Source: Mercenaria mercenaria (Eukaryota). Taken from it: DNA of 64,000 bases. A program made the position numbers and the translations under genes. Below, in pieces: positions 1 through 64,000 of the stretch. The stretch lies in the NCBI RefSeq assembly GCF_021730395.1, contig NC_069372.1, forward strand, positions 64,284,221-64,348,220. Reading direction: 5' to 3'. Within the stretch, counting starts at the first letter, position 1, and each line of letters begins with the position of its first letter. Under the pieces are notes generated by a model. The model worked only from the letters and a program-made list of their open reading frames with translations. It did no database searches and was not told where the DNA came from.

Positions 1-60
1 GCGTGTCTGTGGATACCCCCAGCGTGTCTGTGGATACCCTCAGCGTGTCTGTGGAAATGT
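1..60. repeat. 21-bp tandem repeat (agcgtgtctgtggataccccc) x about 3, truncated by the window start
   Basis: Direct reading of positions 1-60. Confidence 0.5.
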
Positions 61-589
61 GGCGTTTTTCATATTACACCACCACTTTGCGCAACAGAAC
101 GTATATTGTGTGTTTAGCTGTATCGTTTACATTTTGTATTTGCAAGTTCTGTATAAGTTGTTAAATGTACATTTTGTGTATATTTCATATTATTTTACTT
201 ACTAGTTTTAAAGATAACATGTAGTAATAATTTAAATAAAAATAAATCACACAATACCTTTAGTAGCAAAAGCCCTGGCGAAACAACCTCCTCTTCAGAC
301 CTTTATATAAGATTTTATCTTGAAATTACTTAGGAATAAAACAATTCGTGATTAGCATACTCATTGTAGCACCTTGTCAAACTGCATTACCTAGTGACTC
401 GGGTATTCTGAGGACACACAGTACAGTATGCACGTACTACTCAGTACAAGAGAGTTATAGTGACCCTAAGTCGCTCGCATGATATTGACTATATGTATTA
501 CATGGTAACAAGATAATGAACAAATTATAAATTTCAAATTAGCTCAGTCGGACACTTAAAGTGGCCGAGTGCACCTACTTAATTAAGTA

Positions 590-1160
590 AATTGGGAGGC
601 GACGTTATAACAATGCGACAGACCAAGTTTGATGATATCCATCTCGTGATTCATGGGACGAAGTTGTTTCAAAGACGTTTTCTTCTATTTTTAACTCTAA
701 CGGCCCCTAAAAGGTACAAAGTGCTCTTCTCACTACTTTTAACAAATCTGGAGGATGCTACATACCAAGTTTGATGACGATCCGTTAAGTGGTCCACGAG
801 AAAAAGTTGTTTAAGGCTTTTTTTCCTTATTTTATCTGAAGCGACCCTTAAAGAGGCCAAGTGTCCACGAAGGATTCATCAAGCGGTTCATGAGAAGAAG
901 TCGTGTTTTTTTAGCTCCAGTGGCCCCTAAAAGGGGTCAATCGCCTACATTTGAATAACACTGGGAGTGGAGATTACAGTGATGATACAGACCACGTTTG
1001 ATGAAGATCCATGAAGCGGTGCATGAGAAGATGTCGTTTGAATTTTGTTCTGAGTTTAGCTCTAGCGACCACAAGAAGGAGCCAAACGTCTCCATTTGAA
1101 CATGAACGAGTCGAATGTTCGTGTTTGATAAGGGTCCATCCAACCATAACATCTACAAAA
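590..1160. repeat. Degenerate tandem repeat (about 180-bp unit, 3 units; ..accaagtttgatga..ggcccctaaaag..), with a further related unit at 1800-1900
   Basis: Recurring blocks gtttgatga..cat..g..catg(g/a)ga..aagt(t/c)gt and ..ggcccctaaaagg.. Confidence 0.4.
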
Positions 1161-4100
1161 GAACAATTAAGCCATGTAAGAGTGGCATGCCGTTAAAGAG
1201 AATTTTTGAAGCCAAATGGTGCCTAGGCAATTTCCGTAATGTATTAGCAAAAAAAAAAAGTAATTGTGAGCCAAAAATGGGTCACTGTCACGGCCAATGA
1301 GACCACAAACGACAGAGACCCGAGACATGGTTGCAGACAGTACAGAAGGTAAGGTGGCAAGCTCGCCCTTACAAGGGCGGTTTGTCACCGCATGGTGTAG
1401 GCTGGTCTCTGGTCGCTGGTCTCGCCCCCTCCCCACCCCCACCTGTTGAGTATAGGCCTTGAGAAAATCGGGGTCTTCTCTGCATTCCGTCTATTGAAGC
1501 GCCGATGTACTGGTAGGTCTTCTATCTCGTCAACACATCCGTGCCACTCGAAGTGTCCCGCGAAGATGTCTACCGCAGTGTTCATCGCTGTCTGCATAGT
1601 ATAGTTGATTACCTCGTGCAGGATTATCGAGAGTTTATGGCCCAACCTCGTCGTCCCAAGGCCTTTGTAGAGCCACTCCTTCCGGTCTTAGTCGGGACAC
1701 CGACGGCTGCACCCCAGTATAATTATGGTCTACATCCGTCGATGCCCTGTACCTTCTCCGCGACGTGGACGCTCCGTAGGTAAGGAGAAATTGAACATGA
1801 AAAGAAGTCTTCAAAGGTATTTCTATCTTAGCTCCTGCGGCCCCTAAAATGGCAAAACCCTCACATTTGAACAAAATTAGAGAAGACTCTGACAGGATGC
1901 AATAGAACACGTTTAATGACCAGTAGTATCAGAAAAGATGTTTATGTAAGTTGTAGACGACGGTCGATGTACATAAACTAAAAGCTCACCCAGAACCTTA
2001 GGTTCAGGTGAGCTAATAAAGATGTTTTTGACTGGCCTAGATACTGTTTATATACAGCCATCTTATCAACATCCCGCTGTGACGTATTCTGTTCGGAGAT
2101 CGATTACCTTGTAATGAAAATGAGGACAGTTATCTTTCTTACTAGTTTTTCTTCTGTACGATTCTTTTCAATAACTCGTATGTATGCTTAATACAAAGCA
2201 TCTTTGGGCAGCCGCGGCTGGCAGGAGTTGGATCCGGGTGGACTTGGGCAGACCAACAGTATATATTGGTTATGTTAGGCTTACGTGGACTTACGTTGAA
2301 TTCATGCTACTTTATAAGCCATCACAGATATCTAATAAATTAATAAATAAATGGTAATACATTTTGTATTTAAACGCGGCTGTAGCTGATTTCAAAACCG
2401 CGGCCTTCAGACGGAAGAACTCTACGAAGACGTGAATCTTCTTAATAAGTTACACAAAGTCTGGAAAGATAAGATACAGTTGAATATAAGTTGATTAAAA
2501 AAGAGTGCCAAATTTGTCCTATGTATCGCCTACTTTGCAGCTTGAAAGGGGTGTGGCATACGTATATTGCCACAAGAGACATGAATCAAAATTGATAATG
2601 TGGAAGAATTCGTAAATTCAATGTCATCTGGGAGTCATATCAGTATATGTCATGTGTCATTAGCTACATTAGCAAATGAATAAACAATGAAGCTACACAA
2701 ATCTTTTTCATTGTAACGAAGTTAATATCCTGATAATGATAAAAAGCACTCTCGCCCTACACTGACTAATCTTACCTTTTAAACACGTAAACATGTAGAA
2801 ATCGAAAAACGAACCAAGATATAACTGCGGTGAAATTTGCTCAACCCGGACTCACTTTCGTGCCTGTCATTATGATTTTGTTCGTAGATTTTACCGATCG
2901 CATTAGTTCGTGGTAAAGGCAAAGTGCCGACAGTGGTTGGGTAGGGAGGCTACACTGTCCAACCCTCCCCCACAGGAGGGTTTATGGGGGCTCCCTTAAG
3001 AAAAAAATAGAGTATATGATATGAAAAACACACTTTAGTGCATTATTATATAAAAGAAAAACATTACCTTTTCACTCCACGATCTACGCCGGGTACTAAT
3101 ACCGATTAAGGTTCGTTTTGTAATGTGTCCATCTTGCGATGGAGGTTTCGGATGCAACACAGGACTTACTCTTTGGAGGTGTATGTTTATATTCTTCATG
3201 ACGGAGCTCCTGGTTTATCTCATTCGAGAAAAATTAAAAGTAAAAATGTTCAAACAATTTTTCCTACCATCAATGTCTCTCATGCTGATACATTAGATTT
3301 CTATAAAAAAAGTTCTTATTTCAAACAATGACAAGGATGTTGCTAAAAAGACTTGATATCAGTACAGCTCACCACAGAGATAAGAGCAGAATGCGTTTTA
3401 ATAAATAGTTTGCGTCGTAAAATTAAAATAAAACTTCATTAAGTTGAACAGAACATTCAAAATACGTATTAATTAATGATTACAGAATAAATGAAGTTAC
3501 ATCAATTGATCATGATTCCACATGTTTATCGTCTGCATATGATGCTTAAACAGCAACTTCGCGCTTAATATTCTTCTAAATAAGTGAAAATAGTCCATCA
3601 ATTATATTTTGATAAAAATAAAATATATATGAACTATAACGATAAATCATTTTCAAATGAATTTGCCTTTGGCACCAACAAATTCATCGGTTTATTTTGA
3701 ATCTTAATCATACTTTGAAATCAGATTTGGTTTGGAAAAAAATATTGTAGGGAATTAAACATAAAATAGCCATTAAACGTAGGTATTTTCTGGTGGAGCA
3801 TGCAATCAAACCCCAACCTCCCGATCCCCAGGTTCCGTAAATTATTTCTCCGGTTATAATTGCTAAAGTGCGACGTGACGATGGGAGGGGTGCGAATTTC
3901 AATTCGGGATCCGAATGTTACACGAATGAAAAATGAGTGTTGTGAATGTTTGGAAATAGCTATTTGGTGGGTTTTAACAGACTTATTTATTACATATATA
4001 GGGGTGTCAGGGCGTAGCGCAAACCAATTCTGAAGCTACTCAGCGGAAGGATCCTTTTCAGTTTGTTTCGGGCCAATTGAATCTCCTCACAGGTAAAGTT

Positions 4101-4639
4101 CTGAAAATAGAAATAAACTTGTTGTTTCTTGTAAAAGCGACTTGCAAGTATGACCTGCGTAGATCTATAAAGCAAATGACAAACACGTAGCTCAGCATAC
4201 TAATACACGCACAGGCATATCGTCATTTTTCGACAATAAAACTATTTAAAAAAAGAAATTCAATAAGTAAAATTTGAGGGCTGAGGATATGAGGTAAAAG
4301 ATAAAATGAAGATTCAAAGAGACTTTTTGAACACATTTAATGTTGAACTGATGTATACAGTACATTCTGCCTTAGCGTTCACCTACAGGTATTAATTAAG
4401 CAGCCACTTGCCTTAAGTAGCCAATCAATAAACTTCCCAAACTGACTTTTCTATTGATATAATTATGGGCAGCATCTTTCATCCTTGGCTGATACTACAA
4501 TACTGGAGCTTATTTCAAACTTTACCCTGCTAACTTTTTAAAATGAACTGGTCCATTCATTTTGTGCAGTACCAATTATTATTCCAAGGGGTGTTCACTG
4601 AAAAATTTATGACTGAATAGTACGGTGTTCCGTTGGGGC

Positions 4640-4990
4640 CATCGCAGTTTCGCGTTGTCGTCCTAAGGGCGAAATCGCGAAAACACGATATTTTGACGCG
4701 AAAACGCGATACTTTGACGCGAAAACACGATGCTTGAACGCGAAAACACGAAACAGAAAATATCTCGTTTTCGCGCTGTTAATATCGTGTTTTCGCGTTT
4801 TCGCCCTCGATCTGACATCGTCTTTTCGTGTTTTCGCCTTCGTGGTAAGTAGGGCGAAAACGCGAAAACACGATATTGGCAGCGCGAAAACGCGATATTT
4901 TTTGCATCGTGTTTTCGCGACCTTGTATCGTGTTTTCGCGTTTTCGCCCTCTCAACTTCAAAGGCGAAACCGCGAAAACACGATGTTTCA
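4640..4990. repeat. Cluster of about 14 copies of the motif GCGAAAAC(A/G)CGAT(A) in alternating orientations, forming nested imperfect palindromes
   Basis: For example, 4776-4799 atcgtgttttcgcgttttcgccct pairs with 4848-4871 agggcgaaaacgcgaaaacacgat. Forward copies at 4677, 4700, 4723 and 4745; reverse copies at 4776, 4905, 4925 and so on. Confidence 0.6.
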
Positions 4991-7900
4991 ATATCATAAT
5001 TTCGTCTTCTGGTAAGACTTGCGCAAACGCTTGCAAGACATTTCGAGACCGTAAATTCGACTCCGATACATTTCAACCCCAACTTACGATGTTCCTTGGA
5101 CATTTCAACCCCTCCTTGGACATTTCAACCCAAATCTATGATAAGCATAGCAGGGTAAAAGATGTCATTTTTTTAAAGCGGTGTACATATTTATCCCTTT
5201 TTCGACACGCACGGAGGTTAAAATTTGTAGCAGTGTAGTTATTAATCCATTTTAGAGTTAATTGATAAAGATAATACGTATAACATGTAATTCCCCACAC
5301 TCCCATCCTCACAATAATCTCTATCAAGTTACTAAGTAACATGTGTTACTTAGTACATTAGATAATTGTCCACATATTCCTCAGTTGCTTTACGTTGAAA
5401 GAATATGATGTGGTCTCTGGACAGTCGACTGTGGTGGATGCCACTGGATCCGCGCATGCTAATTTAAACATAGGGTTTATTTGACAGAAATGATTTATTA
5501 TGTAAATGTATGTATTTACAGTCTTGTGTCATTTTCTGGGGACAAAACATGGTCGTGCTGCAAAACAAACATGGCAATTTCACTTTTTGTATTATTTTTT
5601 CTCAGCAATTATTGTTTTGTGTCTGTTTCTTGTCGCAAAAGTTGCGTTAGATTCTGCTTTATGCAACTTATTTAGTAGGAATTGGACTTGTACGAACAGA
5701 GTGGAATACACATTATATAAGGAGGCAGACACGAGAAGGAACACCTTGTGGAAAGCCAGACATTTTATATTTGTATCCAGAATTATATGGTAAAGGAATT
5801 TCAATTATGGTCTTGCCACAATAAACATTGTTTTTTACATTCAATTCCTTGTGATTCATGAAATATAAAGTATTGACTTCCATGTTCTTAGTTTTTTTTT
5901 TTCTTTTCTTTTTTTTTATATACGACAGTTGACGTGTTTTCTCGAAGAGAAGATCTTAAGATATTTTGCTTAACGGTTTTTATCATGTGTAAAAACGTTA
6001 AATGGTGAAGAATTTGAAACATTTAAAACAGTAGTAGCTCTACGTATATATGCATATGTCATTAAAACACTGACACACATGTATGAAGAGCAATGATTAA
6101 TTTTAATTAGGAAATTTCATTTCATCTCATCTGCAACCGGATCCTGTTTGTCTTCTGTCTAGTAATATCACCTGATTAAGGTCAAACATTAAATATTCTT
6201 CTGTATTTGACTGAACATAATTCCAGGATATGTGATCATGTGATTAAAATGCACAGATACAGATACCGAAAATACAAAGACAAAAGTCATATTTGTGTTG
6301 CTTGCCGTTTTCTTTATATTTTTTCAGATATGTCTCAGTCTTCAGTTATTTTTATATTGTTTCTGACTATACTGTATATCTCTTTTGGGTACTTCGTTCA
6401 AACACTTGAAACAGCATAATAAGCTTAAAAGACTTCGGTTTATCTGACAGAACAAACTACAAACAGTAAATAAACAAGAGGATCGGCCAACTGGTCCTGC
6501 GCTCACCTGAGTAAATGCAGCTTACTGCATTTAAATAGTAAGAAGACAAGTTTTTGTAATATATAAAAGCCTATGTAGCACTATATGACTCCTGGGATGG
6601 GGCAAATTTGACGCTGAGAATGATTTGAATATCATTCGAAATTGTCTAGTAGACAATGATGCACGCACTTTCTGACCTAAAAAAAACGTGCTTTTCGCTT
6701 ATTGTATTTCAAACAATAAAATATCTACTTGCAGTTCAGAAAAGGAGTGGATATAACTACTCTCTATTTTAAACATATTTTCTGATATATTTTTTCCATT
6801 AAAGCTAGAATGAACGCATTGAAGTAAGAAACTATATTTATTCATTAATGTTAGAGTAAAAATACGTATGGTTAAGATCTTGTCCGCATTTGACCGTATT
6901 CATATCTAACACTCAGATAAAACTTCCACCATTTTTACAAATATTTGTTTTTTGCTTTTTTTTTCAAATTTGAATAACGTGATTATTATAGCTGGATGTT
7001 AACTTTCATCTTCTCAAAATGAACATTTTAGAATAATTCTCGATTTGAAAACTTCATATACAACTGACCCTTAGAAAAAAGTTTCTTGTCTAATTCATCC
7101 ATCAGAAATAACCAACATCCTTCATGTCGCACCGAAGGACACAATGGTTGGACCGTTCGCCCGTCAACCGAACGTTTTAGGTTTGGTGTCCGGGTACAGT
7201 CACTTTATCCGTGACTAATATTTTTAAATGAGACAGTGAATTATTGTGGGAAAAGAGTTTATGCCGTAAAAGAATAAAATGTTGACGAAAACTGGCGTAC
7301 AACCCAAACACAATTTTAAGTTAACCAAAGTATGCACAGTCAGACGACAATGAAGTTAACGTCATACATTAAAAGTGTATATACATGGAATAAATAAGTT
7401 ATTGCACTTATGCGTTTATAACCATTAATTGTGTTACGCCGTGTCTCAACAACCTCAATTATGTCACGTCGGTCGCTTAATCAGCCTTTCTTTATAGTTC
7501 TAACCATTAGCACTCTCTGTAAAAAAATTGACATCTTTCCCACTTCATGGAACGCTGTAGCTAGTCTGGCTCGAAGTAACATCTCCGGATCGGGGGGAAA
7601 TTGTATTCTGCTATTTATGAAACAGTTGAAACGGATGAAGCCAATAAATAATGCAACAAACCGTTCAATAAAGGCTGCAAATAAATACTACAAACATAAT
7701 GTGAACTTGGTTGAAAAACTCGGGAAAAAAGACGTAGCGTTTTATCTGTGCTTAAACTTTCCAATTTTCATAGCATCGTAGCTTGAAAATGAATTCGTTA
7801 GTGAAAGAGTTTTATAATCTTATTTAATTCATAAAACATTTCAGGAACATTTTCAGAAATTAACAAAGATTCTATGGAGGGGAAAACGAGCAATAAAATG

Positions 7901-8363
7901 TTTGATAAGAAGTATCATTTTTTCATTACGCCTTTTGTGTGAAACATGCATTCATGTATACACGTATGACGATAAAATCAGAAAGAAATCGGAAAATGGC
8001 TTACAAAATAAGAATACGTTTCAAATGAAATTTGTGATGTTGTAAACTTTTTTTGTGATTAACTTATGTCCTCTAAAATGCAAACAGTTCCTTCTGAAAT
8101 TTTGATGCACAAAATCTGCATGTAAAAATGGGGTGGGGAAAATTAAAGACAATACAGCGAAAACGAAGTCGGTGACCCCCGTATTTTTTCGCTCATTTTA
8201 CAGTAAATAAAATCTATATAATAATTTTAGTTTTTAAAAAAAATATATGGGACAGTTTTTTACACACTATCTTGGACATTCCGCTCGAAAACAATAATTT
8301 CGTAGAAAGATTTTCGCATGACTTTTGCAAAAAGTAAGCGAGTAGTCGGAGTACATGTATGAA

Positions 8364-8985
8364 AACAAGGAGCTGCGTTCAATAAACGCTTGATGCCCCC
8401 GGTGGCATCCTTGTCGATAAAAATGAGGTCAAGGTCAAACTGAGGTCAGGTGATGTTTGACGATGAGGAATGGTCACAGGTTACATCTGTATTAGTATCA
8501 ATTCATTCTTGTAAGCAGTATTGATGCTAAACGAAACAGTCCCATTTGGTTAACCAAGAGATGGCCCATATAAAGCAACCTAAGTCCAAAATGAGGTCAA
8601 GGTCAAGGTCAAACTGAGGTCAGGTCATGTTTGACGATGAGGAATGGTCACAGGTTACATCTGTATTAGTATCAATTCATTCTTGTAAGCGGTATCGATG
8701 CTAGACGAAACGGTCCCATTTGGTTAACCAAGAGATGGCCCATATAAAGCAACTTAAGTCCAAAATGAGGTCAAGGTCAAGGTCAAACAGAGGTCAGGTG
8801 ATGTCTGAAGATTAGAAATGGTCACAGGTTACATCTGCATTAGTTTCAAGTCATTCTAGTTAGGGATATTGATGCTAGACGAAACGGTCCCATTTGGTTA
8901 ACCTCGTACGGACGGACGAACGAACGGACGGACGGACAGGACGATCACTATATGCCTTCCGCATCAGTAGATGCCGAGGGCATAA
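8364..8985 (+). mobile_element. Helitron/Helentron-like non-autonomous element carrying about 3 copies of a roughly 190-bp tandem unit, a (GGAC/GAAC)n microsatellite and a 3' GC hairpin (GATGCCGAGGGCAT) followed by AA
   Basis: The 5' region is aacaaggagctgcgttcaataaacgcttGATGCCcccggtGGCATC. Tandem units each start ..aaatgaggtcaaggtcaaggtcaaactgaggtcagg... ggacggacgaacgaacggacggacggac at 8910-8940. Terminal palindrome at 8969-8983. Confidence 0.5.
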
Positions 8986-10555
8986 TTATATCATCGTATA
9001 GGTTTCAACGGGCCTGTTATATTGAATAGTGTAACTGACACAGTACATTGCAATTAATGCACACAAGATTGCATAAATATTATGTGGACTGTATTGATAT
9101 TGAACTTATTTATACAGAAAACCCTATGAGGTTGGTAATTGACCGACAAAAAAGAAGAAAATAAGTTTCAAAGCTATATGCCTTTGACTGAGCCATATGT
9201 ACTTGCATGCAAAACTTTAACCAAGGTGTGACGCCGACGCCAGGGGTGAGTAGAATAGCTAGACTATTCTTCGAAGTCGAGCTAAAACAAAGATTGCTGA
9301 AAACCTTTATCCAAAAAAGCTCACGCCGACGCCAAGGCGAGTAGAATAGCACTCTTGTTCTCCACATGGTGGAGCTAAAACGCACCCATATTGTCCGAAT
9401 AGTGGAGCTATAAACAAAGTCCTGTAACTGTGCAGATTTTTTTTCTGATAAAAACTTATATGCATATGGGAAAATTAGACCCATCGATTTTTCACACGAG
9501 TGAAAATATTTTATATAGCGCAAAGAAGGAGCCCTTTACTTTATTTAAATTCATGGAAAAAGTATTATAGGTATTTTAGCTTTGCAAACGATGTGATAAT
9601 ATTCAATGCATTGTCTTTCTTATGAATATTTTATTTTAAAAATGAATTTAAAAGAAAATGGTCTTTTTTGCGTATACTTTATGCCTGTCTATCAACAATT
9701 AGAAATATAGTAAAATATGGATAATTTGCTGAAATTTCTTCTGTTTAACAAAGAATAAATAGATTCTTATGTGTGCTTAAAGACCTTTGCAAACGACTTA
9801 GTAATCTATATTCATTTAGCTATTGTTTCATACTAATTTCAGTTTTCTAGGTGAAGAAGAAAATGGTCTTTTTTAAGCATTTTGCAGATGAGTATAGGTT
9901 TTTTTTCCTTATCGGAGAGACTCGAACATTCTCATATGTTTCCGTCAATTCTTACGGAATTTAAGCTCCTTAACGGCAAAGACTGATATCTTCTCACCCG
10001 CTAAACAGCACACATGTACGGATTTATAAATTAGTGGACGCTCCATAATATGATTTGTTTACAGCCAATAGTCAATTTTAAACAGCTTGAGGATCGTAGT
10101 TCAAAATTTAAAAAAGAAACGTTGAAATTTTATGCGGCATATTTGGGCAAGTTAGAAGTAGAAAATCAAATTCAAATTTTGAAAGGATGATGTTGAATTT
10201 CGCTTACATTGAATTTCGCACAGACTCGGAAATTGAAATTAAAATAAAAAGAATTCGTCGAATTTCGAGGCAGAGTTGAAATTAGATCCAGCAGGATGAC
10301 CGATATTCAAATATTTTGAGGGGAGCGGTCGTCCAGTGAATAATGTGTCGGCCGCTCAACCAAGGGGTCGTGGGTTCGAGCATCCGTGAAAGGTCTCACG
10401 ACCATGACTTCTCATATGACACCAGTACTGGGTTTTCCCGGAAGCTGGCTGTTTAAAAGATAGTTTCACATTCAATACCAGTTTTAAATTCGATTGCTTT
10501 GAAAATTCGAGCATGCTTGAAATATAATGCCGAGAATAATCTATTTAGATTTTTA

Positions 10556-10880
10556 ACAAGGAGCTGTATTCAATAAATGCTTGATGCCCCCGGTGGCATC
10601 CTTGTCGATACAAAGCAACCTAAGTCCAAAACGAGGTCAAGTTCAAGGTCAAGGTCAAACTGAGGTCAGGTGATGTCTGAAGATGAGGAATGGTCACATG
10701 TTACATCTGCATTAGTATCAAGTCATTCTAGTAAGGGGTATTGATGCTAGACGAAACGGTCCCATTTGGTTAACCTCGTACGGATGGACGGACGGACGGA
10801 CGGACGGACTAACGGACGAACGAACGGACGGACAGGACAATCACTATATCCCTCCCGCATCAGTAGATGCCGGGGGCATA
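10556..10880 (+). mobile_element. Second copy of the same family with a single internal unit (no tandem expansion), (GGAC)n microsatellite and 3' hairpin GATGCCGGGGGCAT
   Basis: Same 5' end (aacaaggagctgtattcaataaatgcttgatgcccccggtggcatc) and same 3' end as 8364-8985. Only the number of internal units differs. Confidence 0.5.
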
Positions 10881-13128
10881 AAAACTTGAATTTCGATATA
10901 TCCGATCTTGTACGATTTTTAATCTGTGAATCTTGAGCAGATCGCAGTTTCAGTATTATACTGAAATTCAGCTTTTCAAAATTTGAAGTACGATTTTCGA
11001 GATGGCTCGACACTAATTGCTTGCTCGATATTTGACTTTTTCATTTCAATATCAATCTTGGAACAGGCTGTTCATTCAATACGAGATCGAAATTTGGCGT
11101 TTGGAATATTATAAATTTCGATCATTGAGCTGGCCCGAAATTAAAAGCTATTTTGCAATTTGACGTTTTTCGATTTTCAGGTGTAGCTTAGGATCAAAAT
11201 TCGATAAGTTATGAAGTTGAATTTCAATCTTCGAGCTGACATAAAATTCTAAGCTATTTTGGACACCGCTCACGACATAATAATAAATGTGCAGTTATTT
11301 GATTACATAAAAACTACTTAAATCTTTATTTCATAATCATGAACATCAAAGAAAGTATTATAAAAGCGAGTTTCCATATGATTGTAAGAAAGTAGAAATT
11401 ACTTTTGGAAAGTCATTGTTTGGTTTTATAATAATGTGTTTGTTGAGAATACCGTTATAAATGGTATTCTGATTAAACCACCAATAGCCATTTAGGTTTC
11501 TATTTTCTAATCTATCTTTGCAATCACTGTAAATTAGGCTTAACAATCAGGCCCGTAGCCAGAGGTAAAAAAATAGGGAGGCATTTGGTAGGGATCCATG
11601 GGCATGCTCCCCTGGGATTTTTTTAGGATGCCATTTCGTGCGTTTTTCTGCATTTCAAACATATTTTTGTTACTTTTTGAAACAGCCAACATATTTGCGA
11701 TTATTGTCACTCTAAAACGCCAATTTAAAGGCATATGGTCATGTTTGCTTGCTTGGTATAATGTTATTCGAACCATATCATATATCATGTATAAAAACAA
11801 GAAAAGCTATCCCACTCACATTCTTTACTGAAGTTTATTTTATACAGTGAAAGATTTTCAACAAATGATTTTACAACAACAACAATAAACTGATGTCAGG
11901 TTGACATTTTAAGATATCATTTCATGATTCTGACACGCAAATAAAGAAAAGAAATTTAAATAATCTTCAAACGATTTACCAAATATAGCCGGTAATACTA
12001 AATCAAGTTTTGGAGTCAAGGATGTTACATATTAAGTTACATTTGCATCGTAATATAAACACGCTAAATGAAACAATATATACAATACCGTGGAAAAAAT
12101 GATCTTAAAATGTATGAAGCGTAATGAATGCCGCAAAGTAAGTTTTTATGCCTTTTTAGTTGTTAGTTGGTTGGATCTCATTACATGGTAATATGGGCAT
12201 AAGTTGCAGCGTCATTGAATTTGTGAAATAAAATAGGAATAAAAAGCACCTGATAACTCCGTTCGAATAATAGAAACAGACAGCAGCCTCAAACTATTGC
12301 ACTTTTAGTTTTCATAGCTTTAAATATATCCATAATATTTGTGTCAAACAAATTAAGTAATTCATTGCAGATACCAAATTCAAACTTTGATCTTCCCCTT
12401 TCATTTTCAAATAAGCTCCCAAATTGTAGTATCAGGGCCAAGGATGAGGGCTCATGGTGTTGCCCATATATCAAAACAATATTGAAGTACTTTCCATTCA
12501 AAACAATAGTTTCTGCGTTCTTACTCTTTTAGCAAACTAAGTGGAATGGGACTATAGCAAACCTATCTTAAGCAGCCATCAAAGGAAGCGACTCAGCGTG
12601 ACTGCTTAAGAAGGACGGCTGCTTAAGTCATGCTGAATAGCTACTTAATACAGTTGATCGCGAAGGCAGGATTTATTCTATACCTCTATTACAGTTTAAT
12701 AGATTATATTTTTATCAAATGTGTGCAAAATGTCTCCCTAAATCTTCATTTTAGCTCGACTATTCGAAGAATAAGGAGAGCTATCCTACTCACAACGGTG
12801 TCGTCGTCACACCTTGGTTAAGTTTTTCGTATCAGTTCACATTTTGACAAATCCTTTTGTCATATAGCTTTCAACACTTGTGTACCTTCACCATGTCAAG
12901 TTTTAGGCTAGAGTACACAACTCTGTCAAGGATTTTGACCGAATTATGGCCCATTTTAACGTAAAATCTTGGTTAAGTTTTCCGTACCAGTTCATATGTA
13001 GTGTAAACTGTTTTACATATGGCTTTGAAACTGTGACAAAGCCTAAAAATAAAAAGGGTAAAATATCAAATATTTAGTCTTTATTGTAGCCTCATTACAG
13101 ATACATATAAGAATTAGCATATTTAAAC

Positions 13129-13573
13129 TAGGGCCGGGACGATTTCAAAATTTTGAAACCGGTTAATCATTTGTTTGAAATCGAATCGAACCGGTTAATC
13201 GGCCGCCATATTGAAAATGCTCTTTTCTTTCCTGATGACCGTATCAAGGTACTTCCAGCAGCTGACTTCATTAGGAACTTACGGACTTCATCATTTGCAA
13301 GCAGTCTGATAATTAATTAGTCATATTTTGGTGTATTTCAATTTGAATATTTTACGACGGGCAAATCCAAGACTAATGATTATGTTGATTGATGTGTTTT
13401 AGGGAAATATACTATGGGTCAATGTGCTGGTCAAAGAAATTAGAAATATATAAAGATAAAGTACGATTCGTGATATTTATTGTTTAAGAGCGATTAGCGG
13501 TTTTGCAAAATTGAAACCGGTTTCACATAGTAATTGAACCGGATCCGATTAACCGAGTAATCGTCCCAGTCCT
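13129..13573. mobile_element. hAT-type MITE (445 bp): TIR TAGGGCCGGGACGATT / rc TAGGACTGGGACGATT, perfect 8-bp TSD ATTTAAAC
   Basis: TSD at 13121-13128 and 13574-13581. TAGG termini with an 8-bp TSD are the hAT signature. Internal ccggttaatc sub-repeats. No ORF. Confidence 0.65.
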
Positions 13574-15145
13574 AATTTAAACATCTGTACACAGTCATTA
13601 AATACATTAGAATTATAAGACAATTTTGTATTCTACACTATAACTACCTCTCACATGTACATGTAATTACAGTGTTAAAACCAAGATGGTGTAAAAGGTG
13701 CTAATCGTTAATTAAAAACTGATATATCTTACGACCTAAAATTACATTAAAGCTCAATAAAAACAAGAGCTGTCCGTAAGACAGCAAAGACAGTACGCTC
13801 GACTTTTCTCAGCTAGAGCTGGGCTGAATTCTATCAAATATCGAAAGAAGCAATAAAACATATCAGGCGAAGGTATGAGGCTTGTGTCAGTGTTTGCGCA
13901 TATATCAGTAAACTGTATTTTTGGTAGATTTGTATTTCCGTATCGGAAATACAGGACCGTAGCCAGATTGATTTTTCTGGTCTTAAACACCACATTCCTC
14001 CACCTCCTCCCCTTCATAAAAACTGTTATAAATCATTTGCAGATTCATTCATAAAACTTAACACGCAGTGTATAGGTGGAATAGCCAAAACACGAAGCGC
14101 GTGCAGCACAGTTCAAGGGTGGTTTATTGATGAATATTAAACCCGAGATAGATTTTTCTCTACATGTATGTAGGTTTTTCGCTGGTCGTGTTAGAATTTC
14201 ATTTATTTTGAAGAATATGAAGCGCGAAATTCTTGTTGAAGCAGACGATAGGTAGAACATGGGGTATTGTGATCAATTGATGAAACTCCATTTATGCTGT
14301 AATCATTAATTGGTATGGATTTAAATGTTCTTTTCAACCTTATGAAGTTTTATTTTAATTTCACCCTTCAAACAATTTGTTAAAGCGCATTTTTCTCTTA
14401 CCTCTGGATATCCAGTCTTTGTAGCAACATCCTTGCCATTGTATGAAAGAAGAACTTTTTTTTATAGAAAACCTTTTTCAGCATGAGAGCAACATTATAC
14501 GGAACTTTGATTTTAGGAACATTTTTACATTTAATTTTACTCGTATAAGATAAATCAGCAGCTCCATCAAGAAGAATAATATAGACATACATCTCCCAAA
14601 AAGTAAGTCCTGTGTTGCATCCGAGACCTCCTTCGCAAGAGCGACACATTACAAACCATAAATCGGTATTAGTACCCGGGGTAGATTGCGGAGTGAAAGA
14701 GAAATTTGTCTCTTTAATATAAAAACAGGGCAACAAAGTGTGTTTTTTTTTTTTTACATATCATATATCCTGTTTTTTGGGGAGCCCCACAAACCCTCAT
14801 ATATGGAGGAGGGTGGGACACAACCTTCCAAATTAATGCCCGTCGGGGCTTTGACTTTACCATTCAAATTTACCTAATAACCACGAACAAACACACATAC
14901 TCGTTTGCCTCGGTAAAATTTAGTCTCTCGCTACGGCCATGTATAGTGTAATTATTCGTGATATTAAAAAAAAATAGCGGAAAATAGTGCCTAAGTTCGG
15001 TTTTGCCTTTTAAGATGGTGACTCAAAACATATCCTTTTTTCTCATAATTTTGGCAGAAAAACAGGGAGGCACAGGCCTCCCTGTGCCTCAGTGTAGCTA
15101 CGGGCCTGACAATATCCCTAAATCCATATGATCAAAAGCATTAAT

Positions 15146-16105
15146 CACGGGTGGTAAACGCGCAATCCTATTCCCATTGGGAATACGCTTAAAATGGGTT
15201 GCGCGACTTCCGGTGCTGGTGTTGCGCATCAATATATACAAAATCGAGGTAGGTGGGTTTTTGTTTTTGTAAATAATGACACATTTACGAGTGTTTTCGA
15301 AAAAAGCAAAATGCTATTCGACACAAAAATGAATAAAGATCATATGTTTGAAATGCGAAATTATTAATTTAAGAATCAGCCCTGATATGAAAACTGCTGG
15401 CTCGGTCTGTCAGAAAAGTTTGGAATCATAAAAATGCAAATTTTCTAACTCTTGTGCCTTCTTTCTGGAAATGTGACGCTTCTAATGATCAAACACGTGT
15501 ATAACAGTCATGAATATTACACACACTTGAACGAAATGTTGCTTTAGGGGGAGATGGCAAAAAAAAAACAATCGGGAATGGGGTTGCGCCCTGGGAATGG
15601 AGTTGCGCGTATACATTATATACATTATGATGTACACGAGCAACTCCATTCCCGGTGCGCAACCCCATTCCCGATGATTTTTTGTCAATTATGTCCCTGT
15701 AAGCAGGATTTGAAGCAAATAATTTTGATATTCGTTACTATATAACAGTTGAGTTATCATAAAAAGCATCAGATGTCCTCAGATTAGGTATATGAGGTCA
15801 GAAACTTCCATTTTTGTTGATTTCATGCTTTTTTCACACTTCGTGCCGCCAGAGTTTTTGTGATAATAGAGCCGAATCATTAATTACAAACCAGATATTT
15901 TATATATACGATGTATCATCATATTTGTGTCGAATAGCATTTTCCTTTTTTCGAGAAAAAATATTCTTGTCTCATACGAAGCAAAATCATGACTTCACAT
16001 ATCTCAATTTCGTCTATTTTTACGCGCAACACCAGCACCGGAAGTCGCGCAACCCATTTTAAGCGTATTCCCGGCGGGAATTGGGTTGCGCGTTTACCAC
16101 CCGTG
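15146..16105. mobile_element. 960-bp long-TIR non-autonomous element, copy 1: termini CACGGGTGGTAAACGCGCAA.., about 85-bp TIRs, nested internal inverted repeats and a central palindrome; perfect 5-bp TSD TTAAT (Transib-like)
   Basis: TSD TTAAT at 15141-15145 and 16106-16110. Left TIR cacgggtggtaaacgcgcaatcc..gcgcgacttccggtgctggtgttgcgc, and the right end is its reverse complement. Central palindrome 15575-15680. Confidence 0.6.
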
Positions 16106-16616
16106 TTAATGTAACGGTACATTGGCGAAAAAGGGTTAGACATCGGCCTGAAATACGGAGTAGGCCGAAAACTAGCGAACAGTCTCGACAGCCGATTTAC
16201 CTGGCCAAACGTATTATCGGCTTTTGTGGTGATTTTCACGATGGGTCTAATTTTCCCATTTTTTGTGGAAAATTTAAGTAAAAAGAAAACTCGTTTTTTT
16301 TTGCTCTCATTTTATTAAGCAAAAACAAAGAACAATTCCGATTAAATCATCGTCTGGAGTTTCAATTCATGTATAATTTTTGGGTTTACGTTAAAAAATA
16401 TTGCCGGTACAATAATTTCATGGCAGATTTTGTCCCCGTTTATCTGACGTCAAAAGTGCGCGAAGTGGTCATGTTTGCGACGTCATGGAAACGTCATTGA
16501 TGCATTAAGTTTCGCGAGGACCTGAGAAACAAAAATCAAACAGATACCAATAACAGTCAGAAAGAAAAGTTGTTTGACATGAAATTGAACAGCAGTAAAC
16601 ATGTATTTTACTTTAC

Positions 16617-17190
16617 GAAACAAGTGTCATTTACGATTAAACATTGAATTCCGGAAAAGGGTGCCAAAAGGGTCCACTTCCGGAAGTTATACGCCTTAAA
16701 AACTCACCATTTTCAAAGAACAGTTACACTGTTCGTTTTGATGCATTTGCAATAGCTTGCGAGTGGTGAAAATTTCGCATAACAAGTTGGAACACAGTTT
16801 TCCAGAATTGTTATCTTTTTTCTTTACGAAGGACATTCATTTTCAAAGGGAGACAACTGTCATTATTTTAATACAAGTGGCATTCATTTTCAAAGGAAAC
16901 AACTTTTTCCGATTATTTAAAGTAATCTTTGAGAAAAAGTTGTCTCCCTTTGAAAATGAATGCCAATTGTAAAAAAAAAGGATAAACAATTGCTTAAACG
17001 ACTATGTTCACCTTGTAACTGAAATTTCACCACTCGCACGCTATGCAAATGCATCAAAACAAACATGTTAAAAGTTCTTTGAAAATGATGAGTTTTTAAA
17101 TGCGTTTAAACTGTCCGGAAGTGGAACCCCTTTAGGCAAACCCTTTTCCGGAATTCAATGTTTATATCGGTATATTGACACTTGTTGTAA
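16617..17190. mobile_element. Foldback element with roughly 170-bp inverted arms (16617-16790 / 17020-17190) and a second internal palindrome (16830-16970)
   Basis: Left arm acaagtgtcatttacgattaaacattgaattccggaaaagggtgccaaaagggtccacttccggaag.. and its reverse complement on the right. Central arms ..cattttcaaagggagacaactg.. / ..caactttttctcaaagattac.. and cagttgtctccctttgaaaatg. Confidence 0.45.
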
Positions 17191-18959
17191 AAGTAATATA
17201 CAGTTTTACATGCTGTTCAAATTTTCAGTACAAACAACTCTTTCTTTCTAGATTGGTGTTGTTTGATTTTTTGTTCTCAAGGGCTCCATCGAAACCTTAA
17301 ACTAAAAATATACACAGATCTAAATCAGAAATATCTTCCAGTTTTTGTTGGTACCAGTCAATAACGCGGGCTCTGAAAAAAAGTTATAGTGTGGTTCCTC
17401 CTTAAGGTTTTTGTCTGTTTATATTATTCAAACGCAGTTACCGAGATTTCTTTTCTCATTTTGTTTTACAAACGCAATGACACTGCAATTTATTTTCATT
17501 TACCAAGTAATGAGATCCAAGCAACTAAACAGGCAAAAAGACTTACCTTGCGGTATTCATTTCGCTATTTACATTTAAAAGTAGTTTCATCGGACCATTT
17601 TTTTTTTACAAAAGTATTGTAGAGATACTGTTTTGCATTTAATAGTGCAAATGTATTTGATAACATAATATTGTCATTTTGATAAAGGAAACATTTTTTG
17701 ATTGTTACTTGATTCAGTATTATATCCGAGAACTCTTTTGAAGATTACTAAAATTTCTTTGCTAACGTGTCTGAATCATGAAAGGCTATCAAATTATGTT
17801 AACATCATCCACTTTTTGTTATGGCAAAACTTTTGTTGATAAAAACAAGTATGGTATCATCTACATTTGAGCACGGTGAATAGAAGTGCGCGTCTACTAT
17901 ATAAATTATTATTTTAATGACAATTGTGAAATATTTACTAAGCTGTAGTGTAGGACGAGGAGAACCAAAATCTGCATTAAGCAAACTTAAAATCTATATT
18001 CAAGTACATTTATTTCGACCGTATCCCAGAGTTACAGATACGCATATGCAACAGAAATGTTTACCAATCACTGATCTAGCTAATGAATTACATTTAAAAG
18101 TGGAGCATCTTAATTAAACGACTGAAACGTCGAGATGATATTTCTTCAAACATGTCCTCGTAAGTAGGTGTCCGAAATAGATGCACTCTAAATAATTTAC
18201 GCAACGATTTGTAACAGTTTTTATTGAGGGTAGGTGGGGGTATGTCGTGTTGAAAGTAAAAAAAAAATAATAGCCTATAGCTACGGTCCTGTATTTTCTT
18301 AGGAAATTTACAAACCTACAAGAATACAGTTTACTAATATAGGCGCAAACATTGGCACTAGCCTCATAACATCACCTGATCTGTTTCATTGCTTCTTTAG
18401 ACAAGATATACAAACCACTGTTGGTGTCATCTACCTACCTACCTGTATATCTACTTAGGTGTAATAATGTAATAGTGTAATGTCATGTTCCGTTTTTTTC
18501 CTGATTTAGAAGATTCGGAATGAACACAAATTAAAGCTATTGCTATTTGTACTCTAAATGTTACATAGATTCGGAATGAACACAAATTAAAGCTATTGCT
18601 ATTTGTACTCTAAATGTTACATAGACCTTGGACCAGATAGCTTAGTCGAAAAGACGATATGGAGCAGACGTGATGTCAAGACCTTTGACTTCAAGTTTGA
18701 CCTTGACCTTGGACCTAGTGATACAGTTTGTGAACTTTGCATATCATCTTCAGGAGTGAAATAATTTATGCTTTTCATGAAAGCCTTCCCAGTGGTTTAG
18801 AAGATATGAAATAAACACAAATTTGTGAACTGCAAGAGTGCGACAGTGACTGGACCTAGTGGCTGTGTTGTGTTCTCTGCACATCCTCTTAGTGAGGTTT
18901 TCAACTGATGCTAGTTGTAGGAAATTCTTCCAAGCAATTTAGATAACAAGTTAACTTTG

Positions 18960-20839
18960 CAGGGCGTCAAGTGCTTTTGGGAGTCAAAAATATAGGTAGG
19001 ATCCTGAAATATAGGTATTTGGGGGCCAGAAATATAGGATTATATAGGTTGCTTATAATGAAGAAAACAAGTCAGACAAGTGTTTTATCCTCCTCCACCA
19101 CCTACCAGCACTCTCTTGTATTAAACATAAAATCTACTTTTATGATTTTAAACAAATAACATTTTAACATATATCTTACTTTCATAATAAACTATTAATT
19201 CACCAACAGACAAAACTTTACCAATACTGGTACTCAAATCAGTTTAACAGGGAATTAGGCAAACCAAGCCATATTGCTAACAACATATATCAGTACATTG
19301 TTAATACAAGTATAAAATATTGTGTTGGGCCTGCATTTGTACATGAATGAAAAAGAAAACAATTATAATCAAACCATCCTCAGAACAAAATTACAACAGT
19401 TTCATACTTATGAATACCATGATCTCTGTAAACATGATAACACATGGAGTCCCTTGACCCAGGGTCCTATAATATTGTTACATTAGACCTTCTTGGATTT
19501 CTTGGCATCTGTTTCTTTATCTTCATTCTTTCTCTTGGATGAATGCTTTTCTGATGAAGGACTTGACTTGGAAGAAGAGGCAGCTTGCTTGTCTGGTTCA
19601 GATTTTGAAGTTCTTGTTGAAGCAGTGGCAGAGCTTTTGGAACTTGATATGGCTGATTCTTGTTTCTTTCCTTTGCTTGATGATTTAGAACTGCACTTAT
19701 CTAGTCTGTTAACCAGTAACTGTCTCTTTTGCTGCTCAACTTCCCTTTGGTTTTCATGTACCCTGTCCATTTCCTTTCATATACCCTCTATCTTTGATGT
19801 GGCTGTTGCTATCATCATTTGTGCTACAGAAGCACCTTTCATGTCACTACTTTCAACAGCTTTAGAAAACGTTTTGTTCCCATCTTTTAACAGTTCCTCT
19901 GCTACAGTCAACCTTGTCTGAATCTCCATTTCTTTTTTAAGCAGTGCTTTTTCTTTTTCAAGCATGGAGGAGGTCTTATTCTTCTCTTCTGTTGCAAGTT
20001 CTTCCAGTCTTTTCTTTTTAAGCCTTTCTTTCTCTCTCTCCTGTTTCTTTTTCTCTCTTTCTTCTTTTTCTGTCTCAATCCTCTGTTTATACTTGTTATG
20101 GGCCATTTTTGCTGCCAAAAGTATTTCACTGTTTAATGGTAATTTGTGAGGTTGCTCATCTATAGGATCACTGAACTTAACTATGTCCTTCACAGTTCTG
20201 ATGGCAGTAACAGTTTTCTCACCCAAGGCAACTCTGTCCTTAGTCACTACACTAGTGTTCACTGACAAACTTCTCTCAACCTCTGAATTTCCATGTGGTA
20301 ATACCAGAGCTTTCTTGACAAGTTGACGTAAAAATCTGTACTTGAGCTGCCCACTATCAAGCTTCTTCACAAACACTTGTCTCCAATAACGGTCAATTCT
20401 ATCTTCTTCTTTCAAATCATCTTCTGTTTGATATACCTTCCATTCATCCACAATATTAACAGTCATATTTTCATCAAAATGCATTTCCTATTCACATTTT
20501 CATACATGAAAGCTTTAAGAAATGGAAAATATTCCAACTGAAAAAAGAACTTCCATTACTTAAAGCTTTCCTAAAGCTGGGCTCGGCAGGGTCGCTACAC
20601 CTGAAAGGAATACAAATTTCAATGCCTAAAAGGTAAAAGCATATTTATAAACTCAATTATCATAGAATTACTTCTTTTTTAATGGTTTGAATGACCTTTG
20701 TATTCCTTGCTTACCACAAAATTTCCAGATTATAGGTATTTATAGGTATTTTGGCAAAATATAGGATTTTATAGGTTATTATAGGTAGAGGGCTAAAATA
20801 TAGGAAAATATAGGTAAATATAGGTAACTTGACGCCCTG
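18960..20839 (-). mobile_element. hAT-like DNA transposon (about 1.9 kb): 13-bp TIR CAGGGCGTCAAGT / ACTTGACGCCCTG, subterminal TATAGG(T) repeat clusters, flanked by direct repeat ACTTTG
   Basis: The TIRs were read directly at 18960-18972 and 20827-20839. ACTTTG sits immediately outside both termini (18954-18959 and 20840-20845). An Ac-type CAGGG terminus is typical of hAT elements. The internal ORF carries a hAT C-terminal dimerisation-like domain. Confidence 0.6.
19483..20484 (-). pseudogene. Transposase-derived ORF with a hAT C-terminal dimerisation-like region (..IDRYWRQVF..LVLPHGNSEVERSLSVNTSVVTKDRVALGEKTVTAIRTVKDIV..), K/E-rich coiled-coil tail and S/K-rich tail; interrupted by one in-frame TGA at 19777-19779
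   Basis: ORFs 19777-20484 and 19483-19770 are in the same frame, separated only by TGA plus two codons. The pattern resembles Pfam Dimer_Tnp_hAT (ER.FS....T..R..L). The N-terminal catalytic part is absent. Confidence 0.5.
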
Positions 20840-22429
20840 ACTTTGACCTCCAGAGTAACATTTACCTTGGACTTAGTAACCTGGGTTGTTTGCTCTACAC
20901 GTCATCATGATGTGGTTTATAACAGCTAATGCTAGTTTTATGAACTTTAAAAGATATGGAGCAGACACAATGGACAGAAGAACATGTCCAACTCCAATAT
21001 TCACCCACATGCCCTTTGTACCTGTGGTATATAAATAAGAAACCTACAATCATGTACACTCTTAATACTCAACATTACAGGACAAACCAGTGTTGATTTT
21101 TGACCTGCACTGGTAACTTCGAAAAAGTATTCTGAACAGATCTACTTTTAAGAATCCATAATGATTATCAAAAGTATCTTCATATAATTTTTAGTTACAT
21201 TCCATAAAATAAGTACATGTAAAAGTTTGTTATTTCAAGATGGCTATATATTTCTCATCCTATTCCAGTTCTAAATATTATACAGACAACCTTTTAGCAT
21301 CTTGAAAATATCTTATTTTAGTCAAAATTGCAATTTCTCCAATATGGCGATCCACCACAACCTCTTTACTTTTGATGATTAACTAAGCTTAAATAAAAAA
21401 ATAAAACAGCTACACGACGACAACAAAACAACATTATTTGGCAGATATTTATTTATAAATATTTATAACAATAGATGAAAGGAAAAACAAACAAGAAAAG
21501 TATGTTTCAAATAGTGATTACTTATCACAGTGTATATAAATTGTTTTAGAAAATAAGTGAAGAAAAAATATTAGCACAAATTATTCACCATACTGCATCT
21601 AGAGTATAGCAATAGAAAAGAAAAAAGAACAAAGCATAAACAGTAAGGTAGCAACTACTGCAAACCATAAACCAGGAGGGAGAACAGTGTCTTCAACCAC
21701 CTTTCTCCTAAACACACAGAAAAATGTAACAATGTCAACTGTGCACACAAAGTATGGTGTAAGATAACAAAAACAGCTAGTCATTTCTAAACTTTCAGGC
21801 AAAGTTTATCACACGACTCACTATTAAAAAAAAATAAACCAATGCAATGTAAGCATCCTTATGGTAAACTTTTCCATCACATTGACAATTATATATCTGT
21901 TCGTTAACACAAGTTTATAAAAATAATTACTTTATGCAACATGTTTGCAATTATCATGATTTTAATGAAAGTTATAATTAAGCTGAAGAAAGTGTATAAA
22001 CAATAAATGGACACATTTTTCATCAGCAGTTGATTGGGCATTTCAATTTATTACTATTATAAACATACATGTATTAAGGAAAATAAAAATCTTTTCCATA
22101 TCTAATAATGAAAATATAAAGAAAAAAGTGGTCAGGAATGCTACTTTGTACATTTTTATGAAAATGAAAATCTCTTGCTAAAAACTTATAAAACAATGCC
22201 AAAGAACAAAATATATATATAAAACTTGTGTACTTCTATCACAGAAAAGTTTCAAAGATTAAATGTAAATGTGTTGCAACCACATTATGTCATACAGCAA
22301 GGTACAACATCAAAGTCGAAATACAACATACATACGTTTTGATATGAAACAATGAGGTACATGTTTACATTTCAAAATACTAGTTAAGGCTGGATAAATT
22401 TACATCCATTAACAAATAGTGTACACCTG

Positions 22430-22578
22430 TTTATTACAAATGACAAATTAATATAGTACATTTAACATATAGTAATCTATCAATGTGACAGACTGTTCTA
22501 CCAAAACCATATTGTGTCAGTTTCACCAAATAACCTGTTCAATTCCACAAATATTTTGAAACATTTTCACTGTTTATT
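22430..22578 (-). terminator. MVP: Candidate MVP polyadenylation signals (AATAAA on the minus strand)
   Basis: Plus-strand tttatt at 22573-22578 and 22430-22435, downstream of the stop codon at 22648. Confidence 0.35.
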
Positions 22579-22647
22579 TACATATTTATGGCATAAAATC
22601 TTTAAATTTTACCATAAAATGTTAACAGCCTGTTGACATGATTGTTT

Positions 22648-23028
22648 TTAGTCATCATCTTCATCATCATCATCTCTGCGTGCACGTTTTGACGGAACAA
22701 CCATTCCACCTCCTATGCCTCCAATCAAGCCTTGGGCTGTGCTGAACAAGTTTATAGGACTTGATCCATCGGTGATGACGGTTGATTTCATACCAAGAGC
22801 CTGCAGCATACGAACCTGAAGATCAGGGCCTGCGGTTGCGATGGCCTGGAGAGTACTTGCGCCAATAGCATCCACCATTTGTTTGAACTTAATGGTCTCA
22901 ATCTCAGAAGTTTCACGCGATTTGGCAAGTTCCATCTCGTTCTGCTCCTTGACAAATTTAAGCTCCGCCTCTCGAGCACTGGTCAACCTCTCAAGTTCAG
23001 ACTCCGCCTCAATCTTCATGGCTTGTGC
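22648..23028 (-). CDS. MVP: MVP exon 13, terminal ([15 protein letters not shown]...[31 protein letters not shown]), stop TAA at 22650-22648
   Basis: ORF 22648-23019 (minus). Acceptor ttttgtag at 23030-23029. Matches the human C-terminus [47 protein letters not shown]. Antisense AATAAA signals (plus-strand tttatt) at 22573-22578 and 22430-22435. Confidence 0.85.
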
Positions 23029-23410
23029 CTACAAAATAATAACCATGAAAATAAAAATATCAAACCAGGACCTACAATTTTCATAAAGATTTTCTAGAAA
23101 GGTTTTTTTTGTGAACACTAAAATTCAAACTTTTGCAAAATATAATATCTCACTGATGTATTTGACTTTTGAAGTCTGTTATCTCCAAGTTCAAAAATAG
23201 TTCTCCAAAACGTTGAGCTACCGAGTTATGTCTGTATAACAATTACAAATGTTACCAGGAAAGTTTGATTTATTTAACGACACAAGAAATTACTTTAACT
23301 CTACAATTCTTTCTTCTTAACTTTACTCTTCACTAACAACAAAACTACAACTAAACTGCTAGTAATAAAACCTTCAGCTCGTTTCAGTCAGTTTGAAGTG
23401 TGCTGCCTAC

Positions 23411-23630
23411 CTTCAATTTAGCCTGCTCAACGGCTGCCTCTCCCTCAATCCTCGAGGCCTCGGCACGAGACTGAGCCTCTGCCTTCGCTTGACCAGTGGA
23501 CTCTACAGCTGCACTGTGTGCCTGTAACTCCAGCAGGTCCTTACGAGCCTTCTCAGCTTCAGCCTCGTCACTGATTTTCTGACGTTCAAGACGTCCCTTA
23601 GCCTCCTGTTCTAGACGTTCAGCTTCATGT
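23411..23630 (-). CDS. MVP: MVP exon 12 ([73 protein letters not shown])
   Basis: ORF 23384-23707 (minus). Acceptor cacag at 23632-23631, donor GTAGGC at 23410. Matches the human cap-helix region [73 protein letters not shown]. Confidence 0.85.
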
Positions 23631-23989
23631 CTGTGTGAGAAATATTCAAAGGTTAATTGTAAATCTCCAACAGCATATGGATATAAATAGAGTTGAAATA
23701 ACAACAATGCAACACAATTATATCTTTAAAATGACACACTAATGTTGCATGAGACTCACCATAAACACTGACAAATAATTAAGCATGTCTACACTTTTGT
23801 GGTTGCCTCGTTCCACAAAATTAATTACCAACAAATAAAATTCCCATTCATTTTATCTACAAAACTTGAAATTCAATCACTTATATCCTACAAAAAAAAA
23901 TGTTTTAAGCGAAATAATGAAATTTCATGTCCACACAATTAGAAGATTTCACAGTAACCTTTAACAAACTAGAATGTGTCTGTAGGACA

Positions 23990-25213
23990 CAGGGTGTGCC
24001 CCCCCCCCCCCACTGGTACATTTGTCACAAATAAGGGGCAATAATTCAAATGTTTGCAGTCTCAGTTTGAGGGTATAGCCTCAACAAACACTTTATGAAA
24101 AGGAGAAAAGGATTCATTATTCTAGGCCATATACTTTTTGAGCTATGAGCAAAACAAACAAAAAATCCACTATTTTGGCTATTTCAAGGGCCATAACTCT
24201 GTAATAAAAGCTAAGATTCTCAAGAAGAATGGTAAGTGTGCAAAGTCACATCACGATAAAGACTCCAGCAAGGTTTCCTGAATTTACATCTAATACTTTT
24301 TGAGCTAGGCAAATAATTAGGTAAAAAAGTGCATAATTAGGTGAAAATGTGCATTTTTTTGCTATTTCAGGGGCGATAACTTTAAAAATAGGGGGTGGAG
24401 CCAGCCAAAAAATTAGAGGAGTGCAAGTTTATATCATGATTAAGATTTATGCAAGTTTTCAACTATTTATACTAAATACTTTTTGAGCTAGGTGCGTCAC
24501 AAGGTGAAAATGTACATTTTTGACTATTTCAGGGGCCATAACTCTAAAAATAGGGGGTGGACCCAAATGAAAAATAGGAGGTGTGCAAGTTCATATCATG
24601 ATTAAGACTAATGCAAGGTTTCATGAATTTATATCAAATACTTTATGAGCTAGGCATATCACAAGGTGAAAATGTGCATTTTTGACTATTTCAGGGGCAA
24701 TAACTCTGAAAATAGGGGGCGGAGTCAGATGAAAAATAGAAGGTGCGCACGTTCATATCATGATTAAGACTCTTGCAAGGTTTCATGAATCTATATCAAA
24801 TACTTCTTGAGCTAGGCGTGTCACAAGGTAAAAATGTGCATTTTTGACTATTTCAGGGGCCATAACTCTGAAAATAGGGGGCAGAGCCAGATGAAAACTA
24901 GGAGGTGCGCAAGTTCACATCATGATTAAGATTCATGCAGGTTTCATGAATCTATATCAAATACTTTTTGAGCTAGTGTGTCACAAGGTAAAAATGTCAT
25001 TTTTGACTATTTCAGGGTCATAACTCTGAAAATAGGGGCGGAGCCAGACGAAAAATAGAGGTGCGCAAGTTCATATCATGATAAAGACTCATGCAAGGTT
25101 TCATCAATTTATATCAAATATTTTTCGAGCTAGGCGCGTCACGAACTTCGGACGGACGCACAGACAAGACCAAATCTATATGCCCCCACCACTCATGGGG
25201 GGGGGGGCACAAA
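23990..25213 (+). mobile_element. Helentron-like element with about 6 copies of a roughly 160-bp tandem unit, bounded by poly-C (24001-24012) and poly-G (25196-25206) runs; (GGAC)-type tract and TATGCCCCC..GGGGGGCAC hairpin at the 3' end
   Basis: Tandem units are recognisable by ..tttttgagctagg..gtgaaaatgtgcatttttgactatttcaggggccataactct.. at about 24300, 24478, 24636, 24797, 24962 and 25120. Lies in the MVP intron between exons 11 and 12. Confidence 0.5.
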
Positions 25214-25317
25214 AATGGTTTGTAACTGTATGAACTTTACTAAAGCAAGATTGATTAAACCAAGTACTAATGTTACTTAAGATGCCAAATTAAGCAGATG
25301 AAAGATTGACAAATCTG

Positions 25318-25583
25318 TTTGTTTTGGGTTTAACGCCATTTTTCAATTGTATTTTAGTTATGTTAACCTAACAAGTGTTCCTGGATTCTGTACCAGTACA
25401 AACCTGTTCTCCACAAGTAACTGCCAACTTCCCCACATAAATCAGAGGTGGAAGATGAATGATTTCGGACACATTATCTTCTATCAAATTGTCATGGAGA
25501 ACATACGCCTCGCCCGGGGATTGAACTCACGACCCCGCGATCCGTAGATCTGCGCTCTCCCTACTGAGCTCAGTGGGCGGGCC
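25318..25583 (-). mobile_element. tRNA-derived SINE copy (about 266 bp) with TSD AATCTG
   Basis: The minus-strand 5' head is GGCCCGCCCACTGAGCTCAGTAGGGAGAGCGCAGATCTACGGATCGCGGGGTCGTGAGTTCAATCCCC, carrying tRNA A- and B-box-like motifs. The 3' tail is ..CGTTAAACCCAAAACAAA. AATCTG flanks at 25312-25317 and 25584-25589. It lies in the MVP intron between exons 11 and 12. Confidence 0.6.
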
Positions 25584-25621
25584 AATCTGGGTTTCTGCCA
25601 TGATCCAATTGAACTGTATAC

Positions 25622-25833
25622 CTTGCAGCAGCCTCCTGCGAGTTGGTGGTGATTTCTATAGCGAGCTGGACAGATTTCTGTAGTGAATCACGTGTACGCT
25701 GGTCCACTGGCTCTACTGACTGGATGTCTATGCTTGTGACGTACAAGTTGTTCTGTTTGAAAACAAACACATCTCGGACCTTGTCTTTCTCATCAAAACC
25801 AAACACGGATGACCTGATTACCCTTGCGGAATT
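25622..25833 (-). CDS. MVP: MVP exon 11 ([70 protein letters not shown]+R)
   Basis: ORF 25570-25923 (minus). Acceptor tttacag at 25836-25834, donor GTATAC at 25621. Matches human [51 protein letters not shown]. Confidence 0.85.
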
Positions 25834-26584
25834 CTGTAAATACATGAAATTAATGTGTAACAAATGCTTAGGAACAATGATTTTCAAAAAACATTGCTTA
25901 CAAAGAACCTTCTTATACAACACACATAAAAGAGCTTAGTCTAGGAACCAAGTCTCAAATTTCAAAGTTCCCTTTGTTTTAGGCAAATTAAAACTCAATC
26001 AAGCCAAACAACACTAATTAGTGATGTGTTTAATGCAATAAAACACTTTCCATGTTTTCCAGGGCTGTTTAGAATTAAAGTTCTAACAAAATGTGATAAA
26101 AAATTAAATACATGTTATATCAAGTTGAAATTTGGTACGCTGTTTTTACGCTAATTTTAATTCCCTACCCTATCCTTTCTACAACAGTTATATCAAAGTT
26201 GGCTTGATAAGAGTAAAGCTACAGTTATTTTTTTTTACTTTCTACTTTAAAGCCTTCTGAAAAGCCCTTCAATTGATGACCTTACTGAAAAGAGCTCCAA
26301 ATACTTAATTAACATATAATCATTCTTTAGTATGAAGTTATGATTTCAACCAATAAGGTAATTCTTGATATATATACGAGGTAGCTATTCTTTACTTGCA
26401 TGTATGTGTGTATGTTGTAAATATCTTTACTTGACAATAACCTGCTTAAATTGTCAGGTGAATGGTAGGTAAATCTACATGATAATAACTTCAGACTTTG
26501 GTTTTACACCTTTGTACGTTCATGCACAGCTATAGTGTGTGGATAATTTGAAACGTTTTGAATTCTGACACCACAATGAAATAA

Positions 26585-27215
26585 ACAGGAGCACCGCCTA
26601 TGGGTGCCATCGCTCGTCTGCAACTGCTGGACAATATGTAAGAAAAGAGTTATAGCTCAGATTTTCTAAGTACAAAAAGGGCCATAATTCTGACAAAATG
26701 CAGGTTAGAGTTATGGTTCTTGACCTACATTGTCCCCCTAATGATGATAAACAAGTGTGCAAAGTTTCAAAGCTGTAGCTCTTATAGTTTTTGAGAAACG
26801 GTGACATAAACAAAAAATTTAACTAATAAACTCAAATTTTCTAAGTACAAAAAGGGCCATAATTCTGACAAAATGCATATCAGAATTATGGGTCTTGGCC
26901 TACATAGTCCCCTAACAATGATAAACAAGTGTGCAAAGTTTCAAAGCTGTAGCTCTTACAGTTTTTGAGAAAAGGTGGACCTAAACAAAAATTTCCACCA
27001 AGAATCTCAAATTTTCTAAGTACAAAAAGAGCCATAATTCTGACAAAATGCATATCAGAGTTATGGTTCTTGGCCTAATGATGGTAAACAAGTGAGCAAA
27101 GTTTCAAAGCTGTAGCTCTTACAGTGTTTGAGAAAAGGTTGACCTAAACAAAAATTCTAACCAACGCCGCCGCCGATCAAGTGACGACAATACCTCGTAG
27201 ATTGTTTTCAAAAAT
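26585..27215. repeat. Tandem array, about 3 units of roughly 190 bp (..ttttctaagtacaaaaagggccataattctgacaaaatgca..), with GCACCgcctatGGGTGC hairpin at the left edge and a (GCC)3 tract at the right edge
   Basis: Direct repetition read at about 26640, 26830 and 27015. Lies in the MVP intron between exons 10' and 11. Confidence 0.5.
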
Positions 27216-28018
27216 CAGACGAGCTGAAATTGTAATCCTGTATGTATGCAAACCAGAAAAAATATGAAACAGCAATCTATCAAGTATCATTTAGCACAAA
27301 GGATGGCAGGTGTGTATACCAGGTTTGGAATAGGTCAAGAGATAGCTGGGGTCGGAACCTGTATAGTTCTAAGCCCTTTACTGTTTATCTGACTACACTA
27401 TGCATTGTCTAAAAACTGGGAGCTCCAGTAGCTCTGCCTTTAATACAGAAACTTTAAATGTTCCTACTGCTCAAATGGAATGCAAGGATAACAATTAAGA
27501 AAACCCTATGTGTAAAACTTAATTTACCAGGAATTTACTCAATATGGACAGATTATGCTGTAACTTCTATTACTTAGAATCTGGTTAGTGGCAAATCAAA
27601 GAAGAGATTTAACATATATCATGCAGGTATGGTAGGGTCCACCACAAAATCACTGAATTATTGCTTTCAAGATATGAACTCTATTCATTCCAAATTCTCA
27701 TTGGATTTTAAAACAGAAACTTTAATTTTTGTCTATCAACATGAATTCTGAACATTATTTTTTTGTTTAATTCCTCTTAAAATTCAATCATTATTTAACT
27801 ACAATGTTTTCATTTTTCTATTAAAACAAAACTTTGCAAACTGACAATATGTGAATCGATAGTTTCAAACTTTGTCCCCTAGTAATGAATAAGGACAATG
27901 CCAGCATATCAAGGAAAAATGTTTTTTTCTCTACTGTATCTTTTCTAGCCACAATCCAATGGCAAGCAAAACGGTTAGGACAATTATAGAATTCACACTC
28001 ATGTAACAGAAACTATAC

Positions 28019-28163
28019 CTTATGGAAATCATCAAATGCAACTTGAGCCACTGCCCCTCTAACTCTAGAGGCAATAGCTTTACATGCATCGCCAATAAAA
28101 TCGGGAACGCTGAATAGTTTAGCAGCATCTTCGCCATCAGTCTTACTTTCTACTCCAAAATGC
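28019..28163 (-). CDS. MVP: MVP alternative exon 10', downstream copy of the same 145-nt exon ([48 protein letters not shown]); probably mutually exclusive with 28211-28355
   Basis: Hand translation in the MVP frame. Acceptor attgcag at 28166-28164, donor GTATAG at 28018. Same length and phase as the neighbouring exon, and only 47 nt separate the two exons. Confidence 0.65.
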
Positions 28164-28210
28164 CTGCAATGTCAAAATGTTTTATAAACGTACATCAGTA
28201 ATAAACATAC

Positions 28211-28355
28211 CTTATGGAAATCGTCAAAAGCTACTTGTGCGACAGCACCTCTTACGCGAGAAGCTATGGCTTTACAAGCATCGCCTACGAAATCTGGAAC
28301 ACTGAAGAGTTTTGCTGACTCGGCGACATCATCTTTGTTTTTCACCTCAAAATGC
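28211..28355 (-). CDS. MVP: MVP exon 10, upstream copy of a tandem duplicated exon pair ([48 protein letters not shown])
   Basis: ORF 28172-28387 (minus). Acceptor ttttgcag at 28358-28356, donor GTATGT at 28210. Matches human [48 protein letters not shown]. 145 nt, begins with 1 nt and ends in phase 0. Confidence 0.8.
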
Positions 28356-29020
28356 CTGCAAAATGCTAAAATGTTATTTACACACACAAGGTGAAAGTGT
28401 TAAAGGTTAGATAGAAAAGGTGTTTGAAGGTGTTTTGGTTAAAAAATGTTAACACATGTACATGTTAGCGCATTTGAATCATTCAAACACTAGCAACTAA
28501 AACTGAAACTCCTGAGCCAAAACAAAAATCAAGCATATCTACAGTTACAACCAAGTACACTGTACACTGTCACGTGTGTAAAGATAAAAACTTAGCTGAA
28601 GAAAACTAATTTTCATAAAATCGTATCTCAGGTAATTTCCAGTAATATGTAATACTTAAATGTTTTTTTTCTTGAAAATACCTTATAATTACCAGTACAG
28701 TCAAACCTGTGCTACAGACCACCTCCAAATAAAGGGCACAACTATAAAACCTGCCCATAAAGGCCACTATTTACTTGTCCCATTTACTTGTTAACAGTGT
28801 ATATTTACCTGTGTAGATAGACCACCTGTCAAGAGCCCACTTTTTCCATTTCCCAAATATGGTCAATACAGACAGGTTTGACTACACCTTAAACAACTTA
28901 TAATTTTCCTGTATAACATTATATGTAGTTAATTTTCAAATTTCTGCCATTAAGAAACAAGATATTGAAAAAACATAAAAATTAAGTTTTGTTTACATTT
29001 AGCCTACTGTATATACTTAC

Positions 29021-29218
29021 CAGTTATAAGATAATTGCAATGAAAGCCTGGCGTGGTCCGATGTTTCAACTACAATAATATCGGTACAGAAGTCTGGTCC
29101 GAGAAGGAGACACAGAGATTTGATTACATTAGGTTTCTTCGGTTTACCACCTGACAAGCTGAGCTGAGTAAACTGTTCATCAGGGCCAAGCATAACCAAT
29201 TCTGGACCAAATACAACT
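29021..29218 (-). CDS. MVP: MVP exon 9 ([66 protein letters not shown])
   Basis: ORF 29017-29199 (minus). Acceptor tttcag at 29220-29219, consensus GTAAGT donor at 29020-29015. Matches human [66 protein letters not shown]. Confidence 0.85.
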
Positions 29219-29689
29219 CTGAAATTGAATTGGTTAATTGTTTAAAACAACATGCTCTGATTTACATTATTTCAATTTCCTAGGGCTAACGAAGTCCCTT
29301 TCTTAAAGGTAATCAGCCAAGTACAGTATTTTACTTTCATCCAATTCACTTTTAATAACAAGAGGGTCATGATGACCCAGAATCGCTCACATGAGTAATA
29401 TGAGCCACATATTTAAAATTGCAAACTGATGCTAAAATATTAGAAAGTAGGTCAGTAGGTCACATTCATGGTCACTGAGAGTCAGTTTTAAGACTGGTGT
29501 GAAAAACTGTACATGTCATCCAAAATTCAAGGCTGTATCTTAAAAAAACAAGAAAGTAGGTCAGTAGGTCAAGGTCACAGTCAAGTGACCCCTAATCACT
29601 TCCAGTCATCAGTTAATTATGATTAAGCACTCTAGGAAATATGATTTGATAATTTTTGAAGTATTTATTCCTATATAACTCATATAACA

Positions 29690-30560
29690 AGTGACCCCCA
29701 GGGCGGGGCCTCTTTTCACCCCAGGGGCATAATCTGAACAATCTTGTATGAGATCCACTAGGCAATGCTACATACCCAATATCAAAGGCCTAGGCTATGA
29801 ACTTTCAGACAAGAAGATTTTTTCCCCTATAGATATGTCTATGTTAAATTTGGGAACCCTAGGGCATGGCCTCTTTTCACCCCAGGGGCATAATTTGAAC
29901 ACTTTTGGTAGAGGAACACCAGGCAATGCAACATACCAAATATCAAAAGCCTATGCCATGCAGTTTCAGGCAAGAAGATTTTTAAAGTTTTTTCCTATAT
30001 AAGTCTATGTAAAACTTGAGACCCCCGGGGCAGGGCCTCTTTTCACCCCAGCGTTATAATTTGAACAATTTTGGTAGAGGACCATAAGGCAATGCTACAC
30101 ACCAAATATCAAAGGCCTAGGTCTTGTGGTTTTAGACAAGAAGATTTTTAAAGTTTTTTCCTATATAAGTCTATGTAAAACTTGTGACCCCCGGGGCAGG
30201 GCCTCTTTACACCCCAGGGGCACAATTTGAACAATCTTACTAGAGGACCATTAGATGATGTTACATGCCAAATATCAAGGCTCTACGCCTTGCGGTTTTG
30301 GACAAGAAGATTTTTAAAGTTTTTCCTTTCGGTTGCCATGGCAACCAGAGTTCTGCATGGAATTCAATTCTTTGAAAAATTTTGAAAGGGGGCAACCAAG
30401 GATCATTTCTGTGAAGTTTGGTTTAATTCTGCCCAGTGGTTTTCAAGAAGAAGATTTTTTTAGAAAATGTTGACGGACGGACGGACGACGCACGACGGAC
30501 ATTGAGCGGTCATAAAAACTCACTATGAGCCTTTGGCTCAGGTGAGCTAATAAACTGACT
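29690..30560 (+). mobile_element. Helentron-like element with about 4.5 copies of a roughly 160-bp unit (..ggggcctcttttcaccccaggggcataat..), (GACG/GGAC)n tract and terminal GAGCCtttGGCTC hairpin + aggtgagctaataaa
   Basis: Units at about 29700, 29865, 30025 and 30185. gacggacggacggacgacgcacgacggac at 30471-30500. Lies in the MVP intron between exons 8 and 9. The same terminal motif (gctcacc..ggtgagctaataaa) is seen at 1985-2030. Confidence 0.45.
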
Positions 30561-31662
30561 GTAATGTATGCTAAATGGATGTAAACCACACCTCACTGTA
30601 GGCTATATTTCAAACATAAACCTTTTAAAGTAAATCCCTCTATCTATCAGGCAGGCATAAATAAATCCTTTCAATGGATTAAGAAGATTACATTCTCAAA
30701 ATTTTGAGAAATCATCATACTGGTTGGGAACCATTTTCCGGACACATTTTCATATTTTGGCTCCATTATTCCCTAAAAATAATATTTGATATAAATGAAG
30801 CCCACACTACACAAACTTCAGCTCCTTCTGCATCCGATGTTGTAATCAGCATCGCGTTGTGACGTAAAACATGGGTTCTATGGGGCCTCAAATGGGGTCA
30901 CTAAAAGAAGTTATTTCCCCCGTAAGGTAAACCAGTATCCGGACAAATATTTTGACGGTATTTTGCTGTTAATTTGATATCAAAATAAGTAATTAAACTA
31001 TTTTTACACATTTCTTTATCATTCATCTCTTCAAAAATGCACACGAAACATAACCTGACGTTCAATAGCAGCTACGAAAGCAAACCGAAGTTGACAATAA
31101 AAATCTCGAATTTCGTCTAAGGCGGATTCTTGATAATTCCAACAGATATAGAATAAAATTAGTGCAAAAATTGACAGCCCTGCATTTTATGTAACTATTA
31201 CCGTGAAATTATAAGTAGCACATGTTATCAGCGGACAATCAATATGAAGTTTAATTATTTCTTCCCCACTTGGTACTTCGGCAAGTGTGAACTACTGCGC
31301 ATGCGCAATGCTATCTTCATGCCCCATTAAGACAGAAAGTTGTTTTGTAAACACAGGTGTGTTATCATAAAAAAAACTAACATAAAACAGTTTTGTAATA
31401 TAGTGGTTGGTTGTATACATGAAGAACAAACACCTAAATGATCTAGATGAAACAATAACAGGAATAACAACGAAATAAAGCGGATATTACATGTGTCCGG
31501 AAACTGGTCCTGTCCGGAAACTGGTTCCCAACCAGTATAGTGCAATGATTTTCACTAACCAATTATTCAGCTAACATAACTGAATTTGTTCCTTTATTCA
31601 TGAAAGAAATGAGTCTCCAGTAGTCTAACTGGTATTTAAAGTTATTCATTTATTTTTCCTAC

Positions 31663-31898
31663 CTTGCTTTCTTCTCCTTGTAATCATAGATCTGTACAGC
31701 AGCATTATGAGGTACCCTAAATGTGATCACACGTGTCTTGTCTCTTGCTTTCGCTGCCTCTGGGGTGCGTCGGTCACTACGATCGGCAAGAGGATCTTTT
31801 GCTGCCATGAGCAGATTCTCAACTGCTGGTGGTAATTCTTTTGACCATAGTTCTTCATCATGATTCAGCATATAAGTTTCACCTGTAACTGCCCTTAC
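31663..31898 (-). CDS. MVP: MVP exon 8 ([30 protein letters not shown]...[23 protein letters not shown]+R)
   Basis: ORF 31659-31871 (minus). Acceptor tttcag at 31900-31899, donor GTAGGA at 31662. Matches human [54 protein letters not shown]. Confidence 0.85.
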
Positions 31899-32252
31899 CT
31901 GAAATTATCAATGATAAAAACACTGCTCATGCCTTTCATTGGTTTTATTATGGATAACTGCGAACATTCTCCAACATATCAAGGATCCCTTAAAATGTAC
32001 CTCAATTATGGTTTCAAATATTTCTATGAAAGTTTATAATTTTCTAAACTAAAACAGCCACATAGAAAAACTGTATATATTTATGTATAACCACTGAAGA
32101 AAAAAATAATCACAGAGCTTTCTTATTTGCCCATGAAAATATCAATAAAAATCCTCATAAAATTAAAGGCCAAAGTAATAAAACTGGAGGTTAATCGTAA
32201 TGTTTAAAGTATGAATCCGTAGCTGAAACCAATGTTTGTATGTTAAACATAC

Positions 32253-32402
32253 CTTTCCAGTCTTGACATCACGGACATAGATTCCCTCATTCTCATCAAG
32301 GGGTATAGCCTGTCGTTTCATTACCACCTCAACCTCAACAGGGGGAACATATTCCTTAGGGCCTCGAATCATCCAGCGGTCTCCTGGCTTTCTGTCATCC
32401 TC
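32253..32402 (-). CDS. MVP: MVP exon 7 ([50 protein letters not shown])
   Basis: ORF 32163-32372 (minus). Acceptor ttaaag at 32408-32403, donor GTATGT at 32252. Matches human [44 protein letters not shown]. Confidence 0.85.
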
Positions 32403-32687
32403 CTTTAAGAAAGTTTTTTTTAAATAACTGATACATTGTAAATAAAAAATGAAAAGAACATTAAAAGCTTAAATGTTACTGGGAACTGAACTCAAAACCC
32501 TAAAATTACAACTACATTCATCTTTCCAAATTTTACTTTTTTTTTAAATCACTGAAACTTCCCATTTTCCTCTGTAACTTTAAAAGGACAAAAGTTTTAG
32601 ATTTTTTTTATTACCAAACATGTCATTGCCAAACAATGCAAAAAATATTTTATTGATTATATCAAAGATTTCTTTTTGTTTACTTAC

Positions 32688-32807
32688 ACCATCTTTAAAG
32701 CTCTCATTGGCCCGGAGAATCAGTCCCTCATCTTCACCGAGGATGTAGACGTTCTGTATACCTCTTTCTAGACGTTCCCCTGGCATCAAGAAAAATGTCT
32801 TCTCACC
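32688..32807 (-). CDS. MVP: MVP exon 6 (GEKTFFLMPGERLERGIQNVYILGEDEGLILRANESFKDG)
   Basis: ORF 32580-32789 (minus). Acceptor cag at 32810-32808, consensus GTAAGT donor at 32687-32682. Matches human [35 protein letters not shown]. Confidence 0.85.
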
Positions 32808-33300
32808 CTGTAATGGAAGAGTTACGTATGACAGACTATTTCAGTAACACTATCAGAAATAGCTTAACTTTGTTAAGCTTGTAAAAATAAACAAGAATAA
32901 ATGCATAATCCTAACTAAGTTTACACAGAGTTTTACATAATTAAACAAAAGTCACTTCAATAATTCATGTCTTTTAAATGATAATTTTCTTACAAACTTT
33001 TGAACAGTTTTAAGTATACTGTAGTGATTATTTTGTAAGGCTACAAGTTTGCAATTCTTAAATGAGGTAGAATATTCAAGACATTTACAATAATAACAGC
33101 ACATCATTTTTGTCTTATGAATAGTCAGCAAATTCAGCAAAACTAAGCCTCTTGCAAACATTTCTAATTTTACGCTATGTATGTAACAAGTTAAGATGAA
33201 AACTAAGAGATATCAGATAGGTTATTGATTAAATAAGGTCTTCTTCGTGTACTAGAGGTGAATTCCAAAATAAGTGTTGAGGAATATACATTAACAATAC

Positions 33301-33411
33301 CTTAACAAGCTTTTTCCTTCCCATTTGGGGTCTTCCCTTCTCATCGACAGGGTCCAGGACCACACAGTAATGTCTGTTACTGAGAGATGTTATGTTCACT
33401 ACTCCAACTAC
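33301..33411 (-). CDS. MVP: MVP exon 5 ([37 protein letters not shown])
   Basis: ORF 33229-33423 (minus). Acceptor cacag at 33413-33412, donor GTATTG at 33300. Matches human [36 protein letters not shown]. Confidence 0.85.
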
Positions 33412-33699
33412 CTGTGGTGACATTCAAATACAAATACACTTTCTGTCAAAACTTACAAGAAAATAAAAATAAAGAATACAAAGTACTGAAGATTTTGGGT
33501 TAATACTTGCAAATTTATAACATGCAAAAATATAGAATACAGTTAGCTATGCATTTTGAATTTTTTTCTCACAACGGTCATTTCAACGATGTATCCTCTT
33601 ACTGAGGGCTATTAAATAATTTGAAACTTGCTTTATAAAAAAAATTCTGATGCAAGATAAATGTCTTCCACATCTTTATGGTATTTTATCTATAGTGTT

Positions 33700-34395
33700 A
33701 GTCTAACCATCGTCAATAAGATTGCAATAGTTGTGAAACTAGAAAAGTGTCCATAGGACACAGATTTTTCCTAGGTCAGGGGCCATAACTCCTACAATAC
33801 TGAATGAATCCGGACGCGAAACCCCAGGTGCACAACTGCACATGCTGACCAACATTCCTGTAAACTTTGGTGACTCTAGGTCAAATACTTTTGGAGGTAC
33901 GCGCGACACAACATTACAATGACCAATTTTTAACTAAGTCAGGGGCCATAACTCCTACACGACTGAATGAATCCGGACGCAAAACCCCAGGTGCACAACT
34001 GCACATGCTGACCAACATTCCTGTAAACTTTGGTGACTCTAGGTCAAATACTTTTGGAGCTATGCGCGACACAACATTAAAATGACCAATTTTTTACTAA
34101 GTCTGGGGCCATAACTCCTACACGACTGAATGAATCCGGACGCAAGACCCCAGGTGCACAACTACACATGCTGACAAACATTCCTGTAAAGTTTTGTGAC
34201 TCTACATCAAATACTTTTGGAGCTAGGCGCGACACAACACTAAAATGACCAATTTTTACAAAGTCCCAGGTGCACAACTACACATGCTGACCAACATTCC
34301 TGTAAAGTTTTGTGACTCTACCTCAAATACTTTTGGAGCTAGGCGCGACACATCTTTATGCCCCCCCCCCCCCCAAAGTGGGGGCATAAAAATCA
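33700..34395 (+). mobile_element. Helentron-like element with about 3.5 copies of a roughly 163-bp unit and a 3' hairpin TATGCCCCC(C)n..GGGGGCATA followed by AAAA
   Basis: Units begin ggggccataactcctaca at 33781, 33943 and 34107. ctttatgccccccccccccccaaagtgggggcataaaaatc at 34354-34393. Lies in the MVP intron between exons 4 and 5. Confidence 0.5.
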
Positions 34396-34919
34396 GCAAA
34401 AGCCTGGCCATATAGCACAGCACAAATAACACTGTGGTAGGAAAACAATGTCTCAGCAATTTAACCCTGGCAAATAGTTTCTCAAAAACAAAATTTAAAC
34501 AAAGTAACGTATTTTCTCGAGAAAAACAAAATCTAAACTGAATGAACTTTATCATTGTATAATTGCTCACGGTGACCGGTAAATCATTTTTAATTCATGA
34601 CACAACTAATTTCTTTACTCTTTCATGTTTTACAAATACATATATAGTATAGGTATAAATATGATGGGTGTGGTAGCCATGATTTGAAGTTTAGTAGGGC
34701 ATGATTTTGTTTTGGACCGATCGAGTTTTCAAAATTTCTGAAGCCCTGACAATTAATATACTGAAATATATGACTAGCAATGTGTATAACTGCTTATAGC
34801 TTTTTATGTCATTACAAATGCATTCTCATAATGAATACAGTACGAACATTGTAATTCTGATCTACATAACATTCCTTATTAAAACATGATTTAATGTAAA
34901 CACATATGTATTAACTGAC

Positions 34920-35272
34920 CTCTTCATAGACATTTGGGATATGTGTTTCCGTCATATCCATGGTAATAAGCCACTCTTCACCATTTTTACGTGTTATTCC
35001 GAAATCGTCCTTGAAGGTTCTCAGTGACCTCATGTGCAATGCCTTCTTCTCTGTGAGAACGTAGGCATTTACAATGTCAACAACTTCTTCGTAAGCTCCT
35101 GGTAAATAGGCTCCAGTCTTCTTTACTTCCCATTCTTCACCAGTCACACGTGCATTACCCTCCCTGTCAATACATTCTTTACGTGCACGTAATCTGATAG
35201 CCTGGTTGGGTTTGATGATGGTGGCCCGCACCGTCTCTTCAACCACAACCTCTTTCCTTGGAATATAGGTAC
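34920..35272 (-). CDS. MVP: MVP exon 4 ([47 protein letters not shown]...THIPNVYEE)
   Basis: Six-frame ORF 34911-35399 (minus). Acceptor ctag at 35274-35273, donor GTCAGT at 34919. Matches the human MVP repeat-domain region [47 protein letters not shown]. Confidence 0.85.
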
Positions 35273-35329
35273 CTAGCAGAAAGACAATTTTGCTCATGTT
35301 ATTCATTACTATACAACTGAGAAAACTGG

Positions 35330-36590
35330 AGCTATCACTAAAGGTGATGAATGCACCCCCCGCATGCACTGACACAGTACACTGCAATTTGACGCACACA
35401 AGATTGCATAATTATGTGGACTGTATGAATATAGACTGTATGTATACTGTATATGCAGACTGTATGTACATAGTATGTTAACAAGAAACAAAGTCCCATA
35501 ACTCTGCAATTTTTTTTGTTGAAAGAACCTAACATGCCCTATGCATAACTACTGTTGTTACTGATCACTTGTGTGAAGTTTCATTCAGTTGTGTCAAGGG
35601 GATGAGGAGAGATGGTGCGCACAAGATTGTGTCTATGTATATAGTAAAGTAACAAAAAACAAAGTCCCGTAACTCTGCAATTTTTTTCTGAAAGAACCTA
35701 ACATACCCCATGCACAACTACTATTGTTACTGATCACTTGTGTGAAGTTTCATTAAATTGTGTCAAGGGGATGAGGAGAGATGGTGAGCACAAGATTGTG
35801 TCTATGTATATAGTAAAGTAACAAAAAACAAAGTCCCGTAACTCTGCAAATTTTTTTTCTGAAAGAATCTAACATGCCCCATGCACAACTACTGTTGTTA
35901 CTGATCATTTGTGTGAAGTTTCATTAAATTGTGTCAAGGGATGAGGAGAGATGGTGCGCACAAGATTGTGTCTATGTATATAGTATAGTAACAAAAAACA
36001 AAGTCCCGTAACTCTGCAATTTTTTTCTGAAAGAACCTAACATACCCCATGCACAACTACTGTTGTTACTGATCACTTGTGTGAAGTTTCATTAAATTGT
36101 GTCAAGGGGATGAGGAGAGATGGTGAGCACAAGATTGTGTCTATGTATATAGTAAAGTAACAAAAAACAAAGTCCCGTAACTCTGCAAATTTTTTTTCTG
36201 AAAGAACATAACATGCCCCATGCACAACTACTGTTGTTACTGATAACTTGTGTGAAGTTTCATTAAATTGTGTCAAGGGGATGGGGAGAGATGGTGCGCA
36301 CAAGATTGTGTCTATGTATATAGTATAGTAACAAAAAACAAAGTCCCGTAACTCCGCAATTTTTTTCTCTGAAAGAACCTAACATGCCCCATGCATAACT
36401 ACTGTTGTTACTGATCACTTGTGTGAAGTTTCATTAAATTGTGTGAAGGGGATGAGGAGAGATGGTGCGCACAAGATTGTGTCTACGGACAGACAGACAG
36501 ACAGACAGACGGACAGACAGACAGACAACCTGAAACCAGTATACCCCACCTTACAACTTTGTTGTCGGGGGGTACAAATATATCAACCTT
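35330..36590 (+). mobile_element. Helentron-like element with about 5 copies of a roughly 180-bp unit, a (GACA)n microsatellite (36487-36530) and a 3' hairpin GTACCCC..GGGGGGTAC
   Basis: Units share ..aacaaagtcccgtaactctgcaattttttt..ctgatcacttgtgtgaagtttcatt..gatgaggagagatggtg.. The 5' region (cacagtacactgcaatt..gcacacaagattgcataa) has a paralogue at 9040-9100. Lies in the MVP intron between exons 3 and 4. Confidence 0.5.
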
Positions 36591-36735
36591 AATTAAAGAA
36601 AACACGGGAAAAGTTGTTTTGCTAAATAGTGAATGGTTTAATTTTGAAATAATTCATTGTAAGGTGTACAATTGACTTTTACACATTTTCTGGTTTATTT
36701 TGTAAGTTTCTACCAATTGTATCTAAAGCTCATAC

Positions 36736-36859
36736 CTGGTCCCTCAAAAAGCCATTCATCCCCAGCTGTTCTCTTTTCTCCAGTATCATCTTCAAAATCT
36801 AATATTGCACGTAGTCTAAGGGCTGAATTAGGGGCCACAACTTTCAGAGGGGTTACAGC
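36736..36859 (-). CDS. MVP: MVP exon 3 ([42 protein letters not shown])
   Basis: Hand translation. Acceptor tag at 36862-36860, donor GTATGA at 36735. Matches human [41 protein letters not shown]. The phase links exons 2 and 4. Confidence 0.8.
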
Positions 36860-37364
36860 CTACAAATGAAACATATCGTAAAGTGTTTTTATGAACACCA
36901 TTTATACAACTCAAACAAAAAATGATCTCATGTGTGTAACAGTAACCTTGAAATAAAGTTAAAAGTTATCTAAAGGAGTCAAATAACACAAACAGCTATC
37001 ATAAAACAGGAAAACTCCCATCTGAAACCTTTCATTCGATGTTTAATTTCAATTAATCTTCCTCATATTCAAACCATACTGAATTGATTTTTCTTCCTAG
37101 GCCTTTAAAATCTTTGAAAGAGAGCTGTAACTTAAACTAAACACTGAAAGAGGAAAAAATTTCTTAAATTTTCCTGTTCGATTTTATTCTTCCTATTTCT
37201 CAACTTATTTTCTCTCTTTTTTTTTTTATAAGAAATCTAAAACCTAATAAACAGTAACGACTTACATCAGTGTGCATACCAACAAACATGCCATTAGAAA
37301 AAAAAACAGTCTACTTCCTGGACATAATATTATACTTTCATCTGAAACCAGTTAAGAAGTATAC

Positions 37365-37560
37365 CTGTTTAAGGACCTCCCCTGGGTAGAGTGGGAAAGG
37401 GTCCTGGGCAAGTCTAATCTCCTGGTCAGCATGGAGAAGCCGCACTTGACCACTCTTATCTATCACCACACTGTTGTCTTTGTCCCGCAGTGCTGGGTTC
37501 TCGATAACACAGTAATGCCTTGGTGGCACTGTTATCATCTTCTCTGGTCCAACGACCACT
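37365..37560 (-). CDS. MVP: MVP exon 2 (..[65 protein letters not shown])
   Basis: Six-frame ORF 37338-37559 (minus). Acceptor tttttcag at 37563-37561, donor GTATAC at 37364. Homologous to human [28 protein letters not shown]. Confidence 0.85.
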
Positions 37561-37960
37561 CTGAAAAATTCACAGATTTACAAGTTATTTTCTAGCTTTA
37601 AATATGTTCAGAATTAAATCGTCCTCTTGTTTCCTACCATAATCTCTGGAAGCCTAGTACAGTGCAATCTCTAAACATAATGTTATAACAGATCATTTTT
37701 GTTCAGTCCAAAGATTAAGCATAATTAGATTAGCACTGCTCAGGTACGTAGCCAAGCTAGAAATTATATTGATGCCCGATGAAGCCAGAGGGATCTGTGG
37801 GTCTGCTCCCGAGACAGTTTTATTTTCTACATTCAATTTTCTCTATTTTGGCAAGTAGTTTTAATAATATGAAATAAAGTTCATGTTGAAGCATGCGCTT
37901 CCATACTTCTGCCTAGCTATGCTAAATGTTTGGCTGATATTTAAAATATTGAAAATTTAC

Positions 37961-38094
37961 CTTTCATTGTCCTGTCTGATGTATGTCTGCGGACCAACTT
38001 CCAACCGTGTGACATTTTTGTTCTGGTCTAGAACATGAATGTAATAATACGGTGGAATTCGGAACAAAGATTCATTTTCTTTTCTAGTTGCCAT
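37961..38094 (-). CDS. MVP: Major vault protein, exon 1 (ATG at 38094-38092; [44 protein letters not shown]..)
   Basis: Translation of the minus strand matches the MVP N-terminus (human [42 protein letters not shown]). A GTAAAT donor follows ...AATGAAAG at 37961. Ends in phase 2. Confidence 0.85.
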
Positions 38095-41000
38095 GGTTAT
38101 TGTTTACTGAAAATAGACAAAAAAAAATATTTGATTCCTTACACTATTCTGAACAGTCAAAAAGGATATTCAAATGAGCCTACATGTACATTACTTAAAA
38201 ATTCCTTTTTAGTATATCTATATTACTGATACATGATGTCCATGGTTGTGGGGAAAGGAGGGAAAAATCCTGTCATAATGATTAAAACAGAGGGGAACAG
38301 AAGCAATATTTTGGACAAATATGTCCTGTTTTTGGAGAAAAAAAGTTTACTAGTGAAAAGCACATTGTCAGTTTTAAATGTTAAAAGTTTACATTATATA
38401 CTCTTTTGGAATATGTTAAAACATGTTTGGATGGGAATTTCTGTCAACTTTGGGGGAAAAACGTACTTTTAGGAAAGTGGATGGGGCAAAATATCAACCC
38501 AAAAAACAGCGAAAATAAACTATGCCATATCTCAAACATAACTGCATATATACATGTAGCAAAACTGAACCTACTGTGAAATATTTTACCAATTCACAAT
38601 TTTCCCTGGTAACTAAATTCTAATGCAGAGAGAACATGATACAATCTCACCAATAACTGACCAACACATGAAACCAGTATTTCATACATATGGTAAATCA
38701 ATAACCAAGCAAAGTCGGACACATAGATCTACTTTCTGCAGATGAGTTACTCTTCCAGATACTGCTCTGTGCTGCTTTGCCTTCGATGGAGCATAACACC
38801 TGCATTATATTACTTCCCAGACAAAATGAAGGCTAGAAATATTGCTAAATGACCTTTGTTTACATTTCACTAGATTGTATAAAACATGTACAACACCCTT
38901 CCTTACAGCAAGAAGATTTATATATAGATGCATAAAAGAGGCCTGTTTTAAAAATACTAAATTGTCATGTTATCTTCAGATTATTGATCAAAAGCATATT
39001 TAAATTTCAGTACTGTTCTTAGATAATGTGCCCAAAAAACTACAGAAACAATTACATGTATGTTCTGCTCTTATAATTGTACTCTAAAACCTGAAATCTT
39101 TTATAACTGTATAAAACATACTGTACCTAAAATATTTCCAATTTCTGAAGCATTGATTTTAATAAATCACACAGGTATATACATGTACAGGTAAAAGCTA
39201 ACAAATTATCTGTTCTAACCTCTCTGAACTTGCCCATCCTACCTTTAATACACTAAATAAATACACAAACCTCCGACATATAACAATGTATAATATTTCT
39301 ACCACACTACCCACTTACCCAGACAAGATCTAACTCAACTAAATAATTAATATAAACCTTAAATATTGACTGTATTGTATTAATTTTCACTTGGTCTATT
39401 GATTTTCCCTCTGTTGGATTATACAAAAATAGAGTATAAAGTTTGGCCAAGGTGAACTTAAATATCTTTCTGACATAGAGTTTCAAAGGAACAAAATACT
39501 GTTATTTCTGTTTCTGTGTATTATAATTCATGACGAGATTTTCATGTTCAATATATAACATTTTATACTGACATAGAAGATATTGGTCAAATGGCTGTGT
39601 CTATAATATGTAAAAACTGATAAAATTTCGAAGAGTCAGCATAAAAGCTACAGAGTGATTAAAAAATATATAATTACTTTTGTGTATTTCAACAATAAAA
39701 TTCTAAACTTGTGGAAAAAATGACAAATTTTTGCTCAGCAGAGCCTCTCATTTCATTCAGTTCAATATAAAAAGCCACTCATGTATATCCTCTATATAAT
39801 TCACAATATGAAACTAAATTACTATTATACATAGGATTTACAACTTAGGAAAATGTAAAAACTGCTTGGCCTGAACCACCAAATTACAAGATTTATCACA
39901 AATATTTGACATTCCACCTACCTAATGGACAGAAAACTTCTATATACAGTATTATTGTATTATAGTCCTGTTATGGTTGGTTTATATATTACATGATGTT
40001 TTGGTTGTACCTTTAAACTATAAAGTTGTGACATAGAAGGTTGTCTGATAAATACAATAATCACAAAATCTCCAAGGTTAAATGTCACAATATAATGATC
40101 AAATACATGTATAATTATCTGAAAATATCAGTTTTCAAAATAAACAAAAACACTCCGATAGAAAAGTCTTAAAAGCAGTTTAATATGCAATGTTATACAT
40201 GTACATTTATAATTTTAATATTTTAACAAATAATCAAAAGTATTACTTTGATGTACCTATCAATTTATAATTTCTGTTTTCAATAATTTTATACTGTAAA
40301 ACAATTTATATGCTAGAAAGCATAATTAATTCTGGCATTCTCTTTTCATACAATATCATGTGTGTTCCATCTTGTATCTATATAAATATTTTGGAAAATT
40401 AAAGACTTACTTACATGCAGCTATTAAATGTTAACCCACCCTATCCCAATGCCATAATTCAGTGACTAGCAAACACCTACCAGATCTATATATATATTTT
40501 CCAATATAGTGCCTTGTCAGCACTGAGAAAATCAATTTTTGTCCTTTGTACAGTATTATTTCACAACCAACTAGCAACCTTGAACATTCAATTATATCTA
40601 TAGTTGTTTGTGCAATAGTCCGTATCTTTGTCAATGTAAAAGAAACAGTCTACCTACATGTTATTACACGAATTATAGTAAACATTGTGAAATGTTCAAC
40701 TCGGTCATAACTTTATATAGCCTTGGTTTATAATAATTTATGTCTGTGCTTTCTTGGTTACAGTCCAAATATGCAGGTAACATTATGTGGTCGTCTTTTC
40801 ATTTAATTAATGAAAAAATGAATGGAGAATATATTGGTAATTAATATTCACCATACACTTCTGAATCTGAATCCAACTGGATACACTGCAGGGACCTTTC
40901 AGCATGCATGCAGCGAGAGAGAGAGTTTATGACTAAGTCACTGTGTATGAGGTTGTTTCTGAAGTCCAGGACTGTTTGTGTACACACTGTATCACTGTTC

Positions 41001-41130
41001 AATGGATTCCATTCTACTATCGTTCTTGGAAAGGAGTTTTTATTAGGATCACTGTTGCAGTATATTAGTTTAAAACACTTTTGATGGTTTACTTTTTGTG
41101 CTTACTTCATTAATGGTCCAAATTAAGGTT

Positions 41131-41385
41131 TGTTTTGGGTTTAACGTGATTTTCAACAGTATTTCAGTTATGCAACGGCGGGCAGTTAACCTAACCAGTA
41201 TTCCTTGATTCTGTACCAGTACAAACCTGTTCTCCGCAAGTAGCTGCTAACTTCTCCACATATATTAGCGGTGGAAGACCAATGATTTGAGACACAGTGT
41301 CTTTTATCAAATCGTCACGGAGAACATACTCCTCATCAAGGGCTCGAACTCGTGACCCCGTGATCTGTAGATCTGGACGGGCTTC
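41131..41385 (-). mobile_element. Second copy of the same SINE family, with a 12-bp TSD TCCAAATTAAGG
   Basis: Collinear with 25318-25583 (..ctgtaccagtacaaacctgttctcc..). Direct repeat tccaaattaagg at 41119-41130 and 41386-41397. Confidence 0.6.
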
Positions 41386-42919
41386 CAAATTAAGGCAGTA
41401 TTAGTAATATAAATAAATGAGTATGGATTCTCTATATTCTGAGTTTTACATTGAACAAATTAAACTATTAAAATGAGGCTCTGCAAGGTATTCTTAAACA
41501 AATGTAAAATAAAGAGTAGCAATATCAGAAGTACATGTATAGGCACAAAATACAATTTGGATATATCAAACATAAAATCAAGAGGTGCTATCAGCAAAGG
41601 ATAAGCTATATATAGCTCTCATCGGTTAAAATCACCAGAAAATTTATAGTTTTGGAAATTATTGGATAATTTTTATATAAATCAATGAGGAATAGAATCC
41701 CCTTTTGATACATGTAAATTTTGTTTGAATTTATGGCCAATTCGTGACATAATCTGCATTTAAACCTAAAGCATGTAAAGCGTCGGCAGCGGTGAAATTT
41801 CATCGGAAATTTCCTCCACTATTTTGATCTTTGGAGTGTTTGACGCGAGTGGAGATATTGTCCATATGAAAAAATTATCTCAATATTTCCTACGATCCTG
41901 TCAAATTAGTTTGACTAAGCAGTGAACATGCATGCGCACGCCGGGAATCTCGCTGTTTTTACTTATGCATGCGGATTTTGTCGTTTTCATTAATTGCCAA
42001 GCCAGATTCACTCCACTTCTGTTGGTTGAAAAAATGGCGTACAGAAAAATAAAGTTACAAACTCTGACATTGTAAACTTGTTCTGGTGGAACTGAATTAA
42101 TTTAGACCTCTAACTGGACTAAAATGTGTATCAAAACTATTATAAGAACAGACGTAATTATGAATACTTCTATAGTATATCTTAAATGCTAATTTTTGTA
42201 CTAAATGCATGCAGAAATGAGAACATGAACAAAAAATTCGACAATGGACCCTTATTGGGGCCTCAACCATAAATTAGTTAACCACTTACCGCTGAATAAA
42301 AACGAAATGACAGTCAATGCAGAATGCAAGACCACAATTCAAAGCAATATTATAACTAGAAAACATGCACTGAACACAAAATAATACCTATTTCACAGTA
42401 AATAAGCAAATCCTTACCAGTTGCGATATACCAGTTGCTACCTGCGCAACACATTCACTTCCTGAAGAAGAGTACCGCCTTGACGTCATGTACGCTAAAA
42501 ATAGAATTGACGCCCAAACTTGAATTCGGCTTTGCAAATTTCTTCAGTCTTCTTACTGAAAACCAGTCAATCTATTTTTGGAAATGATTCGTTTAGTTGA
42601 CGTATGTACGATGAATCTACTGCTCTGACGAAATTGTCAGCAATCCGTGTGCAAAAAAGATATGACTCCCTAATTAATACTATATATTATAAAGTGATAA
42701 ATCAGGGGAAACTCCTCGATATTAAATATAAATTCTAGTCGTTTCTGTTAATATGTTATTGTACCAGATATAGTTATTTTAGTTACATTAGTTTAGCTTA
42801 GTTGTTCTTCCTTTAGAAGCTGTTGATCAGGTCGGCGTGTTGTCACTTCCTAGCAACCGATAAATCCGAGATACAGCAAGGTGAAAGTATCACGTAGCAA
42901 CCCGTAGCGATTATAGTAG

Positions 42920-43270
42920 CGGTACGGGTCGCGATGTTGTTTTCGAATAAAATATATCATAATACATTTTTATTTCTTAATTTTTATTTTTCCCTGTCCA
43001 TTTATAATGTATTCCTGAAAGGTTTTTCTAGTTTTACGGGAAATTATTGATTTATTAGCGTGTCAATAATGGTCTGGTAGAAGTGACATATGTTGTGTAT
43101 TGTCAAGTTTTCGGCGATGTTGTTTTTCAATAAAATAGATCATAATATAGTTTTATTTGTGTTTTTTTTATTCTCTGTTCATTTTTTTTCTCTAATTTTA
43201 CTGGAAATTATCGATTTATTAACGTGTCTAAACTCTGGTGGCAGAAGTGACATGTTGTGGACTGCCAGTT
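42920..43270. repeat. Tandem duplication of an AT-rich unit of about 175 bp (..gatgttgtttt(c/t)(g/c)aataaaata(t/g)atcataata..gtgtc.a..ggt.g.agaagtgacat..)
   Basis: Two collinear copies, 42920-43100 and 43100-43270. Confidence 0.45.
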
Positions 43271-45114
43271 CTTCGGCCCTTCGGATGGCAAGATTCCATT
43301 TGCGTAATATATAAGTTATATCTATGTACATATACATTGTGCGAGAATCCTAAAAATGAATGTGACATTTATATTTTATATCTATTTTCTTTTGTATATA
43401 TTCCAAAAATATTGTCCCTTTAAAAAAATAGATTCTAGAATCTATTTGAATGAAATATTTTGGAACTCAATTTTTTACATAAAACAATGGATGGATTATA
43501 CAATTTTTGTATTATGAAATAAGGGGTTTATTACTATGGTGTCATTAATCTCTTTAAGGTATACTGTTATGCAAATAACAAAAATGTGCATCCACCTGCC
43601 AAGTGTCCAAATAACATAAGTCCCTGGAGGCATAGTGTACATCAAAGGGATAGGAACAGGAAATCAGTCTCTTTGATTAGTGATGGGCATCCAGGATCTG
43701 GACAGAACCGGTCAGAACTGGATTTTACCAACCTGCCACATACTTACTACTCGTCTCCATAGTGATCCCTGTGACTTATGATTGTGTGAATGTCTAATAT
43801 AATTTGAAAAGTAGATCCCCCGGAAGCACCGAGAACAATGCAAACAGTGAAAATTGCAGACTGGGTTTGATTGAATCTGTTCATGAGCATTAATGGAAAA
43901 TGCAACACTGCCCGCGCTCCCTAGCACCGGCTTTTAAAGCGGTATTCAATGTTCAAATTCAAATGAGTTGAAATCAATGATCCCAAATTTAAAGGACCAG
44001 AAAATATAACAAAACTGAGATGAAGTCGGAACGACTTTTTCAAGACTCTTCACTTATGAATTAAGACAAACTAGCTGTTCATGTTGTAGAGATATATGTA
44101 TACTTTATATTTTCATATCTAGATCTATATTTTTTTTTTAAAGATTGTCACATTGAAAAAAAAAAGACTGATTTTATAATAAATGAAATTTATATACATA
44201 ATTGTTTTGTTTTATCCTATGAAATGCTGAAGAAATTATTAGAATAATCCTCTCTCCATTATTCATCACACATTTTTCTGGTTAAATATAGGTGTTAATA
44301 TTACGACACCTGCTAATTAAATCCCACATTGAAGGTGTTGATAGAATAACAGTTAACGTTAATGAATCAACCTTTACAATTATTATCTAGTAACACATTA
44401 CACAAGTCCAAATTAGACCTAGTCCAGAGTTGACAGGGAGTGTTTAGAAATAATTTTATCAAAAATGATTATTGAATTAAGTGAAAGAAGAAAAATATTG
44501 ACAAACAATAGGCCTATTTATTAAAAAACAAACATGAAATTGCTGGAAATGTATTTAAGACAAAAAAGTTTATGAAAAAATATTAATTGAGATTTTATAA
44601 TTGGAGGCCATCTACAGAACGACTGGAATGGAGAGAGAGACCCATTTACCCAGTTTATTTTCACGTCCTTAAACTGTAAGGGGATCGGATTTCTTGCGAT
44701 TATTACGGCATGAATTAAATAAATTTATAATAAAAACTACGGAAGTGCTGACTGCAAATGTAAATATACTTTGCAGTTGGTATCCATTCAGAGCCGTCAG
44801 GATTTTGTCTGCCGCATGCACGACTCCATTTAAATCGGCGATGTATTGTTCAATTTCACGTCAGGAAACTAAAAGAACGATAGGTTTCTCTCTCACAAAT
44901 GATTATAGGTGCATTCTGTAACATTATAAATTTTTGGCATCTTTTTATTTTTCCATTCAATCACTTTAAATTAATAAAAACAATGATCACCCGTGATACA
45001 CACAGTGCTTTCACTTTACAAAATGGCGTCTACTTTCACCTCGCTCTTGTTGCTACGCAACGTTATCGGTGAAGTGCCCGGATATCCGACCTGATCAGTA
45101 GGCCTTTACTTGTA

Positions 45115-45866
45115 GACAGTGGCTAGGATTACGGTACCGTAATCCTAGCCTCCGAGTCTAGGATTACGGAACTTCCGTATTTCTAGACAACCCTACGAGG
45201 ATAGGCTAGGATTACGGAAGTATTTAAGAGGCATCAAGTATATGTTAGGACATGCATAAATGATGTTTTAAACATTTTTTTTCAGTTAAAATAGCGATTT
45301 TTTCATGCCTGTCGTATCGTGTTATGATCCGCCATTTAGGGTTAACGATATATTAATGGCGGCACTCGCTACCGGGTGTATAAACAGAGTAACAGCTGTT
45401 AAAAATCTGTAGTCAAGTGTTAAAAAAAGAGAGACCCCACAAAAAGAAGGAAAAAATCAATAAAAAGGAAGAAAAGAAAGAAAAATCATTAATATGAAAT
45501 AATAACATGCTCTTAACAAAAAACAAAATTACAACACTATTTTTTAAAAAGAAACAAAAGAAAAAAAAACACAATATTTTTTATGGAAATTGTAAAATAT
45601 GGGCATGTAGTCGCCACCATTAATATATCGTAACCCAAAATAACGGATCGATAACACAAAATAGTATGACAGGCATGAAAATCGATATTTTAAGTGGAAA
45701 AAAAGTATGTTTACAGCATAATTTATACATGTCCTTAAATAAATTTGATGCCTCTTAAATACTTCCGTAATCCTAGCCTATCCTCGTAGGGTTGTCTAGA
45801 AATACGGAACTTCCGTAATCCTAGACTCGGAGGCTAGGATTACGGTACCGTAATCCTAGCCACTGC
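45115..45866. mobile_element. Foldback-type element (about 750 bp) with roughly 280-bp TIRs built from perfect 28-bp palindromes GCTAGGATTACGGTACCGTAATCCTAGC and an A-rich centre; candidate 6-bp TSD CTTGTA
   Basis: TIRs begin (GA)CAGTGGCTAGGATTACGG at 45115 and end ..CCTAGCCACTG(C) at 45866. CTTGTA at 45109-45114 and 45867-45872. Confidence 0.5.
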
Positions 45867-46619
45867 CTTGTATGTCAAAATTGTATGCCCAATACTGATG
45901 AATAAAAGTTATTCTATTCTATGCCTATCAGTTTTAGGATAATTCTGTAGTCATTTTCAAAATGCTCCATTCAGGCTCGTTGGGGGAGTGGTGGCGTACA
46001 CGTGTATGTTAACTGCATGAGAAGTTGTTGATTCACGGGTGGTAAACGCGCAATCCAATTCCCACTGGGAATACGCTAAAACTGGATTGCGCGACTTCCG
46101 GTGCTGGTGTTGCGCATCAATATATACAAAATCGAGGCAGGTGGGTTTTTGTTTTTGTAAATAATGACACATTTACGAGTGTTTTCGAAAAAAAGCAAAA
46201 TGCTATTCGACACAAAAATGAATAAAGATCATATGTGTGAAATACCAACTAATTAATTTAAGAATCAGCTCTGTTATCACGAAAACTCTGCTGGCTCGAG
46301 CTGTCAAAAAAGCATGGAATCATGAAAAATGCAAATTTTCTAGCTCTTGTGCCTTCTTTCTGGAAATGTGACCCTTTTAATGACCAAACACGTGTAAAAC
46401 AGTCATGAATATTACATACACTTGAATGAAATGTTGCTTTTGGGGAAAAGATTGGCAAAAAATAATCGGGAATGGGGTTGCGCCCCGGGAATGGAGTTGC
46501 GCGTATACATTATATACATTATGATGTATACGAGTAACTCCATTCCCGATGATTTTTTTTTGTCAAATCTGTAGTCCCCGTAAGCAGGATTTGAAGCAAA
46601 TAATTTTGATATTCGTTAC

Positions 46620-46658
<39 letters not shown>

Positions 46659-48177
46659 CCATATTTGTATAGCACTCTTTTCATACAAAAGAATATACGT
46701 TCAAAAATGCTTAACAATAGAATGAACATACATGCACAATAGATAATTACAAAAATAAAACAATGATACGGATAAGATACGTGTTTAAAACATTAAATAA
46801 TAGTTAAAATTATTAAATGCTAAACACAGTTTACTACATGAAAGTCAAAACAATATCACACTTGCAATATATCTATGCATATGACTACGAATAACACAGT
46901 TTGTCTGGTTAAACACAAATTACATCTAAAACAGTTTACGCAGAAAACAACATTGAAGTGTTTAAAATACGATTCATAACGAGATTAAGAAAAGAATTTA
47001 GATTGATAAGCTGACAAATTCACAGTCGGACTATCACATGCATGTGCATGGTCACTGTCCATAGTATTTTACAAATAAATGTGTTTTTAACGATTTTTTG
47101 AATGATAAGAGTGTTCCATTGTTTCTTATGTCATTAGGTAGAGCATTCCACAGTCTTGGTGCAGCATGTCAGAAACTTCTGTCACCGTATTTTACAGTAC
47201 GTGATTTTTGCACAACAAGTAAATTTGAATTTTGTGATCTTAAATTTCTTGAAGGTCTGTATATATCAAGCATGTCCTTGATGTATTTAGGGGCATGATC
47301 TTGAAGAGCTTTATAGGTGTGGGTCAGGATCTTAAACTCCACCCTGTATGGTACAGGAATCCAGTGTAGTTCTTTAAGCACAGGTGTTATGTGCTCGTTA
47401 CGGCGTGTTCTCGTTATTATACGTGCAGCTGCATTTTGAACGTTCTGAAGTTTGTTTAAACAAGACCTCGGAATGCCATACAAAAAACCATTACAGTAAT
47501 CGAGACGTGAGGTAACCAGGGAGTTTACTAGCGACTTTGTGGCATTGGAGGTAATGTAGTCCCTTATATGTTGTATCTGACGCAACTGTATATAACAAGA
47601 TCGACATACGGCATTTATATGTTTTTCCATGTCCATTTTCGAATCAAGGATTGCGCCTAGATTTCTTACGCTGGATGACGGTGTTATGGTAGACTCGCCA
47701 ACTTTTACTGTAATGTTATCAGTGAGTTTTTCATTTTGTTTTGATGTGAAGACAATGACTTCGGTTTTTTCAGCATTCAGTTTCAGCATGTTTTTATTCA
47801 TCCAGGTGATTATTTCATTGAGACAATGTTCTACTCGTTGTAGGGATTCAATTCTAGTAACAGTCTCTGTTGGCTTAAATGACAGATATAATTGTCCATC
47901 ATCAGCATAGAAATGATAATTGAGCCCATGATTCTCACAAATTGCACCAACAGGTTTTGAGTACATGGTAAAGAACTTAGGTCCAAGGACTGAGCCCTGT
48001 GGCACACTATATTTCATCAAAACAGGGTTTGACACCTCTCCATCAATACAGACAGTTTGGTAGCGCTCGTCTAAATAAGACTTCACCCACTCAAGTGGTT
48101 TGCCTGCAATATCAAAATGATGTTCAAGGCTGTGCAACAGAGTCCCGTGATCAATGGTATCAAAGGCTGCTTTATGA
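46620..48177 (-). mobile_element. 5'-truncated non-LTR retrotransposon (LINE) fragment: C-terminal reverse-transcriptase region (YADDGQLY motif) plus a 3' (AAT)n tail, inserted into the long-TIR element
   Basis: ORF 47169-48137 (minus), 322 aa, with the RT palm motif FYADDGQL and downstream thumb-like sequence. (att)12 at 46621-46657 lies at the element's 3' end. The host element's sequence resumes at 48178. Confidence 0.65.
46621..46657. repeat. (ATT)12 microsatellite (the 3' tail of the minus-strand LINE fragment)
   Basis: Direct reading. Confidence 0.8.
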
Positions 48178-50879
48178 CAGTTGAGTTATCATAAAAAAAA
48201 ACATCAGATGTCCTCAGATTAGGCATATGGGGTCAGAAACTTCCATTTTTGTTGATTTCATACTTTTTTCACGCTTCGTGTCGCCTGAGTTTTTGTGATA
48301 ACGGAGCCGAATCATAAATTACAAACCAGATATTTCACACATATGATGTATTACCATATTTTTGTCGAATAGCATTTTGCTTTTTTCGAGAAAATTTATT
48401 CTTGTCTCATACTAAGCAAAATCATAACTTCACATACCTCAATTTCGTCTTTTTTTACGCACAACACCAGCACCGGACGTTGCGCAACCCATTTTAAGCG
48501 TATTCCCGGCGGGAATTGGATTGCGCGTTTACCACCCGTGTGACTGACCAAATGAAATGTGTCAAGATGTTCCTCTAGTAGAATTAAATGTGTTAATAGT
48601 TGATTAGGGTGAGGAAATTATTTGTTATAAAAAAGTTTAATAAAAAGTTTAATCTTATTCAAATGTTTGAAAATAAGCAGCATCAAATACGGACATTTAA
48701 ACAACACTCATCCAGCAGACTTACTAAAACAAAGAGAAAAAAACACACCAGAAAATCCTCTTTGTTAAACCGATCATTTTTAAAGCAAAAAGTTCTTATA
48801 ACAAACGAAAACTTATGTATATTTTTGGCACAAAATATTCATATTTGAAAGAAAAAACCGAATTAATATATCATACTTTGATTTTTTCTCTCAAAAATAC
48901 GTTTTAAAAAGGGGACCGAAAAAGGGGGACGAAATGACCAATTTGAAATCGCCGAAGGGGACGAAATGACCAAATCGGGGACGGGTTGACTGGGGGACGA
49001 GTTGACTTAGGGGACGAGTTGACTGTAAATCGATGAGGACAAGAACTTGAACAGCAAAGTCTTCTGAGATGATTCTCCCACTAAAAATTACTAACATCGT
49101 ATCTGATAAAGTCTATATGAATATAGTTGAAACTATTTTTCTTGTATGTATATATTGGAAACTTTAAAAATATTCTTGTCAGAAACAGCATGCCCAATTT
49201 TAAAATAATATCACAAAAATGTTTCTTGGCTGACCCCTTACGAAGATTGTTGAAATTCTGTTTCATCAAAAAGCATTGCCACCAAGGGATGTGGTCACTT
49301 TATCCCTTAGTTATGTAGTGGAAACTTTAAAAATCTTCATGTTTGATATTGTCATATCACATCATTTCCTCAATGTCTTACGTACCCTACCTCAACGCGC
49401 CCCCCCTCCCCCCCCCCAAAAAATGCACACATACACATTAACTGCCTGTATTTATTTAGTAGAAACTTTTGACTGTTCACTGTAAGCAAGCAACTAAACT
49501 CAGGTGAGCGATATAGGACCATTTTGTTTTCTTACATTTGCTCCTCGCTTGAAAATGTTTTTGCTTTTATAGATGGGGGAGGATCAACATATCAGCTCCT
49601 TTCTTAGCCTTTAATCGAATGATAAGTGGAAATGAGGACAGTATATACTAAACAAAGAAAATTTAAAATGTTCAACAGACAAAGCCACGTTTCCAAACGC
49701 AGCCTTCCGAAAGTGCAAAACACAGCACGCAGAGGGGCATAAGACCAGTGCACATTGATAAACAAAGTGCAAAGTAGGACACAGCCTTAACTGGCCCGGT
49801 CAGCCGCAAAACCACCACTGGGAACCTAATATAAAATCTGAAAAGTACCAGTTTATGGTGCGCACCCCACCTCACTCTAACCCTGGTCATGTTCGAAAAT
49901 CACAGGACAGTGTAATTAAAAAGTTATCCCGCCAGGCGAATCCCCAACACGCGTAACAGTAACAAAAGCTATGGCATGTGAAACACAAAAATGCAGTTTT
50001 TGATTAATTTACATATATAAAGAGCTAATTTTACGACCACTGCCCCCCCCCCCCAAAAAAAAAAAACACCAAGAAAAAACGCATGTTGCTCAACGCCTTT
50101 GCGGAAGGCATAACATCAAGAGAAACTCCTTTTAAAGCCCGACAAAACTGGCCAAGAAGCTATAACTTGATTCCACAAAACTTTGCTTCATAATTGAACT
50201 AAATTATCTGAAATACAATGTATTACACAAAACATTTAAAGGCATTCTATAACGTGAGGGGTGTTGCCCTTTCCATAATTTTTATGAACAGACTCATTCA
50301 AACCGAGTCTGTTACTTTTTTATTGATTGTATTCTATGCTTCCGGAGAATCTATTTTTACTCGTATGAATGCATTTTATTATATACTGATGTCACAATAA
50401 CAACTAATGTAGAACAAATCCTATGATCTTAAAGTCGCAAAAGTAAACTCTTGTATAGAAAAACATTGTCTTTTGACAAGAGCAAAGATACTTCTTTATT
50501 TTGACCATTCGAAAATAGGTAGTGCTATATGTACTGCACACTAGCTTGCACTTTCATTGGCGGTTAAGATTTTGAATAAGGTTAACTGTAACCACTGGTT
50601 GCATGAGATTGAAAGTTAACACTTATTCACTGTGGTGAGCTGACTCTACTTCAAAACAATGGTCAAAACTAAGTATATAAGCTGGTATTTCAGAAAAACC
50701 ACTGCTGTGTTTCCTGTGGATACACGACATGGAATACACAGGGTCTATAACTCCAGTTTACTTTCTCAAGAAGCTTTAATTTATGTCGGATATGATAGAA
50801 CATTACAACACTAACGATTATTATGCTATATAAGAAGTTTGTTGTTTAACTCCTTAAATAATTTTATTAGAGTTTCATT

Positions 50880-51017
50880 TTTTTGTTGGGTTTAACGTCG
50901 CGCAGAAACAATCAAAATTCATATGACAAATTTCCAACGTTCATAGTGGAGGAGGATCCCAGGTGCCCCTCAGGGGCACGTGACCTTATAACCACTCGGC
51001 CACGGAGGCCCCGACAG
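50880..51017 (-). mobile_element. Short SINE-like element with a different tRNA-like head (GGGGCCTCCGTGGCCGAGTGGTTATAAGGTCACG..) but the same 3' tail (CGTTAAACCCAACAAA)
   Basis: Minus-strand reading shows a tRNA A-box-like GCCGAGTGGTTA. The tail is shared with the two SINE copies above. Confidence 0.4.
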
Positions 51018-54000
51018 AATTTCATAATAATAATTAATTGCATAGACAGAAACTAAAATGAAGCTAAATCATAGTGAAACTTCATTTTCCACAAAAATGT
51101 CAGTTAATAGTCACTATCTTTATAATCTGAGAGTTCTTGCATAATGTATCAGCAATGTCTGCTGGTTGACAATTTTGTTGCTGGTTCTTGTCGGTCCCAC
51201 CTGTCCTTTCCTTGCCATAGGCTATTTGTGCAACTCATAAAACTGTGCCCCTATTGAAAGTTCGAGGACAGATACGAACAATTTTACTATAAATATGACG
51301 TTGAAAATCCAATGTGTTTTGTTTGCTCTAACTTGACTTATTACGATCTGGGCAAATCACACAAAGCTCGATTCTCGTTCATAGTTTGAAAGGGCATGAG
51401 GCATTTCAAATATCTCCTGTCTATCTCGTTCTGTTATTATTTTTCTAAGTTAGGTTCTATGGTTCCAAATGATCTTCTTAAAGATTTTATCACTGATTTA
51501 AGTGTTATATTATGAATTGACAACAGTCAAACTTTTCGGACTGTTCTCTCTTTTACATTCGTATCTTTAACCGAGTTTGACAGTATATCTGTGTATGTCT
51601 TTTACGAAAGAAGAGTTCCGCTCAATTTCATTTCATTTTCGTTTCTTTTTGGACTCTGATAGTCGGCTTTTCTTTTGTGTGGCATAACTGCTATTGCACT
51701 GACATGCTCAACAGCGTCTCATTCGTATAGAGTTTTGCTTTTCCTTGGTCTAATAAGTTTAAAACAAGATTGCGTTTGGCTATTCTGTACTAAATTTTCA
51801 ACCAAGCTGTATCTGGTTCTATTGCATTATAATGTTTATCAAGTCTGATTGCCAGGTTATATATTTTGATAAGTATGTAAGAACCATTTTCCTCCCAGAT
51901 AGCATACATATCAATCTTCGCAACAGCTGCAAGGTAGCAATTTCCATTTGCAATAACTTTAAAATGTTTCTACTCAAGCTTTTCTAACGCTAACATAGCA
52001 ACGTGCAATTGACTGCAATGTTCTGCTGATTCGTATTGTCTTACCTGCACTGGCTAATTCTATGTCCATTTCCTTTATTTCCCTCATGTGCTGCAGTAGT
52101 TGTATAAGCTTTTTCGATCCCAGCACATCGCAAACACTTTCAGATTTCTTTTTTTTTTGTCTTTAGTGTTGTCGATTTACAAACCTTTTTTTCATTCCTC
52201 GTTGTCAATTTTTCTTAGATGATGGCAACGTACTTATTCCAGGGCTTTCAAATGCTTATAATCATAACAAAGCACTTAGAAGAATTGAAATCATGTCTGA
52301 GAGTGTTGGTCTGCGAACATTATCTTAAGTACTTGGTATGCCATGAAATCTCTTCTTCAGTTCTGAAATAGACCCAAAAGGTCGGGAGGACATATGGATA
52401 AAAGGTATGGGTAAATTTCCTGGAAGCACTCCAAACGGCCATAGAGCCATGCATCGCGACGTAGACCCGAAACAAAAAGAAAACTTTAATGGAAAAATAT
52501 AGTAGACGGGTTGATTAAAAAATCTAACAACAAGTACATTATGATTATATGCAAAATACAAAAAGTGTGTGTGGGTGGGTGGGGGCGCGGAAAGGGTTAG
52601 ACAAAAGGGTGGGATGTTGGGCGATAGGGGAGAAAGCAAGGATGAACATGCAACAGGGAAAGCCACGCCTCCCTACAACGTAAACCACAGTAGTACAAAC
52701 ACGAACTTAAAAATTAAACGCACACACAACTTACAGAGACAGACAAGCAAACAAACAAGCAAGAATAAACAACAGTGGGGAACCGACCAAGAGACACACA
52801 GACACATACACTAAAAGAGCTCAAACAGCAAAAAAAAGCCAGAAAAAGACAATACAGTGGCGCACCGCCCAGGGACGGCCGTCAGCCAAAAATATGGTGG
52901 GTCCGATAACGCACTCACAAGAAATGTAGAGGGGGTACAAATGCAAGGAGCGCGATGGGGGGTAGGGGGGAGAGAGAGAAAAGAAACCGCAACTACAAAC
53001 AAAACATACGCAACACAAGATTCGAGACAGACAAAAACACCGTTTTGAGACGGTCAGTAATCTGTATAAAGGAAACTAGGGATCTAAAGGCGTTTAGGGC
53101 ATGCCAACATCGCACTTACCCTATTTTTAACAAGTTAGACATGACAGTGTAAATAAAATAACTCCCCGCTGAGAAAGGCTATAACATAGTGGCAAAATAT
53201 CAGATCATATAGTGTAAAACATATAAATAGGGTCAATCTAGGGTATAATAACACTAATCATTTGCCAATGTACTCAACAACATGTCTGAAGTCAGAGCAC
53301 CAAGAGCCTAACCTTTAAGGCCACGACTAAGCAAGCTGCATAACAGGACTGACCAACGAAACAACTTGATTAAAATTTTACTGGACGGACAGACGGGCGG
53401 AAAGTGGTCACAATTCCTGATTTATTTAACCCAGGTTCCTTATTATATTGAATTGAAATCTATTTTGGTTGGCCATTAAAAGAAAAACCAGTTCAAAGTA
53501 CACAAATACTTCAATGTTCTTATAATATTTTACTGCATTTTATCAATGCTAATTAATTATCTGAAATACACTCAAAAAAGTAAAATCTGAATTATAAATT
53601 TAGTGAGAGGAAAGAAGGATAAAGGGAGAATTGACCAGCCTGGCGACAACAGGGAAACGTTACCTCGAGCGTCTGTATATCTGGCAAAAGTACATGGAGA
53701 AAATTCAGTATATATAGCAAAATGTTCCCGCCAAAATTAGAAAAATCATACTTTGCATGAAATACAACATACTGATAAAATTATCTGAAAAAGGGATGAT
53801 ATTATAAAAATATCTCTATACTGTATAAAATGACATAAGTTTCAAAAATGCCAAAGAATAAAATAGCTGTATGAGAGCTTATTGAACTGCCCTTCTTGTA
53901 TTTACTAATTCAAACAAGATGAAGAAAAGGATAAAAGCAAGATATCATGCTCTTTTCACTATAAAGATACTAATATAGGTAAAAAAGGTCCCAGCTGACT

Positions 54001-57000
54001 GAACATGAATTAGGCCAGACTTAAAAAATATCGTTGTTTTAGGCATTTAAACTGCATTGATAAGCTCAAAGTAACCTGATATGGTTATTTAATAAATGGT
54101 ATCAGGTACAGTAACACTGGTTAGTAATTGTTTCTGAAAATAAGCATTTCTGTTTAGTAACAGCTGCAAGACAAAATTCCAATCCCTCCGCCCGTTTTTT
54201 TTTGTATGATTTAGGAAAAAGCATCTCGGAGTCTTACACTTTATTAGTCATCGCACCATCAAATAGGAAATAATTAACTGTAGAGGGATCAAGATCTGGG
54301 GTAATTGTGCACCACAGTCGATGTGTACCAGGTCAAAATGTACCAATTATGACATATATATAAGGTTTATTACAGGTAGATGATTTAGTGTATAGTGGTT
54401 ATATAAATACGACCATTTAGTGGTATATAAACTGAGAATTGCTATTAAGAGTGCATGGTTATTAAAGTTCCAGTAGTCTGAATTAAATGGTAATGGTAAC
54501 GGTAATGTATATGATTTAACCTATTCTGGCTACCGACTAGATAATCTTTTTATTTTTTTTAATAATTTCTCTATATGTTCTGACCGATCTTTCTTGGCTC
54601 TGATTACACCAGTGTTTTGACACATTAAGATATGATGAATATATGTATCATACGTAACTGTTTAATAGTCTCTTAAAATTCTGTATATGGAATGGCCATA
54701 TACTTGTTGTAATATGATGCTTACTCTAAGTTAAAACAAGCACTGGTATATGTGGAAGCGACCTTTATAAATGTACAAAACGATTCACTGTCAATTTCTC
54801 AGCTTTTCTATAGGCATACAGACACTAAATAGGAAATGGCGCGAAAAAAATGGTAGTCGCATACAGTAATGAAGGATTAAAATAGTTCTCAGATTTTTAT
54901 GCTCTGTAGAGCTATTTTCCTTACACTTTCTTTGCAATGACATGACAGATCTATGCTTGACCAAAGAAGGATTTTTTTTTATAGCTCTTTAGCTTGACAT
55001 ATAGCTAGGAAGCATTTTCATGATGAAATAATAATATGACAGAATGTGTCATGGATACTTAGGTCGTATATCACCACTACAATTTGGTCTCATTTTTTAT
55101 CCGATTTTGAATTTTGTGTTTGACTGAAAATATTTTTCTTGCATTAAACATGACCCCCGCTTTTCTTGTGCTGCAGGTATTGGAAATATGTCAATTTTAT
55201 ATAGAATAAAAGAAGAACAGCTGTTTAGTGTGTTGTAACCTGTCATATTCGTACGGTACTGTACGTCAAGTAGGATGGAATATAGCATCACAAATAGGTG
55301 ATGTTTATCTTCCGGTTGAAGTCGAAAGAAGAATTTAATTATACTGGGTATACCAATTACCGTGAGTCTTAAATTCAGTGGACTCTATTTATAACAAAAT
55401 GATTGTTTGAAAGGATAATTTTTATTCTGTTTAATTAATTTATATTTTAGCTTAAGACTTTTGGCAAAAAATCGTCAAAACCCCAGGAAAAAGTTCCACT
55501 ACTGTCATTCAAAGAACAGAGGTGGAGAATTTTAGCATTTTCTGGCATATACCTATTACCGTGAATTTCAACTTTCAATCTAAAGAAGTTGTTAAATTGA
55601 TCTAAGACAAAGAAAGCATTTCTATTTTACAATGGGCCAAACTAAATATGAAAAAGATATGGCAGAAATAAGCAAGTTTAATGAAAATTTGTGGAGAAAA
55701 ATTGCAAAGATTAACCATAATGACCAGTCACTTAGCTAAATTCCTTAACTTCTGAGATCAGTGTGAAATAAAAAGAAAGACATTCCAATTTTCAAAAATA
55801 GTTTTGCTAAAAATCTGAGCACATTGAGCATTAATAATGAGAGAAAAATTGTAAAGCAATTTTCTTGTTAAGTGTCAAAACAGGACATTCGCGGTAATAT
55901 GTATATCCCGGTAATTGGTATATTCAGTATATCATTTCAAACTGTGTCTTTGTTAATCACATTATGTTGTAAACCCAACGGTTTACAAATGACAGTCGCA
56001 CTACTAAACATCCGTTTTGAAATCTGCGAACCGTGTGAAACAGTCCCAAACATTGAATTTAGTGGTGAATATTTCGTAATTTTGTTATCTGATGTCTGTG
56101 TCAGATGAGGACTCCGACTAGTCTTGAGTTTTATTCAAGCAAGCTAGTCCAACTTGTGGCATAATTATCACTTTCATTTCTGTCTGATGTAAATTTCAAA
56201 CTCTGTCTAATAACAGGCGTAATTGTTCATGATATACATATAGTCTAAATAATGAGACCTCGGGCAGACCGATTTTACATTTTGATATTTTACGTTGTCT
56301 ACCTAGAGGTCTCTACCAGAAACAATCAAAACTGTGGTGGAAACTGTGGTCAATTGAAATTACAATTTATCAGTAGTCACGATTTTTCTTTAGCCCTAAC
56401 TGCTTACCTGTTGTTTTAAATCATAAATAGTAAATAAAAACATAAGAACAGGACATATTTATCAAGAATTTCTGTTGTAAAAAATTTAAACCTCTAACGT
56501 TTAAATCGTCTTCATGTAATGGCGGTCGGAGGCGTGACCAATGAAAACGCTTCGTGTAGTAATGGGTTTACCGGTGATCGGCCATTTTCCAATATGTAGT
56601 ACACTCGTGTTAAACCGTGGCAATTTTTTAACTGCCATAGTTTGAATTTTTCTCAAGAAATCTCGGTAATATATACATCATTGAAAAGGAAAAATTACAG
56701 GCTTTCTGTGTATGTATTTCTTTTTTTTATCCGTTGCATTATTATAACATAATTCCCGCCCAACGGATTCCATTGGGTGTTACTTACGCAAAGAAGAGGA
56801 CAGTGCTACCACATTCTTTACCTTTTCTGGTTTGTACTCGGAGGCGGATATCGACAAGTCAAAATAATATAACGATATTCAACTCTCGAGTACAATTATT
56901 TGGACTAGATATACATAATAATTTCTTACATAAATTTGTTGCCAGGTTGCAACTTACAACTTAATACAAGATACAAGAATCTTTATTTTGAGTCGGTGTT

Positions 57001-57686
57001 TTAAACATATAACAGTAGCATTTTGCTATTTTCTGACTATTTTAATTGGAAGTGTCTGGCTGTCCTGTAACCGGACACCTAGCCTGAATTTTAGTCATCT
57101 GGTGAGGGGAGGCCCAAAGCCTATCCGCTAGGGTTTTCTAGGCCGTCCAGTAATCAATTCATTTTTGAATTATTTATTTTTCTGTTAAATATTGTGCGTA
57201 CGCTGCGCCACTTGTCATCGCCAAATGGCGATCATTTTACAAAAGAAAAAAATCGAAAAATGTCGAGAGAAATTGTGATTATTTTAGAATGAAGCTGCAT
57301 TGATTTTTCACACTGTAATTTTTATTTTCTCTGATCATTTTAATCACCATAAATTACGATAAAAAAAAACCCTGTTAAATTTAGATATTTCTTTTAGCTA
57401 ATTTGGGCATAATTTAAAACGAAACCTGTTGGCAGAAATTGAGGAATCTATACCAAACAAAACAGAGGCTGGTAAATTTCCACAGTGGTTTGGAAAAAAT
57501 ATGAATGGCGCACCAAAAAATTGCGTTGGTGGGCCTTTGGTGCGCCAAAAAATCTAACAATCAAACCCGAAAACGATCGCTTGTGTGCCGGTCTTCCACG
57601 GTAGATAGACATACCTTAAGGGGAGATCACTGCGACGGATTTGAAAAAATAACGTGTCGTGATAATTGCACCATCATTGTATCAAA

Positions 57687-57866
57687 ATGGCGACTGCAAC
57701 GTTCGGAAAAGCGATTCTGCATGAATTTTTCATTACTTCTGCCCCTAAGAAAATGAACCAGACTTTAGTTACACCGGGGAAAGATACAAATAACAATGAT
57801 AAATTGAACAAAAGCGACGATTCAACTATAAATTTAGATTTAATTTCATGGAATAAAATTTTGTCA
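57687..57866 (+). CDS. Candidate BRAP first coding exon (MATATFGKAILHEFFITSAPKKMNQTLVTPGKD...), tentative
   Basis: ATG in a good Kozak context (caaaATGG) about 500 bp upstream of the confirmed exon, on the same strand. No GT donor was found that gives the phase required by the exon at 58197, so the linkage is unproven. Confidence 0.2.
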
Positions 57867-58196
57867 GTATTTCATTTATAATTTTGAAAAATTATGGCAA
57901 ACAATGGATTACAGGCTTGACAGGTGGAGGTGGGGGATGTTAGTTTCACTTTTGCCTATCGTTCATTGGTAATTCCATTACTGAACAAGTGCTTTGTGAG
58001 TGAGAATCGACAGTTGTTGCCGGAAATTGTCAAAGGTAGTGCTAAGATTCACTGGAGATTTAAAAATCAAATCTATTAACTCAATGAATATGAACTTGAA
58101 GAACAATTATTTTAATACAGGTACAAAGTAAAACACAACCGACCTCGACCAGAACTAATGCTGTAATTTAAATAGTGATTATATATCATATTTCAG

Positions 58197-58370
58197 CAAA
58201 AGGTTTGATAGTGCCTGCAGACAAGTCCGCTGGCAGGGCAAGCTACGCCTCTGTTGTTCAAGAAGACACACCACCACCTACACCTGACGAGGAGAGAGAA
58301 CTGGGTTTGAACGATTACCGTGGCTGTCGGAAACCACATGACATACAGATTGAGACTTACAACTGTAAAG
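58197..58370 (+). CDS. BRAP: BRAP/IMP-like gene, internal N-terminal exon (..KGLIVPADKSAGRASYASVVQEDTPPPTPDEERELGLNDYRGCRKPHDIQIETYNCK)
   Basis: Acceptor tttcag at 58191-58196, donor GTGTTT at 58371. Its phase joins exactly onto the exon at 60768. The family assignment comes from the next exon. Confidence 0.45.
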
Positions 58371-58479
58371 GTGTTTAAATTTTAGAACAAATCTTTATAA
58401 TTTTTACAGAATATCCTCTTGTAACCCTTGGAAGAAGTGGGAATGTAACTATTGTTTTGATCTGTTGGTCAGTTCATCC

Positions 58480-59560
58480 ATTGGTAGACACTGGTTTCCG
58501 ATTAAAAAAAAGAACACTTTGGCCGATAGTAGTCAGACTTCATAGGTGATAGAATGGTTGCAGGTTGTCAATGGATGACCCCAATTGCTTTGCGTGTCAG
58601 TACATATAGGTCAATAGTCCAGGTCACAAATTTTGAGACTGAAAATTGTCTCTGATCAATATCAGGAGAAAGTTGTTGTTTGGTCTTACAGTATAGCTGC
58701 CAAACTTCATGGGATGGTTGTGTATTGTCACTTGATGACGCCTAAAGCTTTTGGTCAAGGTCACAGTAACTTCTAGACTAAAAACAGTTTCAGGTTGTTA
58801 ACAAGAGAATGTATTGTCCTAGGATTGTAAAATTTCAAAGAATGACAGTAGGTGATTCCTACTCATTTGGGGGTCAGTAGGTCAAGGTCACGATGACCTT
58901 GATACTGTAAATGGTTTTCTGTGACAGTGTCAATACCTTGAGAATGCAAAGGCCTATGTCTGAATTTGTCAGTCATGGTAATAAAATGATAATTTTATGT
59001 GGTCATTAGATGAGTCTAATTGCTTTGTGGTTGGTCAAAGGACAAGGTCACAGGGGTCTTGAGACTGAAATGATCTGGAGAATGCTTGGGCCAATGGTAG
59101 TCAAACTTGGTAATAAATGATGATTTTGTGTGGAAACAGTTTCTTATTAATACTGGAGAAAACTTGGACTTACAGTAGTCAAATTTCAAAGGATAATTGC
59201 ATGTGGTCACTAGATGACTTCTTTGCATTTGAGATAAGGAGGTCAAATGTCAAGGTCACAGTGACATTGAAACTAAATTCGAAGTTTGACCAATAGCTTG
59301 AGAAAGTCAGTCAAACTATCTTCATGGTGTCATTATAGATAACCTGTGTAATTTTTCAAGTCAGAAGCCTGAAGGTCAAGTTCCTAGTGACTAAAATGGC
59401 TCAAGAATGCTTGAGTCTTTGGCCATCAAGCTTTTTGTCATGAAATTCTGTGGAAAGGGGACCATTAGGTGAAAGATGAAGTCACAGAATACTTGAGACT
59501 GAAAATTGCACACCCTGTTACCTGACAGTTCATCATTGTGGGCAGACATGTGTTACAGAC
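58480..59560. repeat. Degenerate satellite-like array (about 6 units of 160-175 bp) related to the ggtcaaggtcacag-containing monomers
   Basis: Recurring ..gg.caaggtcacag(g/t)..cttgagactgaaa.. at about 58610, 58750, 58880, 59040, 59240 and 59480. Lies between BRAP exons. Confidence 0.4.
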
Positions 59561-59597
59561 AACACTGTTAAACCTACCTTAAAATTAACCATCATTT

Positions 59598-60640
59598 TTA
59601 GCTCATCTGATTTTTTGAAAAAAAATGATGAGTTATTGTCATCACTTGATCGGCGTCGGCATCGGCGTTGCCTGGTTAAGTTTTATGTTTAGGTCAGCTT
59701 TTCTCCTAAACTATCAAAGTTATTGCTTTGAAACTTGGAACACTTGTTCACCATCATAAGCTGACCCTGTACAGCAAGAAACATAACTCTATCCTGCTTT
59801 TTGCAAGATTTATGGCCCCTTTTGTACTTAGAAAATATCAGATTTCTTGGTTAAGTTTTATGTTTAGGTCAACTTTTCTCCTAAACTATCAAAGCTATTG
59901 CTTTGAAACTTGCAACACTTGTTCACCATCATAAGCTAACACTGTACATCAAGAAACATAACTCCATCCTGCTTTTTGCAAGAATTATTGCCCCTTTTGG
60001 ACTTAGAAAATCAGTTTTCTTGGTTGAGTATTATGTTTAAGTCAGCTTTTCTCATAAACTATCAAAGCTATTGCTTTAAAACTTGCAACAGTTTTTCACC
60101 ATCATAAGCGGATGCTGTACATCACTTGTTCACCATCATAAGCTGACCCTGTACAGCAAGAAACATAACTCCATCCTGCTTTTTGCAAGATTTATGGCCC
60201 CTTTTGTACTTAGAAAATATCAGATTTCTTGGTTAAGTTTTATGTTTAGGTCAACTTTTCTCCTAAACTATCAAAGCTATTGCTTTGAAACTTGCAACAC
60301 TTTTTCACCATCATAAGCTAACACTGTACATCAAGAAACATAACTCCATCCTGCTTTTTGCAAGAATTATGGCCCCTTTTGGACTTAGAAAATCAGTTTT
60401 CTTGGTTGAGTATTATGTTTAAGTCAGCTTTTCTCATAAACTATCAAAGCTATTGCTTTGAAACTTGCAGCTGTTGTTCATCATCATAAGTTGACTCTGC
60501 ACATCAAGAAACATAACTCCATCCTGCTTTTTGCAAGAATTATGGCCCTTTTTGGACTTAAAAAATCATAGGTAGGACAACTTTTCTATTATACAAAAAA
60601 ATCAGATGAGCGTCAGCACCCGCAAGGCGATGCTCTTGTT
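59598..60640. mobile_element. TIR-bounded non-autonomous element (TIR GCTCATCTGATTTTTT / AAAAAATCAGATGAGC) carrying about 5 copies of a roughly 175-bp tandem unit
   Basis: Left end tttagctcatctgatttttt at 59598-59620 and right end aaaaaatcagatgagcgtc at 60598-60618. Units repeat ..cttggttaagttttatgtttaggtca..ctatcaaagctattgctttgaaacttgcaac... Confidence 0.45.
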
Positions 60641-60767
60641 TAAAATAGGTTTTTTGGGTAGCAGAAAGCAGACTCTCAGATTTGACAGCATTGTATGTGG
60701 TTGAAATATATAATCATATATTCACAGTCTGTTGAAAATTAAGCCATATAATCTTTTCTATTTTTAG

Positions 60768-61113
60768 ATTTTGACCTCTCTGGAATAGAAGCGTTTTTGG
60801 AAGGAAGTCCTATTTCAATGACCTCTAACTTTGAATCAGAGGTCGATGTTGGTGAATTAAAGAGTGGCACAAGGGAGTCATCCATTAAAGAAAATGATAC
60901 CCATAAACTAGATGACATTGACCAGGAACACAAAGAACTGACACAGAATGCTGTAGCTGACTTTGAGAATGTCTGTGACAAGCAGATGTATGATAGTGGT
61001 GTAAGACCTAAATCTCAGAGCCCTACACCCAAAGGATTATCTGCAATTCACTTCTATTCTGGTAACCCTACTGTGGAGAAGGTGAAGGGAATTCTACATA
61101 TTTACAAGGATAA
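60768..61113 (+). CDS. BRAP: BRAP (BRCA1-associated protein / IMP E3 ligase)-like exon containing the start of the BRAP2 domain (..SAIHFYSGNPTVEKVKGILHIYKDK)
   Basis: ORF 60797-61117 (plus). Acceptor tttttag at 60761-60767, donor GTGAGT at 61114-61119. The motif HFYSGNPTVEKVKGILHIYK corresponds to human BRAP ISFFSGNPSVEIVHGIMHLYK. The gene continues beyond the window end. Confidence 0.55.
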
Positions 61114-62164
61114 GTGAGTAAAACTTGTAAATATATCTGCAAAAAGTTGATTTCATTTATTCAGTGTTCCCATTCACGTACTTGTTTATGTAAAACAATT
61201 ATGCAAATCACTGAAAAAACATACAGATTTTAAAACTAAGTGTTCTGCATGAACTGCTTAAATTTTTCGGTACCTTGTCTGAATAATAAATAAAGAAGTT
61301 AACTCTGAAATAGCTTAATTTCTTTATTTTAATTTCAACTGAAGCTAAATAAAGGGTTATATCTGTGATTCCAAACAATTTTATTTTATGCTTGCACCCC
61401 CAATTTTCACAGAAAACCCCCAAAATTTAAAATTGGTCAGTCATAGGGGGTGCAAAAAAGCCCTCAGAGAAAAAAAGGGAACACTTACTATTGAGGCATA
61501 TGGTATTACAAGTATTGAATTCTATTATATATACACACATATGGCTCACAAGTAGTAAACTGTATTTATGGCTCACAAGTAGTAAACTGTATTTTATAGA
61601 CACCGTCTTATAAATAGTAAATTTTATTATAAATGAAACAAAGTCAGTAGCTATGCCTTTGGATTGCAAGTGGGAATGTTTGATTTTAAATAGCAATGGC
61701 ATTTTAACTTTCTATAGTTTCAAAGTTTGTCTAAAATCTCAGTATCCTAGATAAAGTAGTGATTGTCAGTATGCTGAGAAGATGTTAGGTTGTCATTAAC
61801 CATTTTAGAATACTGTGAAATCATAGTGTTCATAAAAAAATCATGGTTTTTGCCAAAATGGATATCCCTCAGGGATACAAATTCTTGATTACAATTTTTG
61901 AACATAAAATATTGTTTGTTTGGATTTAATTCTGTGGATTGAACTGAAATCCATGAGTAATTTTGTCCACCATAAAATTGTAATGTTATTTTAAAATGAA
62001 ATTATTTTACAACAATAATAATTGTTACAAAAATATACAAATAAACAAAAGTACAGTCAGTAGTAGCTGAAAGTTTCAATTTTGTGAATACTTTAAAACA
62101 TTACAGATATTTAAAATAAAATTTACTTTGGTAATATTGTGGTGCTATGCTACTAAACAAATTA

Positions 62165-64000
62165 AGATAATTATGTCTCCCCCAGGAGACATATTGTTTT
62201 TGCCCTGTCCGTCCGTCCGTCTGTCCGTCCGTCCTTCCGTCCGTCCGTACGTCACACTTCATTTCCGAGCAATAACTGGAGAACCATTTGTCCTAGAACC
62301 TTCAAACTTTATAGGGTTGTAGGGCTGCTGGAGTAGACGACCCCTATTATTTTTGGGGTCACTCTGTCAAAGGTCAAGGTCACAGGGGCCTGAACATTGA
62401 AAACCATTTCCGGTCAATAACTAGAGAACCACTTGACCCAGAATGTTTAAACTTCATAGGATGATTGGTCATGAAGCGTAGATGACCCCTATTGATTTTG
62501 GGGTCACTCCGTCAAAGGTCAAGGTCACAGGGGCCTGAACATTGAAAACCATTTCCGATCAATAACTAGAGAACCACTTGACCCAGAATGTTGAAACTTC
62601 ATAGGATGATTGGTCATGAAGAGTAGATGACCCCTAATGATTTTGGGGTCACTCCGTCAAAGGTCAAGGTCACAGGGACCTGAACATTGAAAACCATTTC
62701 CGATCAATAACTGGAGAACCACTTGACCCAGAATATTGAAACTTCATAGGATGATTGGTCATGAAGAGGAGACATATTGTTTTTGCCCTGTCCGTCCGTC
62801 CGTCCTTCCGTCCGTCCGTCCATCCGTCCGTACGTACGTCACACTTCATTTCCGAGCAATAACTGGAGAACCATTTGACCTAGAACCTTCAAACTTTATA
62901 GGGTTGTAGGGCTGCTGGAGTAGACGACCCCCGTTTGTTTTTGGGGTCACTCCGTCAAAGGTCAAGGTCACAGGGGCCTGAACTTTGAAAACCATTTCCG
63001 ATCAATAACTGGAGAACCACTTGACCCAGAATGTTGAAACTTCATAGGAAGATTGATCATGAAGAGTAGATGACCCCTATTGATTTTGGGGTCACTCCGT
63101 CAAAGGTCAAGGTCACAGGGGCCTGAACATTGAAAACCATTTCCGATCAATAACTGGAGAACCACTTGACCCAGAATGTTGAAACTTCATAGGATGATTG
63201 ATCATGAAGAGTAGATGACCCCTATTGATTTTGGGGTCACTCCATCAAAGGTCAAGGTCACAGGGGCCTGAACATTGAAAACCATTTCTGATCAGTAACT
63301 TGAGAACCACTTGACCCAGAATGTTGAAACTTAATAGGATGATTAATCATGCAGAGTAGATGACCCCTAACGATTTTGGGGTCACTCCATCAAAGGTCAA
63401 GGCCACAGGGGCCTGAACATTGAAAACCATTTCTGGTCAGTAACTTGAGAACCACTTGACCCAGAATGATGAAACTTCATAGGATGATTGGTCATGCAGA
63501 GTAGATGACCCCTAACGATTTTGGGATCACTCTGTTAAAGGTCAAGGCCACAGGGGCCTGAACATGGAAAACCATTTCCAATCAATAACTTGAGAACCTC
63601 TCGACCCAGAATGTTGAAACTTCATAGGATGATTGTTCATACAGAGTAAATGACCCCTATTGTTTTTGGGGTCACTCCGTTAAAGGTCAAGGTCACAGGG
63701 GCCTGAACATTGATAACCAGTTCCGATCAATAACTTGAGAACCACTTGACCCAGAATGTTGAAACTTCATAGGATGATTGAACATGCAGAGTAGATGACC
63801 CCTATTGATTTTGGAGTCAGTCAATTAAAGGTCAAGGTCACAGTGGCCTGTTCATGTAAAATCATTTTTGGAAATAACTTGAGAACCACTTGACCTACAA
63901 TGTTGAAACTTAATAGGATGATTGGACATGCAGAGTAGATGACCCCTATTTATTTTGAGGTCACTTGATCAAAGGTCAAGGTCACAGGAGCCTGAACAGT
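62165..64000 (-). mobile_element. Minus-oriented Helentron-like element(s): hairpin ATGTCTCCcccagGGAGACAT, (GTCC)n tract, then at least 10 copies of a roughly 146-bp satellite monomer. A second, 5'-shortened start lies at about 62762. The array runs to the window end.
   Basis: Monomer period was measured between recurring gggtcactccgtcaaaggtcaaggtcacagg (for example 62501, 62646, 63088 and 63234, giving 145-146 bp). gtccgtccgtcc tracts at 62208-62250 and 62790-62830. Confidence 0.5.

Follow-up and report, generated by a model that had tools for sequence, protein, structure and literature searches.

Near the major vault protein (MVP) gene of the clam Mercenaria mercenaria lies a 960-bp sequence with inverted termini and a short direct repeat on either side, which raises the question of whether it is a mobile element and which transposase superfamily moved it. 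The original prediction, made from the letters alone, was a Transib-mobilised MITE. The window, that is, the whole stretch of 64,000 nt that was analysed, has a GC content of 35.6% and carries MVP on the minus strand, from ~22.6 to 40 kb. Copy 1 of the element lies ~6.5 kb beyond the 3' end of MVP, and copy 2, at a distance of 30 kb from copy 1, lies upstream of MVP.

Other transposon-derived sequences were also observed in the window. The ORF at 19777-20484 is transposon-derived and shows 94% identity to XP_053405310.1 of Mercenaria mercenaria. At a distance of 3 kb, a hAT-like element with CAGGG ends and a transposase-related ORF has TIRs of another sequence (CAGGGCGTCAAGT) and a 6-bp target-site duplication (TSD), and a hAT-like family with 6-bp TSDs is present in the window and in a related genome. 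In addition, the window possibly holds another CAG-ended pair, which has a direct repeat of 5 bp and lacks coding evidence.

Copies, boundaries and target-site duplications

The terminal sequence CACGGGTGGTAAACGCG occurs at exactly four sites in the window, 15146 (+), 16105 (-), 46034 (+) and 48540 (-), against an expected count of 0.01 in dinucleotide-preserving shuffles of the window. These sites delimit two copies (Table 1), and both of them, with their inverted termini and their flanks, were found with exactly the boundaries that had been predicted. The length of copy 2 (2507 bp) is explained by a ~1.55-kb LINE fragment bearing a reverse transcriptase that is nested inside it; the RVT_1 domain was identified by Pfam in the ORF at 47169-48137 (-) with E = 5.8e-13. 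The two copies share 88-93% identity (K2P 0.067-0.083), and the similarity between them runs precisely from CAC to GTG.

Table 1. Features of the two copies of the element, with positions in the window
Feature	Position	Strand	Remarks
Copy 1, 960 bp	15146..16105		Exact 17-nt termini; complete end-to-end imperfect palindrome
Left TSD TTAAT, copy 1	15141..15145		From the sequence and the table of TSD lengths
Right TSD TTAAT, copy 1	16106..16110		From the sequence and the table of TSD lengths
Left TIR, 83 bp	15146..15228	+	77/83 identical to reverse complement of right TIR
Right TIR, 83 bp	16023..16105	-	Right-end type also on contig L001
Second conserved inverted block, left arm (TTTTCGAAAAAAGCAAAATGCTATTCGACACAA)	15298..15330	+	~97% identity to right-arm partner
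Second conserved inverted block, right arm	15921..15953	-	Pairs with 15298-15330
Central palindrome, 159 bp	15544..15702		Arms 15544-15620 and 15626-15702, 77 nt, 79%
Copy 2, left part	46034..46620		88% identity to copy 1 positions 1-598
Nested insertion splitting copy 2	46621..48171	-	5'-truncated non-LTR retrotransposon fragment with (TAA)n tail; foreign to the element
Copy 2, right part	48172..48540		91% identity to copy 1 positions 593-960
Left TSD TGATT, copy 2	46029..46033		From the sequence and the table of TSD lengths
Right TSD TGACT, copy 2	48541..48545		One substitution relative to TGATT

All TSD lengths from 2 to 10 bp were tabulated for both window copies (n = 2). A length of 5 bp was the sole one matching in both, with 5/5 positions identical in copy 1 and 4/5 in copy 2, and the other lengths gave 0-4 scattered matches. 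Given the composition of the window, the chance of a 5/5 match is 0.0014 and that of at least 4/5 is 0.021 (empirical values, 0.0014 and 0.022), and the joint probability is ~3e-5. The possibility that CAC/GTG belongs to the target rather than to the element was rejected, as the 5-bp direct repeats sit outside CAC/GTG.

When 241 million metagenome records were searched with the first 20 nt of the TIR, one contig was retrieved, L001 (Ga0181600_10203230; 1,055 bp). It carries a single end, of the right type, at 921-1055, which shares 91-96% identity with the window copies and again begins with CAC beyond an unrelated flank (...AAACAA); the TSD on this single-ended contig is TTGTT. Three independent insertions (two complete copies and one single end) with unrelated flanks have thus been seen, and CAC is present at all five ends. 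Because L001 and the window copies have identical boundaries, these boundaries are real, and the element is not a local structure but a dispersed repeat. Scans with the TIR 20-mer of metagenome, genome and viral collections returned nothing beyond L001, a degenerate 39-nt pattern of the inner TIR had no match in the collections scanned, and a copy of the element is absent from locus L008 of another genome. No paralogous empty site for the element flanks was found within the window; there was also no orthologous empty site at the MVP loci of related species, because only the MVP exons align between them (76-87% nucleotide identity).

As predicted, the element lacks coding capacity, and Pfam detected no domain in any of its ORFs. 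The six-frame translation of the element gave no match at E <= 1 against 5.8 billion proteins, and exact look-up of window ORFs, two of which overlap the element (one crossing the right boundary into the flank), found none on record. The window has 89 stop-to-stop ORFs with a length of 75 aa or more, and in these Pfam found no transposase, the only domains being those of the major vault protein and one reverse transcriptase. In addition, no partner transposase with matching TIRs was found in the window or in the collections scanned by TIR pattern or six-frame search. Considering the absence of coding capacity, the TIRs and the shared boundaries, the element is almost certainly a non-autonomous TIR transposon of the cut-and-paste type that makes 5-bp TSDs; since it encodes nothing, its movement must depend on a DDE transposase supplied in trans. 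Structurally it is a MITE, being 960 bp long, non-coding and multi-copy (three insertions), with 83-bp TIRs and a 5-bp TSD. The family is decayed; the copies are ~7-8% apart, and one is broken by a LINE. Generally, the element is an ordinary member of a decayed MITE family beside the clam MVP gene, and the family is a new or already catalogued example of a known transposon type.

Palindromic anatomy

The element had been described as having ~85-bp near-identical TIRs, a second pair of subterminal inverted repeats and a central palindrome of about 100 bp. The second pair was recovered (Table 1), and the TIRs are indeed long; however, they measure 83 bp, with identities of 77/83 (copy 1) and 74/83 (copy 2), and the central palindrome is, at 159 bp, larger than had been supposed. 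The left TIR contains, in order, CACGGGTGGTAAA, CGCGCAAyCCnATTCCC-N3-GGGAAT, GGGTTGCGCG and TTCCGGTGCTGGTGTTGCGC. Each TIR carries, in both orientations, a bipartite motif composed of GGGAAT and then GGGTTGCGC. The central palindrome has four occurrences of it; there the TIR-like motif GGGAAT-N-GGrGTTGCGC is present in two direct and two inverted copies. TATAC comes after the motif at the centre, whereas TTTAC-CACCCGTG is found at the true end; each half of the element, which is ~480 bp long, therefore resembles a unit carrying a degenerate inner TIR-like end.

The palindromic character extends over the full length, as the element is 71% identical to its own reverse complement over positions 1-960. 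Copy 1 folds as a single end-to-end hairpin (RNA MFE -449 kcal/mol versus -229 for shuffles, z = -25), and the central palindrome forms a DNA hairpin of -61 kcal/mol (z = -14). A search of Rfam with the central palindrome gave only sub-threshold matches to generic miRNA hairpins. Transcripts through the element would form a long hairpin and, speculatively, could feed small-RNA pathways.

The conservation between the two arms is uneven. Arm-to-arm identity is ~94% over the first ~82 bp (75/80 of the first aligned columns), ~97% in the 33-bp block, ~90% at the centre and ~60-65% elsewhere, and the weakly conserved arm interior is still significantly homologous (z = 7.6-11 versus shuffles). Such a pattern is expected of sites required in cis, and the conserved blocks were probably kept by selection for mobility. 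Meanwhile, both copies and L001 agree in the positions at which one arm departs from the other. For example, ATTCCC-AYT-GGGAAT on the left corresponds to ATTCCC-GCC-GGGAAT on the right, and the left/right difference just inside the TIR is likewise common to both copies and L001. Therefore, an asymmetric master sequence predates the insertions. Most simply, the palindromic body might derive from a parent that lost its interior and kept its two long terminal regions, or, alternatively, from an ancient inverted duplication of one end.

Assignment to a transposon superfamily

Transib and RAG-like transposons are defined by an invariant 5'-CAC and 5-bp TSDs (PMC1131882, PMC7204232), and 532 of 533 hopper insertions in Drosophila (99.8%) have a 5-bp TSD (PMC3276498). 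The element has 5-bp TSDs in both window copies (5/5 and 4/5; n = 2), and the 5'-CAC...GTG-3' termini are found at the four window ends and in L001. In its tip, CACGGGT, only positions 1-3 match CACAATG/CACAGTG, and the TG is shifted by one base; CAC alone is treated as invariant in the Transib heptamer (PMC1131882). The RAGL TIR consensus has been given as CACTWMCAAACK (PMC7204232) and CACACCCAAACCT (PMC9435367). AAAC lies at positions 11-14 of the element TIR, versus positions 8-11 in RAGL TIRs; there is no AAA at positions 8-10, and an A-rich nonamer at 12- or 23-bp spacing is absent from the TIR. At the two spacings at which this nonamer, the second conserved TIR block of Transib, would be expected, the element has ATCCTATTC (positions 20-28) and ATTGGGAAT (positions 31-39); in RAGL the corresponding block, TR2, is AAA at positions 8-10 or CAAAC. 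The missing nonamer weighs lightly, because HzTransib also has long TIRs without an RSS-like nonamer (PMC1852546, PMC4840297).

With regard to target choice, the TSDs of the element (TTAAT, TGATT/TGACT and TTGTT) are not GC-rich, and the 35-bp insertion sites have 31% and 34% GC versus 35.6% for the window, i.e., the genome average. The preference of RAG, RAGL and Transib for GC-rich targets is thought to reflect a common requirement for target bending. This preference is strong (PMC1131882, PMC3276498, PMC10629977), as illustrated by the CCANTGG target in Drosophila and the sites of 82.5% GC in Ptychodera (PMC3276498, PMC10629977, PMC1131882). In a survey of molluscs, Transib accounted for 1 of 14,275 DDE transposase ORFs, and hAT was the second richest superfamily (PMC10294476); non-autonomous RAGL elements have been reported in the pearl oyster Pinctada, a bivalve (PMC7204232). 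When the invariant CAC is set against the target preference and the strong taxonomic prior, the Transib/RAG-like assignment is best-fitting but unproven, and we adopt it only tentatively.

The original prediction had treated a 5-bp TSD together with a CACGG end as the hallmark of Transib, a view that is outdated, since the hAT5 group (PMC12730594, PMC7165386) and some KolobokP families of bivalves, Mercenaria included, with TSDs of 3-5 bp (PMC9587614), also reach 5 bp. Its further proposal of a Transib-mobilised MITE is borne out as far as the non-autonomous nature, the CAC...GTG ends and the 5-bp TSD are concerned, whereas the AT-rich sites and the lack of an RSS-like nonamer or TR2 spacing do not agree with it. 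Searching the literature for the terminal 9-mer, and for the combination of CACGG and Transib, gave unrelated primer matches only.

A DDE transposase supplied in trans would most likely recognise the 83-bp TIRs and probably also the repeated GGGAAT / GGGTTGCGC motif of the TIRs and the central palindrome. Its cleavage would fall precisely at the outer C of CAC, and reinsertion with a 5-bp staggered target cut would then generate the 5-bp duplications. The likeliest enzyme would come from the Transib / RAG1-like branch of the CACTA-Mirage-Chapaev-Transib (CMCT) clade. If it is RAG1-like, the enzyme would, by analogy, introduce a nick at CAC, close the flanking DNA into hairpins and leave blunt 3'-OH ends to be integrated, as the sequence of nick, flank hairpin and strand transfer is established for HzTransib, ProtoRAG and RAG (PMC4840297, PMC10629977). 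It is rather doubtful that the family is mobilised by a RAG1-like/Transib enzyme of venerid clams, or of an unrecognised sister lineage within the CMCT clade, that has kept CAC and the 5-bp stagger and lost the GC-rich target preference, with long symmetric TIRs carrying a repeated bipartite motif in place of the heptamer and nonamer.

The element could instead be a non-autonomous member of hAT5, moved by a hAT transposase with a flank-hairpin mechanism, a reading that we consider somewhat unlikely. The sequence CAG(G/A)GGTG...AAA, found in many hAT TIRs, differs by a single base from CACGGGTGGTAAAC, which counts for hAT5. Repeated subterminal motifs are also typical of hAT, and the window itself contains the hAT-like family with 6-bp TSDs, which a related genome shares, and the possible CAG-ended pair with a 5-bp repeat. 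Moreover, hAT5 is a described 5-bp-TSD group among animal hAT lineages (PMC12730594, PMC7165386), hAT is abundant in molluscs and Transib almost absent (PMC10294476), and the AT-rich DNA favoured by hAT (PMC1131882) is in line with TTAAT, TGAYT and TTGTT. However, the hAT terminus is 5'-YARNG, whose third position is G (or A) (PMC1131882), and C is found there in 5/5 ends of the element; the window's own hAT-like element has CAGGG ends, a TIR of 83 bp is long for hAT, and neither Pfam nor the six-frame protein search found a hAT-coding remnant within the element. An 8-bp hAT TSD was rejected, with 2/8 matches in each copy.

Another or undescribed lineage, either a CACTA/Chapaev/Mirage (CMC) relative whose stagger has shifted to 5 bp or a superfamily uncharacterised in bivalves, appears improbable. 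The CAC...GTG termini and the many subterminal repeats of the element are classic CACTA/CMC traits, every mollusc surveyed has CMC elements (PMC10294476), and TSDs of 2-5 bp are known for the CMCT clade overall (PMC12730594). The AT-rich T-N3-T targets, in addition, match neither the canonical Transib motif nor a known hAT motif. However, TSD length is normally fixed within a superfamily and is 2-4 bp in EnSpm/Chapaev/Mirage (PMC7165386), lengths at which only 0-2 matches were found in both copies, and positive evidence for such a lineage is nil. Canonical CMC, with its 2-4-bp TSDs, and Academ, with TSDs of 3-4 or 9-10 bp (PMC9587614, PMC7165386), were rejected against the 5 bp found here.

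An insertion of the Kolobok or piggyBac type at TTAA, a KolobokP-like unit included, is very improbable. TTAA does occur within the flank of copy 1, solo KolobokP repeats, which are ~450 or 660 bp long and have short TIRs of their own and 3-5-bp TSDs, are common in Mercenaria (PMC9587614), and the half-element of the clam sequence, with its inner TIR-like end, is of comparable build. However, the 4-bp TTAA alternative named in the original prediction fails in copy 2, which has no TTAA (0/4 matches at this length), and it would leave an additional T without a partner on one side, making the ends asymmetric. [quoted passage not shown] Finally, an immobile local inverted duplication or structural hairpin, with flanking repeats arisen by chance, is hardly credible, for although the whole element is one long palindrome, its boundaries are identical in two distant copies and in L001 amid unrelated flanks, and the joint probability of the TSDs speaks against chance.

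If the Transib/RAG-like assignment were confirmed, MITEs with CAC ends and 5-bp TSDs would be the trace left in Veneridae by a RAG1-like transposase activity and also a case of atypical, AT-rich target choice. This would carry modest weight, as there are hardly any reports of Transib transposases from molluscs and only a few bivalves are known to have RAG-like transposons. Caution is advised in equating a 5-bp TSD with Transib, since two other families in the window also seem to have 5-bp duplications.

Comparison with known systems

The element resembles the non-autonomous Transib and RAGL elements, such as TransibN of insects and sea urchin and RAGL of the pearl oyster, in its CAC...GTG ends, its 5-bp TSD, its non-coding nature and its mobilisation in trans, and it shares with HzTransib the long TIRs and the lack of a clear nonamer. 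Unlike Transib and RAGL elements, however, it has the tip CACGGGT, without AAA at positions 8-10 and an A-rich nonamer; its TIRs are symmetric, its targets are AT-rich instead of GC-rich or CANTG, its body is palindromic throughout with internal copies of the TIR motif, and no RAG1-like partner was found for it.

With hAT5, the element has in common the 5-bp TSD, the AT-rich sites and the subterminal repeated motifs, in a group whose animal hosts include marine invertebrates. The TIR flavour of hAT5, CA-N-GGGTG...AAAC, is also common to the element. It differs from hAT5 in the third base, which is C instead of the G or A of hAT, and in its 83-bp TIR, as compared with the usual 10-25 bp. The CAC termini and the multiple subterminal repeats in both orientations are reminiscent of CACTA/EnSpm-Chapaev-Mirage elements; however, the TSDs of these elements are 2-4 bp and that of the element is 5 bp. 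Meanwhile, the solo long terminal repeats of bivalve KolobokP, which are abundant in Mercenaria and have TSDs of 3-5 bp, are likewise non-coding, a few hundred bp long and provided with their own TIRs. However, Kolobok termini are RR...YY, and the repeats of KolobokP are direct, whereas those of the element are inverted.

Genes and tandem arrays

The window contains a minus-strand major vault protein gene, whose C-terminal exon stops near 22650, and the closest matches to its exons in the protein collection (94% identity) come from ENA metagenome contigs. A 106-aa open reading frame had no Pfam match in the ORF scan of the window; it may resemble the N-terminal part of the BRCA1-associated protein, BRAP.

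The window also carries many tandem arrays, with a period of 145-175 bp and 2.6-12 copies per array, and several of them lie in the introns of the major vault protein gene. In appearance, the units are partly related between different arrays (e.g. GGGGCCATAACTC), which suggests that they are a single family of dispersed repeats, satellite- or MITE-like in kind.

Coordinates of features in the window and of the related element in locus L008
Feature	Position	Strand	Remarks
Tandem arrays, first four listed	8426-8903, 24339-25142, 26656-27164, 29652-30324
Tandem arrays, last four listed	33764-34265, 35463-36485, 59673-60568, 62260-63998
CAGG(C/A)CCGTAGC ends	11548/15108 pair; 13952/18291 pair
hAT-like transposon	18960-20839	-	Internal deletion; TIR CAGGGCGTCAAGT; 6-bp TSD
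Major vault protein gene	~22600-40000	-	Vault, Vault_2, Vault_3, Vault_4 and MVP_shoulder domains in exons
Long-TIR element	45115-45867		753 bp; a short way left of MITE copy 2
Non-LTR retrotransposon fragment	46621-48171	-	5'-truncated; nested in MITE copy 2
106-aa ORF	60797-61117	+	Ends ...HFYSGNPTVEKVKGILHIYKDK
Relative of hAT-like transposon	L008 7732-13201		~5.5 kb; TIR CAGGGCGCCCGGT; 6-bp TSD GAATGG

Elements around the two MITE copies

The terminal sequence CAGG(C/A)CCGTAGC occurs four times in the window, against 0.02 occurrences expected. A perfect direct repeat of 5 bp, ACAAT, brackets the 11548/15108 pair, and the 960-bp palindromic element (MITE copy 1) begins 37 bp to the right of where this pair stops; the 13952/18291 pair instead has an inverted repeat extending outward (AAATACAGGACC). 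These ends may belong to hAT5-like elements that have CAG termini and a 5-bp TSD and that overlap, or nest around, MITE copy 1. On L001, the metagenome contig with a single MITE end, G/C-rich palindromic stretches of the GGGGGTCCGGACCCCC type are found at 400-470 and 700-760. They are similar to a section of the repeat with a CAGGCCCGTAGC end at window 11548-11620, and by this similarity L001 is likely to be DNA of the bivalve host that was present in an environmental sample.

The retrotransposon fragment within the second copy of the MITE has a (TAA)n tail, which on the plus strand reads (TTA)n at 46621-46657, and it retains a reverse-transcriptase open reading frame at 47169-48137 (RVT_1, E = 5.8e-13). 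Its nested position shows that MITE copy 2 is old. The neighbouring long-TIR element has arms of 169 nt with 93% identity and termini of the form G(A/G)CAGTGGCTAGG...CC, that is, RR...YY, which is Kolobok-like. The 5-bp direct repeat TTGTA lies on both sides of it, and this element would be the third family in the window showing an apparent 5-bp TSD.

A hAT-like transposon and its relative in another genome

The hAT-like transposon has ACCTATA-type subterminal repeats, and its TSD reads CAAAGT on the minus strand. The open reading frame at 19777-20484 is C-terminal and hAT-dimerisation-like, with a Pfam E-value of only 0.12, and it shares 94% identity with Mercenaria mercenaria XP_053405310.1, which is named 'titin homolog' at NCBI and is probably a mis-named transposon protein. 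The relative in L008, a locus from another genome, has a reading frame broken by stops, in which a zinc-finger N-terminus is accompanied by a D/D/CxxH core that was undetected by any Pfam model. Together, the two elements constitute a hAT6-like family.

Follow-up and report, generated by a model that had tools for sequence, protein, structure and literature searches.

A hAT6-type element in Mercenaria mercenaria with a truncated transposase frame is very probably a non-autonomous, internally deleted copy

The 1,880-bp element described here lies within the window (the whole 64-kb stretch of Mercenaria mercenaria DNA that we analysed) and is very probably a non-autonomous, Ds-like derivative that arose by deletion from an autonomous hAT6-type transposon, that is, an ordinary broken copy, whose long open frame is most plausibly a remnant that has yet to decay rather than a gene. 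Both of its ends are intact, the interior carries a gap and the catalytic core is gone, as seen in alignment with a full-length relative (L008) and in tblastn comparison with a full-length protein (P0037). In window coordinates, the element and its flanks are made up of the following parts:

18954–18959, no strand: target-site duplication copy 1, ACTTTG, adjoining the terminus, with the same hexamer beyond the other end
18960–18972, plus strand: terminal inverted repeat, CAGGGCGTCAAGT, 3′ end in gene sense, perfect complement of 20827–20839
18991–19048, plus strand: four subterminal TATAGG motifs from a motif scan, 3′ end in gene sense
19049–19482, minus strand: 3′ untranslated region, containing no ORF
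19483–20484, minus strand: whole truncated transposase frame, 333 codons by translation, corresponding to about residues 552–822 of an 822-aa relative
19486–19692, minus strand: S/K-rich basic tail, residues ~265–333, by translation
19693–20106, minus strand: K/E-rich coiled coil, residues ~127–264, including the TGA, homologous to P0037 675–812
19777–19779, minus strand: nonsense codon TGA, copy-specific, ancestral CGA (Arg) by comparison with paralogues and L008
20191–20373, minus strand: remnant of the hAT C-terminal (dimerisation) domain, residues 38–98, by PF05699 (E = 0.055) and Hermes alignment
20499–20509, minus strand: internal-deletion junction, the two parental sites sharing microhomology TCA(G)TGT, by alignment with L008
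20510–20826, minus strand: retained 5′ leader, 73% identical to the leader of full-length L008
20731–20824, plus strand: eight subterminal TATAGG motifs in an array of 39-bp period, 5′ end in gene sense
20827–20839, minus strand: terminal inverted repeat, 5′ end in gene sense, perfect complement of 18960–18972
20840–20845, no strand: target-site duplication copy 2, ACTTTG, identical to copy 1

An earlier, sequence-only reading of this DNA had claimed Ac-like termini, subterminal TATAGG repeats and a directly abutting ACTTTG repeat of 6 bp rather than 8, and all three were found where it had placed them. The termini of hAT elements are inverted repeats of ~10–25 bp opening with a YARNG-type pentamer, and those of Ac open with CAGGG; the repeats found here show this hallmark, being 13 bp long, perfectly complementary and opening with CAGGG, a form kept in the relatives. 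The 13-mer CAGGGCGTCAAGT had no third match in the 64-kb window even at up to two mismatches. With CpG changed to TpG the same terminus also ends four other copies (L001, L002, L003 and L004), and five other loci share near-identical termini, rather than the differing termini among paralogues that would make the repeats a coincidence. The element holds 12 of the 39 TATAGG copies of the entire window, all 12 on the plus strand, so that the motif has the same orientation at both ends and is not inverted; read in gene sense as CCTATA, it is kept at both ends of L001, L002, L005 and L008. By analogy with the subterminal repeats of Ac and Hermes, we presume these motifs to be putative transposase-binding sites.

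The reading frame is homologous to the C-terminus of ~800-aa proteins (BLASTP E = 9e-37 for P0037, 1.6e-38 for P0200) and represents the C-terminal ~40% of a transposase of that length. Among the larger relatives, L005 is 5,790 bp long with the terminus CAGGGTGTCAAGC and an 822-aa ORF, L007 is 3,608 bp with the duplication CAATGG and a 667-aa ORF, and L008 is 5,467 bp with a coding sequence colinear with residues 1–806; each of the three carries a CCTATA array at either end. L008, found in another sample, is the nearest full-length element, with 66–70% protein identity to the window copy, and its terminus departs from that of the window copy from position 8 onward (CAGGGCGCCCGGT); an autonomous element ending in exactly CAGGGCGTCAAGT was not among the copies seen in the M. 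mercenaria genome.

Assignment of the element to hAT is supported, and needs these relatives rather than the window ORF alone. A comparison of the 333-aa conceptual protein with Pfam matched nothing even at E = 10, and Dimer_Tnp_hAT (PF05699) scored 13.7 bits on the window ORF (E = 0.055), below the cut-off of 21.4; the same model was matched by eight of nine close homologues, no other family being found in more than a single homologue, and its cut-off was passed by P0200 (32.9 bits) and P0254 (32.5 bits); for the window ORF itself the proposed HMM check thus has indirect support from its homologues. A profile built from 24 full-length proteins and compared with PDB had Hermes of the housefly (PDB 2bw3, 4d1q, 6dww, 8edg) as its sole match (E = 1.2e-8), in three colinear stretches including SDGPNVNK/TDRGANVVK and RWLT/RWNS, and in the C-terminal hAT region the family profile aligns with Hermes at a domain E of 5.9e-7, the glutamate-carrying domain of Hermes there aligning with the window ORF. 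The AlphaFold model of P0037 (pLDDT 84.8) likewise retrieved Hermes chains alone in Foldseek (E = 2.4e-9 to 2.5e-6; TM 0.57–0.70, normalised to target), which makes Hermes the sole solved structure matched in both sequence and fold. Counterparts of the Hermes catalytic D, D and E and of its CxxH and RW motifs are invariant in the 24 full-length relatives (D186, D253, E620, C283/H286 and R345-W346, with R621 and S624 invariant alongside E620), so the relatives possess the hAT catalytic architecture, an RNase-H-like DDE core split by an all-helical insertion domain together with CxxH and RW, of which the window copy keeps the E alone. The relatives also conserve a C38-x2-C41 ... H58-x5-H64 arrangement, despite which Pfam zf-BED found no match in them. 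Identity to Hermes is only 12–14%, and the relatives are ~200 residues longer owing to a coiled-coil and tail extension; Hermes, moreover, makes 8-bp target duplications.

The 6-bp duplication and the sub-threshold Pfam scores of the window ORF could also point to another cut-and-paste superfamily with 6-bp duplications, for example IS3EU, the hAT likeness then being superficial. We regard this as highly improbable, as the full-length relatives match Hermes alone, by profile and by fold, over 540–650 aligned columns, and the termini of IS3EU are described as longer than 30 bp and ending in TAYGG (PMC12730594), whereas those of the clam element open with CAGGG and are 13 bp long.

Duplication lengths, which the sequence-only reading had proposed comparing across copies, were 6 bp in the window and at four other insertions, the five independent insertions carrying ACTTTG (window), TAATTG (L002), CAATGG (L007), CAACTG/CAACGG (L001) and CTTTCT (L005/L006). 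The canonical hAT duplication of 8 bp was present in none of the five, and comparison of the flanks does not lengthen ACTTTG to 8 bp; the 6-bp duplication is therefore the rule of the family and no anomaly of the window copy. It is compatible with hAT, since hAT subgroups whose duplications measure 5, 6 or 7 bp have been published (PMC12730594). One described group with 6-bp duplications, as relayed in that paper, is hAT6 (Kapitonov & Jurka 2007, Repbase Reports 7:1192, via PMC12730594), which falls within an animal hAT lineage including Blackjack (PMC12730594). The element is hAT6-type, matched to the group by this published 6-bp definition; hAT6 and the window family have in common a hAT-like transposase, 6-bp duplications (five of five insertions) and an animal host. 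Weak matches to DUF4371, which we take to be associated with the hAT lineage that includes Blackjack, were seen in some relatives and may fit a placement in the hAT6/Blackjack lineage.

Translation bore out the claimed minus-strand frame of ~333 codons broken only by the TGA (235 codons at 20484–19780, the stop at 19779–19777, then 97 codons at 19776–19486 and TAA), and the claimed order along it, from hAT C-terminal region through K/E-rich coiled coil to S/K-rich tail, is correct. A single internal stop stands in the frame, where 2,000 shuffles of the same bases gave ~25 (minimum 10). The earlier statement that no DDE part is left held for the two catalytic aspartates, both of which are missing, but not for the glutamate, as the helix that bears it is still there: E70 (20275–20277), in EVERSLS, aligns with SERTFS of Hermes and is the retained counterpart of the third catalytic residue. 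The coiled coil corresponds to a region of P0037 (675–812) modelled as two long helices (H675–758 and H762–812, pLDDT 80–87), and its LLKDG..KL..A motif is conserved in every full-length relative. The tail is identical in the M. mercenaria paralogues, and a comparable basic tail closes the full-length relatives. In the 3′ untranslated region only 45 bp could be aligned, to L008, whereas the coding part and the termini do align with relatives.

That the element is internally deleted, as had been proposed, is shown directly by its colinearity with full-length L008. Read in reverse complement, positions 1 to ~340 of the element align with positions 1 to ~350 of L008, and from 331 on it aligns with L008 from 2061; this gap is the sole break in an otherwise colinear alignment, the two sequences being 73% identical across the 5′ 285–340 bp, 75% across 826 coding bp and 76% across the 106 bp at the 3′ end. 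Relative to L008, ~1.7 kb is missing, comprising the start codon, the zinc-finger region, ~547 codons and both catalytic aspartates. The retained leader contains a candidate 114-nt intron at 20601–20714 (G/GTAAGC ... TTTCAG/G), which may be spliced; a 35-nt block around its acceptor-like site is perfectly conserved between the window leader and L008, and GGTAAGCAAG comes after the repeats in the window, L001–L004 and L008. We had also considered 20485–20720 as decayed coding sequence, from a likeness (FY..V.KY) to L001, and rejected this because the segment aligns with the non-coding leader of L008.

In tblastn, the retained part began at P0037 residue ~552 in the window copy, 498 in L001, 619 in L002, 391 in L003 and 466 in L004. 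Because breakpoints differ among copies, the short copies are independent Ds-like deletions, not a single conserved short gene. The like sizes of the window copy, L001 and L004 had first suggested one old short-form lineage of ~1.9 kb under selection, an idea that also leaned on the closest full-length proteins then known being only 34–39% identical; it was ruled out by the five different breakpoints and by L008, which is full-length and yet nearer to the window copy (66–70%) than the other short copies are.

On separate M. mercenaria scaffolds there are at least four more copies, 95–96% identical in protein-level comparison; no second copy was found in the 64-kb window. Four M. mercenaria paralogues are annotated by NCBI as protein-coding, one with an intact 327-aa ORF, under the RefSeq names ‘titin homolog’, ‘luc7-like protein 3’ and ‘DNA ligase 1-like’. 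Host genes derived from hAT transposases are common, and the existence of these gene models could suggest that the locus is such a domesticated gene rather than a mobile element, which we consider most unlikely: the inverted termini of the locus are intact, its subterminal arrays and a target duplication are in place, several ~95% identical copies lie across different scaffolds, the window copy carries a nonsense mutation, and the RefSeq names stem only from the low-complexity K/E/S-rich tail. As to the nonsense codon itself, whether it is copy-specific had been set as a check, and all four M. mercenaria RefSeq paralogues have Arg at the aligned position; the codon there is CGA in L008 and AGA in L001 and L002. 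The TGA is thus private to the window copy and, since the paralogues carry Arg and L008 carries CGA, arose by a C-to-T transition at CpG.

The intactness of the frame, strikingly high against the shuffles, raises the alternative that the truncated ORF is expressed from the retained leader as a dominant-negative, KP-like product that disables the multimers formed by the autonomous transposase, the window copy then being a recently killed regulator allele. Three things would agree with this: a leader is still there, with a putative promoter and a conserved pair of sites resembling donor and acceptor; paralogues are annotated as protein-coding; and what remains of the full-length protein is precisely its self-association modules. 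So would a between-lineage dN/dS of ~0.2, although with dS saturated this value is equally expected from a full-length transposase past (L008 being full-length) and does not tell whether selection acted on the fragment or on a full-length ancestor. Against it, paralogues in another genome have a dN/dS of 0.51 with stops and frameshifts, and the varying breakpoints mean that no particular truncated protein is conserved. The Met codons are non-ancestral (where the window frame has its ATG, at 20484, L008 has Leu, and P0271, a RefSeq paralogue reaching 62 residues further upstream than the window frame, has Lys), and short ORFs with their own AUGs lie upstream and come first. The starts of the RefSeq paralogue models fall at four different places, suggesting that each copy decayed individually. 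Nor does the intact frame need selection, because at ~5% divergence between copies we estimate only one or two stops neutrally. We therefore hold a functional truncated product to be unlikely. The related idea that the deleted family persists since a product made of oligomerisation domain, coiled-coil hairpin and NLS-like basic tail, translated from the retained leader, limits autonomous transposition is, if anything, a shade more doubtful; if true, a hAT lineage would have a KP-like self-regulator consisting of the C-terminal part only and acting via dead hetero-oligomers. The likeness to KP and type II repressors of the Drosophila P element, which are internally deleted and encode truncated transposase, is a functional analogy only: KP belongs to another superfamily and retains the N-terminal DNA-binding part, whereas the clam copy retains the C-terminal part only.

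We return to the preferred reading, a deletion derivative of an autonomous hAT6-type transposon. Judged from the relatives, the parent element would have been 3.6–5.8 kb long, with short inverted termini beginning CAGGG, CCTATA arrays inside both ends, a 5′ leader and a single ~800-aa ORF, the latter encoding an N-terminal finger (CxxC...H...H), an RNase-H-like DDE core that holds an insertion domain, the hAT C-terminal domain and, at its end, a coiled-coil hairpin of ~135 residues followed by a basic tail. An internal deletion of ~1.7 kb would have fused the leader to codon ~548 with loss of the start codon, the finger and both aspartates, and the microhomology at the junction would be as expected from interrupted gap repair or slippage. 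The window copy cannot cut DNA itself, but retains in its termini and subterminal motifs all the cis sequences that movement by a full-length partner requires; we infer that the deleted form was mobilised in trans by a full-length element, because it seems to be present at several genomic places, and the longer upstream reach of P0271 is a slight hint of an autonomous partner in the same genome. The window copy inserted into ACTTTG, the CGA-to-TGA change in the coiled-coil region coming later, and the insertion is young, since its termini and duplication are perfect. The Ds derivatives of maize Ac likewise keep their termini and subterminal arrays but lack an internal stretch of the transposase gene, have breakpoints that vary by copy, and depend on a full-length partner for movement (presumably so for the clam element). 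Compared with Ac/Ds, the clam element has a 6-bp and not an 8-bp duplication, a TATAGG and not an AAACGG motif, and belongs to a separate animal lineage.

Internally deleted copies are an expected by-product of hAT activity, and in bivalves hAT elements rank with the most common DNA transposons (PMC10294476); the biological importance of this copy is small and its chief value lies in annotation. At least four RefSeq models, carrying the names given above, are mislabelled transposon remnants, and the Pfam hAT model is blind to most of this family. The lineage is widespread in animals, occurring in clam-like genomes, spiders, a rotifer, a sea anemone and a hagfish, and is marked by its 6-bp duplications and by an unusual long coiled-coil C-terminal extension that is possibly worth structural study. 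The insertion point of the window copy lies ~1.8 kb downstream of the major vault protein (MVP) gene.

The element at 18960-20839 of the window (1880 bp) belongs to a hAT6-type transposon family; it is internally deleted and non-autonomous, and carries a private nonsense mutation. The inverted termini, subterminal TATAGG motifs and flanking ACTTTG that a sequence-only reading had described are all present, and they lie, together with the coding features, as follows.

18960-18972 and 20827-20839: terminal inverted repeat CAGGGCGTCAAGT, perfect complement, 13 bp
18954-18959 and 20840-20845: direct repeat ACTTTG, abutting both element ends
18991-19048 and 20731-20824, + strand: subterminal TATAGG arrays (4 and 8 motifs)
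20484 to TAA at 19483-19485, minus strand: ORF, 235 codons, TGA (19777-19779), 97 codons
20601-20714, minus strand: candidate leader intron, predicted splicing (L008 element 124-255)
19693-20106: C-terminal extension (P0037 residues 675-812; L005 3498-3911)

With two mismatches allowed, the terminal 13-mer matches only twice in the 64 kb, and the identity of the ACTTTG flanks cannot be extended to 8 bp. These perfect termini and the perfect duplication indicate a fairly recent insertion, into flanking DNA that is unique inside the window. The element holds 12 of the 39 TATAGG copies of the whole window, four inside its low-coordinate end and eight inside its high-coordinate end, all 12 on the + strand. 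In each element examined (window, L001, L002, L005 and L008) this hexamer (CCTATA in gene sense) points the same way at the two ends, which are therefore not mirror images past their 13-bp termini. CpG is strongly depleted in the element (observed/expected 0.12 vs 0.69 for the whole window); CpGs survive in both its termini, and the terminal CpG is TpG in other genomes.

The minus-strand frame is interrupted by its single TGA exactly as first described, whilst shuffles of its bases contain ~25 stops each (minimum 10). A Pfam search with the 333-aa conceptual protein gave no match, Dimer_Tnp_hAT scored 13.7 bits on residues 1-135 (below the cut-off of 21.4), and the sole PDB match was the Hermes transposase C-terminal domain (E = 0.5 as a single sequence, 0.012 as a small profile). 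An exhaustive HMMER search returned 1660 homologues, amongst them proteins of ~800 aa that match at residues ~500-690 and continue with the same K/E-rich stretch and basic tail; the ORF is 36% identical to residues 552-804 of the 822-aa transposase P0037 (E = 9e-37). Searched against the PDB, a profile of 24 full-length relatives matched Hermes alone (E = 1.2e-8); the match is split into three colinear segments, which take in the second catalytic-aspartate motif, the RW motif and the C-terminal domain. The AlphaFold model of P0037 (mean pLDDT 84.8) retrieved Hermes chains only (top eleven E = 2.4e-9 to 2.5e-6, 540-650 aligned columns, target-normalised TM at most 0.70), the next match having E > 0.05, and two relatives, P0200 and P0254, pass the Pfam cut-off for PF05699. 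The counterparts of the hAT catalytic triad (D, D, E), of the CxxH motif and of the RW motif are invariant across all 24 proteins, the triad residues being equivalent to Hermes D180/D248/E572. Because these full-length homologues match Hermes by both profile and fold, the ORF is taken to be the last ~40% of a hAT transposase, which upholds the proposed hAT affiliation through the homologues. The accompanying claim that no DDE is present holds for both aspartates but not for the glutamate, whose helix is kept (E70 in EVERSLS).

Related elements were found on contigs encoding homologues. Three are full-length or nearly so, all with CCTATA arrays (gene sense) inside both ends; four short copies (L001, L002, L003 and L004), from two other samples, end in CAGGGTGTCAAGT.

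L005: 5790 bp, terminus CAGGGTGTCAAGC, one 822-aa ORF
L007: 3608 bp, terminus CAGGCTGTCAAGT, 667-aa ORF
L008: 5467 bp, terminus CAGGGCGCCCGGT, four frame-shifted coding pieces, together colinear with residues 1-806
L001: 1891 bp, short copy
L002: 1725 bp, short copy

The proposed internal deletion is supported by alignment with L008, the nearest full-length relative, in three blocks (gene orientation): 1 to ~340 with L008 1 to ~350 (73% identity), 331-1182 with 2061-2910 (75%) and 1775-1880 with 5360-5467 (76%). The first two blocks join at window 20499-20509, where both parental sites carry TCA(G)TGT as microhomology. The deletion took out ~1.7 kb, and with it ~547 codons and the start codon, which lies at position 420 of the L008 element. 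Immediately ahead of the ORF's own ATG, a few codons are recognisably of coding origin but frame-shifted; that ATG stands where L008 has Leu and the paralogue P0271 has Lys. The first retained coding residue is ~391 in L003, 466 in L004, 498 in L001, 552 in the window and 619 in L002; since these starts differ, each short copy goes back to an internal deletion of its own, as Ds elements do with respect to Ac. Interrupted gap repair is an established source of such deletions in other elements and may have produced them here. A THAP zinc-finger match was obtained for an ORF (L003 1662-1919) that lies outside the L003 element, ~2.6 kb upstream of its terminus; this ORF probably belongs to some other, unrelated element or gene.

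Every readable insertion is flanked by a 6-bp target duplication.

ACTTTG: window element
TAATTG: L002
CAATGG: L007
CAACTG/CAACGG: L001
CTTTCT: L005 left flank and L006 right flank

The last was pieced together from two assemblies, as L006 is the L005 element in another assembly. The right flanks of this same 822-aa element disagree (AGATAG... and CTTTCT...), and the L005 left flank is matched by the right flank of L006 only, which suggests either a chimeric assembly joining copies of the repeat or two insertions. The sequence-only reading had remarked on a duplication of 6 bp rather than 8; the length stands, but it is no oddity of this copy. As the relatives share it and a hAT6 group of families with 6-bp duplications is described (Kapitonov & Jurka 2007, as cited in PMC12730594), it is a property of the lineage.

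Four M. mercenaria RefSeq models on different scaffolds are 94-96% identical to the ORF, so that the window very probably comes from this clam or a near relative. The models are remnants of the same transposon family, and their names appear to derive from the low-complexity K/E/S-rich tail.

XP_053405310.1 (P0265): 'titin homolog', 327 aa, intact frame
XP_045210587.2 (P0061): 'luc7-like protein 3'
XP_045198476.1 (P0270): 'DNA ligase 1-like'
XP_053388912.1 (P0271): 'DNA ligase 1-like'

All four have Arg at the site of the TGA and the aligned L008 codon is CGA; the stop is therefore private to the window copy and goes back to a C-to-T transition within a CpG.

The window frame is nearly intact, yet by our estimate ~5% divergence would bring in no more than one or two stops by chance, and we consider it very improbable that a window-type element yields a functional truncated protein. 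The parts kept are self-association modules, but the deletion breakpoints vary between copies; RefSeq models exist for the paralogues, but these begin at four different places. The 5' leader is also kept: its donor-like GGTAAGCAAG is conserved across the window, L001-L004 and L008, and a block of 35 nt spanning an acceptor-like TTTCAG/G is the same in L008 as in the window. Upstream AUGs, however, precede the start codons, which are not themselves ancestral. Paralogous copies in another genome carry stops and frameshifts (dN/dS 0.51), and the between-lineage dN/dS of ~0.2 (dS saturated) is what the lineages' evolution as full-length transposases would give in any case. The ends of the candidate leader intron are mutually complementary (AAGGAATACAAA ... 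TTTGTATTCCTT), a feature kept in L008, and the distant, full-length L005 has AAG/GTAAGT directly after its 5' repeats.

All 24 full-length transposases carry a ~135-residue extension after the hAT C-terminal domain, followed by the basic tail. The P0037 model renders it as a pair of very long helices (H675-758 and H762-812) bearing a conserved LL.EA..KL motif, and it could be an extra oligomerisation element. We know of no such extension in characterised hAT transposases.

The element shares its strand with a major vault protein (MVP) gene, whose stop codon it follows at a distance of ~1.8 kb.

38103-22651, minus: MVP gene (Pfam Vault, Vault_3, MVP_shoulder)
begins near 38103, minus: first coding exon
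34914-35411, minus: Vault-repeat exon (Pfam Vault, 3.4e-32)
near 29223-29020 and 25833-25573, minus: Vault_3 and MVP_shoulder exons
28354-28175 and 28162-28016, minus: adjacent, near-identical MVP exon-like pieces
23028-22651, minus: last coding exon
47172-48137, minus: 322-aa ORF with reverse-transcriptase domain (Pfam RVT_1, 5.8e-13)
8426-8903, 24339-25142, 26656-27164, 29652-30324, 33764-34265, 35463-36485, 59673-60568 and 62260-63998: tandem arrays

The paired exon-like pieces look like a tandem exon duplication and are candidates for mutually exclusive splicing, whilst the reverse-transcriptase ORF is probably a LINE fragment. The tandem arrays have units of 145-175 bp in 2.6-12 copies, and several lie within MVP introns.

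Follow-up and report, generated by a model that had tools for sequence, protein, structure and literature searches.

Exons 2 and 3 of mammalian alpha-tropomyosin are reportedly a steric-hindrance pair, in which only a short spacing separates the two alternative exons. In C. elegans, the steric pairs let-2 exons 9/10 and egl-15 exons 5B/5A are separated by 30 nt and 14 nt, respectively; these spacings all fall under 40 nt, and the exons concerned are 3n in length (PMC4165533). Splicing in this species extends to introns as short as about 40 nt, only those below this length being regarded as unspliceable, and 14 of 19 non-3n exon clusters depend at least partly on NMD (PMC4165533). The steric criterion applied to human genes is a donor-to-branch-point distance of less than 50 nt; of the human mutually exclusive clusters, 60% are non-3n and only 9% satisfy this criterion (PMC5740500).

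We analyzed a window of 64,000 nucleotides of Mercenaria mercenaria (the whole stretch from 64,284,221 to 64,348,220 of contig NC_069372.1), in which the gene for the major vault protein (MVP) contains two adjacent copies of its coding exon 10, here called A and B. These copies very probably constitute a mutually exclusive pair that arose by tandem duplication and gives rise to two isoforms of 859 residues. As in let-2, egl-15 and, as reported, alpha-tropomyosin, the two copies are set apart by an intron much shorter than the gene's others, and the predicted branch point lies near the upstream donor. Unlike the C. elegans cases, the clam intron is longer, at 47-50 nt, and the exons are 3n+1, so that NMD would provide a second safeguard. 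When the class criteria for homologous mutually exclusive exons (Pillmann et al. 2011; Hatje et al. 2017, PMC5740500) were applied, the clam exons resembled known tandem-duplication pairs in being neighboring, equal in length, of the same phase, homologous, free of stops, flanked by GT-AG introns and non-3n. They differ from the pairs in PMC5740500 in the kind of evidence at hand, as the studies there require junction-read validation, whereas the clam pair is represented by RefSeq models only. The MVP pair is anciently duplicated and selectively maintained, and is very probably of the ordinary mutually exclusive type. As tandem-duplicate exclusive exons are well understood and this pair is already in RefSeq, the basic finding is unsurprising; its value lies in vault biology, where an extremely conserved protein has nonetheless kept two versions of one hypervariable shoulder loop.

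The MVP coding region occupies 22648..38094 of the window on the minus strand, as do all its exons, and forms a complete gene of 13 exon positions encoding 859 codons plus a stop, running from an ATG at 38094 to a stop codon at 22650-22648. Exons 1-8 are located at 38094-37961, 37560-37365, 36859-36736, 35272-34920, 33411-33301, 32807-32688, 32402-32253 and 31898-31663. Coding exon 9 (198 nt, 29021..29218) has the 3' end ..TAT AAC TG|gtaagt, while coding exon 11 (212 nt, 25622..25833) begins NSARVIRSS and supplies the acceptor shared by the donors of copies A and B; exons 12 and 13 follow at 23630-23411 and 23028-22648. All 13 introns are GT-AG, with boundaries fixed by rebuilding the CDS against proteins P0241 and P0242, and measure, in order, 400, 505, 1463, 1508, 493, 285, 354, 2444, 665, 47, 2185, 1991 and 382 nt. 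In a search with the full-length protein, the nearest homologues were those of heterodont bivalves (94% identity over 99% of the length), which carry the Pfam domains PF01505, PF17794-6 and PF11978 (Vault-repeat, MVP_shoulder), and residues 475-696 of the clam protein aligned to residues 479-710 of rat MVP, for which structures exist, with E = 3e-106. Judged by this similarity, the host gene of the duplicated exon is that of MVP.

Copy A (28211..28355, minus strand) and copy B (28019..28163, minus strand) are adjoining internal exons on the same strand between exons 9 and 11, and each consists of 145 nt, or 1 + 48 codons, which in copy A encode residues 542-589. The 47 nt between them (28164..28210, minus strand, GTATGT...TTGCAG) form an intron that is a candidate steric block and in which the acceptor region and predicted branch site of copy B lie. 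Both copies have an acceptor of the form ttgcag|G and a donor of the form AAG|gtat, with entry phase 2 and exit phase 0: exon 9 ends in AAC TG, either copy supplies with its first G the last base of the Trp541 codon, and the final codon is a complete Lys. The two Mercenaria copies, neither of which contains an in-frame stop, share 75% of their nucleotides (109/145) and 39 of 48 amino acids; the figure of 88% "mean column identity" for the pair is a measure separate from this pairwise identity. Of the N-terminal 11-residue patch, 8 residues differ between A and B (544, 546, 547, 549 and 551-554), and the C-terminal 34 codons differ in one residue (V/I).

Because 145 nt is not a multiple of three, either inclusion or skipping of both copies leads to a premature stop. 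Joining exons 9-A-B-11 reads ...FHKAFWSRK*, with the stop seven codons into copy B, and joining exon 9 directly to exon 11 reads ...SYN*, as the junction itself creates a TGA. From these translations, only an mRNA with exactly one copy of exon 10 encodes MVP. CDS rebuilding reproduced exactly the coordinates, lengths, strand, phase and 47-nt spacing reported in a preliminary description of this locus and bore out its statement that inclusion of both copies shifts the frame, since the A+B translation encounters a stop. Its account of a nearly identical C-terminal part with synonymous divergence, preceded by a differing 11-residue patch, also agrees with our counts (one V/I replacement, about 18 synonymous differences, and 8 of 11 residues).

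Alternative use of the two copies is already modeled in RefSeq. The CDS rebuilt with copy A was identical to P0241, the Mercenaria mercenaria "major vault protein-like isoform X1" (XP_045173722.2 and others), and that rebuilt with copy B was identical to P0242, isoform X2 (XP_045173723.2). These two proteins, both of 859 residues, differ at nine positions alone (544, 546, 547, 549, 551-554 and 564). The RefSeq models in both Mercenaria and Ruditapes comprise single-inclusion isoforms only, with no other exon 10 combination. Alternative isoforms predicted by Gnomon are normally based on RNA-seq alignments. Our literature searches returned no paper that linked MVP to mutually exclusive exons or to Mercenaria, and a search on bivalve mutually exclusive exons likewise gave no relevant paper; the exon pair is present in RefSeq but without a description in the literature searched.

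All six full-length Logan-assembly proteins (apparently from transcripts) in the three clusters closest to the clam MVP, which come from close relatives, were of the A type. B-type queries of 146 and 337 aa against a collection of 5.8 billion proteins gave no venerid match, the best matches, apparently limited to about the query length, having 88% and 84% identity. Copy A is probably the major isoform, and copy B may be a minor or condition-specific one. The uniformly A-type proteins, and the failure of searches of the protein collection to find a B-type transcript fragment, would also fit the idea of copy B as a relic (pseudo-exon) that is never used, with isoform X2 a computational by-product. 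This explanation is very unlikely, given that in two species copy B has the same length, a reading frame that is still open and canonical splice sites on both sides, and that the B isoform was modeled in both of them by independent RefSeq annotation runs; the comparison of B exons between these species, presented below, bears on it further.

In Ruditapes philippinarum we found the same order of A, a 50-nt intron, and B, with the A-like exon at L002:13672-13816 and the B-like exon, whose peptide starts HFGIENKKDGVDAAK, at L002:13867-14011, both with canonical splice sites. Either Mercenaria exon peptide matched both Ruditapes copies in tblastn searches (E = 2e-23 to 4e-26), so that the likeness of the copies greatly exceeds chance, and the RefSeq isoforms X1 and X2 of this species are equal in length and differ only within residues 544-567. 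Nucleotide identity between the two clams was 0.82 for A against A and 0.81 for B against B, as compared with 0.72-0.77 for A against B. On these identities the copies are orthologous across the genera, A with A and B with B, and the duplication is therefore older than the split between Mercenaria and Ruditapes. Common to the B copies of both clams is the signature HFG[VI]E.K.DG.DAAK, with two new glycines; the B-specific residues G544, D/G 550-551 and DA 553-554 were kept in both species, a conservation that would not be expected of a relic. The preliminary description had proposed to search other bivalves for the same duplication, and Ruditapes supplies it, with intact splice sites and an X1/X2 pair.

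The Ruditapes locus also bears on the possibility that the pair is an assembly artefact, in which two diverged alleles of a single exon were set in tandem. Beyond the general possibility of such errors in heterozygous bivalve genomes, nothing points toward this explanation, and it is exceedingly improbable: the same arrangement occurs in another genus, whose genome was assembled independently, each copy possesses its own acceptor and donor, and the Mercenaria copies differ at 25% of their nucleotides, with saturated synonymous sites.

To quantify this divergence, synonymous and nonsynonymous differences were counted by the Nei-Gojobori method, and departure from neutrality was assessed with a binomial test. 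Between the Mercenaria copies A and B, we counted 24.5 synonymous differences over 31.5 sites and 11.5 nonsynonymous differences over 112.5 sites in the whole exon, and 18 over 23.2 and 2 over 78.8, respectively, in codons 15-48. By these counts the synonymous sites are saturated and the duplication is old. Synonymous differences between Mercenaria B and Ruditapes B numbered 21.5 overall and 17 in the constant part, as compared with 6.5 and 2 nonsynonymous ones (binomial P under neutrality of about 1e-9 to 3e-10). Both copies are under strong purifying selection, which in the case of B has continued since the species split.

Purifying selection between the B copies excludes a decaying relic and argues against a further explanation, namely that copy B serves mainly as a "poison" exon that, when spliced in alongside A, brings a premature stop and so lowers MVP output through NMD, without production of a second protein. 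The stop found seven codons into B upon A+B inclusion is what such a role would call for. However, copy B has been conserved as amino acids in the MVP frame despite saturated synonymous change, which a poison exon does not need, and no A+B mRNA would arise at all should splicing of the 47-nt intron be impossible; we therefore regard a pure poison-exon role as highly improbable. The preferred reading remains that of two protein-coding alternatives. Taken together, the exact isoform matches, the reading frames, the orthology in Ruditapes and the signature of selection support, at the level of sequence, the mutually exclusive reading offered in the preliminary description, and the dN/dS check (saturation; P about 1e-9) agrees with its proposal of an old duplication with purifying selection on both copies.

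A single copy of exon 10 was found in all seven outgroups, these being Mactra antiquata, Mya arenaria, Dreissena polymorpha, Potamilus streckersoni, Argopecten irradians, Solemya velum and the nemertean Tubulanus polymorphus, and the duplication is therefore specific to venerids. Identity to the single-copy Mactra and Mya exons at codon positions 1+2 was 0.96-0.97 for copy A and 0.88-0.89 for copy B, and the variable patch of copy A matches that of the Mactra and Mya exons. The duplication thus arose among venerids, later than their separation from Mactridae and Myida but earlier than the divergence of Mercenaria from Ruditapes. Copy A, the ancestral-like one, retained the original loop, and copy B, the derived variant, gained its distinct conserved signature.

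Sequence immediately upstream of the exons gives an indication of how much DNA was duplicated. The last 21-24 nt or so before each acceptor are nearly invariant across the two clams, with the consensus TAACATTyTAGCATTTTGCAG before copy A and TAAAACATTTTGACwTTkCAG before copy B, and the intron farther upstream of copy A is not conserved. In the acceptor-proximal segment upstream of copy A (28356..28376, minus strand, taacattttagcattttgcag), Mercenaria and Ruditapes agree at 20 of 21 positions; this segment probably holds the branch point and polypyrimidine tract of copy A. Homology is evident between the two pre-acceptor segments, and neither Mactra nor Mya has the motif ahead of its single-copy exon; the acceptor region therefore belonged to the duplicated unit. 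That unit comprised about 192 nt, made up of about 25-47 nt from the 3' end of the upstream intron together with the exon.

Exclusivity of the two copies could be maintained at two levels. First, NMD would be expected to clear mRNAs with both copies or neither, as these contain a premature stop. Second, only some 16-30 nt would separate the donor of copy A from the branch point of copy B, the candidate sites being TACTGAT at 16 nt and an AAAAC element at about 30 nt, so that direct splicing of A to B is probably blocked sterically. Any branch point within the 47-nt or 50-nt intron must fall less than 50 nt from the donor, although this criterion is a human one and the bivalve minimum may differ. 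We infer from the sequence that A and B are never spliced together, that steric hindrance and NMD clearance account for this, and that vaults built from A and B may differ in function.

All other introns of the gene (285-2444 nt) exceed the inter-copy intron at least six-fold. The latter measures 47 nt in Mercenaria and 50 nt in Ruditapes and is about 74% identical between them, with a nearly identical 3' part, TAAAACATTTTGAC.TT.CAG. The other 12 MVP introns changed in length by up to about 9-fold between the two clams (for example 400 to ~3380, 1463 to ~416, 2444 to ~571 and 382 to ~2055 nt). That a short intron was conserved among introns that changed freely argues for selection on its shortness and lends indirect support to a steric block. 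It is plausible that 47 nt is too short for splicing in bivalves; a search of the literature on minimal intron size in molluscs gave no usable figure. On balance we consider a steric block likely to be the primary mechanism, albeit with limited confidence, and the frame-shift with NMD to be a certain back-stop at the protein level.

It is alternatively possible, though doubtful, that the pair is mutually exclusive without steric hindrance, either because the 47-nt intron is spliced and the double-inclusion mRNAs are then removed by NMD, or because trans-acting factors or competing RNA structures choose between the copies. The 145-nt length of the exon, which ensures a premature stop upon double inclusion or skipping, is compatible with such a mechanism, as are the C. 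elegans data described above, in which introns of about 40 nt are spliceable and most non-3n clusters rely partly on NMD (PMC4165533), and the small share of steric cases among the predominantly non-3n human clusters (PMC5740500). A comparable MVP exon pair in the nemertean Lineus longissimus, described below, has an intervening intron of 396 nt, and a short intron is therefore not required for an alternative pair at this MVP exon. On the other hand, the clam intron was held at 47/50 nt with about 74% identity while synonymous sites became saturated and other introns shifted in length. Furthermore, a scan for inverted repeats over some 1.4 kb surrounding the pair in either clam yielded short AT-rich matches only, none of them common to both, although weak or long-range structures may exist. 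We also considered assignment of the pair to the docking-site/selector subclass, in which RNA structures compete, and rejected it, as no complementary element common to both clams was found within this stretch.

We then located the exon within the vault protein. By alignment to the solved rat MVP, exon 10 corresponds to rat residues 546-593 or thereabouts. The MVP shoulder domain ends at residue 646, and His592, which takes part in lateral MVP-MVP contact (PMC13347060), corresponds to the FHK at the end of exon 10. The exon thus lies in the middle of the shoulder, an SPFH-like domain, about 50 residues before the cap-helix. The preliminary description had placed it at the junction of shoulder and cap-helix; the shoulder part of this assignment holds, whereas the junction does not, with the exon at rat residues ~546-593 and the shoulder running to 646.

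A full-length AlphaFold model had a pLDDT of 58 and a pTM of 0.29, and only its local secondary structure in the shoulder (pLDDT 59-85) was used. The prediction places a strand at residues 532-543 (...SYNWHF), followed by a loop (544-550), a short turn (551-554) and helices at 562-579 and 584-589. In this model, eight of the nine isoform differences fall in the 11-residue loop 544-554, and V/I564 sits at the start of the long shoulder helix. Among 49 animal MVPs, residues 544-554 constituted the third most variable 11-residue window of the protein (2.11 bits, as compared with a mean of 0.62), exceeded by the C-terminal tail and the 437-447 loop only, while residues 555-589 were almost invariant (0.26 bits); the variable patch is thus embedded in the part of MVP that is conserved most. 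The positions that differ between A and B coincide with those that vary between species.

The same exon has been altered in other animals as well. Lineus longissimus has two MVP exon copies of 145 nt each (L004:4476-4620 and 5017-5161) with good splice sites and a 396-nt intron between them, and the RefSeq isoforms X1 and X2 of this nemertean differ at 15 residues, all of them inside this exon (548-588). The Lineus pair resembles the clam pair in involving the same 145-nt exon with the same phases, in its tandem arrangement and in having isoforms that differ only within the exon. It differs in the length of its intervening intron, to which the steric mechanism does not apply. Both Lineus copies carry Lineus-specific residues (GDSC) and share ASV with Tubulanus, and both venerid copies carry an AQVAF motif that is also found in the heterodonts Mactra and Mya. 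Because of these residues shared between copies, the AQVAF motif of the venerids, and the single-copy outgroups sampled between the two lineages, the Lineus duplication is taken to be independent of the venerid one.

Two further cases were considered as exon pairs of this kind and rejected. In the periwinkle Littorina saxatilis, the isoforms X4 and X5 differ by one residue, and this difference stems from an 86-nt tandem array of 7.2 copies with 98% identity (L008:25060-25680) that spans the acceptor along with 53 nt at the start of the exon, the part that codes for the loop; this partial-exon array is recent. In Dreissena polymorpha, two MVP forms differ at 42 positions across the protein, 8 of which lie at residues 548-555; they represent two genes, and the one that we examined (L006) has a single copy of the exon. 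Dreissena, and Mytilus likewise, are similar to the clams in possessing two co-existing MVP forms, which in Dreissena have differences concentrated in the same loop, and are dissimilar in that this diversity came about by gene duplication and not by exon duplication.

The two versions kept by selection in venerids, the independent duplication in a nemertean and the partial amplification in a periwinkle mark the loop as functionally relevant and possibly facing a partner. The shoulder is reported to contact ER membranes in Dictyostelium, according to a citation in PMC13347060. We tentatively raise the reading, which we consider unlikely, that this loop is a hot-spot at which the vault shell diversifies. 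It would then serve in recognition or contact, with membranes or a lineage-specific partner for example, and lophotrochozoans would have multiplied it repeatedly along several genetic routes: exon duplication, long ago in venerids and separately in Lineus, the very recent seven-copy partial-exon array of Littorina, and the Dreissena gene paralogues with their differences concentrated there. If this were so, cells could build vaults with alternative or mosaic shoulder surfaces, which would offer a handle on vault function. The sample of such cases is small, and the loop is hypervariable in any event.

Finally, two protein fragments, P0002 and P0017, were at one point taken for the products of partly spliced transcripts, an interpretation that we dropped, as they are more likely open reading frames on genomic contigs of Myida-like species, in which the intron that follows the equivalent of exon 10 has been lost.

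Tandem duplication of the 145-nt MVP exon was also found in the nemertean Lineus longissimus (OU342993.1), where two copies, at positions 4476-4620 and 5017-5161 of the Lineus MVP locus (L004), are separated by a 396-nt intron. The RefSeq MVP isoforms X1 and X2 of this species differ at 15 residues, all of which lie within the duplicated exon. A single copy of the exon was present in Tubulanus (L007). The duplication in Lineus is independent of that in Mercenaria.

A partial repetition of the homologous exon was observed in Littorina saxatilis (CM074567.1), as a tandem repeat with an 86-nt unit (7.2 copies, 98% identity) at positions 25060-25680 of its MVP locus (L008). Each unit consists of the final 33 nt of the upstream intron and the initial 53 nt of the exon, the latter encoding HFELGEK[S/N]DAVAAKLFS. 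The variable residue is N in copies 1 and 3 and S in all others, a difference that agrees with the RefSeq isoforms X4 and X5. One copy could be used as a 53-nt mini-exon joined to an internal AG of the last copy, with the reading frame kept.

Variation in the loop where the two clam exon copies diverge was also seen between MVP genes. Comparison of the proteins of the two MVP genes of Dreissena polymorpha (P0125 and P0250) shows 42 differences over 863 residues; eight of these form a consecutive run at residues 548-555, in this loop. Mytilus species also appear to have two MVP genes, represented by two gene clusters (P0131 and P0146) with differing loop sequences.

The intron 3' of the 145-nt exon is present in Mercenaria, Ruditapes, Mactra and Tubulanus. 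It is missing from Mya arenaria (L003:13917/13918) and D. polymorpha (L006:16049/16050), where FHK, the end of the exon 10 product, runs directly into NSARVI, the start of the exon 11 product; this probably represents an intron loss shared by the two within Myida.

The window is rich in tandem arrays with units of ~145-175 nt (2-12 copies, 80-95% identity), probably bivalve repeats of a satellite or MITE-like type. Five sit within MVP introns (24339-25142, 26656-27164, 29652-30324, 33764-34265 and 35463-36485), and further arrays lie at 8426-8903, 59673-60568 and 62260-63998. Much of the difference in MVP intron length between Mercenaria and Ruditapes is due to these arrays.

The minus strand at 19486-20487, approximately 2 kb beyond the stop codon of the MVP gene, contains a 235-aa ORF (19777-20484) that is followed, after a single stop and without a change of frame, by another 97 aa of open frame. 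Lys, Glu and Ser are abundant in both, and a Pfam search of this sequence (E <= 0.01) returned no match. Upstream of the MVP gene, a 322-aa ORF (47169-48137, minus strand) matches the reverse-transcriptase domain PF00078 (E = 6e-13) and is probably a retroelement fragment.
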